DNA of 64,000 nt, from positions 7,874,001-7,938,000 of the forward strand of contig OZ024757.1 of the NCBI GenBank assembly GCA_964016885.1, given 5' to 3'. The notes beneath the pieces are model-generated. The model was not told the origin of the DNA. It did not search any database and saw nothing but the letters and a program-made list of their open reading frames with translations. Source of the stretch: Eledone cirrhosa (Eukaryota). Positions 1 to 64,000 of the stretch are shown piece by piece. A program made the translations under genes and the position numbers. Each line of letters starts with the position of its first letter. The stretch's first letter is position 1.

Positions 1-3000
1 TTCCACAGGGCGAGAACTCATTAATTCGAAGTAAATATTGCACATACACTACTATTTCCCTCGAATTTATGAGCTTTACTCCTTTAGAGGCAATGTCCTT
101 ATTACATGTGACATATAATCTACTATTTCCTTCGAATTGAAAAGTTCTAGTAATTTAGAGGCCATTTCTGTATTAAATATTGCATATAATCTAGTAATAC
201 CCTTCAAATTAATGAGTTTCAGCTCTGTAGAAGCCATTTCGGTATTAAATATTGCATAGACACTACTATTTCGTTCAAATTAATGAGTTGTAGCACTGTA
301 AAGCTATTTATGAATTAAATATTGCATATAATCTATTAATACTCTTCAAATTAAAAAGTTTTAATCCTGTAGAAGCCATTTCTGTATTAAATATTGCTTT
401 CATACTACTATTTACTACAAATTAAAAAGTTCTTGTCCTTAAGAAGCCATTTCCATATTAAATATGGCATATAATGTACTATTTCATTTGGATTAAAATT
501 TCTAGTCCTTTTCTAGACTTTTCTGAATTAAATATTGCACATATACAAATATATTCGTTCTAGTCTCTTGACAGCCATTTCTGTATTAAATATGGCATAT
601 ATACTACTATTTCCTTTGAATTGAGGAGTTCTAGTCTTTTAGAAGCCATTTCTGTATTAAATATGGCATATAATCTACTAATATCCTTTGAATTAATGAG
701 TTTTCATCCTGTAGAAGCCATTTCTCTATTAAATATTGCATATAATGTACTATTTCCTTCAAATTAATGAGATTTAGCCCTTTAGAAACCATTTCTATAT
801 TAAATGTTGCATATAAAATACTATTTCCTTTAGAAGCCATTTCTGTATTAAATATTGCACACACACTACTATTTCCCTCAAATTAATGAGCTTTAGTCCT
901 TTAGAAGCCATTTCCGTATTGAGTATAGCATATAATCTACTAATACCCTTTAAATTAAAGAGTTCTAGTCCTTTAGAAGACATTTCTGTATTAAATATGG
1001 CGTATATACTACTATTTCCTCAAATTATATTAATTTTACTCCTTTAGAAGCCATTTCTTTATTAAATATAGCATATACTCTACTGTATCTTTCAAATTGA
1101 GGCGTTGTAGTCTTCTAAAGGCCATTTTTGCATTAAATGTGGCATATAATCTACTAATACCCTTCAAATTAATGAGTTTCAGCCCTGTAGAAGTAATTTC
1201 TGTATCAAGTATTACATATACACTACTATTTTGTTCAAATTAATGAGTTCTAGCACTGTAGAAGCTATTTATGTATTAAATATAGCATATAATCTATTAA
1301 TACTCTTCAAATTAAAGAGTTTTAGTCCTGTAGAAGCCGTTTCTGTATTAAATATTTCATACATACTACTATTTACTACAAATTAAAGAGTTCTTATTCT
1401 TAAGAAGCCATTTCCATATTAAATATGGCATATAATATACTATTTCCTTTGAATTAAAAGTTCTAGTCCTTTAGAAGCCATTTCTGCGTTAAATATTGCG
1501 TATACTCTACTATTTCCTTCAAATTTATGGGTTCTAGCACTGTTGAAGCTATTTCTCTATTAAATATTGCATATACTGTACTATTTCCTTTGAAGCGAGG
1601 AGTTCTATTCCTTTAGAAGCAATTTCTGTATTGAATATTGCTCATATATTATTATTTCCCTTGAATTAATGAGATTTAGTCCTTTAGAAGCCATTTCCAT
1701 ATTAAATATGGCATATAATCTACTAATACCCTTCAAATTAAACAGTTCTACTGCTTTAGAAGCCATTTCTTTATTAAATATGGCATATATACTACTATTT
1801 CCTCCAATTATATTAGTTTTACTCCCTTAGATTTCATTCCTTTCTTAAATATTTCTGTATTAAATATGGCATATAATCTACAAATATCCTTCAAATTAAA
1901 GACTTCTAGTCATTTACAAGCCATTTATGTATTAAATATTGCATATAATGTACTATTTCCTTCGAATTAATGAGCTTTTGCCCTTTAGAAGCCATTTCTA
2001 TATTAAATGTTGCATATAATCTACTAATATCCTTCAAATCAGTGAGTTTTAGTCCTGTAGAAGCCATTTCTTTATTAAGTATGGCATATATACTACTATT
2101 TCCTTCGAATTAATGAGCTTTACTCCTTTAGAGACCATTTATTTATTATATCTGGCATATAATCTACTCTTTCCTATAAATTGAAAATAAAGAGTTCTAG
2201 TGCTTCAGAAGCCATTTCTGTATTAAATATTACATATATACTACTATTTACTACAAATATATTAGTTCTATTCCTTTGACAGTGATTTCTGTATTGAATA
2301 TTGCATATACTGTACTATTTCCTTAAAATTAAAGGGTTCTAGTGCTTTAGAAGCCATTTCTGTATTAAATATGGCATATATATTACTAATAGCCTTTAAA
2401 TTAAAGAGTTCTACTGCTTTAGAAGCCATTTCTGTATTAAATATTGTGTATACTCTACTATTTCCTTCGAATTACTGGTTTCTAGCTCTGCAGAAGCTAT
2501 TTCTGTATTAAACACTACATATATACTTCTATTTCCTCCAAAAATAGTAGTTGTCATCCTGTAGAAGACGTTTCTGTATTAAAAATAGGATATATACTAC
2601 TATTTGATTCGATTTAAAGAGTTCTAGTCCTTCAGAAGCCATTTCTGTATTAAATATGGCATATAATCTAATAATACCCCTCATATTAATGAGTTTTAGT
2701 CCTGTAGAAGCCATTTCATTATTAAATATTCGATATACTCTACTATTTCCATCGAATTAAAGAGATTTCTTCATTTAGAAGTAATTTCTGTATTAAATAT
2801 GGCATATAATCTAACAATAACCCTCATATTAATGATTTTTAGTCTTGTAGAAGCCATTTATGGAGTAAATATTGCATTTATACTACTATTTGATTCGAAT
2901 TAAAGCGTTCTAGTCCTTTAGAAGCCATTTCTTTATTAAATATGGCACATATACTACTAATAACCCTCATATTAATTAGTTTTAGTCCTGTAGAAGCTAT

Positions 3001-4750
3001 TTCTGTATTAAATATTGCATATACACTACTATTTCCATTGAATTAATGAGATCCCTCCATTTAGAAGCCATTTCTGTATTAAATATGGCACATATACTAC
3101 TAATAACCCTCATATTAATTAGTTTTAGTCCTGTAGAAGCTATTTCTGTATTACATATTGCATATACACTACTATTTCCATCGAATTAATGATATCTCTG
3201 AATTTAAAAGTCATTTCTGTATTAAATATGTTATATAATCAACTAATACCCTCATATTAATGAGTTTTAGTCCTTTAGAAGGCATTTCTGTATTAAATAT
3301 AGGATATATACTAGTATTTTATTCAATTTAAAGAGTTCTAGTCCTTTAGAACCCATTTCTGTATTAAATATGGCATATAATCTACTAATACCCCTCATAT
3401 TAATGAGTTTTCATCCTGTAGAAGCCATATCTATATTAAATATTGGATATACACTACAATTTACATCGAATAAATAAGTTCTCTACATTTAGAAGCCATT
3501 TACGTATTAAATATGGCATATATACTACTAATACCCCTCATATTAATGAGTTTTAGTCTTGTAGAAGCCATTTCTGCATTAAATATTGCATATATACTAC
3601 TATTTGATTCTAATTAAAGAGTTCTAGTCATTTAGAACCCATTTCCGTATTAAATATGCCATATACGCTACTAATACCCCTTATATAAATGAGTTTTATC
3701 TTTGTAGAAGACAGTTCTGTATTAAATATTGGATATACAGTATATTTCCATCGAATTAAAGAGATCTCTTCATTTAGAAGCCATTTGCGTATTAAATATG
3801 GCATATATACTACTAATAACCTTCATATTAATGACTTTTAGTCTTGTAGAAGACATTTCTGTATTAAATATTGGATATACAATAAATATTTCCTTCGAAT
3901 AAATTAGTTCTCTGCATTTAGAAGCCATTTACGTATTAAATATGGTATATATATATTACTAATACCCCTCATATTAATGAATTTAGTATTGTTGAAAAAA
4001 TTTCTCTATTAAATATTGCATCATCATCATCATCATCATCAACGTTTAACGTCCGTGTTCCACGCTTGCATGGGTTCGGACGGGGGTTTTCCCACTTGAG
4101 GCAAGAGTGGTTGTCTTGCTCGCATAGGACTGTCTGGCAGGTTTTCTACAGTTGGATGCCCTTCCTAACACCAACCACATTTACAGTGTGGGGCTGGGAG
4201 GTTTTTACCGTGTTGCCTACACAGCCACATTACAGCGTGGACTGTGTGTTTTTTTGTCGTGACACCTACACGATCTCATTTGTTTCGGCCTGGATGTTGT
4301 GACACCAACATAACTTTACATTGAAAGGGGCGGTGTGGATGGGGTGGGGATGGTGGGACGGGGTGTATTTTGTTAGAGATGCCTACTGGCTGTAGTAGGT
4401 TTTACTGTGTATTTAGGTAAGGCGGGTCTTCTCTGTTACTGAGTACCGCCAAAGGTCTCGGTCCAGTGACACTGTCTTGGAGAGGTGTAAGTGTGTGAGG
4501 TCGGAGTTTATCAGCTCGTCCCAGGTTTTTCTAGGTCTGCCTATTCCGTGGCTACCGTCTATCTTTATTGCCCTGCACTTTGTTATACAGCTATCGACTT
4601 TCATGCGCATCACGTGACCATACCAACGTAGCCTTCTCTCGAGTAAACAACATCTGATCCCTCTTATTTCTAATTTTTTCCTTAGTTCGTTTATGCTTTG
4701 CCGTTCACATATACGACTATTTCATTCTAATTAAAGAGTTCTAGTCCTTA
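1..4750 (+). repeat. ~71-72 bp AT-rich satellite array (block 1), interrupted by an RTE fragment at 4021-4710
   Basis: Recurring AGAAGCCATTTCTGTATTAAATAT motif, with AGCC at 573, 644 and 716 (period 71-72). The first ~35 bp are in the opposite orientation. Confidence 0.95.
4021..4710 (-). mobile_element. 5'-truncated RTE LINE (family B): ORF C-terminus, 3' UTR and (GAT)n tail
   Basis: ORF 4413-4613 has GRPRKTWDE and (CAT)n lies at 4021-4040. The insertion is absent from the paralogous satellite site near 26950. Confidence 0.9.
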
Positions 4751-4754
4751 TATA

Positions 4755-5490
4755 CAGCTACCTAGGGTACAGACCTCAGAGAGACACAGAGCTACCTAGG
4801 GTACAGACCTCAGAGAGACAACCACTCACCTAGGGTACAGACCTCAGACAGACACAGAGTCACCTAGGGTACAGACCTCAGAGAGACACAGAGCCACCTA
4901 GGGTACAGATCTTAGAGAGACACAGAGCTACCTAGAGTACAGATCTTAGAGAGACACAGAGTCACCTAGGGTACAAACCTCAGACAGACACAGAGCCAGC
5001 TAGGGTACAGACCTCAGACAGACACAGAGCCACCTAGGGTACAGATCTTAGAGAGACACAGAGCCACCTAGGGTACAGACCTTAGAGAGACAACCAGTCA
5101 CCTAGGGTACAGACCTCAGACAGACACAGACCCACGTAGGGTACAGACATCAGAGAGACACAGAGCCACCTAGGGTACAGACCTCAGAGAGATACAGAGC
5201 CACCTAGGGTACAGACCTGAGAGAGACATAGGGCCACCTAGGGTACAGACCTCAGAGAGACACAGAGCCACCTAGGGTACAGATCTCAGACAGACACAGA
5301 GCCACCTAGGGTACAGATCTCAGACAGACACAGAGCCACCTAGAGTACAGACCTCAGGGAGACACCCAGCCACCTAGGGTACAGATCTCAGGGAGACATA
5401 GGGCCACCTAGGGTACAGACCTCAGGCAGACATAGGGCCACCTAGGGTACAGAGAGACAGACAACCAGCTAGAGTACAGACATCAGATTG
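4755..5490 (+). repeat. 34 bp minisatellite CACCTAGGGTACAGACCTCAGAGAGACACAGAGC
   Basis: Unit starts at 4861 and 4895; roughly 20 copies. Confidence 0.95.
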
Positions 5491-5624
5491 GTAGATTACT
5501 GAACTTTAAAGTATCACAGTTTTATACAGGGCTGGTGCTACCATGAAGGCCAACTAGGGTACATTACAGAACCTTAAGGACATACTTAGTTCCCCTGCAA
5601 CACATTACCTAGTCTGGTATTATG

Positions 5625-6045
5625 AAGGCCCTGAACAAGGATGTTAAAGCTACACTTAATACACAGTGGTGTTAGGAAGGCCCTGAACATGGATGATGTT
5701 AAAAGCTACAATTAATACAGAGTAATGTTAGGAAGGCCCTGAACAAGGATATCAAAATCTACACTTAGAACACAGTAGTTTTAGGAAGGCCCAGAACAAG
5801 GATGTTAAAATCTACACTCTGTACACAATAATGTTAGGAAGGCCCTGAACAAGGATATCCAAATCTACACTTAGTACACAGTAATGTTAGAAAGGCCCTG
5901 AACAAGGATATAAAATGCTACACTCAGTACACAGTAATGTTAGGAAGGCCCTGAACAAGGATATAAAATGCTACACTTAGTACACAGTAATGGTAGGAAG
6001 GCCCTGAACAAGGATATCAAAATCTATATTTACAACACAGTTGTG
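5625..6045 (+). repeat. 53-54 bp minisatellite GTTAGGAAGGCCCTGAACAAGGATATCAAAATCTACACTTAGTACACAGTAAT
   Basis: Unit starts near 5727, 5780 and 5833. Confidence 0.92.
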
Positions 6046-6800
6046 TGTGTGTTTTGAGAATTAATAATTATATAAACAAGTTTGTAATGAACAATTTATT
6101 TCTTATCAAAACTGTATAAACATGATATTATTTACAGTAAGTATAACAATAATAATGATGGTTTCTAGTAAAGGTGGAAGGCCAGTAATTTGGGGGAGGG
6201 GAAAGTTGATTAAATCGAAGAGAGAAAGAAAGAAGAAACAGAACGGGAAGGAGAGGGGATGGCAAGAGGTCCGGTGTCGCAGAAGAGAGGGGAGGGTGGT
6301 TGAGCTTTGAGTCTAGGGCAAGAGGGCAGAAGTGCTGCGCCCCACGGATAAGACGGCAAAAGTATTCTCGCAGACGATGGCCAGAGATACCCAATGCAAC
6401 AACCACCCAACCTCGCGGGGTTCCCTCCTCAGATGGGCCGCTGACGCTCCAATCTTGTGGAGGAGCTCGGCAGTACGGGGTCCAAGTACTCCTGGGGTCT
6501 CAACGTTGACTGGTGCAGAGAGGAAGGGGCCGGACAGTCCTCGGTATTTGTTTATTTTACGTTCTTCTGCGAGGTGGGCTGCGATGCCGGGGTTTGTGGC
6601 CGAAACGACTTGGAAACGAAGTTGTAGGCGGAGATTGTGTCGTAGCTGGTGGTGTCCCAGATGAGGGACCTACGTCCTTCGAATGGGAAGAGAGTGATTC
6701 CGTCGGGGCGCTTGCCATCTCCGGGACCTGTTGGCCCCAGTTGTGATGGGAAGCCAGCTGCGTCCAGGCTTCTTCTCAATATGTCGTTGAGAACGGCGAG
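6042..6800 (-). mobile_element. 3' fragment of a CRE-clade (RLE) non-LTR retrotransposon: endonuclease end plus 3' UTR
   Basis: ORF 6552-6779 reads DGKRPDGITLFPF..LIWDTT, a PD-(D/E)xK-type motif homologous to the 55.2/57.3 kb element. On the minus strand it ends with AATAAA and an (AC)n tail. Confidence 0.82.
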
Positions 6801-7339
6801 TATCTATTCAATAATTATTTAAACATTGAAATTTTAGGTTCAACTACCTTTTAAACCAAATACATTAAGAAAGGCATGACCAACACCACATCATTTTTAT
6901 TTCTATTTTGAAAGTAGGTTTATAAGTATTAAATTTCAGTAGATTCTTATATCCTTCATGGTGGTCTGGTGGGAGATACGAGAGATGGTGGAGGTTCTGA
7001 TCTGGGGTTCAATCCTGCTTAGGAGATACTCTAAGGGGGTTCATACTAAACTTCTTCAGTGTTTCTTATCTCTAGAGACAAATATATATACATAAGGTAA
7101 TCTGGTAAAGTTGTTAGAACATCACATAGAATTCTTTGTAGTATTTTTTCCAGTTCTTTAATCTGAGTTCAACTTTACTTTTCTTCCATTCGGGGTTGAT
7201 AATAAAGTACCAGTCAAATACTAGGGGTTAATTCTTCCTCTATATCTCTTTCTCACTCTCTGTCTGTTTTATTAAGACATGGAGAGGTGATGTACTCTAC
7301 CAGGTTTCATAATGAGTGATGGGGTCATACCTGCCTGCA

Positions 7340-7415
7340 ATACTACTGTGTACTAAGTGTAGCATATTATATCCTTGTTCAGGGACTTCCTGACATTACT
7401 GTGTACTGAGTGTAG
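7340..7415 (-). repeat. inverted remnant of the 53 bp minisatellite
   Basis: Reverse complement of units near 27980-28050. Confidence 0.8.
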
Positions 7416-8392
7416 TAGAGTGTATGCCATATTTAATACAGAAATGGCTTATAAAGCACTAGAACTCTTTAATTTTAAGGAAATAGTACAGTATATGCAA
7501 TATTCAATACAGAAATCACTGTCAAAGGACTAGAACTAATATATTTGTAGTAAATAGTAGTATATATGTAATATTTAATACAGAAATTGCTTCTGAAGCA
7601 CTAGAACTCTTTAATTTGAAGGATATTAATAGATATTATGCAATATTTAATATGTAAATAGATTCCACAGGGCTAGAACTCATTAATTCGAAGGAAATAG
7701 TAGTGTATATGCAATATTTAATACAGAAATAACTTCTACAGGGCTGAAATTCATTAATATGAGGGACATTAATACATTATATGCTATATTTAATACAGAA
7801 ATTGCCTCTAAAAGACTAGAACTTTTCAGTTTATAGGAAAGAGTAGATTATATACCACATGTAATAAATAAATGGTCTCTAAAGGAGTAAAGCTCATTAA
7901 TTCGAAGGAAATAGTAGTATATATGCCATACTTAATATAGAAATGGCTTCTAAAGGGCAAAAGCTCATTAATTCAAAGGAAATAGTACATTATATGCAAT
8001 ATTTAATACAGAAATGGCTTGTGAAGGACTAGAAGTCATTAATTTGAAGGATATTTGTAGATTATATGCCATATTTAAGAAAGGAATGGATTCTAAGGGA
8101 GTAAAACTAACATAATTGGAGGAAATAGTAGTATATATGCCATATTTAATACGGAAATGGCTTCTAAAGGACTAAATCTCATTAATTTGAGGGAAATAGT
8201 AATGTATGTGTAATATTCAATACAGAAATTGCTTCTAAAGGAATAGAACTCTTCGATTCAAAGGAAATAGTACAGTATATGCAATATTTAACAGAGAAAT
8301 AGCTTCAACAGAGCTAGAACCCATAAATTTGAAAGAAATAGTAGAGTATACGCAATATTTAATACATAAATAGCTTCTACAGTGCTTGAACT

Positions 8393-8945
8393 TTTAGCAG
8401 TATTAGTTATAGATGTTATCGCCACTTTAGCAGGGTGGTAGAATCAGTGGTCGTTAGTTGCCAGTCTGGTAAGTGATAGTATCCTCGTTGGATTATCTTG
8501 TTGACATAGACGTGAGGGAAGGTCCCTCGATCTATTTACCATCTATTTACAATATTCCTTTCGGCAGGTCGCCAATTTCAGCAGCATGGATTAAAGTTGT
8601 TATTGAGACACGAGTAACATAATAACGACTTCAACCGCAGTAATTAGAGATGAAATGTTTGTTTATTTATATGGTTGAAGTTACAGATAAAAAGAGGTTA
8701 CAAAATGGAATGTGCCAATGCGCCGTTAAGCCGGCGAGGCTAGGGGTGCAATATCTCACTGCTACATTATGCGTGTTGCTGGCTCGAAGTTTCTGGTACA
8801 AGAGAGAGATTCTTCAAATCTTCGCGGGGAATTTCTTCCTCAGGGCACGTAGGGATACATCCTCTTCTACTGGCGCTGATTGGCTGAACTGAGCCAAATC
8901 ACGCACAGAGAATGTATGTGAGCCCGCGGAATGTAGGTCACTACA
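8393..8945 (-). mobile_element. solo LTR (553 bp), copy 1
   Basis: Reverse complement of 46923-47475 with the same length and termini TGTAGTG...TGCTAAA. No clean TSD here (AACT/GTAT). Confidence 0.75.
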
Positions 8946-10503
8946 GTATCATTGATTTGAACACAATAGTAGTGTATATGTAATATTTGTTACGGAAATT
9001 ACTTCTATAGGGTTGAAACTCATTAATTTAAGGGTATTAGTAGATTATATGCCACATTTAATGCAGAAATGACCTTCAGAAGACTACAATGCCTCAATTC
9101 GAAAGAAATAGTAGAGTATATGCTATATTTAATAAAGAAATGTCTTCTAAAGGAGTAAAATTAATATAATTTGAGGAAATAGTAGTATATACGCTATATT
9201 TAATACAGAAATGTCTTCTAAAGGACTTTTATTTAAAGGGTATTAGTAGATTATATTCTATACACAATACGGAAATGGCTTCTAAAGGACTAAAGCTCAT
9301 TAATTTGAGGGAAATAGTAGTGTATGTGCAATATTTAATACAGAAATGGCTTCTAAAGGAATAGAACTCTTCGATTCGAAGGAAATAGTATTTTATATGC
9401 AACATTTAATATAGAAATGGTTTCTAAAGGGCTAAATCTCATTAATTTGAAGGAAATAGTACATTATATGCAATATTTAATAGAGAAATGGCTTCTACAG
9501 GACGAAAACTCATTAATTCAAAGGATATTAGTAGATTATATGCCATATTTAATACAGAAATGGCTTCTAAAAGACTAGAACTCCTCAATTCAAAGGAAAT
9601 AGTAGTATATATGCCATATTTAATACAGAAATGGCTGTCAAGAGACTAGAACGAATATATTTGTATATGTGCAATATTTAATTCAGAAAAGTCTAGAAAA
9701 GGACTAGAAATTTTAATTCAAAGGAAATAGTACATTATATGCCACATTTAATATGGGAATGGCTTCTTGAGGACAAGAACTTTTAACTTGTAGTAAATAG
9801 TAGTATGAAAGCAATATTTAATACAGAAATGGCTTCTACAGGACTAAAACTTTTTAATTTGAAGAGTATTAATAGATTATATGCAATATTTAATTCATAA
9901 ATAGCTTCTACAGTGCTACAACTCATTAATTTGTACAAAATAGTAATGTATATGCAATATTTAATACAGAAATGGCTTCTACAAGGCTCAAACTCATTAA
10001 TTTGAAGGGTATTACTAGATTTTATGCTATATTTAATACAGAAATGGCCTCTAAATTACTAGAACTCTTCAATTCGAAGGAAATAGTAGATTATATGTCA
10101 CATGTAATAAGGAAATTGCCTCTAAAGGAGTAAAGCTCATACTTATGAGGGAAATAGTAGTATATGTGCAATATTTCCTTCAAATTAATGAGTTCTCGTC
10201 CTGTAGAATCTATTTACATATTAAATATTGCATATAATCTATTAATATCCTTCAAATTAAAGAGTTCTAGTGCTTCAGAAGACATTACATATATACTACT
10301 ATTTCTTGCAAATATATTAGTTCTAGTCTTTTGACAGCCATTTCTGTATTATATATTGCATATACTGTAATATTTCCTTAAAATTAAAGAGTTCTAGTGC
10401 TTTAGAAGCCATTTCTGTATTAAATATTGTGTATACTCTACTATTTCCTTCGAATTACTGGTTTCTAAGTCTTTGGAAGCTATTTCCGTATTAAATATTA
10501 CAT

Positions 10504-12988
10504 ATCATCATCATCACCGTTTTACGTCCGTTCTTCCACGCTAGCATGGGTTAGACGGGTTGTCCTGTTGTGGGCAGTATCTGGTCGGCTGACCATGCCT
10601 TGCTCATACAGGAACTGATTTGGCTTGATTTCTACAGCTGGATGCCCTTCCTAACACCAACCTCATTTACAGTGTGGGCTGGGTGCTTTTTTGCCATGTC
10701 ACCTCCACGACCACCTTGGGTGGGGGCATATTGTCTATGTGCTTCAGCTTGTACCCATGGGAGGTCGGGTACTCTGTATTATTGCGTGACGCCAGAAGTC
10801 ACGGTCGTGTGTCATTGTCTTTGAGAGGTGTAATTGGGTAAGATCAGCTTTTATCACCTCATCCCAGGTCATCTTGGGTCTCCCCACTCCGCGGTTTCCA
10901 TCAACTTCTAGTGCTCTGCACCTTTTTATGCAGCTGTCATCCTTCATACGCATCACATGTCCATACCAGCGCAACTGCCTCTCCTGCACACAGCATTTGA
11001 TTCCTCTTATGCTCAGTCTCTCTCTCAATTCATTTATGCTTTGTCGTTCACATATATTACTGTTACACATCCATCGGAGCATGCAGGCTTCGTTTCTCTC
11101 TAATCTACGTAAGTCTTCCACCTTCAGCGCCCAGGTCTCACTACCATGAAACATCGCTGTTCGGATACACGCATCATACAGTCTGCCTTTCATTCTGAGG
11201 GAGAAGCCTTTTGCAGCTAGCAGTGGTAGTAGTTACCTAAACTTCTTCCATCCCATTCTTACCCTAGTTATTGTACTTTCTGAACACCCACCTCCGTTGC
11301 TAATTCAGTCACCTAGGTAGCAGAAGCTGTCTACTGTTTCTACAGGGCCCTCCCAGAGATTGGTGGTACTTGTTTCCTGTGGCTGTTTGCTGCTTGCTGT
11401 CTCAGCATAGCTGCTGCATGTGAATCCTACATTCTCAATTAAGCTTTCTGAGATCCCGCTACATCTCCATAGATTCAGCTATGAGTGCGAGGTCATCAGC
11501 ATACAGGAGTTCCCATGGGCATCCGGTCTTAAACTCCTCTGTTATTGCCTGCAGGACTATGATGAACAGGAGAGGGCTAAGAACAGAGCCCTGGTGGACC
11601 CCAACCTGTACACTAAATTCCTTGCTATACTCATTGCTAATCCTAACTTTGCTGACTGCTCCCCTATACATGGCTTGTACCGCTTTCACAAGCCATTCAT
11701 CTACTCCTAGTTTTCTAAGAGCCCACCAGATTACAGCACGTGGAACTCTGTCAAAGGCTTTCTCAAGGTCGACAAATGCCAAGTAGAGTGGCTTACTTTT
11801 AGCTAGGTACTTTTCCTGTAATTGCCTCACAAGGAAGAGCGCATCAGTGGTGCCTTTCCCTGGTACGAACCCAAATTGCATCTCGTCTATTTTCACCCGG
11901 TCCCTAATCAACTGTGCTATAACTCTTTCTGTGACTTTCATGACCTGGTCCATCAACTTTATACCTCTATAGTTTCCTCTATCTAGTGCATCGCCTTTAC
12001 CTTTGTAGCAGTTGACAATGATGCTACTGCACCAATCTTTTGGTATGGCCCCTTCTCGTATTACCTGGTTAACAATACGTGTGGTTATAGTGTGACCTAC
12101 AGACCCAGATGCCTTCAGCATCTCGGCAGCTATACCCGATGGACCGGTTGCCTTCCCCATCTTCATATCTTTGATTGCCTTACTTACTACGCTGCTGCTG
12201 ACTTGTACTGCTGGTCCCTCTATAGGGTCTACTTGGTGTAGGGTCTCTTCTTCCCATGCATTCTCCTCATTTAGTAATCTATCATAATGACTCTTCCATG
12301 CATCTTTCTTCTCAGCACTTGTGAGGGCAAGCTCACCTTTATCATTCCGGATACACTTCTCTCCAATGACATCACAACTATCTCTGACACACTGCCTCGC
12401 AATCTTGAATACCTCCTGTTTCTGGTCCTCACGTTGTAAAACATGCTTGAATTTTCTATCCTCTGCTTCCCTCCTAGCTAAGTATACTTGTCACCTAGCT
12501 TCCCTCTTGGTCTCTATGTAATGTACCCTGCTCCCCCCGTTCTTCCATTCTTTCCATGCCTGTCTCTTGGACTTAACTGCTTCATCTACCTTATTGTTCC
12601 ACCACCAAGTCACTCTCCTCCTGCTTGTGGTCTTACTTACTCCAGCCACAGACCTCATCCGTCGCCTCTAGTAAATTATTTTTTAGGAACTCCCAGTTCT
12701 CTTCTACGTTAAATGTCTCTATCTGTTCTTCTTTACTGTCGTAGGCGTTGAGTAAAATATCTTTAAATCTGTTACTGGTTGAGGGGACTTTCAGCTTCCA
12801 GATCTTTATTCTCCAGGTTGGCCTCCGTTTCCAGGTTCGTCTAGTTCTGACCGTGAGGTCGCTGACAACTAAGCTATGTTGGGATGTACATTCCTCACTA
12901 GGGAAGGCTTTTGTGTTTACGGCCGTCCATCTGTCACGTCCTCTGATGAGGATAAAATCTAACTGACTAGAGTGCTCCCCTGATCTAT
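10504..12988 (-). mobile_element. RTE LINE (family A), 5'-truncated and internally deleted
   Basis: RT ORF 11459-12166 has NYRGIKL, FVDLEKAFDRV, GVHQGSVLSP and LYADD. Also APE C-terminus SQLDFIL, (GAT)n tail, and a deletion junction near 11470 relative to 34.6-37.9 kb. Confidence 0.93.
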
Positions 12989-13762
12989 AGTATATATATA
13001 TACTTCTATTTCCTCCAAATATATTAGATGTCATCCTGTAGAAGTCGTTTCTGTATTAAACATTGCATATACACTACTATTCCCTTCGAATTAATGAGTT
13101 CTAGCCCTGTGGAAGCTATTTACATATTAAATATTGCATACATACTACTATTTACTATGAATTAAAGAGTTATTGTCCTTAAGAAGCAATTTCCATATTA
13201 AATATGGCATATAATGTACTATTTCCTTCAAATTAAAAGTTCTAGTCATTTAGAAGCCATTTCTGTATTAAATATGGCATATATACTACTATTTCTCCTT
13301 TGAATCGCAGATTTCTAGTCCTTTAGAAGCCATTTCTGTATTAAATATTGCATATAATGTACTATTTCCTTCGAATTAATGAGTTTAATCCTTTAGAAAC
13401 CATTTCTATATTAAATGTTGCATATACTATACTATTTCCTTCAAATCGAAGAGTTCCAGTCATTTACAAGCTTTTTCTGTATTAAATATTACACATATAC
13501 TACTATTTACTCCAAATAAATTCATTCTAGTCCTTCAACGGCCATTTCTGTATTAAATATTGCACATACACTACTATTTCCTTTGAATTATTGAGCTTTA
13601 CTCCTTTAGAAGCCATTACATGTGGCATATAATCTACTATTTCCTTCAAATTGAAGAGTTCTAGTCCTTTAGAGGCCATTTCTGTATTAAATGTAGCATA
13701 TAATCTACTAATACCTTTCAAATTAATGAGTTTCAGTGACCTGGAACTAGTAAAAAAAATTC

Positions 13763-13968
13763 TATTTAGGAAACCGAATGATTCTCGGCTTCAGAGTGTA
13801 CGCGCCTGTATTTGCATACCCATGGCGGGTGTTTTCACGTATGCATGTGTATGTATGTATATGGAGACGTGCAGCTATATATTTAATTTTTGTTGATTTC
13901 AATAACCTCTGTAATTTATTTACATTATCCTTAATTCTGAAGCCGAGAATCATTCGGTTTCCTAAATA
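13763..13968. mobile_element. short MITE-like element with 33 bp terminal inverted repeats
   Basis: TATTTAGGAAACCGAATGATTCTCGGCTTCAGA (13763-13795) and its reverse complement (13936-13968). Confidence 0.6.
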
Positions 13969-14355
13969 TAATTTTAGTCTATCACTTCAGTTATACCATA
14001 AACGTGGTTTTGTCTTTGCATGTAATTGTTTTCACTGCTCCAAATAATGACGTATTATCTTCGTTTTTATCCGTTCTTTGCCAGGGAAAGTCTCCACAAA
14101 CCAAAATATCGTCTTCCTGTCTTCCTTCTGTTGCAATGTTTTTCGAAATATTTACTTCTGCGTTCACAGATTGATTTTTTTAGTTTCAGAAGATCATGTT
14201 AAGGGTGAAAGCAGTTCTTCTTTGCTTAAACTTTAATCTGTTATTTTAATAAATATTTGCTCTACGGTTCTTATATATTTGATATATATTTATCCTTATC
14301 GAGCCCTCTTTGGATTTTAGTCTTCAAATTTATTATTATTACTATATATATATAT

Positions 14356-14932
14356 CATCATCATCATCAGGTCGAGGTTGCTCTCCTTTTTAGCTTTCAA
14401 TAGCTGGATATACACTTGCGGTTGCTACTCCATACAAGTGAAAGCAGTACTCTGTGTTACAGCGGTTGTGCCTCACCGAAACATCCAAACAATAGTTGAT
14501 ATGATCGCCTTGCCACTAGTAGTATGAACCAAATTCACAGTTACTTGATCATTTCTTTATCTACTGATCCGACATCCTTCCTACCAATGTCGTCGTTTAA
14601 CCCAGTCAAGATTGGTTTGACAGATTGCCTATCAAGGCCAAAGAGCTCTGTCCACCCTGGCTTTGAAATCAGAATGGTCCCTCTCCTAAACAGATTGCCG
14701 ACCAAGGCTACCAAATATATACTATATACTCATTTACACTATTTTTGGATGGCCGTTGACTCTTATTAGTTCTTCCGCCCTTTGTCAGGTTTTGTTTTTG
14801 TCCTGCAGGATGTCCAAAATCACCCTCCTCACCAAGTAAACTTGATGGGGTTGCCGGTTTAGTCGCCGACGACCCGACCATGTGAGAGGTTGTACTGGGT
14901 TACATGTTACCAGTAGCACTTGAGAGTGACCT

Positions 14933-14935
<3 letters not shown>
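14356..14935 (-). mobile_element. putative non-autonomous RTE-derived element or SINE with (GAT)n tail
   Basis: GC-richer non-coding block between TA tracts, ending on the minus strand in the RTE-type tail. Family not established. Confidence 0.4.
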
Positions 14936-14979
<44 letters not shown>

Positions 14980-15265
14980 TTAATTTTGGTGTGTATATAC
15001 ATTTTTTCTTCTAACTTTGATTTTATACCTAATTGTGTATGGTTGACGATATATTTAATCGATTCCCACGTGCTGTTGGAAATGCTGGGTAAATATTCTA
15101 TGGCTGTTTATCTATTATTTCTTCATAGGTGTCTTTTAATCTTATAGCCTGGTTTAATTGGTTTTTTGTGTGGTTAATTATGCTGATTGGGAGAGGAAAT
15201 GGTGTATATATTTTATCAAATGTTTCTATGGACATACTTTATTATATATACATTTATATATTTTT

Positions 15266-15646
15266 GGAGGCACATGGCTTAGTGGTTAGAGCATTGGCCT
15301 TGCAATCGGTTGTGAGTTCAATTCTCAGACTTGATGTGTTGTTTCCTTGAGCAAGACACTTTATTTCACATTGCTCCAGTTTACTCAGCTGTAGAAATGA
15401 GATGATAGGAATGGCATCCCTATCATTCCACTGTAAAGTGGTCATGGAGGTACCACGGCAAAACAAGGCACCCAGCCCGCACTGTAAAGTGGACGTGTAG
15501 GTGCCACGGCAAAAAAGCACCCAGCACTCACTGTAAAAGAGGTTGGTGTTAGGAAGGGCATCCAGCTGTAGAAATCAAGCCAGAATCAGTTCCCGTCCCA
15601 CCCTTGCAAGCAGGGAAAAGCGGACGTAAAATGATGATGATGATGA
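15266..15646 (+). mobile_element. tRNA-derived SINE (type A) with CORE-like middle and RTE-derived 3' end
   Basis: A box TGGCTTAGTGG, B box GAGTTCAATTC, CCTTGAGCAAGACACTT core-like motif, and a tail matching RTE ends. Confidence 0.85.
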
Positions 15647-15976
15647 TTTATATTAAGTTTTTTTCGATTTTTAGATAATCTGTGGTCGTGAGTTCAATTT
15701 TCACCTCGGATTTTAGGTTAAAATAATTTTAATGTTATTTTTTTTTTGTTATTGCTTTAGTTGCTCAATCGACCAGGGCAATGCTGGGGCAACACTTCCA
15801 ATATATTATTTTGTTAATATCGGCCCCAGTACATTAAAGGATTTCTACTTTATATTAGTTTTACAATACTCAGTTTATGTTTATATTAAAGGGGAACATA
15901 AACATATTTTAGATTGTGGAGGGGCATGTAGCAGAAAAATTTGGGAACAACTGATATATATATATATATATATGGT

Positions 15977-16008
<32 letters not shown>

Positions 16009-16071
16009 CATAACATATATATACATATATAATCTATATATATATATATGCGTGTGTGTGTGTGCGCGCGC

Positions 16072-16136
<65 letters not shown>

Positions 16137-16748
16137 AACATGCACATATCCATAAATATATATATACGTGTGTGTCCTTTCTGCACCATGCCCCTCCTCA
16201 ATCTAAAATATGTTTATGTGCCCCTTTAATATAAAAATAAACTCGAAAATATAAACAAACTTCTCGTAGGTGCTGCCAGATACACGATAACATGTGTAGA
16301 CGAAGTGTAACTGGAAGTTGGGTCGTATTATATCACTTTAAAATTGACCCCTATTATATTCAAATTAACCCCAGTGGGTCGTGCACCCCTCGTTGGGAAT
16401 CCCTGATATATAAATATATGTGAGCATGTTACTATGACTGCTATTTCTAGCAGATTTACTGCTGTCCTGTAGAATCACAACACAAACCGGAAGTGGCAAC
16501 CATTAAAAAACTTTGGCTTAAAATCAGTGAAAATATTTTAAACTAGAAAATTTTATGTAAACAAACCCGGAGGTTTTTGCCAAGAAAGATAACTCTTGTC
16601 TTACTTAATCGCAAAAAATCGAGACAAAAATTTTGCGGGTCCTGGTTGTTGGTATTTGACTGTTATTTCTAGCATATATGGACACTTTAGAAATAGCAGC
16701 GAAAACGGAATGAGGGTACACACACCCACATATATATATATCTGTGTG

Positions 16749-16815
<67 letters not shown>

Positions 16816-16845
16816 AGATCAAAAGATGGTTAAAAGAGTTCCATG

Positions 16846-16916
16846 TATTTTATTATGCGCATTTCAAAAACAAATATCATCACGCAATAACATTTGTGTT
16901 TTCATCAGATAAAATA
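16846..16916 (-). ncRNA. type I hammerhead ribozyme motif
   Basis: Minus strand: TATTTTAT-CTGATGA-stem II-GAAA-TGCGCA-TA-ATAAAATA. Confidence 0.8.
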
Positions 16917-17452
16917 GGAAGACATGATATGAAGGTTAAAGAACACTTGTGAATAGTGCAGTTTTAAATCAACATATGAAAAGTAGTTTTAGACTGATGT
17001 GTGATATTGGGAAAAAGTTTTTGAGGGCGGGGGTAGGTTGGAAAGGATGAAAAAGAGGAGGAGATGAGAGTAAAAAGTGGAGGGGGAGGAGTATAATGAG
17101 GAATGATGAGATAGGAGGAGAGATGGGTGGTAGAGAGAGAGAGATAGCTTTTATAACTGAGAAAAATATATTGTTTTACATAGAGAGGTTAAAAAACGGT
17201 TTTTAACCTCTCTATGTAAAATAATATATTTTTCTCAGTTATAAAAGCTATCTCTCCTCCTATCTCATCCTTCTTTATCATACTCCTCCCCTTCCATTCT
17301 TTACTCTCATCTCCTCCTCTTTTTCATCCTTTCCACCACCACGCCTCAATTTTTCCCCCCAATATCACACATCAATCTAAAACTACTTTTCATATGTTGA
17401 TTTAAAACTGCACTATTCACAAGTGTTTGTTAACCTTCATATCATGTCTCCC

Positions 17453-17523
17453 TATTTTATCTGACGAAAACGCAAATGTCAACGCATGATGATATTTGTT
17501 TTTGAAATGCGCATAATAAAATA
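17453..17523 (+). ncRNA. type I hammerhead ribozyme motif
   Basis: Stem I TATTTTAT/ATAAAATA, core CTGACGA 17461-17467, stem II, GAAA 17504-17507, palindromic TGCGCA, ATA triplet with predicted cut after 17515. Confidence 0.8.
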
Positions 17524-17764
17524 CATGGAACTCTTTTAACCATCTTTTGATCTTATATATTATATATATATATATGTATGTATATATACACACACATATA
17601 TATATATATGTGTATGTATGCACGTACACACACACACGATTATATATATATCATGGATATACGCCCCACAGGGAGCAATTTGTATATAATAGGGGCCAAT
17701 TTGAAGCAGAAAAGGTTGGGGACCACTGAAGACAACAAATCGTTCTTTTTATTTTATTACAATT

Positions 17765-18040
17765 GAGTTCAAATCCCGCCAAGGTTAACTTTGCCTTTCA
17801 TCCTTACGGGGTCGATATAATAAAGTACCAGTAATACACTGGGTAATTGCTGGCCTTGTGCCAAAAGTAGAAACAATTATTATTATCATATATATATATA
17901 TATATAATTGTTTATACTTTAGGCACAAGGCCAGCAATCAACCAGTGCATTACTGGTACTTTATTATATCGATCCCGTAAGGATGAAAGGCAAAGTTAAC
18001 CTTGGCGGGATTTGAACTCAGATCGTAAAGGGACGTAACT
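17765..18040. mobile_element. inverted pair of tRNA-derived SINEs (type B, Deu/Nin-domain-like)
   Basis: B box GAGTTCAAATC plus GCCTTTCATCCTTACGGGGTCGATA..AAGTACCAG, with two copies flanking a (TA)n tract. Other copies at ~7140, 18879, 21154 and 52747. Domain name is from memory. Confidence 0.7.
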
Positions 18041-18534
18041 ATGTGAGTGTGTTGCTGAGATTTCTATTTCTAGCAGGTTTACTGCTGTCCTGTAGAGGCA
18101 AAACACAAACCGGAAGTGGCAGCCATTAAAAAACTTTGGCTTAAAATCAGTGAAAATATTTTACACTAGAAAATTTAATGTAAACAAACCCGGGTGTTTT
18201 TGCCAAGAAAGATAACTCTTGGCTTACTTAATCGCAAAAATCATGAGAAAAACTTTGCGGGTGTGCAGTTGTTTTGGTCCTGGTTGTTGGTATTTGACTG
18301 CTATTTCTAGCATTTTATTATTTTAGTTGTTCATTCGACTAAGGCCATGCTGGGGCAACACTTCCAATATATTATCTTGTTAATATCGGCCCCAGTACAT
18401 TAAAGGATTTCTACTTTATTATTAGTAGGTATTACTAAGTATTACAAGGCTCAGTTTGTGTTTATATTAAAGGGGAACATAAACATATTTTAGATTGAGG
18501 AGGGGCATGGTGCAGAAAAGGTTGGGAACTACTG

Positions 18535-18570
<36 letters not shown>

Positions 18571-19107
18571 CACCCAAACATGTATATACACATGTGCGTG
18601 TCCTACCTTATATATATATATATATATATAAACACACATATGTATATATAACATCCAAACACACACACACGCATATATGTACACACACGCACGTATATGT
18701 AATATAGGTGTGTGTGTGTGTGTGTATGTATGCACGTACGCACACACACACACAATTATATATATATCAGGGATATACGCCCCACAGGGAGCAATTTGTA
18801 TATAATAGGGGCCAATTGAAGCAGAAAATGTTGGGGACCACTGAAAACAACAAATCGTTCTTTTTATTTTATTACAATTGAGTTCAAATCCCGCCGAGGT
18901 TAACTTTGCCTTTCATTTTTACGGGGTCGATAAAATAAGGTACCAGTAATACACTGGGTAATTGCTGGCCTTGTGCCAAAAGTAGAAACAATTATCATAT
19001 ATATATATATATACACACACACACACCTATATTACATATAGGTGTGTGTGTGTATGGATGTTATATATACATATGTGTGTATATATATATATATACATCA
19101 TCTCTAT

Positions 19108-19794
19108 CAAAATACACCCCCGTCCCACCACCTCCACCCCATCCACACCGCCCCTTTCAATGTAAAGTTATGTTGGTCCCACAACATCCAGGCCGAAACA
19201 AATGAGATCGTGTAGGTGTCACGACAAAAAACACACAGTCCACGCTGTAAATGTGGCCGTGTAGGCAACACGGTAAAAATCTCCCAGCCCCACACTGTAA
19301 ATGTCGTTGGTGTTAGGAAGGGCATCCGGCTGTAGAAAACCCGCCAGACAGTCCACGCTGTAATGTGGCCGTGTAGGCAACACGGTAAAAACCTCCCAGC
19401 CCCACACTGTAAATGTGGTTGGTGTTAGGAAGGGCATCCAACTGTAGAAAACCCGCCAGACAGTCCACGCTGTAATGTGGCCGTGTAGGCAACACGGTAA
19501 AAACCTCCCAGCCCCACACTGTAAAAGTGGTTGGTATTAGGAAGGGCATCCAGCTGTAGAAAACCCGCCAGACAGTCCACGCTGTAATGTGGCCGTGTAG
19601 GCAACACGGTAAAAACCTCCCAGCCCCACACTGTAAATGTGGTTGGTGTTAGGAAGGGCATCCAACTGTAGAAAACCCGCCAGACAGTCCTATGCAAGCA
19701 AGACAACCACTCTTGCCTCAAGTGGGAAAAACCCCGTCCAAACCCATGCAAGCGTGGAACACGGACGCTAAACCTGATGATGATGATGATGATG

Positions 19795-19795
<1 letters not shown>
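19108..19795 (+). mobile_element. RTE family B 3' UTR with internal 112 bp tandem amplification
   Basis: GACAGTCC at 19347, 19459, 19571 and 19683, followed by a (GAT)n tail. Confidence 0.88.
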
Positions 19796-19829
<34 letters not shown>

Positions 19830-19947
19830 CATTAGTTAAGCAAAACAAGACCACAAATTTCACAAGGAAGACATTATTAAAAGAATGTCAACATATTTTA
19901 GTTTGATGCAAGGAATGTAGAGAATAATAATAATGATATTAATAATA

Positions 19948-20138
19948 ATTGTTTCTACTTTAGGCACAAGGCCAGCAATTATCCCAGTACATTACTGGTA
20001 CTTTATTTTATCGACCCCGTAAGGATGAAAGGCAAAGTTAACCTCGGCGGGATTTGAACACAGACTGTAAAGGGACGTAACTCTGTGCTAGAAGACATGG
20101 GGTCCAACCCTCTACCGATACTGCCAATCCACCGCCCT
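19948..20138 (-). mobile_element. SINE type B, near full length
   Basis: Minus strand head TGGCAGTATCGG ... GTTCAAATC followed by the type B body. Confidence 0.7.
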
Positions 20139-20228
20139 TTAATAATATTAATAATAATAATGTCTGTTTACAATTGTTTCGCTACTCCATATAATATTTC
20201 TGGACCAAATCATCATATATTATTATTG

Positions 20229-21060
20229 AGGCAGGTTGTATGATGCCTGCATACGAACAGCAAGGTTGCATGGCAGTGAGACCTGGGCATTGTGTGCAGA
20301 GGATATACGCAGACTAGAGAGGAACGAAGCTTGCATGCTCCGCTGGATGTGTAACAGTAATATATGTGAACGACAAAGCATAAACGAACTAAGGAAAAAA
20401 TTAGAAATAAGAGGGATCAGATGTTGTTTACTCGAGAGAAGGCTACGTTGGTATGGACACGTGATGCGCATGAAAGTCGATAGCTGTATAACAAAGTGCA
20501 GGGCAATAAAGATAGACGGTAGCCACGGAATAGGCAGACCTAGAAAAACCTGGGACGAGCTGATAAACTCCGACCTCACACACTTACACCTCTCCAAGAC
20601 AATGTCACTGGACCGAGACCTTTGGCGGTACTCAGTAACAGAGAAGACCCGCCTTACCTAAATACACAGTAAAACCTACTACAGCCAGTAGGCATCTCTA
20701 ACAAAATACACCCCGTCCCACCACCCCCACCCCATCCACACCACCCCGTTCTATGTAAAGTTATGTTGGTGCCACAACATCCAGGCCGAAACAAATGAGA
20801 TCGTGTAGGTGTCACGACAAAAAAACACACAGTCCACGCTGTAATGTGGCCGTGTAGGCAACACGGTAAAAACCTCCCAGTTCCACACTGTAAATGTGAT
20901 TGGTGTTAGGAAGGGCATCCAACTGTAGAAAACCTGCCAGACAGTCCTATGCGAGCAAGACAATCACTCTTGCCTCAAGTGGGAATACGCCCGTCCAAAC
21001 CCATGCAAGCGTGGAACACGGACGTTAAACGTTGATGATGATGATGATGATGATGATGAT
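20229..21060 (+). mobile_element. 5'-truncated RTE (family B)
   Basis: ORF 20236-20661 has HGSETW and RLRWYGHV. Nearly identical to 4021-4710. Confidence 0.92.
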
Positions 21061-21112
21061 TGATCTGGTTCAGTTGAAAATAATTAATTATTTTCAACTG
21101 AACCAGATCAAT
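21059..21112. repeat. perfect 54 bp palindrome
   Basis: ATTGATCTGGTTCAGTTGAAAATAATT|AATTATTTTCAACTGAACCAGATCAAT. Confidence 0.9.
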
Positions 21113-21543
21113 AATGATTATATAATGATATATAATCATTATGATATATAATACCGCCGAGGTTAACTTTGCCTTTCATTCTTACCGGGTTGATAAAATA
21201 AAGTACCAGTAATGTACTGGGATAATTGCTGGCCTTGTGCCAAAAAGTAGAAATAATTATTATTAATATTATTATTATTATTCTCTACATTCCTTGCATC
21301 AAACTAAAATATGTTGATATTCTTTTAATAATGTCTTCCTTGTGAAATCTGTGGTCTTGTTTTGCTTAAGTAATGAATATTTCCAGCTCTGTGCACCTAA
21401 CCTCTGCATGAACCCAGCCACCTAGCTGCATTCCACTACATATTGCACATTGAGCACATGCCTTTACGCTTTGGCTTCTAACTAATTCACCAATCTCTCC
21501 TCTCCTATCTCCATCTCTCTCTTTAAGATTGGTTACTCTTGAA

Positions 21544-21605
<62 letters not shown>

Positions 21606-21657
21606 TTACGTGTGTGTATATGTGTGTGTGTGTATGGATGTTATATATACATATGTG

Positions 21658-21688
<31 letters not shown>

Positions 21689-21697
21689 ATATATATA

Positions 21698-21893
21698 TCA
21701 TCATCATCATCATCATTCTACGTCTGCTTTTCCCGGCTTGCAAGGGTGGGCCTGGTCTTATTAAGCACAGCATCTCTCCACTTGTCACGGTCCTTCGTCA
21801 TCACCGTGAGCTTCAACGATCTGAGGTCTGTTCTCACCACCTCCGCCCATGTTTTTCGCGGTCTACCTCTACCACGTCTTCCTTCAACTGGCA
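21698..21893 (-). mobile_element. RTE family C 3' end
   Basis: Similar to the reverse complement of 34097-34290, with (CAT)n. Confidence 0.85.
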
Positions 21894-24800
21894 TTAATTC
21901 GAAGGAAATAGTACATTATATGCAATATTTAATACAGATATGGTTTCTAAAGGACTAGAAATCTCTGATTCAAAGGAGAAATAGTAGTATATATGCAATA
22001 TTTAATACAGAAATAGCTTCTACAAGACTAAAACGCTTTAATTTGAAGAGTATTAATAGATTATATGCAATATTTAATATATAAATAGCTTCTACAGGGC
22101 TAGAACTCATTAATTGAAATCAAATGGTAGTGTATATGCAATATTTAATACAGACATGGCTTCTACGGGGCTGAAACTCTTTAATTTGAAGGGTATTCAT
22201 AGATTATATGCAATATTTAATAAAGAAATGGCTTCTAAGGGAATAAAACTAATATAATTGGGGGAAATAGTAGTATATATGTCATATTTAATAAAGGAAT
22301 GGCTTATAAAGCAGTAGAACTCTTTAATTTGAAGTGTATTAGTAGATTATATGCCATATTTAATACGGAAATGGCTTCTAAAGGATTAAATCTCATTAAT
22401 TCGAGGGAAATAGTAATGTATGTGCAATATTTAATACAGAAATGGCTTCTCAAGGACTAGAAATTTTAATTCAAATAAAATAGTACATTATATGCGATAT
22501 TAAATATGGAAATGGCTTCTTAAGGACAAGAACTCATTAATTCGTAGTAAATAGAAGTGTGTATGCAATATTTAATAAGTAAATAGCTTCCACAGGACTT
22601 GAACTCATTAATTCGAAGGGAATAGTAGTGTATATTCAATATTTAATACAGAAAAGTCTTCTACAGGATGACAACTAATATATTTGGAGGAAATAGAAGT
22701 ATATATGTAATATTTAATACGGAAATAGCTTCCACAGAGCTAGAAACCAGTAATGCGAAGGAAATAGTAGAGTATACACAATATTTAATACAGAAATGGC
22801 TTCTAAAATACTAGAATTATTCAATTTGATGGAAATAGTAGAGTATATGCATTATTTAATAAAGAAATGGCTTCTAAAGAAGTAAAACTAATATAATTGG
22901 AGGAAATAGTAGTATATATGCCATATTTAATACAGAAATGGCTTCTAAAGCACTAGAACTCTTTAATTTTAGGGAAATAGTACAGTATATGCAATATATA
23001 ATACAGAAATGGCTGTCAAAGGACTAGAACTAATATATTTGCAGGAAATAGTAGTATATATGTAATGTCTTCTGAAGCACTAGAACTCTTTAATTTGAAG
23101 GATATTAATAGATTATATGCAATATTTAATACGTAAATAGATTCCACAGGGCTAGAACTCATTAATTTAAAGGAAATATTGCACATACACTACTATTTCC
23201 CTCAAATTTATGAGCTTTACGCCTTTAGAGGCAATTTCCTTATTACATGTGACATATAATCTACTATTTCCTTCGTATTGAAGAGTTCTAGTATTTTAGA
23301 GACCACTTATGTATTAAATATAGCATAAAATCTAGTAATACCCTTCAAATTAATGAGTTTCAGCCCCGTAGAAGCCATTTCTGTATTAAATATTGCATAG
23401 ACACTACTATTTTGTTCAAATTAATGAGTTGTAGCACTGAAGAAGCTATTTATCTATTAAATATTGCATATAATCTATTAATACTCTTCAAATTAAAGAG
23501 CTTTAGTCCTGTAGAAGCCATTTCTGTATTAAATATTGCTTTCATACTACTATTTACAACAAATTAAAAAGTTCTTGTCCTTAAGAAGTCATTTCCATAT
23601 AAAATATGGCATATAATGTACTATTTCCTTTGAATTAAAATTTCTAGTCCTTTTCTAGACTTTTCTGAATTAAATATTGCACATATACAAATATATTCGT
23701 TCTAGTCACTTGACAGCCATTTCTGTATTAAATATGGCATATATACTACTATTTCCTTTGAATTGAGGACTTCTAGTCTTTTAGAAGCCATTTCTGTATT
23801 AAATATTGCATATAATGTACTATTTCCTTTGAATTGAGGAGTTTTCGTCCTGTAGAAGCCATTTCTCTATTAAATATTGCATATAATGTACTATTTCCTT
23901 CAAATTAATGAGATTTAGCCCTTTAGAAACCATTTCTATATTAAATGTTGCATGTAAAATACTATTTCCTTTGAATCGAAGAGTTCTATTCCTTTAGAAG
24001 CCATTTCTGTATTAAATATTGCACATACAATACTGTTTCCCTCAAATTAATGAGCTTTAGTCCTTTAGAAGCCATTTCCGTATTGAGTATAGAATATAAT
24101 CTACCCTTTAAATGAAAGCATTCTAGTCCTTTAGAAGACATTTCTGTATTAAATATGGCGTATATACTATTATTTCCTCAAATTATACTAATTTTACTCT
24201 TTTAGAAGCCATTTCTTATTAAATATAGCATATACTCTACTATTTCTTTCGAATTGAGGCGATGTAGTCTTCTGAAGGCCATTTCTGCATTAAATGTAGC
24301 ATATAATCTACTAATACCCTTCAAATTAATGAGTTTCAGCCCTGTAAAAGCCATTTCTGTATTAAATATTGCATATACACTATAATTTTGTTCAAATTAA
24401 TGAGTTGTAGCACTGTAGAAGCTATTTATCTATTAAATATGGCATATAATCTATTAATACTCTTCAAATTAAAGACTTTTAGTCCTGTAGAAGCCGTTTC
24501 TGTATTAAATATTGCATACATACTACTATTTACTACAAATTAAAGAGATCTTATTCTTAAGAAGCCATTTCCATATTAAATATGGCATATAATGTACTAT
24601 TTCCTTTGAATTAAAAGTTCTAGTCATTTAGAAGCCATTTCTGCATTAAATATTGCGTATACTCTACTTTTTCCTTCAAATTGATGGGTTCTAGCTCTGT
24701 TGAAGCTATTTTTCTATTAAATATTGCATATACTGTACTATTTCCTTTGAATCGAAGAGTTCTATTCTTTAGAAGCAATTTCTGTATTGAATATTGCACA

Positions 24801-26995
24801 TATATTATTATTTCCCTTGAATTAATGAGATTTAGTCCTTTAGAAGCCATTTCCATATTAAATATGGCATATAATCTACTAATACCCTTCAAATTAAAGA
24901 GTTCTACTGCTTTAGAAGCCATTTCTTTATTAAATATTGCATATATACTACTATTTCCTTCAATTATATTAGTTTTACTCCCTTAGAATCCATTCCTTTC
25001 TTAAATATTTCTGAATTAAATATGGCATATAATCTACAAATACCCTTCAACTTAATGACTTTTAGGACTTTACAATGTATTAATGTATTAAATATTGCAT
25101 ATAATGTACTATTTCCTTAGAATTAGTGAGCTTTTGCCCTTTAGAAGCCATTTCTATATTAAATGTTGCATATAATCTACTAATATTCTTCAAATCAGTG
25201 AGTTTTAGTCCTGTAGAAGCCATTTCTTTATTAAGTATGGCATATATAATACTATTTTCTTCGAATTAATGAGCTTTACTCCTTTAGAGACCATTTCTGT
25301 ATTATATCTGGCATATAATCTACTATTTCCTATAAATTGAAAGTTTCTAGTCTTTTAGAGGCAATTTCTGTATTAAATATAGCATATAATGTATTAATGC
25401 CCCTCATATTAATGAATTTCAGCCCTGAAGAAGTTATTTCTGTATTAAATATTGCATATACACTACTATTTCCTTCGAATTAATGAGTTCTAGCCCTGTG
25501 GAATCTATTTACATATTAAATATTGCATAAAATCTATTAATATCCTTCAAATTAAAGAGTTCTAGTGCTTCAGAAGCAATTTCTGTATTAAATATTACAT
25601 ATATACTACTAGTTACTACAAATATATTAGTTCTAGTCCTTTGACAGTGATTTCTGTATTGAATATTGCATATACTGTACTATTTCCTTAAAATTAAAGA
25701 GGTCTAGTATTTTAGAGGCCATTTCTGTATTAAATATTGTGTATACTCTACCATTTCCTTCAAAATACTGGTTTCTAGCTCTGCGGAAGCTATTTCTGTA
25801 TTAAATATTACATATATACTTCTATTTCCTCCAAATATATTAGTTGTCATCCTGTAGAAGACGTTTCTGTATTAAATATACGATATATACTACTATTTGA
25901 TTCAATTTAAAGAGTTCTAGTCCTTCAGAAGCCATTTCCGTATTAAATATGGCATATAATCTAATAATACCCCTCATATTAATGAGTTTTAGTCCTGTAG
26001 AAGCCATTTCATTATTAAATATTCGATATACTCTACTATTTCCATCGAATTAAAGAGATTTCTTCATTTAGAAGCCATTTCTGTATTAAATATGGCATAT
26101 AATCTAACAATAACCCTCATATTAATGATTTTTAGTCTTGTAGAAGCCATTTCTGTAGTAAATATTGCATTTATACTACTATTTGATTCGAATTAAAGCG
26201 TTCTAGTCCTTTAAAAGCCATTTCTGTATTAAATATTGTATATACACTACTATTTCCATCGAATTAATGAGATCCCTCCATTTAGAAGCCATTTCTGTAT
26301 TAAATATGGCACATATACTACTAATAACCCTCATATTAATTAGTTTTAGTCCTGTAGAAGCTATTTCTGTATTAAATATTGCATATACACTACTATTTCC
26401 ATCGAATTAATGATATCCCTGAATTAAAAAGCCATTTCTGTATTAAATATGTTATATAATCTACTAATACCCTCATATTAATGAGTTTTAGTCCTTTAGA
26501 AGGCATTTACGTATTAAATATAGGATATATACTACTATTTTATTCAATTTAAAGAGTTCTAGTCCTTTAGAACCCATTTCTGTATTAAATATGGCATATA
26601 CACTACTAATACCCCTTATATAAATGAGTTTTAGCTTTGTAGAAGACAGTTCTGTATTAAATATTGGATATACAGTATATTTCCATCGAATTAAAGAGAT
26701 CTCTTCATTTAGAAGCAATTTGCGTATTAAATATGGCATATATACTACTAATACCCCTCATATTAATAACTTTTAGTCTTGTAGAAGGCATTTCTGTATT
26801 AAATATTGGATATACATTACTATTTCCATCGAATAAATTAGTTCTCTGCATTTAGAAGCAATTTACGTATTAAATATGGCATATAAACTACTAATACCCC
26901 TCATATTAATGAATTTAGTATTGTTGAAGCAATTTCTCTATTAAATATTGCATATATACGACTATTTCATTCTAATTAAAGAGTTCTAGTCCTTA
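21893..26995. repeat. 71-72 bp satellite block 3 (minus to ~23175, then plus)
   Basis: Monomer variants occur in the same order as 1-4750 from 23142 onward. Confidence 0.95.
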
Positions 26996-26999
26996 TATA

Positions 27000-27555
27000 C
27001 AGCTACCTAGGGTACAGACCTCAGAGAGACACAGAGCCACCTAGGGTACAGATCTTAGAGAGACACAGTCACCTAGGGTACAGACCTTAGAGAGACACAG
27101 TCACCTAGGGTACAGACCTTAGAGAGACACAGAGCCATCTAGGGTACAGACCTCAGAGAGACCCAGAGTCACCTAGGGTACAGACTTCAGAGAGACACAG
27201 AGTCACCTAGGGTACAGACCTCAGAGAGACACAGAGCCACCTAGAGTACAGACCTCAGAGAGACACAGAGTCACCTAGAGTACAGACCTCAGAGAGACAC
27301 AGAGTCACCTAGGGTACAGACCTCAGAGAGACACAGAGCCACCTAGGGTACAGATCTTAGAGAGACACAGAGTCACCTAGGGTACAGACCTCAGACAGAC
27401 ACAGAGTCACCTAGGATACAGACCTTAGAGAGACACAGAGTCACCTAGGGTACAGACCTCAGAGAGACACAGAGCCACCTAGGGTACAGACCTCAGAGAG
27501 ACACAGAGCCACCTAGGGTACAGACCTCAGAGAGACACCCAGTCACCTAAGGTAC
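27000..27555 (+). repeat. 34 bp minisatellite, copy 2
   Basis: Same unit and same satellite junction as at 4755. Confidence 0.95.
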
Positions 27556-28272
27556 ACTTAATACACAGTGGTGTTAGGAAGGCTCAGAACAAGGATGATG
27601 TTAAAAGCTAGACTTAGTACACAGTAATGTTAGGAAAGCCCTGAATAAGGATATCAAAATCTACACTTAGAACACAGTGGTGTTAGAAAGTCCCAGAACA
27701 AGGATATCAAAATCTTCACTTAGTACACAGTAATGTTAGAAAGGCCCTGAACTAGGATATAAAATGCTACAGTCAGTACAGAGTAATGTTAGCAAGGCCC
27801 TGAACGAGTATATCCAAATCTACACTTAGTACACAGTAATGTTAGCAAGGCCCTGAACGAGTATATCCAAATCTACACTTAGTATACAGTAATGTTAGGA
27901 AGGCCCTGAACAAGGATATAAAACGCTACACTTAGTACACAGTAATGGTAGGAAGGCCCTGAACAAGGATATCCAAATCTACACTCAGTACACAGTAATG
28001 TCAGGAACGCCCTGAACAAGGATATAATATGCTACACTTAGTACACAGCAATGTTAAGAAGGCCCTGCACAAGGATATAAAATGCTACATTTAGTACCCA
28101 GCAATGTTATGAAGGCCCTGAACAAGGATATCCAAATCTACACTTAGTACTCAGTACTGTACGGAAGGGCCTGAACAAGGATATCAAAATATACACATAC
28201 AACACAGTGGTGTTAGGAAGGCCCAGAACAAGGATATTAAAATCTACACTCAGTACACAGTAACGTTAGGAT
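27556..28272 (+). repeat. 53-54 bp minisatellite, copy 2
   Basis: Same unit as 5625-6045; roughly 13 copies. Confidence 0.92.
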
Positions 28273-28276
28273 GGCA

Positions 28277-28531
28277 CACCCTCCCCTCTCTTCTGCAACA
28301 CCGGACCTCTTGCCATCCCCTCTCCTTCCCGTTCTGTTTCTTCTTTCTTTCTCTCTTCGATTTAATCAACTTTCCCCTCCCCCAAATTACTGGCCTTCCA
28401 CCTTTACTAGAAACCATCATTATTATTGTTATTCTTACTGTAAATAATATCATGTTTATACAGTTTTGATAAGAAATAAATTCTTCATTACAAACTTGTT
28501 TATATAATTATTAATTCTCAAAACACACACA
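28277..28531 (+). mobile_element. CRE-like 3' UTR fragment
   Basis: Reverse complement of ~6042-6299. Confidence 0.8.
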
Positions 28532-28733
28532 CTCATATGTATATATATATATGAAAATATTCAGGACCCCGGCGGCTGAGCTGTGGCTGTTTCAACAACT
28601 ATTTTGGGATTCAACAAGCTTAATTTTTTTTATAACTGATATAAAGCACTCAACAGTTTAGTGGAGTAAATACACAATATATTAATAAATGGAAACTATA
28701 TTTATAAAACCATATTTATTTTATTATACATAT

Positions 28734-29080
28734 GGAGGCACATGGCTTACTGGTTAGAGCATTGACCTTGCAATCAAAAGGTTGTGAGTTCAATTATCAG
28801 ACCGGGTGATGTGTTGTGACTTTGAGCAAGACACTTTATCTCACATTGCTCCAGTTTACTCAGCTGTAGAAATGAGATGATAGGGACTGGTGTCCACATC
28901 ATTCCACTGCAAAGTTGTCGTGGAGGTGCCACAGCAAAAAAAGCACCCAGCCCACACAGTAAATGAGGTTGGTGTTAGGAAGGGCATCCAGCTGTAGAAA
29001 TCAAGCCAGAATCAGTTCCCGTCCTACCCTTGCCATCAGGGAAAAAGCAAACGTAAAATGAAATGATGATGATGATGATA
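28734..29080 (+). mobile_element. SINE type A
   Basis: Homologous to 15266-15646. Confidence 0.85.
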
Positions 29081-29273
29081 TATATATATATCTTTTAATC
29101 TTAGGTTCAGCACAGAAAGCAGTCTCCAACGATCACGATCAGCTTATGATGCCCAGTGGAAGCAGTTTAGTTTAATTATAACCTCAACGATCAAGAATAG
29201 CGGCAGCTTTTTCGAGTCTGTGACAAGTGAGGTTGGCTGCCATATATATATATGTATATATATACACAACCGT

Positions 29274-31798
29274 ATCATCATCATCATCATCATCGTTTAA
29301 CGTCCATGTTCCACGCTTGCATGGGTTTGGATGGGAGTTTTCCCACTTGAGGCAAGAGTGGTTGTCTTGCTCGCATAGGTCTGTCTGGCGGGTTTTCTAC
29401 AGCTGGATGCCCTTCCTAACACCAACCACATTTACAGTGTAGAACTGGGAGGTTTTTACCGTGTTACCTACATGGCCACATTACAGCGTGGACTGTGTGT
29501 TTTTTTGTCGTGACACCTACACGATCTCATTTGTTAGGGCCTGGATGTTGTGGCACCAACATAACTTTACATTGAAAGGGGCGGTGTGGATGGGGTGGGG
29601 GTGGTGTGACGGTGGTGTATTTTGTTAGAGGTGCCAACTGACTGTAGTAGGTTTTACTTTGTATTCAGGTAAGGTGGGTCTTCTCTATTACTGAGTGCCA
29701 CCAAAGATCTCGGTCCAGTGACATTGTCTTGGAGAGGTGTAAGTGTGTGAGGTCGGAGTTTATCCGGTCGTCCCAGGTTTTTCTGGGTCTGCCTACTCCG
29801 TGGCTACCGTCTATCTTTATTGCCCTGTACTTTTTTATACAGCTGTCGTCTTTCATGCGCATCACGTGACCATACCAACGTAGTCTTCTCTCGAGTAAAC
29901 AACATCTGATCCCTCTTATTTCTAATTTTTCCCTTAGTTCGTTTATGCTTTGCCGTTCGCGTATATTACTATTACACATCCAGCGGAGCATGCAAGCTTC
30001 GTTCCTCTCTAGTCTGCGTATATCCTCTGCACACAATGCCCAGGTCTCACGGCCATGCAACATATATGTTCGTATGCAGGCATCATACAGCCTACCTTTC
30101 ATTTTTAAGGAGAACCCTTTAGCGGCTAATAGTGGTATAAGCTCTCTGAACTTTTTCCATCCAGTTCTGACTCTAGCTACTGTACTTTCAGAGCACCCTC
30201 CCCTACTGCTGATTTTGTCACCCAGGTAACGGAAGCTGTCCACTATTTCTATAGAACCATCTGTGCAATCGAATGAGCTAGTATTCCGTGGGCACTTGCT
30301 GCTACTTATTGCACCAGAGCACCGGCCACATATAAAAGCAATGTTCTTAGCTTACTTGTGAACCTCCTACATCTTTTATGCACCCATACTTTGCATTTGG
30401 GACATAAAATGGAGTTTCTACCTACTCCTTTCCTACACACTGAGCATGGCCATTTCCCGGATAGGACCGGCGCCCTATTTTCCTTCCTACAAACTAGAAC
30501 TTTAGTCTTAGACAGGTTAATTTTAAGGCCTTTTGATTCTAGGCCATGCTTCCATGTTTGGAATTTCTTCTCTAGTTCGGCCATTGATTCAGCTATGAGC
30601 GTTAGATCATCTGCGTATAGGAGTTCCCATGGGCAGCCGGTCTTGAACTCCACTGTTATAGCCTGAAGGGCAATAATAAATAGTAGGGGGATAAGAACGG
30701 AGCCCTGATGAACACCAACTTTTACGCTAAACTCTTCACTATATTCGTTGTTAATTCTAACCTTGCTGACTGTTTCTTTATACATGGCTTGTATAGCTCT
30801 CACAAGCCATTCATCAACACCTAGTTTTCTAAGAGCCCACCAGATAATGGAACGGGGGACTCTGTCGAAGGCTTTCTCCAAGTCGACAAAAACTCAGTAT
30901 AGGGGTTTACTTTTAGCTAGGTACTTCTCCTGTAGTTGTCGTACAATGAAAAGAGCGTCTGTGGTACTTTTGCCTGACACAAACCCGAACTGCATTTCAT
31001 CTAGATCAATTCTCTCTCTGATTAGTTGCACTATTACTTTTTCTGTGACCTTCATGACCTGGTCAATTAATTTAATGCCTCTATTGTTACTCCTATCTAG
31101 GGCATCTCCTTTACCCTTGTAGCAGTTAATGATGATGCTGCTACGCCAGTCCTTCGGAACAACCCCATTCTGTATGACTTGGTATAATATCCGTGTGACC
31201 ATGGTGTGTCCCACCGTTCCAAGGCTTTCAGCATTTCAGCAACTCTTTCCGGTCTTCATATCTTTGATTGCCTTACTTATTATACTACCTTCAACTAACA
31301 CTGCTGTTCCCTCTATTGGGTCGATGTGGGGGAAACTGTCTTTCTCCCATTTATTCTCCTCATTTAGTAGCCTTTCGTAGTGACACTTCCAAGCTACCTT
31401 CTTATCAGCGTCAGTGATGGCAAGTACGCCATCATCATTAAGTACACACTTCTCCCCGACAATATCACGGTTTTCCTTGACACATTGCCTAGCAATCCTG
31501 AACACCTCACGTTTTTGGTCCTCGCGTTGTAGAACATGATTGAACTTTCTTTCCTCTGCTTCCTTTCTTGCGAAGTACACTTGTCTCCTAGCTTCCCTCC
31601 TGGCCACCAGATAGTGTTCTATACTTCCCCCATCCCGCCATGCTTTCCAAGCCTGCTTTTTGGCCTTAATTGACTCCTCCACCTTACTGTTCCACCACCA
31701 TGTTTCTCTCCTCCTGCCTATAGATCTGCTCCAGACACAGATTTCATCTGCTGCCATCAGCAAGTTTGCTTTCAGGAATTCCCATTGTTCCTCTATAT
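29274..31798 (-). mobile_element. RTE LINE (family B), 5'-truncated and frameshifted
   Basis: ORFs 31236-, 30894-, 30306- and 29665- carry TWWWN, EKAFDRV, LYADD and RLRWYGHV; (CAT)n at 29274. Confidence 0.93.
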
Positions 31799-31887
31799 TG
31801 TACATATATATGTATATATATATATGAATATAGATGTATATATATATATGTATATATATATGTATGTATATATGATATATATATGTA

Positions 31888-32747
31888 CATGTGTGGACGA
31901 TATTTGGTCGCAATTTTCAACTGCTAATTTTATGCAAATTTTTTTTACTCCGTTGTCACTCTTGTCCTCATAAAAACAGTGACTATATTTCCATTATTTA
32001 TTTTCAGAATAATTGATTATGAATAATTTTGAACCTCCAAATTTGTGGCAGAGACACGGAGTTCTTCTTGGAATCTGCGCCGAGAGGACAAATAAGACCA
32101 GAAGTTAACTCCCAGAACAACATGTGGCTCGCTGTCTCATCCAAAGATGTGTCCAGAGTCATACATATAAAGTTTCCACCGACAACATTGGTCTTAGGTG
32201 TCGTCATGCCACCTGACTGCTTCCCTGAGGGTCTCAAGCTGAACACCGATGGCTACATTCGCGTTCTGAGCAAGGTAGTAAAGCCCTTGATGGACCAGGT
32301 AGCTGCAGGTAGGCCGTACGTGTGGCAGCAAGACTCAGCGCCCTGCCATACCAGCCGAAATATCCAAGCCTGGCTGACAGAGAACTTCGTTGACCTCACC
32401 TCCCCTGACATCTGGCCGCCCAGCTAGTCTGATTGCAATCCTCTCGACTTCTTTGTGTGGGGCGCAGTGAAACAAGACACCAACAGATCTAGCTGCAATA
32501 CGAAAGACGATCTGAAGGCCAGGATCACAAGTGCCTTTAGGGGCCTAAGTCAGGGGACAGTGACGAAGGCCTGTAGCCGGTTTCGAGGCCGTCATCAAAG
32601 CCAATGGCAGGTTTATCAAGTGAGATTGAAAGAACAAGTCATGAAGACAAACTGACCCAAGTTTGATAAATAAATCTTAAAAAACAAAACTACTGTGTTA
32701 TTATTTCCTAGACATTAATCTTGCGAATAATTATCGTCCGCACCCTG
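31888..32747 (+). mobile_element. Tc1/mariner DD37D (maT-type) transposon, internally deleted pseudogene
   Basis: WQQDSAPCHT...WPPS*SDCNPLDFFVWG with 37 residues between the two Asp. Right TIR TTGCGAATAATTATCGTCCGCACCCTG, degenerate left TIR, TA flanks. Confidence 0.85.
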
Positions 32748-32805
32748 TATGTATACATATATAATATATGATATATAATATATATATATATATATGTATA
32801 TATAA

Positions 32806-34292
32806 AAAGGGGATGATCTGGAGAGGAGCAATTATAGGGGTATAAAACTGATGGATCGGGTTATGAAAGTGGCAGAAAGGATATTAACACAACTAATTAG
32901 AGAAAGGGTCAAACTAGAGGAGATGCAGTTTGGTTTTGTGCCTGGGAAGAGTACAACAGATGCCCTCTTCTTGGTGAGACAATTGCAAGAGAGGTTCTTA
33001 GAGAAGAATAAGTGACTATACTTAGCCTTTGTTGACCGAGAGAAAGCCTTTGATAGGGACTCCCAATCTGTCATCTGGTGGTCCCTAAGGAAACTAGGTG
33101 TTGAGGAATGGCTTGTGAGGACAGTGCAAACTATGTACAGAGGTGTTGTCAGTAAAGTCAGGGTAGGAATGGAGTTTAGTGAGGAATTCCAGATATAAGT
33201 AGGAGTACATCAAGGTTCGGTCCTCAGCCTGTTCTCGTTCATTATCGTCCTCCAAGCCATAACAGAGGAGTTTAAGACTGGCTGTGCATGGGAACTTCTC
33301 TATGCTGACGATCTGGTTCTTATAGTAGAATCAGTAGAGGAGATAGAGAATAAATTCTGGCTATGGAAACAGCAGTTGGAATCAAGAGAACTGAGGGTGA
33401 ACCTAGCTAAGACAAAAGTGTTGATGAGTATAAAAGAGGACAAACTCTGATTCCGTCAGGGAAATGGCCATGTTCGATATGCAGAAAAGAACTGGCATAA
33501 ATTCTATAAAATGCACACAATGCAGATCCTGGGTACACAAGAGATGTAGCGGGATAGCAGGCAAACTAACAGGTAGGGAGAAATATGTATGCAGTAGATG
33601 TACAGGGAAATTAGACAGTAGAAGTCGCATTAATAGACACATTTTTCAAATGCAGGAAGGCGCTATAGAAGTGGTGGTTAGCTTCCGGTACCTAGGAGAT
33701 CAGATTAGCATGGGATGAGGGTGTTCCGAGGCCATAGTGTCGAGAATAAGGACGGGTTGGAAGAAGTTTAGGGAGCTGCTTCCTCTGCTGACGAAGAAGG
33801 GTTTCTCCCTGCGTACGAAAGGCCGGTTCTATGATGCCTGTGTGAGGAGCGTGATGCTGCATGGTAGTGAGACATGGGCAGCAACTGCAGAGGATATGTG
33901 ACGGCTGGAGAGAAATGAGGCAAGCATGCTCCGTTGGATGTGCAGTGTAAATGTGCGTGAACGACTCAGCATGAATGTGTTGAGAGAGAAACTGTGTCTG
34001 AGAGGGATAGAATTTAGTGTACGGGAGAGGAGACTGAGGTGGTATGGATATGTGATGTGCATGGAGGATGACCGATGGGTGAAGAAGTGCCAGGAAATGC
34101 CAGTTGAAGGAAGACGTGGTAGAGGTCGACCATGAAAAACATGGGCGGAGGTGGTGAGAACAGACCTCAGATGATTGAAGCTCACGGTAGAGATGACGAA
34201 GGACCGTGACGAGAGGAGAGATGCTGTGCTGAATAAGACCCGTCCCACCCTTGCAAGCAGGGAAAAGCGAACGAAAAATGATGATGATGATG
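32806..34292 (+). mobile_element. RTE LINE (family C), 5'-truncated and degraded
   Basis: RT motifs with stops, MLRWMC, (GAT)n tail. Confidence 0.9.
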
Positions 34293-34310
34293 ATATATAT
34301 ATATATATAA

Positions 34311-34535
34311 TCATCATCACTGTTTTACGTCCGTTCTTGTATGCTAGCATGGGTTAGACGGGTTGTCCTGTTGTGGGCAGTGTCCGGTTGGTTGACCTTG
34401 TCTTGCTCATACGGGAACTGATTCTGCCTTGATTTCTACAGCTGGATACCCTTCCTAACACCAACCTTATTTACACTGAGAGCTGGGTACTTTTCTTCCG
34501 TGGTGCCGACATGTCCACTTTATAGTATGGGTTGA
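34311..34535 (-). mobile_element. RTE family A 3' UTR, tail-to-tail with the preceding copy
   Basis: Similar to 10504-10700. Confidence 0.8.
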
Positions 34536-34611
34536 TATATATATAATATATATATATTATATATAACATATATATTTAACATATATATATATATATAATA
34601 TATATATTTCA

Positions 34612-37600
34612 TATACGAAGAGCAGGAGAAATCATAGAAATGCTAGAGCGAAAGGAAATTGATGTATGCTGTGTGCAAGAGACTAGATGGAGAGGAGAGT
34701 CTGCCAGAGTTCTTGTAGGAAAAAGTCGGTGCTACAAATTTTTCTGGGTGGGAAATGACGATGGGATGGGTGGTGTAGGTATACTACTAGCTGACAAGTG
34801 GGTAGATAAAGTTATTTCAGTGTACAGGGTAAATGCAAGAATCATTAAACTCAGACTAGTCCTGAATAAAACAATTACCACAATAATATCAGCTGACGCA
34901 CCCCAATCGGGGCTGCCAGACGAACTTAAGGATAGATTTTACGAGTCCCTAATGCACACTACTGCTCTAACAGACGACAATGACTTCCTAATCATCGCAG
35001 GAGATTTTAACGGACACGTAGGTAAACACTCCGACGGCTTCAATAGAGTACATGGAGGCCATGGGGTTGGCACAAGAAATGAGGAAGGATTCAGACTTCT
35101 AGAATTCTGCAACGCCAATGACATGTCGATATGTAACACAAACTTTAAAAAACCCGACAACCACCTGATCACCTATAGATCAGGGGAGCACTCCAGTCAG
35201 ATAGATTTTATCTTCATCAGAGGACGTGACAGATGGACGGTCGTAAACACAAAAGCCTTCCCTATTGAGGAATGTACATCCCAACATAGCTTAGTTGTCA
35301 GCGACCTCATGGTCAGAACTAGACGAACCTGGAAACAGAGGCCAACCTGGAGAAGAAAGATCTGGAAGCTGAAAGTCCCCTCAACCAGTAACAGATTTAA
35401 AGATATTTTACTCAACGCCTACGACAGTAAAGAAGAACAGATAGAGACATTTAATGTAGAAGAGAACTGGGAGTTCCTAAAAAATAATTTACTAGAGGCG
35501 ATGGATGAGGTCTGTGGCTGGAGTAAGACCTCAAGCAGGAGGAGAATGACTTGGTGGTGGAACAATAAGGTAGATGAAGCAGTTAAGGCCAAGAGACAGG
35601 CATGGAAAGAATGGAAGGAGCAGGGTACATTACATAGAGACCAAGAGGGAAGCTAGGCGACAAGTATACTTAGCTAGGATGGAAGCAGAGGATAGAAAAT
35701 TCAAGCATGTTTTGCAACGTGAGGACCAGAAACAGGAGGTATTCAAGATTGCGAGGCAGTGTGTCAGAGATAGTTGTGATGTCATTGGAGAGAAGTGTAT
35801 CCGGAATGATAAAGGTGAGCTTGCCCTCACAAGTGCTGAGAAGAAAGATGCATGGAAGAATCATTATGATAGATTACTAAATGAGGAGAATGCATGGGAA
35901 GAAGAGACCCTACCCCAAGTAGACCCTATAGAGGGACCAGCAGTACAAGTCAGCAGCAATGTACTAAGTAAGGCAATCGAAGATATGAAGATGGGGAAGG
36001 CAACTGGTCCATCGGGTATAGCTGCCGAGATGCTGAAGGCATCTGGGTCTGTAGGTCACACTATAACCACACGTATTGTTAACCAGGTAATACTAAAAGG
36101 TGTCATACCAAAAGATTGGTGCAGTAGCATCATTGTCAACTGCTACAAAGGTAAAGGAGATGCACTAGATAGAGGAAACTATAGAGGTATAAAGTTGATG
36201 GACCAGGTCATGAAAGTAACAGAAAGAGTTATAGCACAGTTGATTAGGGACCGGGTGGAAATAGACGAGATGCAATTTGGGTTTGTACCAGGAAGAGGCA
36301 CCACTGATGCCCTCTTCCTTGTGAGGCAATTACAGGAAAAGTACCTAGCTAAAAGTAAGCCACTCTACTTGGCATTTGTCGACCTTGAGAAAGCCTTTGA
36401 CAGAGTTCCACCTGCTGTAATCTGGTGGGCTCTTAGAAAACTAGGAGTAGATGAATGGCTTGTGAAAGTGGTACAAGCCATGTATAGGGGAGCAGTCAGC
36501 AAAGTTAGGATTGGCAATGAGTATAGCGAGGAATTTAGGGTATAGGTTGGGGTCCACCAGGGCTCTGTTCTTAGCCCCCTCCTGTTCATCATATTCCTGC
36601 AGGCAATAACGGAGAAGTTTTAGACCGGATGCCCAAGGGAACTCCTGTATGCTGATGACCTCAAACTCATAGCTGAATCTATGGTAGAACTAGAGAATAA
36701 ATTCCAAACTTGGAAGCAGGGACTAGAAAGAAAGCGTCTCAAAGTCAACATGACAAAAACTAAGCTCCTTGTAAGTAGATGAGAAAACAGAACCCAGATC
36801 CCCTCAGGGAAATGGCCATGCTCAGTATGTAGGAAAGGTGTAGGTAGGAACTCCATTCTCTGCCCCAAATGCAAACAAGGGGTACACAAGAGATGTAGCG
36901 GGATCTCAGGAAGCTTAATTAAGAATGTAGGCTTCACATGCAGCAGCTGTGCTGAGACAGCAAGCAGCAAACAGCCACAGGAAACAAGTACCACCAATCT
37001 CTGGGAGGGCTCTGTAGAAACAGTAGATAGCTTCTGCTACCTAGGTGACCAAATTAGCAGCGGAGGTGGGTGTCCAGAAAGTACAATAACTAGAGTAAGA
37101 ACGGGATGGAAGAAGTTTAGGGAACTACTGCCACTGCTAGCTGCAAAAGGCTTCTCCCTCAGAATGAAAGGCAGACTGTATGATGCGTGTATCCGAACAG
37201 CAATGTTGCATGGTAGTGAGACCTGGGCGCTGAAGGTGAAAGACTTACGTAGATTAGAGAGAAACGAAGCCTGCATGCTCCGATGGATGTGTAACAGTAA
37301 TAATAACGACAAAGCATAAATGAATTGAGAGAGAGACTGAGCATAAGAGGAATCAAATGCTGTGTGCAGGAGAGGCGGTTGCACTGGTATGGACATGTGA
37401 TGCGTATGAAGGATGACAGCTGCATAAAAAGGTACAGAGCACTAGAAGTTGATGGAAACCGCGGAGTGGGGAGACCCAAGATGACCTGGGATGAGGTGAT
37501 AAAAGCCGACCTTACTCAATTATACCTCTCAAAGGCAATGACACACGACCATGACTTCTGGCGTCACGCAGTAATACAGAGTACCCGATCTCCCATGGGT

Positions 37601-37900
37601 ACAAGCTGAAGCATATAGACAATATGCCCCCTCACCCCCCACTGCAAGGTGGTCGTGGAGGTGCGACGGCAAAAAAGCACCCAGCCCACACTATAAAGTG
37701 GACGTGTAGGCGCCACGAAAAGCACCCAGCACTCACTGTAAATGAGGTTGGTGTTAGGAAGGGCATCCAGCTGTAGAAATCAAGCCAAATCAGTTCCTGT
37801 ATGAGCAATGCATGGTCGGCCAACCAGACACTGCCCACAACAGGACAACCCGTCTAACCCATGCTAGCGTGGAAGAACGGAGGTAAAATGGTGATGATAA
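34612..37900 (+). mobile_element. near full-length RTE LINE (family A): APE endonuclease and RT, frameshifted
   Basis: ORF 34640-35656 has CVQETRW, GDFNGHVG and SQIDFI. ORF 35574-36545 is RT. Followed by a Cys-rich insert, 3' UTR and tail. Confidence 0.95.
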
Positions 37901-37954
37901 TGATATAATATATATAACATATATATATAATATAATATATATATTTTATATATA

Positions 37955-38452
37955 TCTGAGACAGACTGAGCATCAGTCAAATGCTGTGTGCAGGAGAGGT
38001 GGTTGCGTTGGTATGGACATGTGATGCGTATGAAGGATGACAACTGCATAAAAAGGTGCAGAGCACTAGAAGTCGAAGGAATCCGCGGAGTGGGGAGACC
38101 CAAGAAGACCTAGGATGAGGTAATAAAAGCCGACCTTACCCAATTACACCTCTCAGACAATATGCCCCCTCACCGCCCACTGCAAGGTGGTCGTGGAGGT
38201 GCAACGGCAAAAAAGCAACCAGCTAACACTGTAAATTGGACGTGTAGGCGCCACGAAAAAGCACCCAGCACTCACTGTGAATGAGGTTGGTGTTAGGAAG
38301 GGCATCCAGCTGTAGAAATCAAGCCAAATCAGTTCCTTTATGAGCAAGGAATGGTCAGCCAACCAGACACTGCCCAGAACAGGACAACCTGTCTAACCCA
38401 TGCTAACGTGGAAGAACGGACGTAAAACAGTGATGATGATGATGATGATGAT
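37955..38452 (+). mobile_element. RTE family A 3' fragment
   Basis: Duplicates ~37330-37900 and has a (GAT)n tail. Confidence 0.88.
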
Positions 38453-38453
38453 A

Positions 38454-38622
38454 TCTAAAATAGAGAATGCCTAAAACTGAAGAACCACCCAACCGATTGT
38501 CTTCAAACTTTACACATGTAATATTTATAGTCCTGTGAGTGTTTTGAGGAGAAAAATTTCAAATTTTCAATGCCCTAGGGACCGCATTAGGCGATTTAGC
38601 GATCTCCTGGCCATTCTGCTAG
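38454..38622 (+). mobile_element. putative non-autonomous Helitron
   Basis: A|TC start, CTAG|T end, and an imperfect subterminal hairpin AGGCGAT..ATCTCCT. Confidence 0.5.
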
Positions 38623-38642
38623 TAATATATATATAATATATA

Positions 38643-38851
38643 TGGCTTAGTGGTTAGAGCATTGGGCTTGTAATTAAAAGGTTGTGAGTTCAATTCTCGG
38701 ACTGGGTGATGTGTTATGTCCTTGAGCAAGACACTTTATTTCACGTTGCTCCTTCTACCTGGAGTTGTGACCAATAGATAGTATTAGCAATTGGAAAGAC
38801 CAATGGAAACATTGTTTCTTCGGCCCAATTTGACGAAAGTCGATCGACTGA
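38643..38851 (+). mobile_element. SINE type A' (same head and core, different tail)
   Basis: A/B boxes and CCTTGAGCAAGACACTT. The tail is shared with 43162-43372 (-). Confidence 0.75.
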
Positions 38852-39034
38852 CGATATATGTATATATATATATTATACATATATATATAATATATATATA
38901 TATGTGTCACTTGCTGGATCTGCTAGAAGGACCCCGATAATATGAGATGTTCTCCCGGCTGTATCATATACTGCAAATCTATGCAGATGTATACACATAA
39001 ATATACAGACACAAAGATACACAAGTAATTATAC

Positions 39035-39565
39035 ACACATTGAAGTGGTTGATAGCTTCTGTGACTTAATTAGCAGTGGAGGATGACTGTATAACACCTG
39101 CCAATAAAATATGATGCTGCATGGTAGTGAAACAAGGGCTGTGACAGCAGAAAAAGTGTAGACTGGAGAGGAATGAAGCAACCATGCTTCATTGGATGTG
39201 CCATTTAAGTGTGAGAGAAAGGCAGAGCTTGGACAATGTCAATAAGAAGCTGGGTTTAAGAGGGATCTTAAGAGATGTGTAAGAGAGAAGACTGGATTGG
39301 TACGGACATGTGATACATATGGATAATGTCAGCTGGGTGAAGAAGTGCCAGGACATCCCAGTAGAAGGAAGCCATAGTAGAGGTAGACCAAGAAAGACCT
39401 GGACAGAGGCTGTGTGAACTGACTTCAAATAACTGACTCTCACAGAGGAGATGACAAAGGAACACGACAAGTTGAAAGATGCCATGTTGAGAAGGACATG
39501 TCCAGCCCAAGGAAGCATAGAAAAACGAACATAAAAACAGTGAAGATGTTGATGAAGATGACGTA
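39035..39565 (+). mobile_element. degraded RTE 3' fragment
   Basis: HGSET, WYGHV and GRPRKTW remnants. Confidence 0.75.
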
Positions 39566-39613
39566 CATATACACACATACATAATAAATAAATCAAATCC
39601 AGATATGCACAGT

Positions 39614-39955
39614 GGAGGCACATGGCTTAGTGGTTAGAGCATTGGCCTTGTATTCGAAATGTTGTGAGTTCAATTCTCAGACTGTGTGATGTGTTGTTTC
39701 CTTGAGCAAGACACTTTATTTCACATTGCTCCAGTTTACTCAGCTGTAGAAATGAGATGATAGGGACTGGGGTTCATATCATTCCACTGCAAAGTGGTCG
39801 TGGAGGTGCCACGGCAAAAAAGCACCCAGCACTCTCTGTAAATGAGGTTGGTGTTAGGAAGGGCATCCAGCTGTAGAAATCAAGCCAGAATCAGTTCAGT
39901 CCCACCCTTGCAAGAAGGGAATAGCGGACGTAAAATGATGATGATGATGATGATA
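39614..39955 (+). mobile_element. SINE type A
   Basis: Homologous to 15266-15646. Confidence 0.85.
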
Positions 39956-40204
39956 TGCACATACTTATATACAAACATATACATGGACACAAATTTCTAA
40001 CACATACATTCACATATATATACCGTATGTCAATTCTGAACAATACAGTTTAGTCAGCACAAGTCTTGGTTACAACTTCTTAATGAAAGGAGAATAATTT
40101 CTTAGTAAAACAGTTTTATTTAAGATATTAACAACATTGGTGGCACTATTTTAGGTGAGTGACATGGTTTTTATCTTGTCTGATTGTGTTTGTGTTGCAT
40201 CAAG

Positions 40205-40980
40205 TAACCTTTACAAGAGAATTATTTATCACAGACATCACAGTGATATGGTTCCTCTCTTGTATGTGTTAGTGTGTAGTGAAGCCACAACATTTAGAGA
40301 ATTATTTAGCACAGACACCACAGTGATATCGTTCCTCTCCTGTATATGTTAGTGTGTAGGGAAGCCACAACATTTAGAGAAGGATTTATCACAGACATCA
40401 CAGGCATATGGTTCCTCTCCTGTATGTTAGTGTGTAGGGAAGCCACAACATTTAGATAATAATTTACCAGACATCACAGCGATATGGTTCCTCTCTTGTA
40501 TGTTAGTGTGTAGTGAAGCCACAACTTATAGAGAAGGATTTACCACAGACATCACAGTGATATAGTTCCTCTCCTGTATGTTAGTGTTTGGTGAAACCAA
40601 AATTAGAAAATGATTTACATGGACTGAGGTGGTAAGGGCAGACCTCTGAAGCTCACGGTGGAGATGACAAAGGACCGTGACAATTGGAGTGATACTGTGT
40701 TGAATAGGACCCATCCCACCCTTGCAAGCAGGGAAAAGCGGACGTAAAATGATGATGATGATGATATGGTTTCCCTCATCTATGCATATATTTAGTTAAA
40801 TGGCTCCATTAAAAGATATATTTTCCAAACATATCAAAGTGATATGGCTTCCCACCTGTATATGTTTGTGTGAAGTTAATGTAGCATAGAAAGAGAATGA
40901 GTTACCACAGATATTACACTGATATATATTTGTATTCTCATTAAATCACAATTTTTAGAGGATTTATCACTGATGTCAAT
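40205..40980 (-). pseudogene. decayed C2H2 finger repeats downstream of the ZNF stop codon, interrupted by an RTE tail (40615-40765)
   Basis: ACAGACATCACAGTGATATGG (PYHCDVC on minus) recurs about every 76-82 bp rather than 84 bp. Confidence 0.75.
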
Positions 40981-40983
40981 GCA

Positions 40984-42123
40984 TTAAGATTTCTCTGCAT
41001 GTATGAGTTTGTGAGTAGTTAGGCTACTTTTTCCAGAGAATGATATACCACAGATATCACAGTGATATGGCTTGTCTCCTGTATGGGTACGTTTGTGGCT
41101 AGTTAAGGTACTACTTTGAGAGAATGATTTACCACAGATATCACAGTGATATGGCTTGACCCCTGTATGTATACGTTTGTGGCTAGTTAAGTTACCACTT
41201 ACAGAGAATGATTTACCACAAATATCACATTGATATGGCTTGTCTCCTGTATGTATACGCTTGTGTCTATTTAAATGACCACTTACAGAGAATGATTTAC
41301 CACAGATATCACAGTTATATGGCTTGTCTCCTGTATGGGTACGTATATGGCCCGTTAAGTTACTACTTTGAGAGAATGATTTACCACAGATATCACAGTG
41401 GTATGGCTTGTCTCCTGTATGTATACGTTTGTGGTTAGTTAAGATACCATTACCAGAGAAAGATTTACCACAGATATCACAGTGATATGGCTTGTCTGCT
41501 GTATGTATACGTTTGTGGGAAGTTAAGTGACTACTTCGAGAGAATGATTTACCACAGATATCACAGTGGTATGGCTTGTCACCTGTATGGGTATGTTTGT
41601 GTCTAGTTAAGGTACTACAATCAGAGAATGATTTACCACAGATATCACAGTGGTATGGCTTGTCTCCTGTATGTATACGTTTGTGGCTAGTTAAGTAACT
41701 ACTCTCAGTGAATGATTTACCACAGATATCACAGTGATATGGCTTGTCTACTGTATGTATATGTTTGTGTCTGGTTAAGTGACTACTTTGAGAGAAATAT
41801 TTACCACAGATGTCACAGTGGTATGGCTTGTCTCCTGTATGGGTACGTAAGTGTTTAGTTAATGCATCACTTCGAGGGAATGTTTTACCACAGATCTCAC
41901 AGCGATATGGCTTCTCATCTGTAGGTAAATGGTTGTGACTAGTTAGGCTACTTTTCCCAGAGAATGATTTAGCACAGATATTACAGTGATATGGTTTGTC
42001 TCCTGTATGTATAACTTTGTGAGTAGTTAAGGTACTACGTATATTGAATGATTTACCACAGATATTGCAGTGATATGGTTTCTCTTCTCCAACCTTTGTC
42101 ATCTCACCAGGAATACTAAACAT
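40984..42123 (-). CDS. tandem C2H2 zinc-finger protein, 13 fingers (finger 2 lacks the last His); cephalopod-type expanded ZNF family
   Basis: Open frame with [13 protein letters not shown] repeats and TGDKP linkers. First in-frame ATG is at 42123; the ORF track start at 42159 is TTG. Candidate acceptor TTTCAG near 42349 and AATAAA near 40115. Confidence 0.92.
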
Positions 42124-42639
42124 TTTCGATTGTATTTCGCATTTAACCTTTTCACTCAATTTATTTCCTATAATAATTTTATCTCCAACAGAATATACTT
42201 GTAATACTTTTTAGATTATATTCCTAAAAAATATATCTTCTATATTTCCCGCAACTGTGATTTCAGTTAATAGTCTTCAAATGATGATAAATGGAGGTGA
42301 TGTATCCGAGATTGAAAATAATAATTTATCCCAATGTCATCTGGTATTCTGAAATAAGATAGAAACAGTATGAGATAATACAGAATACTTAAGAAGCAGA
42401 GATAGATTTAACAGTGGAAATTTTATATTTCTATTTTGGTAAACTGTAGATATCAACTTTCCTGTCCAGAGTAATTCTCTCCAATGCAAACAGTTGTATT
42501 CCAGCATGTTCTATAAATGTTATCCTTCTATCTCTAGAGAAGTCTGCTCTATGGCAGTTTAGTGAAAAATTCATTCTGATAGGACTCTCTAACATAGCTA
42601 TTATCTCCTCTGCTGGTGACATGACAACACCAGTTTAAC

Positions 42640-43575
42640 TTCCATCTTTTTATTAGTAGGAGTCAATTGTTCCTCTACATCTTTTTCTTACTTCTTTTCT
42701 ATCTTCCTCTGGGAGAAATCAGCTGTGTTTAGACCAGGAGTTATGAGTCTATATGAATCCATACAATATCAGATTTCACTTGAAGTTTGATTCAGATCTC
42801 AATTGTGTTCAGACGAGAGAGGTGATGGGCTCCATCAGGTTTTTAAATATGCCTGAGAAATACTGTATGTCACTTAGAGTACCCCTACGACTCCACTAGT
42901 GTTTCATTTGTTGAGGACTAGATCTGGGTTAGCCAGCCAATTATCAATAGAAGGGAAAACAGAGCCCTGATCCCCTCAGAAAAATCGCCTTGCTCTGTGT
43001 GCTAGAAAGGTGTAGGTAGAAATTCCATTCTCTGTCCAAAATACAAACAATGGGTACACAAGAGATGTAGTGGGATCTCAGGTAAGTTAGCTAAGAATAT
43101 AGGTTTTACATGTGGCCATTGCACAGGAGCAGTAAGCAGCAAACATTCACAGGAAGCAACGATTGACTCTCGTCAAATTGGACCGAGGAAACAATGTTTC
43201 CATTGGTCTTTCCAATTGCTAATACTATCTGTCAGTCACAACTCCAGGTAGAAGGAGCAATGTGAAATAAAATGTCTTGCTCAAGGATATAACGCATCAC
43301 CCGGTCAGTGAATCGAACTCACAACCTCACGATTGCGAATCCAATTCTCTAACCACTCAGCCACACGCCTTCACAGGAAACAAGCCCTAACAAACTGTTG
43401 GAGGGTCACATAGAAGAGGTAGACAGCTTCTGTTACCTGGGTGATGATATCATCAGTGGAGAGGGGTGTTCTGAAAGTAGAGCAGCCTGAGTGAACATGG
43501 AATGGAAAAGGTTCAGGATGCTACTACCATGGCAACTTACTAAAGGCTTTTTCCTCAAAACAAAGGGCAGGTTGA
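42640..43575 (+). mobile_element. degraded RTE fragments with a nested SINE A' (43162-43372, -)
   Basis: GVGRNSILC/WVHKRC and FCYLGD remnants; reverse A/B boxes. Confidence 0.7.
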
Positions 43576-43600
43576 ATAATGCGTGTATATAAACAGTTTA

Positions 43601-43634
<34 letters not shown>

Positions 43635-43649
43635 TTCGTTTCTGAATTT

Positions 43650-44880
43650 GTTTAGCAAGATTCTTTATCTGAAATCGTGTGTTGAAACCGATATTGTTAT
43701 ACTTTGGGAGGGTCATGTTGCCAATAAGAAACACACGCACCAGTTGCTTTCACTTCAATTTATTATATATTTATAAATTTATAAATTTACAAATCTACAA
43801 ACTTATAAGTTTCTGGTTGGTTGGTTGGTTCCACAACCAGATAGTTGTTTATATATAGTCATAGTCCTTTCGTCACACACTCTGTGACCTCTTCAGTGAC
43901 TGGGGATTCCTTTCTTTGTTTCTGTGCCTTTCCTTTCTTCTGTCCTACGCTATTTTGTTTCTGTGTGTTGTGTGCCCAGTTTGCGCATGCGCCACATCCG
44001 GGTGTCTGTGTGTGTTTGTGTTCATTTATCTATTTGTTTATTTATTTATTGTTGGTTGGTTGTTTGTTCTATGTGTGTGTGTGTTTTCATTTTGTCCTTA
44101 ATTGTAAGTTGTGATGATGCTGTTCCACTCATATTTTCTATTTAATTTTGGTTGTAATTCTTTTATGCTTACTGCCTCTGTAATTTGCCTAAACATTGCA
44201 TCTTTTCTGTGTGTGGATTCTATTTTTATTTCTATGTTCTCTAATTTACCCTTGTGTTCTATCTTAGCATGTTGGTAGAGTACAGATGATTCTTTATTAT
44301 CTTGAAGGTCTCGCCAGTGTTCATTTATCCGTTCCCCTATACTACGAGCTGTCTCACCTATGTACACTATATTTTTGTTTCTATATTGTCCTTCAGTACA
44401 TCTTATGCTATACACTACATTTCTAGTTTTACAGTTAATATGGGGGCTTATTTTACAGGTTATACATTTCTTATCTATGCATGAGGGTCTTTGGAACGGG
44501 TATGTCTTGCTAATAAGTGTTTTTACGGAGGAACCTGGTCTTTCTACTATCTTAATATTGAGTTTATGTTTATTTAGGGCCCTTCTAAATTTGTAGGCTA
44601 GTTCGCCTCTAGGGGTTGTATTGATGAACATTACACTCTGGTATTTATTGCTATCATACCATGAGTTTATTCTATTGGCCTTGTTCCTAGTTCTTTCTAT
44701 TCTATTCCAAAATTTGCTCCTATACAAGGGGCAAGTCCCATTTATGTCATTATTTACCATTTTTTCCAATTTATAAATATATTTATAAATAAATTTATAA
44801 ATATATAATAAATTGAAGTGAAAGCAACTGGTGCGTGTGTTTCTTATTGGCAACATGACCCTCCCAAAGTATAACAATAT
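43650..44880 (-). mobile_element. Penelope-like retroelement remnant: C-terminal GIY-YIG endonuclease and pLTR with inverted terminal segment
   Basis: ORF to stop at 44098 has CxxxxCxxC, VVYSIRC..YIGETAR..ERINEH..EAVSIK..PKLN. Also, 43690-43790 is inverted at 44790-44880. Confidence 0.88.
43857..43901 (-). ncRNA. minimal type I hammerhead ribozyme in the Penelope pLTR
   Basis: Minus strand: AGTCA-CTGAAGA-G-GTCACA gagtg TGTGAC-GAAA-GGAC-TA-TGACT, sense to and ~200 nt downstream of the GIY-YIG stop. Confidence 0.8.
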
Positions 44881-44934
44881 ATATATATATATTTAAGAGG
44901 GTGTTAAAGTTTGCTTGAAGCATTGTGAAATGTG

Positions 44935-45423
44935 TAAAATACGTAATTTAGAAAGCCACAACAATGCAGAGGGAAATCTCGAGGTAGGAAGTGAATGATA
45001 GATAGGAGAATAGGATAAAGTGAAAATTGAGAGAGACAAAGATGAAAACAAAACAAAGGTAGAAGGGTTACCGTAGTGGAGATTTAATCCCAATATTTCG
45101 GGCTCACGCCCATCAACGGGGAAAAAGTTCCAAAAGGGGGGGAACAGGCTAAGTTGTGATGTCGTTAAAACAGGAATGTTTTAACGACATCACAACTTTC
45201 TCCGCCTAGCCTGTTCCCCCCCTTTTGGAACTCTTCCCCCGTTGATGGGCGTGAGCCCGAAATATTGGGATTAAATCTCCACTACGGTAACCTTTCTACC
45301 TTTGTTTTGTTTTCATCTTTGTCTCTCTCAATTTTCACTTTATCCTATTCTCCTACCTATCATTCACTTCCTACCTCGAGATTTCCCTCTGCATTGTTGT
45401 GGCTTTCTAAATTACGTATTTTA
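44935..45423. repeat. fold-back inverted duplication (~235 bp arms, centre ~45174)
   Basis: GTTGTGATGTCGTTAAAACA ggaa TGTTTTAACGACATCACAAC at the centre; arms near-identical. Confidence 0.92.
45235..45270 (+). ncRNA. hammerhead-like motif with non-canonical core (mirror copy 45088-45122, -)
   Basis: TCCC-CCGTTGA-T-GGGC gtga GCCC-GAAA-TATT-GGGA. Confidence 0.4.
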
Positions 45424-45474
45424 TATATATATTTATATATATATAATTGTGTGTATATATATATATATATACAT

Positions 45475-45932
45475 TAAGACAATGTCACTGGACTGAGATC
45501 TTTGGCGCTACTCAGTAATACAGAAGATCCGCCTTGCCTATGTACAAAGCGAAACCTACAGTCAGTAGGCACTTCTTAACCAAATATACACCCCCATCCC
45601 ACTATCCAACCCCCACCAACACCACCCTATCTCTGTAAAGTTATGTTGGCACCACAACATCCAGTCCTAAATAAATGAGATCGTGTAGGTGTCACAACAA
45701 AAAAACACACAGTCCACGCTGTAATGTGGCCGTGTAGGTAACATGGTAAAAACCTCCCAGTCCACACTGTAAATGTGGTTGGTGTTAGGAAGGATATCCA
45801 GCCATAGAAAACCCGCCATCTAGTCCTATAGAAGTGAGATACGGTCACCCGACCAATCTTGCCTCAAGTGGGACAATTCCCGTCTAGACCCATGCCAGCG
45901 TGGAAGGTAGACGTTAAACGATGATGATGATG
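45475..45932 (+). mobile_element. RTE family B-like 3' end
   Basis: Similar to 20595-21060. Confidence 0.82.
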
Positions 45933-45989
45933 ACAAGCAATATATATAATCTAAGTAGAATGGTATAATGAAAGCATATAATGTAGGTA

Positions 45990-47991
45990 CAGCAGTATTC
46001 TTATAAATTGCTACAAAGGTAAAGGGGATGCTCTAGAGAGGAGCAATTAGAGGGGCATAAAGCTGATGGATCAGGTTATGAAAGTGGCAGAGAGAATATT
46101 AGCGCAACTGATTAGAGAAAGGGTCAATTTAGATGAGATGCAGTTTGGTTTTGTGCCTCGGTAAAAGTACAACAGAAACCCTCTTCATAGTGAGGCAACT
46201 ACAAGAGAGGTTCTTAGAGAAGAATAAGTCACTATACATATCTTTTGTTGACCTAGAGAGGGCCTTTGATAGGGTACCCTGATCTGTCATCTGGTGGTCC
46301 CTAAGGAAACTAGGTGTAGAGGAATGCCTTGTGAGGACAGTGCTAGCTATGTACAGGGGTGCTGTCAGTAAAGTGAGAGTAGGAATGGAGTTTAGTGAGG
46401 AATTCCAGATACAAGTAGGTGTACGTCAAGGTTCGGTCCTCAGCCCACTCTTGTTCGTTATAGGCCTAAAAGCCATAACAGAGGAGTTTAAGACTGGATG
46501 CCCATGGGAACTTCTCTATGCTGATGATCTGGTTCTTATAGCAGAATCAGTGAATCAGTAGAGGGGTTAGAGAATAAATTCTGGCTATGGAAATAGCAGT
46601 TGGAATCAAGAGGCCTGAGAATGAACATAGCTTAAACAAAAGTGTTGATAAGTAGAAAAGAGGACAAAACTTTGATTCCATCGTGGAAATGGCCATGTTC
46701 GATATGTGGGAAAGGAACTGGCATAAATTCCATAAAATGTACGCAATGTAGATGTTGGGTACACAAGAGATATAGTGGGATAGCAGGCAAACAAACAGGT
46801 AGGGATAACTATGTATGCAGTAGATGTATAGGGAAAGTTGGCAGTAGTAATCGCAGTGATAAACACATTTTTCAAATACAGGTGGGTTCTAGAGATGTGG
46901 TTGATAGCTTCCGGTACCTAGGTGTAGTGACCTACATTCCGCGGGCTCACATACATTCTCTGTGCGTGATTTGGCTCAGTTCAGCCAATCAGCGCCAGTA
47001 GAAGAGGATGTATCCCTACGCGCCCTGAGGAAGAAATTCACCGCGAAGATTTGAAGAATCTCGCTCTTGTACCAGAAACTTCGAGCCAGCAACACGCATA
47101 ATGTAGCGGTGAGATATTGCACCCCTAGCCTCGCCGGCTTAACGGCGCATTGGCACATTCCCTTTTGTAACCTCTTTTTATCTGTAACTTCAACCATATA
47201 AATAAACAAACATTTCATCTCTAATTACTGCGGTTGAAGTCGTTGTTATGTTACTCGTGTCTCAATGACATCTTTAATCCATGCTGCTGGAATTGGCGAC
47301 CTGCCGAAAGGAATATTGTAAATAGATGGTAAATAGATCGAGGGACCTTCCCTCACGTCTATGTCAACAAGATAATCCAACGAGGATACTATCACTTACC
47401 ACACTGGCAACTAACGACCACTGATTCTACCACCCTGCTAAAGTGGCGATAACATCTATAACTAATACTGCTAAATAGGTGATCAGATTATCATGGGAGG
47501 GGTGTTCCGAGGCCATAGTATCTAGAATAAGGATGAGTTGGAAGAAGTTTAGGGAGCTGCTTTCTCTGTTGACAAAGAAGGGTTTGTCTCTGCATACGAA
47601 AGGATGGTTATATGATGCCGATGTGCGATGCTGCATGATAGTAAGACATGGGCAGCAACTGCAAAGGATATGTGACGGCTGGAGAGAAGCAAGCATGCTC
47701 CATTGGATGTGCAATGTCAATGTGTGTGAACGACCAAGCATAGACGAGTTGAGAAAGAAACTGGGTATTAGAGGGATAAGTTGTGGTGTGCAGGAGAGAA
47801 GACTGAGATGGTATGGACATGTGACCACTGGGTAAAGAAGTGCCAAATAATCCCAGTAGTAGGAAGACGCAGAAGAGGTAGACCACGTAAAACATGGGCG
47901 GAGGTGGTGAGAGAAGACCTCAGATCGCTAAAACTCACCGAGGAGATGACAAGTGGAGAGATGCTGTGCTGAATAGGACCTGTCCCACCCT
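45990..47991 (+). mobile_element. RTE family C, degraded, interrupted by a solo LTR
   Basis: GVRQGSVLSP, LYADD and RLRWYGHV motifs. Confidence 0.9.
46923..47475 (+). mobile_element. solo LTR (553 bp) with 4 bp TSD TAGG, Gypsy-like
   Basis: Splits the RTE FRYLG|D codons. TAGG at 46919-46922 and 47476-47479; internal AATAAA. Confidence 0.82.
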
Positions 47992-48158
47992 TATACTATA
48001 TACTAGTATTCCAGTGTTTAGGGAGAGACCGATAACATTGTTAGAACACATTGCAGCCTTGAAGAGCTGGTTTCAACAAGATTGGGTGATGAAAGTTATA
48101 GTTTTTGTAGTAGGATCTTATCACATAAGGTTTCTTCAAAGATTCTTCTAGAGTTACA

Positions 48159-48475
48159 GTCATTTATATATATGTGTGTGTTTTGAACAATGAAAATAAA
48201 ACTAGAGATAAAGATATGTTCTTAATTAGTTCATTGTTTTACGATCATTTCAGAGGTTTGATTGATCATGGTAGATTGATATATTGACAAACAGGTAGTT
48301 GTTATGTCACTAAATATTTCTAGTCTCAAAATCCCTGATCAATCACACTGTATCAATATATTGATTTACCATGATCAATCAACCCTCTGAAACGATTGTA
48401 AAACAATGAACCATATCTCAGACTTTTGTTTTATTTTCAATGTTCAATACCCACAAACACACATATATAATTGAC
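48159..48475. repeat. diverged fold-back inverted duplication
   Basis: GTTCATTGTTTTACGATCATTTCAGAGG versus CCTCTGAAACGATTGTAAAACAATGAAC. Confidence 0.75.
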
Positions 48476-48789
48476 AATTTCTTTGGAATAATTGATAAGA
48501 CTTGTGGCTGGAACAAAGTATCAGCCAGACAGTGGGTGACCTAGTAGTGAAACAGCACAGTAGATAGAGCTATTAACCCTGTAGCATTTACATTACTCTA
48601 TATTTACTATTATATTTTCATGGTAAAGTCTTTATCTCACATAATATTGAATCTATGAGACTTTGATATTACTTATTTTGAGGACAATACATTAACATCA
48701 ATATGAGCAGCGAGTTACAGCCGGTTTGAACAGAAAGAAGTGAGAGAATTCTGGCTGGATACGGCCAGTTTAAATGATAAAGGGTTAAA

Positions 48790-50090
48790 GACAAGTGACA
48801 GGCATGGAAAGACTGGAAAAATAGGGGCGTCAGACCAGGACCAGGTAGCTAAGAGAGAAGCTAGAAGACAGGTATACATAACACAGAGAGAGGCTGAAAA
48901 AGAAAGTTTGCCAACGTATTGAGACATGAGAATCAGAGGTGTGAAGTGTTCCACATTGCAAGACAGGGAAAGGTGTGTTAGAAATGACATTGGTACACTT
49001 TTCACCACTGATGCTCAAAAGAAAGAGGCCTTGAAATGTTACTATGAGAGATTGATGAATGCAGAGAATAAATTAAGAAGCAATCTTAGACTTTTGTTTT
49101 ATGTTCATTGTTCAACACACATATAATTGACATTCTCTTTGGAATTACTGATGAAACTTGTTAGTGACACAACGACAAGAGAGGTTCCTAGCCAAGATTA
49201 AGCTGCAATATTTAGCTTTTATAGATCTAGAAAAGGCCTTTGACAGAGTACCTTACTCTATTATCTGGTGGTCCTTCAGAAAATTAGGTGGAGAATGGCT
49301 TTTGAGAGCAGTGCAAGTCATGTACAGAGGAGCTGTCAGTAAAGCAAGAGTAGGAAGGGGGTTTAGTGAAGAATTCAATGTGCAGGTAGGTGTTCATCAT
49401 GGTTCAGTTCACAACCCACTGCTGTTCATCATAGTTCTCCAGGCCATAACCAATGGGTTTAAGACTGGCTGTTCACGAGAAAAGGTCTATGTGAATGATC
49501 TCGTCCTTATAGCTGAATCCATAAAAGAACTAGAGAATAAGTGACCCTACTGCATATGTAGGAAAGAAGTAGGCATAAACTGTACACAATGATAGCTTCC
49601 GCTATCTAGGTAACCTAATTAGCAGCAGAGGAGGGTGCCTCGTAAGAGAGGATAGGATTGTAGTTTAGAGAGCTACTTACACTGTTGGCAAATACAGGTT
49701 TCTCCCTACGTACAAAAATCTTGGCTGTACAATGCTTGTGTGTAAAGTGCAATATTGCATGGAAGTAAAATATGGGCAGTAACTGCAGAAGACATGCATA
49801 AGCTGGAGAGAAATGGAGCAACCATGCTTCGTTGGGTGTGCAACGTAAATGTGAGAGGAAGGCAGAGCTTGGATAAAATGAGGAAGTAATTGGTAATCAT
49901 TGGTTAAAGAAGTGCCACGGAAAACCAGAGGAGGGAAGCCATACTAGAGGGAGACCAGGGTAGATGTGGTGAGAGCTGATCTCAAATTGCTGAGACTCAC
50001 AGATGACGAAGGAACAAGCGAGTGGGGAGATGTGCTTAAAAGGACCCACCAACCCATGCCAGGATTGAAAAATGGACGTAAAACTATGAT
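48790..50090 (+). mobile_element. old degraded RTE
   Basis: AKREARRQVY, FIDLEKAFDRV and tail remnants. Confidence 0.8.
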
Positions 50091-50099
50091 GGTGTAGAT

Positions 50100-51235
50100 C
50101 AAAGGTTCTCAATGGGGGCCATGTGCAACCAGGGGGGGGGGGGCATTTTCAGAACTCCAGGGGGGCGTTTGGGAGCAATGTCGCGTTAGGGGGGCGTTTG
50201 GAGCTGGGGGAGGGGGCTAGGGGGCGCTGGGTTTTTCCATTTTTAGGATCTCAATTACCGGACATGCCTGCACACCTGCGGTCAGACTATAGTTATGTTG
50301 TCTGCAGATGTGAGCAGCTGTGCCGGCATGTCCGGTAATTGAGACGTTAACCGGTAATTGAGATACTAAAAATGGAAAAACCCACAGTCACCTGGGTCAA
50401 AGACACTTTGAGCGCAGACAGTTAGAATCTTGTCTGAAATTATTGACTCAACCGTAACGAGTTAACACTATGTAGATCTATTTTATTGACTATTGTATAA
50501 ATAATATTACAAATAGAAAAAAGAAAAGAAAAAAACAGAAGCGAGTAGAACACACACCTAGGACCACATACAACACATAATCAGATAATACACACATCTA
50601 GCACCACATACAACACATAATCAGATAATACACACATCTAGCACCACATACAACACATAATCAAATACACACATCTAGGACCACATACAACACATAATCA
50701 GATAATACACACATCTAGGACCACATACAACACATCATCAGATAATACACACATCTAGCACCACCAACACATAATCAGATAATACACACATCTAGGACCA
50801 CATACAACACATAATCAGATAATACACACATCTAGCACCACATACAACACATAATCAGATAATACACACATCTAGGACCACATACAACACATAATCAGAT
50901 AATACACACATCTAGGACCACATACAACACATCATCAGATAATACACACATCTAGGACCACATACAACACATAATCAGATAATACACACATCTAGGACCA
51001 CATACAACACATAATCAGATAATACACACATCTAGCACCACATACAACACATAATCAGATAATACACACGTGTTTGGAATATTGTTAATCAATTTTTTAG
51101 TAAACTACTGATATAAAAATCAGTAGTATATTGAAAAATTGAAAAAATACGGTGGCGGAGGGGGGGGGGGGGGGGCGTTTCATGAATTCGAGGGAGAAAA
51201 GGGGGCGTTTGGCCTAAATGGGTTGAGAACCTGTG
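50100..51235. mobile_element. non-autonomous hAT (Charlie/Buster-type) element with 8 bp TSD
   Basis: TIRs CAAAGGTTCTCAA / TTGAGAACCTGTG; TSD GTGTAGAT at 50092-50099 and 51236-51243, with central TA. Confidence 0.9.
50552..51069 (+). repeat. 40 bp tandem repeat inside the hAT MITE
   Basis: ACACACATCTAGGACCACATACAACACATAATCAGATAAT, roughly 13 copies. Confidence 0.93.
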
Positions 51236-52042
51236 GTGTAGATGAAGTAAATTAAATCAACATAGATTTAGACTAAAACGAACAAAACTTCCCTGAAACA
51301 GCAACAAGGTACAGCTAAATATAAACTATATTTTATAATGTAAGGTAGTGAACCACATAATTAAATAGACGGAGGTAATTTAAATAATAAAGATATCTTT
51401 AATTTACTTAAAGCAACAACAAGGTACAGTTAAATATAAACTATATTTTATAATGTAAGGTAGTAAACAAGATAATTAAATAGACGGAGATAATTTAATT
51501 AATAAAGACAGTCATGATAAGAATATATTTTATATCACATGTAGCAGTGGAATTTGGTTAATTACTGGATAGTTGTAGGGTTCACATAATTATATTATTT
51601 ACACACATTAATATAGACATTAAGGAAATCTTTGTCAACTTACCTCCTTCACATATAATCAATGTGTTGTGTTGTTAGTTGTTACTAAACAACCAAAGAA
51701 ATAATCTCTTTGTTATCAAATTAGAAGTTTCAATGTTATCAGCTTTATTTCACGACATTAACGTTGGTGTATCTTCTTCATCTTTAGTCATAAATTGATA
51801 TCTTGTCAGAATGAATTAGTGAGGCTGACTTTATGTCTTTAGCTACAGATTTAACAGGACATATATATATATTAGGTTGATATGTGGTCTAAAATATATA
51901 TATTGTCTATAAATGACTGATAGCAGATGTTCTGGTGAAATAGTAGTTTTACTACTACAGATTGTAATGGAACTCTTAGTAGACACAATTGTAAAGTAAG
52001 AATAGATATGACAGTGTAAGTCTGATGTCGGGGAATTAAAAT

Positions 52043-52081
<39 letters not shown>

Positions 52082-52454
52082 GTTACACAAGATATATTTA
52101 GATTAATTAAAGTTATAGTAAACAGCAAGTACACGGTGTCGTTGGAAATGATTTAACTCCCTTGCCGGTGTCATACGTTAACAGTCACTGATATAAGTTA
52201 ATGTATTCAGACACACTTCCAATCGTATTTAATTCATTGTATGTCAGAAAGTATAACTCAGTAAAATATCAATTATACATCAATAAGAAAACCTCTACGT
52301 AGTCTCTCTACCTGCTAGAAATAGCTGTGATATTATCCATTACAACTTAGTTTTTTGTTTAAAATCTCCAAAGTTTAGTTATACAATCAACAGTAAATCT
52401 TTTGTACAGACTTCGGAATAAACTGGAAGACCGTCAGAATATCATTCTCCCTGT

Positions 52455-52567
<113 letters not shown>

Positions 52568-52900
52568 TTAGGTTTGTTGGCTCACCACTGGATAGAACTG
52601 GTCATTCCGTATAGTCAACCTTGATATAATATTAGGGAGAGCACTCGACGTAATCCTATATTTCAGGTTATTGTTATCATGACTGTCTTTATTATTTGGT
52701 CTGAGAGTCGGCCCTTGTGGCCAATAAATGAAATCATTATTTGGTCTGAGTTCAAATCCTGCCGAGGTTAACTTTGCCTTTCATCCTTACGCGGTCGATA
52801 AAATAAAGTACCAGTCACGCACTGAGGTCGATTTAATCGACTTTCCCCTCCCCCCAAATTGCAGGCTATATCTGTTGTGTAACAATTTATATATATATAT

Positions 52901-52937
<37 letters not shown>

Positions 52938-55227
52938 CACACAATTTTCTCTCCCCGACATCAGTCTTACACTGTCATATCTATTCTTACTTTACAATTG
53001 TGTCTACTAAGAGTTCCATTACAAGGACTCCAATCGAGCCAGTGACTGGGAGCGGTTGTTCTATTTCGCCCCATTCGCCCTCGGCCTCCCCAGCTCTGGC
53101 GCAGACCGGTTAACAGCAGCCTTCGTCAAGGCCAAATTCTCGTCATTTGGGCGAGCACCCATTCCAAGCGTGCCCAGGGACGCCACACACCCCAACCTCA
53201 GCTACCCCTCTCCTCCACCCCCCGAGGCCAGCGCCAAGCGTTTGCGTGACTAGGTAAACGCAAAGCTTATCATGGGTGATGTCTCAGAGTTGTTGACTCA
53301 GAGGGCACTGTCCTCGAACCCACCGAGGAAGTCCTGGCTGCTCTGCGGCTCAAACACCCTGAGCCACCCACTGATCTCAGACCCATACCCCCACCCGACC
53401 CCCACTTGCTCCTTGTGGCTACTGATGCAGATATCATGCTCGCCATCAGGTCCTTCCCAGCTAGCAGCTGCGGAGGTGTTGATGGTCTCCGACCAGGCCA
53501 CCTCAGGGAGTTGACATCCCCCTCTCTGCTGAGGCCGGGCGCCGCCTTCTGAATGCAATTGTGACGCTCACCAAAAGGCTCATTCATGGTGCTCTCGACC
53601 CTTACACCCGAGGCCTTTTTTTTTTCAGCCAGACTCACCGCTCTCAGGAAGAAAGAGAGTGGCATACGCCCCATTGCTGTGGGCAATGTCTTCCGGAGGC
53701 TGGCTGCCAAGGTGATCTGCAAGTCCGTCACACTCGAACTGGGTGAGGAGTTTATTCCGGTGCAACTGGGTGTCGGCGTGTCCGGTGGCTGCGAGGGAGA
53801 CTCTCATGCAATCAGGCAGTTCTTCAGCAGCTGCCCATCGGTACCGACATCCAGGGACTCCAGGCACCTCATTGTCAAGCTTGACATGAGGAATGCCTTC
53901 AACTCTTTACGCTGGGATCATCTGCTGGAGGCCTGCCTCAGCCGAGCACCCTCTGTCTAGCCGCTGGCCTACCTGTCATATGGAGCCCCGAGCATGCTCC
54001 TAGCTGCTGATACGGTCATACTCTCGGCTACTGGGGGTCCAACAGGGCGACCCTTTGGGACCCCTCCTGTTCGCCCTTGGTATTGACCACATCGCCCGGA
54101 GTATCACGGCCCCTCTCAACGTTTGGTATCTGGATGATGCTACGTTGGGCGGGCCCGTACGGACGGTCTGCCATGACCTTCAATTGGTGATTCCTTCCCT
54201 GGCGGGAATCGGCCTCCAGGTCAACTCGGCCAAGTCGGAGGTGGTGAACGTCAGCCTCGATGCTGGGAGCTTTGCAGCCTCCGTCTTGAACGTGCGATCC
54301 ATTCTCCGCCAGGTTCAGGTGACCCCCCAAAGAGGATGTCCTCATCCTCGGGTCACCGATCCACCCGCCGGCCATCCGCTCCACCATCAGGTCCAGGCTT
54401 CAAAAGTTCCAGACTCTCACGAGCCAACTGGGTTGATTGACGGCCACCCAGCTCTCTTTCTGCTGAGGAACTTCTTCGCCATGCCGAAGCCCCTCTATAC
54501 ACTCCGCAGCACTCCATGATACACCCAGACATCTCTCCTCGCTGACCTCGATACTTGTATGCGAGCAGCAGCCGAGGGGATATGCACCGTCAAGTTTGAC
54601 GACATAGGGTGGCAACAGGCCACTTTGCCGCTCAGGTATGGCGGCCTTCGTCTCCAGTCCCCGATCTCACTAGCTTTGCCGGCGTATCTTTCGTCGGTAA
54701 CCTCGTGCCGCGTCCTCGTCAGCAGAGTTCTTCAAAACACAACAGAACCCTCTGTGTTCAGAGAACGTGTGGCCGCCTGTGAGAGGGGGACCGGCTGGGA
54801 CTTAGCCCAGTAGACTTCGCTCCTCCTTCCTCTCCTGTTGACGTCCAGTCCCCCCAATGCACGTGGGATGCCATCCAGTGCAGCCTGGCCTCAGACAGGC
54901 TCACGCGCCAGCTCGACCAGCACCGCCTTGCTTGTTTTCGTGCGGCCTCCAAACGCACAGTGGTGCCTGGCTCCATGTTCTTCCTTCCTTCTCCACTGGC
55001 ACGCAGCTAGACAACCATAGCCTGCGTTTCCCTGAGGCTCGGCCTCAGGATCTGCCAGCCACACCAATGTCGCTGCGGTTCCACCGTGAACTCTTTCGGC
55101 CTCCACCCGCTTTCCAGTCGCCACAGTGCCGGCCGCATTCCACGCCATACTGCCCTCAACGAGGTTATTAAGCATGGCTTGGACGCTGCAGGCTTCCCTT
55201 CCCAGCTCGAGGGGACGGCAAAAGGCC

Positions 55228-55647
55228 TGTAGCGGTTGTCTCCCTTGTTTTGATTAGGATCTAGACGGGAAGTGGAACCCTTTCTGCAACTTCCGGTCGG
55301 AGCCCTATAAAACTAACAACTTTGAGCTTCCTCTCTCTCTTTGCCTTTTCGGCACCAGGTCGAAGAGCCTCTCATTTGGCTCTGCCATTAATTTGGCCAA
55401 CAGGCGCCTGGCCTTAGCCAGGCGCCCTCTGCCAGCCGCGTTTGCCTGGCAATCAAAACGGTAACTACTAACTTTGTTTCATTCTAACATCTATCTTTGA
55501 CATGTCAAGTATTCTATCTACCGTTAATTAAATATTATATACACAAACAATGTCTCGTTTTGTTACATTCATGCAACCCAGTATCCTCGCTATATTGGTG
55601 ACCCTGACGTGATACGAACACGCAGCCGTTCATCGCTATAAGTGGTC

Positions 55648-55678
<31 letters not shown>

Positions 55679-57338
55679 GAAAAAAATAGCACATCTGGTT
55701 TTGTGAGTAACATTACGAATACACAGCAAATTTAGCGACAAACTATGAAACTACTCAAGGACACGCACACACGCACATGTGGAATTCGCACAGACATACT
55801 TTTTCTCTCACGCATCAATTAACTGTCGCATTTCACCAATATATATATATATATGTTTCTCGTTTCTTACAACGAACACTTTCAAAACAAAAAAAACATT
55901 TCACGATATATATATATGTTTCTCGTTTCTTACAACGAACTCTTTCAAAACACACACAAAAAAAAAAGAAATTTGATATTCTTTAAAAAACATTTCAACA
56001 GGAACATTTATTTTCGATGAACCATTGCCTTTTGTTCTTCGTTTTCTTCATCGTTCAAGTTTTTTTTTTTTTTTTTTTCTCCAAAAGTTCACACCTATAA
56101 TTATGCTGATTGAAGCCTTTCTTTTTCATCATTGTCACTTTCAAAATTGCACTATCATTTTCTCGCGCGTTAGAAATATTTTTTTTCAACCTTGTATTGG
56201 CACGTGTAGGCAGCATAAATTCTCGATTCACTGAGATGTCTCTTACTCACAGACAGCCGCACGCCAGAGATAGCATTTCTCCCCCAAGGATTCTTCAGCC
56301 TTAAGCTATATTCTTCTATTTGCCGGTTTATAAATTTACAATGTAAATTTACCGTTGATAACCGCGCATTTATTAAGAATGCTTATTTCTCTGGTCGCTG
56401 GCCTCTTGACCCTTCCAGGTCAACGCATTCTCAACATCGACCATCAACTTCGGCTGCTATTTCTAGCACTTTGCGCAACTCATTTTTTTCTAAAAAAAAA
56501 TTTTTTTACTGTGAATTTAAACACCGAATACGCTCACTCAGCGAGACAACAGCAACAGCAATACATCAACACAGCTTCACCAAAGCCAGAGAATTTATTT
56601 TTGCAGCACTCTTCCTGTGAGAAAATCCATTCGGAGGTTGGAAATTTCACGATATACCACAGAACAGAAACCACCTGCATTCATTCTCTGGAACACTTTC
56701 TTTCCTGCTGTCATGTGATTGCACACCTGTGAACTATATTTTGAACTTTGAGCTCTTCTATTACTTTTACTTTATTACATTGTATCTTTGGTTGATGGAA
56801 AGATGGATGTCCAGTCGTTCTCTGGCCAAGAGCGGTTGGCTACCTTGATATCTATCATTGATTTTTCCAAACATTCTTTTGTCGTAATTTTCATGCCTGT
56901 TACAAAATTCTCGCCAACTTGCTACATATTTTCATTTCGATTTTTATACACTAAAATTCTGGCGGGAGGTTATGTAGCGGTTGTCTCCCTTGTTTTGATT
57001 AGGATCTAGACGGGAAGTGGAACCCTTTCTGCAACTTCCGGTCGGAGCCCTATAAAACTAACAACTTTGAGCTTCCTCTCTCTCTTTGCCTTTTCGGCAC
57101 CAGGTCGAAGAGCCTCTCATTTGGCTCTGCCATTAATTTGGCCAACAGGCGCCTGGCCTTAGACAGGCGCCCTCTGCCAGCCGCGTTTGCCTGGCAATCA
57201 AAACGGTAACTACTAACTTTGTTTCATTCTAACATCTATCTTTGACATGTCAAGTATTCTATCTACCGTTAATTAAATATTATATACACAAACAATGTCT
57301 CGTTTTGTTACATTCATACAACCAGTATTCTCGCTATA
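55228..57338 (+). mobile_element. non-autonomous LTR retrotransposon (TRIM/LARD-like): LTRs 55228-55594 and 56973-57338, TSD GGCC
   Basis: Two ~367 bp near-identical direct repeats TGTAGCG...CGCTATA, PBS, purine-rich tract GGCGGGAGG before the 3' LTR, and no gag/pol motifs seen. Confidence 0.92.
55596..55613 (+). other. primer-binding site complementary to the tRNA-Trp 3' end
   Basis: TGGTGACCCTGACGTGAT differs by one base from the tRNA-Trp PBS TGGTGACCCCGACGTGAT (recalled from avian retroviruses). Confidence 0.85.
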
Positions 57339-58189
57339 GGCCAGATGGCATGACCATCTTCCCGTTCCGCGGTGGCAAACCCCTCGTCTGGGATGCCACT
57401 TGCACCGACACTTTCTGCAGCCGCAACCTGGTGCAGTCTGCGACTGGCCCAGGTTCTGCTGCATGTCGGGCTGAGGGGGCCAAACTCCTCAAATACCGGT
57501 CGCTCTCCGACAGGTTTGCGGTCGTACCCCTGGAAGTGGAAACTTCTGGTGTCCTCGGCTCCAGGGCTACCTCCTTACTCACCACCATAGGCGCTGAGCT
57601 GGCCAGCCGTAGGTGTGAGCCCCACGAGTTGGAGTGGCTTTTCCAGCGCGTCTCCCGGGGAAATGCCTTCTCCATTCTGTCCGCCGGGGCTGTGGGTGGG
57701 CCCTATCACGTACCAATACATTAGTTAAATACAATTCTTTCATCTGATACAACACAATAAAACCGCTACAATATTTAAAAATAAAAAAAAAGTTTATTCA
57801 AATGGAATTAAGTGTAATTTAACAGGAAATAAGACGCTAGAGCAGCAAATGTTTACATAAAATAAAAGAACAACAAACAAGATGGCGACACGACAGGGAA
57901 ATTTTTTTTTTCTCAATATAAGCTTTATTTTCAGCGCGATTTGCCTTGCTGCCCGGGTTGTCCAGTCAGTAGCAGCCCCGTACGAACCTCAGGGGCTTAC
58001 GACTTTACAAGGTTCGAATCTCACCCTCTCCGGCTCTTCTCGAGTTATCTCCTACTCTTTTTACTTAGTTCCAGGTGACTGAAAAAGAGCAAAGAGGGCG
58101 TGGCGATCGGCTTTGCGGAGGAGTGGTGAGAGACTACGATATAAGGAAGGAGCAAAAAAAAAGAGAGATAGACAGATAAATGCGAGTCA

Positions 58190-58955
58190 CACTCTCCCCC
58201 TCTCTTTACATTTTTATGTCTATCTATCTCGTCCTTCTCCCCCTCTCTTTAAATCCTTTACTCTATCTTCCGCGTATTTCTCACCCTCTCTTTACATCTA
58301 TTACTCTATCTACCCCTTAGTTCTGGCCCTCTCTTTACATTTATAACTCTTTCTCCCTCTTATTTCTCCCCCTCTCTTAACATCTATTACTCTTATTCTC
58401 TCCCTCTTTTTATATCTATAACTCTTTCTCCCTCTTATTTCTCCCCCTCTCTTAACATCTATTACTCTTATTCTCTCTTATATCTCTCCCTCTTTTTACA
58501 TCGATAACTCTTTCTCCCTCTTATTTCTCCCTCTCTCTTAACATCTATTACTCTTATTCTCTCTTATTTCTCTCCCTCTTTTTATATCTATTACTCTATC
58601 TACCTGTTAGTTCTCCCCCTCTCTTTACATCTATAACTCTTTCTCCCTCTTATTTCTCCCCCTCTCTTTACATCTATTACTCTATCAACCTCTTAGTTCC
58701 CACCCTCTCTTTACTTCTATTACTCTATCAACCTCTTAGTTCTCCTCCTCTATTTACATCTATAACTCTTTCTCCCTCTTATTTCTCCCCCTCTCTTTAC
58801 ATCTATTACTCTATCAACCTCTTAGTTCTCACCCTCTCTTTACATCTATTACTCTATCAACCTCTTAGTTCTCCCCCTCTCTTTACATCTATTACTCTAT
58901 CAACCTCTTAGTTCTCCCCCTCTCTTTACATCTATTACTCTATCCTCCTCTTATG
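58190..58955 (+). repeat. pyrimidine-rich ~39-42 bp tandem repeat
   Basis: Variants of CTCTCTTTACATCTATTACTCTATCAACCTCTTAGTTCTCCC. Confidence 0.9.
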
Positions 58956-59201
58956 AGAGTACAAAATTACTTCCTTTAAATTTTTTTATTTTCAAAATCT
59001 TACATTTATTAGATTTTCAGAATTTCAACATAATCTTTACAATAGGATTAAAAAAATATATATATTAAACACTGGTAAAAAAGAAAACATTCTACGTTGG
59101 AGACTATGTTAGTGCAAGACAGGGCGGTCCACCTGTATTGAGGACCGTAATATTTTATTTTACTAATTTTTCGATGTTAATTTATAATTTATAATTTAAT
59201 T

Positions 59202-59662
59202 GGCACTACCATGCTATTAGCTGTCACAAGTTTCGTCAACCTTCTCAATAGTAAACATCCATTATTTCTGTATTACCACGGGTTATTTTAATAAAGCATA
59301 TCGATGTAAGTGGTGTTACTTAAATGAAAATATAGGTGGTCCTTAAAAGGGGACAAATTAGAAAAGAAATTTAAGTTTATAAACAAATATATGGTTATCA
59401 AATTTGTTTCACCAACCCTATACATGAAATTGATAACCATGACTATGAAAATATAAATGATTAAATCCAATTTATTTGATAACCATGACTTATTTTCTAA
59501 TCTTGCCCTTTTAAGGGCCACCTATATTTTCATTTAGTTAACAACTCCACTGACATCGATATGCTTTATTAAAATAAAGCGTGGTAATACGGAAATAAAG
59601 GATGTTTACGATTGAGAGGTTGACGGAACTTTCACTTGTGACAGCTAATAGCATGTAGTGCC
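59202..59662. mobile_element. MITE/foldback element with ~165 bp imperfect TIRs starting GGCACTAC
   Basis: 59202-59370 is inverted at 59490-59662; no TSD seen. Confidence 0.7.
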
Positions 59663-59942
59663 GAAAGTTAATATTCTGTAGATAACATAGAGTGAGCTAC
59701 ATGTTCCAGGGTAGGTGTTACATCTCCTACATGCTACAGCGTAACTAGAGGGGGGGACCCCCCCTGGCTTTCCTCTCGGTCTAGGTGGGCCCCCTAGGCT
59801 ATAATTCTAAACACATAACTTATTACACATGTAATTACGAATCCTTAACTACAACAACCTAAAGAAAACCCTTAATCTCTAATAAGACTAGAAGTTAAGA
59901 CCAATTTCTTGTTTATTTAAAGAATATAATATTTCGGATAAA

Positions 59943-60188
59943 ATGGCAACTGCATCTAAAAAATGTGTGGAGAATATTCAGTCGAATAAAAGCGTTACAT
60001 TTTTTTTATTTGCTTTCTCCACATCTTATTTAGTTGAGTCAGGTTTCAGTCGGGTTATGCATCTGCTTTCAAAAAGTGGAAATGGCCTTGATATAGAAAG
60101 AAGAGCTGGTTTACGACTCTCTCTAACGGCTTTGACACCAAACGTTGACAAATTAGTAGCCTTGCCTCAATCACAGGGATCTCATTAA
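59943..60188 (+). pseudogene. C-terminal fragment of a Buster/Charlie-type hAT transposase
   Basis: FSTSYLVESGFS...LRLSLT..PNVDKL..QGSH. Confidence 0.75.
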
Positions 60189-60660
60189 AAACCGATTGTT
60201 ATATTCTTTGATTTGTAAATATATATAAATGATTTGATATCTAAATTCTATATTATTCTTTTTGTTTGAAATGTTGTAATACATGCTTATGTTATTCTCG
60301 ATACTCAGTTTTTTAACCTAATATTTAATTAAAAGTATAATTATGCATGAGTATATACACACAAATATATATTTAGTTGGAATAAAATATTCGTTCTCAT
60401 CATGAACTTTCTAAAGTTGTAACTTGATATCTGACATCTGCTGTCCTTAAATATTCTGTCCAGAACTTTGACCTAATTGTCTTCCTCTATTGTAACACCC
60501 CTCCTCATCCTCTAACTGCTTTCCATTGAATTTCATCTTTTATCTCCTTTTCAGCCGATGGATTTTGTTGATTTAGAAACCAGCCAATGAATACCATCGG
60601 TCAATGTTCCTTTATATTTTGATATGTTTTTTATTCTTGTAATAAAATTAGTTTTCATTC

Positions 60661-60794
60661 AACACTGACGATAGAGGGCGGATGGAGGTATGTTGTATTT
60701 TCTTTGTATAATTTGTAAAATATAAAATATATATATATATATCTTAATGAAAATACACATGCCAATATCTGATCCCTTGAAACGATCGTCTGTT
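60661..60794 (+). ncRNA. type I hammerhead ribozyme motif with long stem II
   Basis: AACA-CTGACGA(60665-60671)-~107 nt hairpin-GAAA(60779-60782)-CGATCG-TC-TGTT, with a GTC triplet. Confidence 0.68.
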
Positions 60795-61138
60795 AAAGTG
60801 TAAATCAATATTAATAGGAAGAACATGTTCTTTGTTTAATTTTTCATTGTTTTTCAATGTCTTATTTTGACTCTGTCTTCCAATTGTTTTACATTATTAA
60901 TTAACTACATGTATTTTTTATGATTTTTCCACATTTGGATTACATTGAGTTCTCTATACGGATTCGACACTACCGTTTACTCCGGTAGATTAATCTGTTA
61001 TATATATATATTTCCTGGACTTTTGCTCTATGTTTTGTTTTTCGTCGATTATTTGACGTGTTTTACATTCTTCGGTGTTGAATATCAAATCAAGCGAATT
61101 GCATTATTCCAACTGTGTCAATATAGTGCTCATTAAGA

Positions 61139-63853
61139 ATGTTGCCTAAAAAAAATTACAAAACTGGAGCAACAAAGAGGAAAGAAGCTAGACAAGCTGC
61201 CAGGGAAGAATCTGCCAAGAAATGTCATCTAATCACAAGTTTTCTGAAAAGTCAACAGTCTTCGTCAACAAGTAGTGACGCATCCCAAACCAATGTAACT
61301 GCCGGAATTTCCGGCGAGTCGGTCTGGTCAGATGAACTGGAGAAACAGAAAAGCACTGGAGAGTCGCGAGAACCTGACGTCGAAGATGCCTCAGGTCCAT
61401 CGACTATCTCAACAACCGTCGTAGTGACTGAAGATATAGTTCCAAATGGGGATCCAAACTCAATAGAGGAAAAAATGGCTGTATCGGAATCTGAAAATGA
61501 AAATGATTCAGAGGAAACTACATCGGCAAAACAAATCCCAGAGCATGAGCCAGTAGAGTGCATGTTGAATTTACAAGAGAAGTATCCAAGCGACCCGAAA
61601 CATTTCGAAGACAGACCATTGACGACACCTCTAATTCGTGCCCTCATGGCCGTTGGTCCTTGTCAGCCAGGATTGAAAGATCATTTTGCTGATTTCCCTC
61701 TCGACTCGAACCACAGAAAATTCAACATCAGTTGGTACAAGAGAAAGTGTGCTGGAATCCATGAAGTTGACCGACACTGGTTAGTATACTCTCCTGAATC
61801 CAACAGACTATATTGCTTTTGTTGTTGGCTGTTTGCTGATAAAAATGCCGAATCTTACTCGAAGACTTGGGGTAATCCAGAGTGTGGGATGGCAAACTTC
61901 AAAAAGGGAATCGAAAAAATTGCCAATCATGAGAAAAGTACCATTCACATCAATGCACAAAAGCAATACTTCATGACAAAATATCGTTTGGACGCAAATA
62001 AAACGGTGATCAATAACCTCATCCATGAAGAGAAGAAGCGAATTGAACGAAATCGCCAGATATTGGGGCGATTGCTTGATTGTACGTTATTTCTCGCAAA
62101 ACAAGGCTTGGCCTTCAGAGGTCACAGGGAATATGCTGGACTTGGCGCCAAATCAGAAAATGAAGGAAACTTTATTGAATTGTTGAAATTGATAGCCAAG
62201 TATGATACAATCTTGGAAAGCCATTTCTTCTCGCCTGGGCGCACTAAAAGACAACCTATGTACTTAAGTCCAAAATTACAAAACGAATTCATAGAATGCC
62301 TGGCGAACGAATGTACTCAACAAATAATCACGGAAGTGAAAGAGGCAAAATACTATTCAGTCATTGTCGATTCCACAATAGAGATTTCGCATCAGGATCA
62401 ATGCTCTGTGTCACTGCGATATGTATCGAAAAGTGTCCACGCACAGGAGCGTTTCCTGTCGTTTTGTGAACTAAAATCAGCAGCCGCTGAATCATTTTTC
62501 GATACGCTTGTGAAAGTTCTTTTCCAGGATCTTTCCTTGGATGCTCAATATATTAGAGGACAAGCTTACGACGGAGCGTCGAATATGTCCGGCCATATTT
62601 CTGGGCTTCAGGCTAGAGTTAAAGAGGGATGCTCTTCGAAAGCTGTTTACGTCCATTGTTGTGCTCATAACCTGAACCTGGTGTTAATCGATGCTAGCCA
62701 ATCGTCAATGGATGGTAAATTATTTTTTGGTACATTGGAGAGCCTGTATGTTTTCTTAACATCAAGCTTGCCAAGGCTGAAAATCCTCGAAGAAGAACAA
62801 GAAAAACTATTGACTTCAACGGTATTAACATTAAAAAGACTCTCAGATACCCGCTGGTTTAGTCACATTCAGGCTGTAGAGGCTACCATTAACAACTTAC
62901 CGGCAGTAATGAGTGCACTAGAGAGGATAGTAAGTGGGGATGTTCGCAACACTTCTCCGAAAGTATTAGCTGAGGCCAGAGGTTTGCTACTAAATGTGAG
63001 CAAGTTTGAATTCATTTTCATGTTGAAGTTTTTTCAGAATTTACTTAAAAAGCTGCATTCTGTTTCACAATATTTGCAGAAGGAGGCTATCGACTTATAT
63101 TCCGCGGACGTCATGATTAAAAATGTAGTAAAAGAAATTGAAGAAATCCGCTCAAATGAATATTTTGACCGAACATTATCAGACACTAAAAATCTCGCCG
63201 AGCAATGTCAAGTTGAACCAGAGTTTACAACAGAAAAACGGAAAAGAAAAAAGAAGCGTTTTCATGACGAAAATGCCAGTGACGAACCTCATGAGACGAT
63301 GAGTCAGCATTTTAAACGGGACGTTTATTTCACTATCCTAGATAGAATCATTAGTAGCTTTAACGAAAGTTTTGCCGACTTGCACGGTCTAGTGAAGGAT
63401 TTTTCGTGCTTGATATCGGCGCACTTCGACGACACATGCAATAAAGAGAGAATCGATAATCTTGCGAAATTCTACGAGGGTGACATCGAAAATGACACTA
63501 TCTTCGATGAATATTTATCATTCAAAGATTTTTACAAGGAAGTGTGTTTAGATAAATCCATATCGAGTTCTGAGATCGTTCCGTTTATGATTTCTAATGA
63601 CTTAGATAGAGCCTATCGGAACGTGTTTGCCTTATACAAAATGTTCATAACTATTCCGGTTAGCTCGGCGCAGGCTGAGCGAACCTTCAGCAGGCTCAAA
63701 CTGATAAAGAATTATTTGCGTAGTACCATGAGTGAAGAGCGGTTGAATGCTCTGGCAATGATGTACATAGAGCGAGAACTGGCTGAAAAAATTGACTTCA
63801 GCATCGTGATTGAAAAATTTTCTAAAGTAAAACATCGCAAATTAGAACTGTAG
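61139..63853 (+). CDS. intact hAT transposase (ZMYM1-like: TTF-type Zn finger, DUF4371, hATC dimerisation domain), 904 aa
   Basis: WLVYS..YCFCCWLF, LAFRGH, IVDST (D), YDGA (D), HCCAH, TRW, SSAQAERTFS (E), and a KRKRKKKR NLS. No stops or introns. Confidence 0.93.
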   Translation: MLPKKNYKTGATKRKEARQAAREESAKKCHLITSFLKSQQSSSTSSDASQTNVTAGISGESVWSDELEKQKSTGESREPDVEDASGPSTISTTVVVTEDIVPNGDPNSIEEKMAVSESENENDSEETTSAKQIPEHEPVECMLNLQEKYPSDPKHFEDRPLTTPLIRALMAVGPCQPGLKDHFADFPLDSNHRKFNISWYKRKCAGIHEVDRHWLVYSPESNRLYCFCCWLFADKNAESYSKTWGNPECGMANFKKGIEKIANHEKSTIHINAQKQYFMTKYRLDANKTVINNLIHEEKKRIERNRQILGRLLDCTLFLAKQGLAFRGHREYAGLGAKSENEGNFIELLKLIAKYDTILESHFFSPGRTKRQPMYLSPKLQNEFIECLANECTQQIITEVKEAKYYSVIVDSTIEISHQDQCSVSLRYVSKSVHAQERFLSFCELKSAAAESFFDTLVKVLFQDLSLDAQYIRGQAYDGASNMSGHISGLQARVKEGCSSKAVYVHCCAHNLNLVLIDASQSSMDGKLFFGTLESLYVFLTSSLPRLKILEEEQEKLLTSTVLTLKRLSDTRWFSHIQAVEATINNLPAVMSALERIVSGDVRNTSPKVLAEARGLLLNVSKFEFIFMLKFFQNLLKKLHSVSQYLQKEAIDLYSADVMIKNVVKEIEEIRSNEYFDRTLSDTKNLAEQCQVEPEFTTEKRKRKKKRFHDENASDEPHETMSQHFKRDVYFTILDRIISSFNESFADLHGLVKDFSCLISAHFDDTCNKERIDNLAKFYEGDIENDTIFDEYLSFKDFYKEVCLDKSISSSEIVPFMISNDLDRAYRNVFALYKMFITIPVSSAQAERTFSRLKLIKNYLRSTMSEERLNALAMMYIERELAEKIDFSIVIEKFSKVKHRKLEL

Positions 63854-64000
63854 AACAAGTGATGTGCTCGAATGTGAAAGTAAAGTTTTAGATGGACGAT
63901 TTGTTGCACATACGAATTTTTGTTTGTGAATAATCGATTGCAAGACTAGTTTTACTGGATATTGTTTTGTTTTTTTCTGAAGATAGACCACCATCTTTGC

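Follow-up and report, generated by a model that had tools for sequence, protein, structure and literature searches.

A fold-back that carries a hammerhead ribozyme fold on each strand raises the question of whether it is an RNA unit in its own right or the residue of another element. Such a locus lies in a 64,000-nt stretch of the Eledone cirrhosa genome, which we analyzed as a whole and refer to as the window. We conclude, with a probability of roughly 0.9, that the fold-back consists of two end copies, both 5'-truncated, of an abundant Hydra-clade Penelope-like element (PLE), lying head to head in (TA)n with the hammerheads as passengers, and that its arms differ most likely through ectopic recombination with a neighboring insertion of another subfamily.

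Two hammerhead folds in an ORF-less fold-back

The fold-back measures 761 bp (approximately 16800-17570 of the window), and its arms align at 86.4% over 793 columns. Its parts are as follows:

16729..16806, no strand: (TA)n-rich target microsatellite, left
16807..17201, minus strand: left arm, 5'-truncated pseudo-LTR (pLTR)/3' end of a Hydra-clade PLE, ending in (TA)n; hammerhead half and flank most likely from an unfolded insertion, X
16846..16916, minus strand: type I hammerhead fold, CTGATGA subfamily allele
16941..17018, no strand: putative crossover interval between insertion X and the original left arm; informative sites at arm offsets 184 and 261
17187..17208, no strand: hairpin apex, a 7-nt arm overlap at a quasi-palindrome; exact junction present four times in the genome
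17195..17562, plus strand: right arm, 5'-truncated pLTR/3' end of the same PLE family (insertion Y)
17391..17396, plus strand: CATATG palindrome in the pLTR, the apex of 2,027 compact fold-backs elsewhere but not the apex here; candidate RNA 5' end
17453..17523, plus strand: type I hammerhead fold, CTGACGA subfamily allele; predicted cut after 17515
17563..17640, no strand: (TA)n-rich target microsatellite, right

Scanned on both strands with a descriptor, the 64-kb window yields exactly two type I hammerhead folds, at 17453-17523 on the plus strand and 16916-16846 on the minus strand. Both have an 8-bp stem I, a CTGACGA or CTGATGA core, GAAA, TGCGCA and a UA cleavage pair, and the cut predicted from the sequence falls after 17515 (U16.1 = 17514, A17 = 17515). 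The first pair of stem II reads as A-U in these predicted folds instead of the usual G-C. In 100 dinucleotide shuffles, the descriptor matched 0.01 times on average when stem I was at least 5 bp and never when it was at least 8 bp, and no shuffle was comparable to the observed pair. The fold-back has (TA)n at both outer ends, and its longest ATG-started frame encodes 36 aa. The initial annotation, made from the sequence of the window, had described the same opposite-strand pair, conserved elements, cut site and lack of an ORF, and on all of these points the scan agrees with it. Its statement that the arms differ mostly in stem II and its loop holds within the hammerhead, where the changes are concentrated in N7, stem II and loop II, but not for the arms as a whole: the bulk of their differences lies outside the hammerhead in the purine-rich 5' half and includes a 21-nt indel. 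The Rfam search that it had suggested returned no hammerhead family, whether at gathering score for the window or at E<=10 for 16600-17800. Rfam miRNA matches, all below gathering scores, were dismissed as hairpin and TA-repeat noise.

Chimeric reads can yield palindromes, and no contig from four public runs was shown to extend across the window apex. However, arms that are just 86% identical, with a 21-nt indel between them, and a junction found at four places, each with its own mutations and flanks, leave an assembly or read fold-back artefact with a negligible probability.

The arms are ends of an abundant Penelope-like retrotransposon

Querying the 3.0-Gb genome with the right arm gave 2,571 first-look candidates, the best 40 of which were scored. 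Exact copies of a 34-nt stretch of the hammerhead number 13,935 genome-wide (control, 0), and head-to-head pairs are common among such copies. At locus L037, the order is pLTR, ORF, 3' UTR, pLTR and (TA)n, with the window arm in the position of the pLTR. Because the arm stands on either side of the ORF and 3' UTR in this layout, the window arm is a pseudo-LTR, and both arms derive from the pLTR/3' end of an element that has a long ORF. Within the window, only the two arms match the parent sequence, and no parent element was found among the ORFs of the window, which are of LINE RT/APE, hAT and C2H2 types only. A 96-nt gap in L037 had suggested a 5' intron; we rejected this idea, as the gap is a deletion private to that copy.

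When the L037 ORF was searched against its own genome, the best 90 of 51,797 first-look candidates were scored; these show 93-100% identity, and many lie in open frames of 820-821 aa. An intact 809-aa ORF is present in locus L080 (L080:1336-3765, plus strand). Many intact ORF copies of 809-821 aa are 93-97% identical, which argues for a recent burst.

Pfam was blank for the ORF fragments and the intact 809-aa ORF, as was a sequence search of solved structures with the single protein. In 66 aligned relatives, Pfam gives weak matches (E<=0.05) to GIY-YIG (PF01541) in 5 and to RVT_1 in 4, and protein-atlas neighbors carry GIY-YIG (26-50% of members), RVT_1 and HTH_animal. A profile search of solved structures gives a weak retron RT match (E 0.011), and pairwise alignment with the L047 ORF, from another PLE family, is marginal (E 8e-4). 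We modeled the 809-aa ORF on an alignment of the 66 sequences, which gave a pLDDT of 88 (single-sequence fold, 34). The top Foldseek matches of this model are telomerase RTs, and a further structural comparison, which spans residues 64-499, again matches telomerase (Z 16.6, rmsd 5.8, 301 aligned). The L080 ORF has the RT motifs QFDI and YRDD, a candidate GIY-YIG with an LIY..YFG motif at 687-704, and an Asn/Ser-rich, low-confidence linker at approximately 593-663. With its single ORF for a telomerase-related RT, a hammerhead in the pLTR, direct or inverted pLTRs, 5' truncation and an optional tail, the family has features of an EN+ PLE.

Other elements were seen at the loci retrieved. An RT frame at L050:2096-4105 (plus strand) belongs to a second family with similar motifs, L047:2995-4566 (minus strand) is an RT plus GIY-YIG PLE of another clade, and L046:7754-9385 (plus strand) is a weak RVT_1 frame. 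The (TA)n tracts gather several nested element families.

Placement in the Hydra clade

The Hydra clade is diagnosed by DKT rather than DKG, a CxCX5C linker, absence of CCHH, CxxC and CxH flanking E and N, and RWK (PMC8557442). The L080 ORF has DKT at 132, CxCX5C at 668, CxxC at 768 and CxH at 796, with no CCHH between GIY and YIG. Among 47 relatives of at least 600 aa, DKT occurs in 35, DKG in 4 and RWK in 10; L080 itself has RWTA at 46-49. The family inserts into (TA)n. These motifs, in which all the diagnostic ones save RWK are present, suggest that the parent family belongs to the Hydra clade.

The family shares DKT, CxCX5C, the lack of CCHH and (TA)n targets with Hydra-clade C-terminal EN+ PLEs (Craig et al., 2021, PMC8557442), and a type I hammerhead near the 3' end with members such as Penelope-13_HM and Hydra-1_Obim (PMC8557442). 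It differs from the Hydra-clade elements described there in having RWT or RWI in place of RWK, a unit of more than 3 kb, an Asn/Ser-rich linker and a copy number in the thousands. The defining study of the clade names one cephalopod Hydra family, which has a different hammerhead (PMC8557442). The present hammerhead departs from that of Hydra-1_Obim in its sequence, in its longer stem II and in having a palindromic stem III of 8 nt. A 15-nt piece of the hammerhead and two protein motifs are absent from the supplement text of PMC8557442. Our literature search returned no description of this PLE family or of the apex hot spot described below, and the family may be catalogued in Repbase, Dfam or subscription papers. 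As a Hydra-clade element, it is recent, present in very high copy and rich in intact ORFs.

Head-to-head pairs and their precedents

Divergent hammerhead pairs are found at 12 of 30 loci from the right-arm search and at 9 of 20 larger loci, two sets that overlap; head-to-head pairs are frequent in the Eledone cirrhosa genome. This layout is already known for Penelopes, and as a locus the fold-back is an unremarkable Penelope remnant. Copies that are inverted and 5'-truncated, and tails on one side only, have been described for PLEs (PMC8557442), and the supplement of that paper includes a 5'-truncated inverted copy of Penelope-13_HM with the same hammerhead on both strands. Head-to-head Penelope junctions bear palindromes (PMC3846280), Penelope protein extends both strands in vitro, and two RT start sites define the tail of Penelope insertions (PMC11167929).

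Our family resembles canonical Penelope inverted pLTRs (PMC3846280; PMC11167929) in its head-to-head arrangement, palindromic inverted junction and tail at a single end, the one-sided tail matching the two reverse-transcription start sites. In contrast to canonical Penelope, the tail is approximately 90 nt rather than 30-40, one apex hot spot underlies 2,027 fold-backs, and the window copy is a later chimera. Dual minimal hammerheads on opposite strands, approximately 100-700 bp apart, have been reported, as has low, dimer-dependent cleavage (PMC4209133). Like those, the present folds are type I with a long helix II and a palindromic helix III, and are predicted to dimerize; stem I is 8 bp here and 4-5 bp there, and the first stem II pair is A-U (predicted) rather than G-C. 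Non-LTR retrozymes (bioRxiv 10.64898/2026.07.22.740005) are likewise non-coding, PLE pLTR-derived and equipped with type I hammerheads, but they form head-to-tail tandems with hammerheads on the same strand, whereas the locus is head to head with one hammerhead per strand. No retrozyme-type head-to-tail unit with same-strand hammerheads was found in the window, which holds only two copies, on opposite strands.

We propose that the original pair formed during insertion, when synthesis would have been primed on both nicked strands of the target and the two cDNAs joined through a short palindrome. The present chimera would likely have come from a later crossover within a locally duplicated region.

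Why the arms differ

The initial annotation had noted that the arms have diverged and yet both keep an allowed ribozyme core. In 77 distinct genomic copies of the hammerhead, the differences between the two arms recur as linked alleles of the family: 58 copies have C at N7 and 19 have T, in linkage with stem II variants. Conservation across genomic copies had been named as a test of the ribozyme; the core is intact in 73 of the 77. The five common stem polymorphisms all retain pairing as wobbles, with no two-sided compensatory change.

Arms of a pair usually match. We scored 19 pairs from 21 loci, two loci being without a full-length partner, and the median difference is 1.2% within pairs versus 4.1% between loci (p=1.7e-6). 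Of the 19, the pair in the window differs most (9/173), with L022 (5.1%) close behind. The left-flank motif of the window occurs six times in the genome, twice before the fold-back and four times before an unfolded single insertion, X, whose copies share the left-arm haplotype and include one on another chromosome. In the four paralogues, X consists of the arm, 130 more nt, a short inverted tail and a TA tract. The right-flank motif occurs eight times, and four of these are empty sites preceded by the left flank of a sister locus, A (L002/L003), whose two hammerheads nearly match each other. The left arm and its flank are thus found unfolded elsewhere and the right flank as an empty site. Within the left arm of the window, all 7 informative sites at offset 261 and beyond agree with X, and those at offsets 98 and 184 and at the apex agree with locus A; offsets 21 and 144 are ambiguous, because X or the right arm also match there.

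Given that four paralogous sites hold the left arm and flank in unfolded form, the locus is most likely a recombinant chimera. The simplest reading of these letters would be a crossover at approximately 16941-17018 between the left arm of locus A and X, most likely an ectopic event in which the outer half of the left arm was replaced by a neighboring insertion of another subfamily. With the arm letters explained by family alleles plus recombination, the combination of divergence and conservation reflects inheritance from an active lineage, not selection on the locus.

We also considered that the arms came from two RNA templates in one insertion, and that the unfolded X copies arose later by apex breakage and repair from another copy. 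X-like letters do extend close to the apex in sister locus A, 1 of 15 comparable compact fold-backs (L139) has arms of mixed subfamilies, and the capacity of Penelope protein to extend both strands in vitro (PMC11167929) would suit such an event. However, X is complete and normally structured in four paralogues, one of them on another chromosome, the empty Y site is bordered by the left flank of locus A and not by that of the window, and the arms of pairs normally match. We consider the two-template origin unlikely and favor recombination.

In the purine-rich part, a C/T change that distinguishes L002/L003 from L001/L004 is common to both arms within a locus and not shared between loci, which hints at gene conversion from arm to arm.

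The junction is confined to local duplicates

The exact apex junction occurs four times in the genome, always on the contig of the window (C18). These copies represent two loci 38 kb apart, within a segment that is repeated 550 kb away at approximately 99% identity. The repeated segment is at least 55 kb long (C18:7843000-7898900 versus 8394600-8451500, 550.6 kb apart, approximately 99% identity) and holds the start of the window; the pair is either a recent segmental duplication or a retained haplotype. Near C18:5.02-5.04 Mb there is a rearranged paralogue, and in a fifth paralogue, L012, the left arm and apex are deleted. The right arm has a tail of approximately 90 nt in paralogues L002-L004, which is missing from the window along with approximately 2.1 kb.

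The initial annotation had proposed a protein-free dsRNA-producing or non-autonomous mobile unit. In the corresponding reading, the whole 761-bp fold-back would be a stand-alone unit in the manner of a retrozyme or MITE, transcribed, self-cleaving and copied in one piece. The absence of an ORF, the two intact cores and the fourfold junction would agree with it. Against this, all four junctions lie on one contig in a segment duplicated at approximately 99% identity 550 kb away and are related by shared flanks, there are no retrozyme-style tandem repeats, and the hammerhead is predicted to be sequestered, with stem pair probabilities of 0.0 (see below). Both arms represent truncated termini of a retrotransposon that codes for protein, and the junction is found in local duplicates only. 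The junction count largely refutes such a unit, and we regard it as highly improbable. A MITE or fold-back DNA transposon was rejected for the same pattern, namely just four junctions, all in local duplications, with no dispersal to unrelated sites.

Compact fold-backs turn at a pLTR palindrome

Among the first 100 hammerhead matches listed, many form opposite-strand pairs approximately 240 bp apart. The 16 such pairs that we fetched are compact fold-backs that turn at the CATATG palindrome of the pLTR, and a gap-pattern search of the genome identified 2,027 such apices (control, 0). Among 50 apex loci listed, the junction is perfect in 23 and has changed letters in 27. A 24-mer starting from the palindrome has 11,264 matches and, when extended 10 nt upstream, 1,523, a drop that subfamily variation explains in part. 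Contigs of the four public runs, which come from one study, contain many inverted joints near 16977/17392.

Several properties fit with compact fold-backs being formed anew at each insertion. In 14 of 15 comparable fold-backs, the two arms agree in subfamily haplotype, and several subfamilies are represented. Asymmetries between arms that are shared by different fold-backs number only two and resemble family polymorphisms. One end is tail-less and the other tailed in 14 of 16 scored (18 examined; examples L111-L119, L127-L141). Two routes of formation are equally compatible with these observations, priming on both strands with run-off at the RNA 5' end, or snap-back at the palindrome.

We tentatively suggest that the approximately 2,000 twin-hammerhead fold-backs of approximately 400 bp, with CATATG approximately 60 nt upstream of the hammerhead, are independent records of Penelope integration. 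In this proposal, a dimeric RT would prime both target strands at two internal start sites on a short transcript of the pLTR and continue until it ran off the 5' end, with transcription starting near 17392; the cDNAs would then be joined at the palindrome. We rate this scheme as a genuine possibility that falls short of an even chance. The fixed apex, matched arms and asymmetric tails across thousands of inverted insertions make self-priming versus both-strand priming a testable choice.

Predicted folding of the ribozymes

As monomers, the hammerhead folds show no exceptional stability (z -1.09 and -0.48). When two copies of the right-arm motif are cofolded, the minimum structure is a double hammerhead with an 8-bp palindromic stem III, and in the cofold this stem arises solely as an 8-bp dimer helix. 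This prediction agrees with the earlier description of a Penelope-type type I hammerhead whose palindromic stem III suits dimeric cleavage.

The fold-back RNA behaves differently in prediction from what had been proposed, namely that a transcript of either strand would self-cleave near its 3' end. Each strand contains one sense hammerhead, with the antisense of the other arm upstream of it. In the predicted fold-back RNA, the opposite arm pairs with 65 of 71 bases in one hammerhead and 69 of 71 in the other, and a structure constrained to contain the hammerhead is a predicted 83-89 kcal/mol less favorable. The pair probabilities of stems I and II are 0.0 in the fold-back versus 0.9-1.0 in an RNA that starts at 17392. 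The lone sense hammerhead in read-through RNA of the locus is thereby predicted to be buried in the hairpin and inactive, which speaks against self-cleavage of the fold-back transcript. Penelope hammerhead activity is protein-assisted and dispensable for insertion in vitro (PMC11167929). In the active element, the hammerhead would likely be maintained through dimeric or protein-assisted cleavage of tandem transcripts.

The hairpin has a predicted energy of approximately -532 kcal/mol, and dsRNA from the locus is possible, provided that it is transcribed. This energy, in a region rich in repeats and zinc fingers, might suggest that the host has retained the locus as a source of long dsRNA, for small RNAs or as an A-to-I editing substrate, or as a regulatory ribozyme. 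We find host retention very unlikely: the paralogues are unstable (L012 is without the left arm and apex, the window is without the tail and 2.1 kb, and arms have been exchanged), the hairpin is one among thousands of similar ones, and its hammerheads are conserved no differently from those of the family. Collectively, the thousands of near-perfect hairpins in the genome are a plausible candidate for a bulk source of dsRNA.

Other features of the window

The window contains several further elements. An uninterrupted 908-aa frame at 61127-63853 (plus strand) has DUF4371 and hAT dimerization domains and is an intact hAT-type transposase or a ZMYM-like gene. A 408-aa frame at 40984-42210 (minus strand) encodes tandem C2H2 zinc fingers with an 84-bp repeat. 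LINE fragments with APE and RT domains lie at 34580-36545 (plus strand), 11459-12490 (minus strand) and 54004-54519 (plus strand), and the intervals 11467-12544 and 35607-36684 are complementary copies (96%). Interleaved satellite arrays with 71/143-bp, 34-bp and 53-bp units occur in both orientations (1-3900, 7300-10500, 21900-26300; 4644-5555; 5594-6105). A tRNA-like match at 39619-39686 (plus strand), which scores 30 bits against an Rfam gathering score of 29, is probably the head of a SINE.
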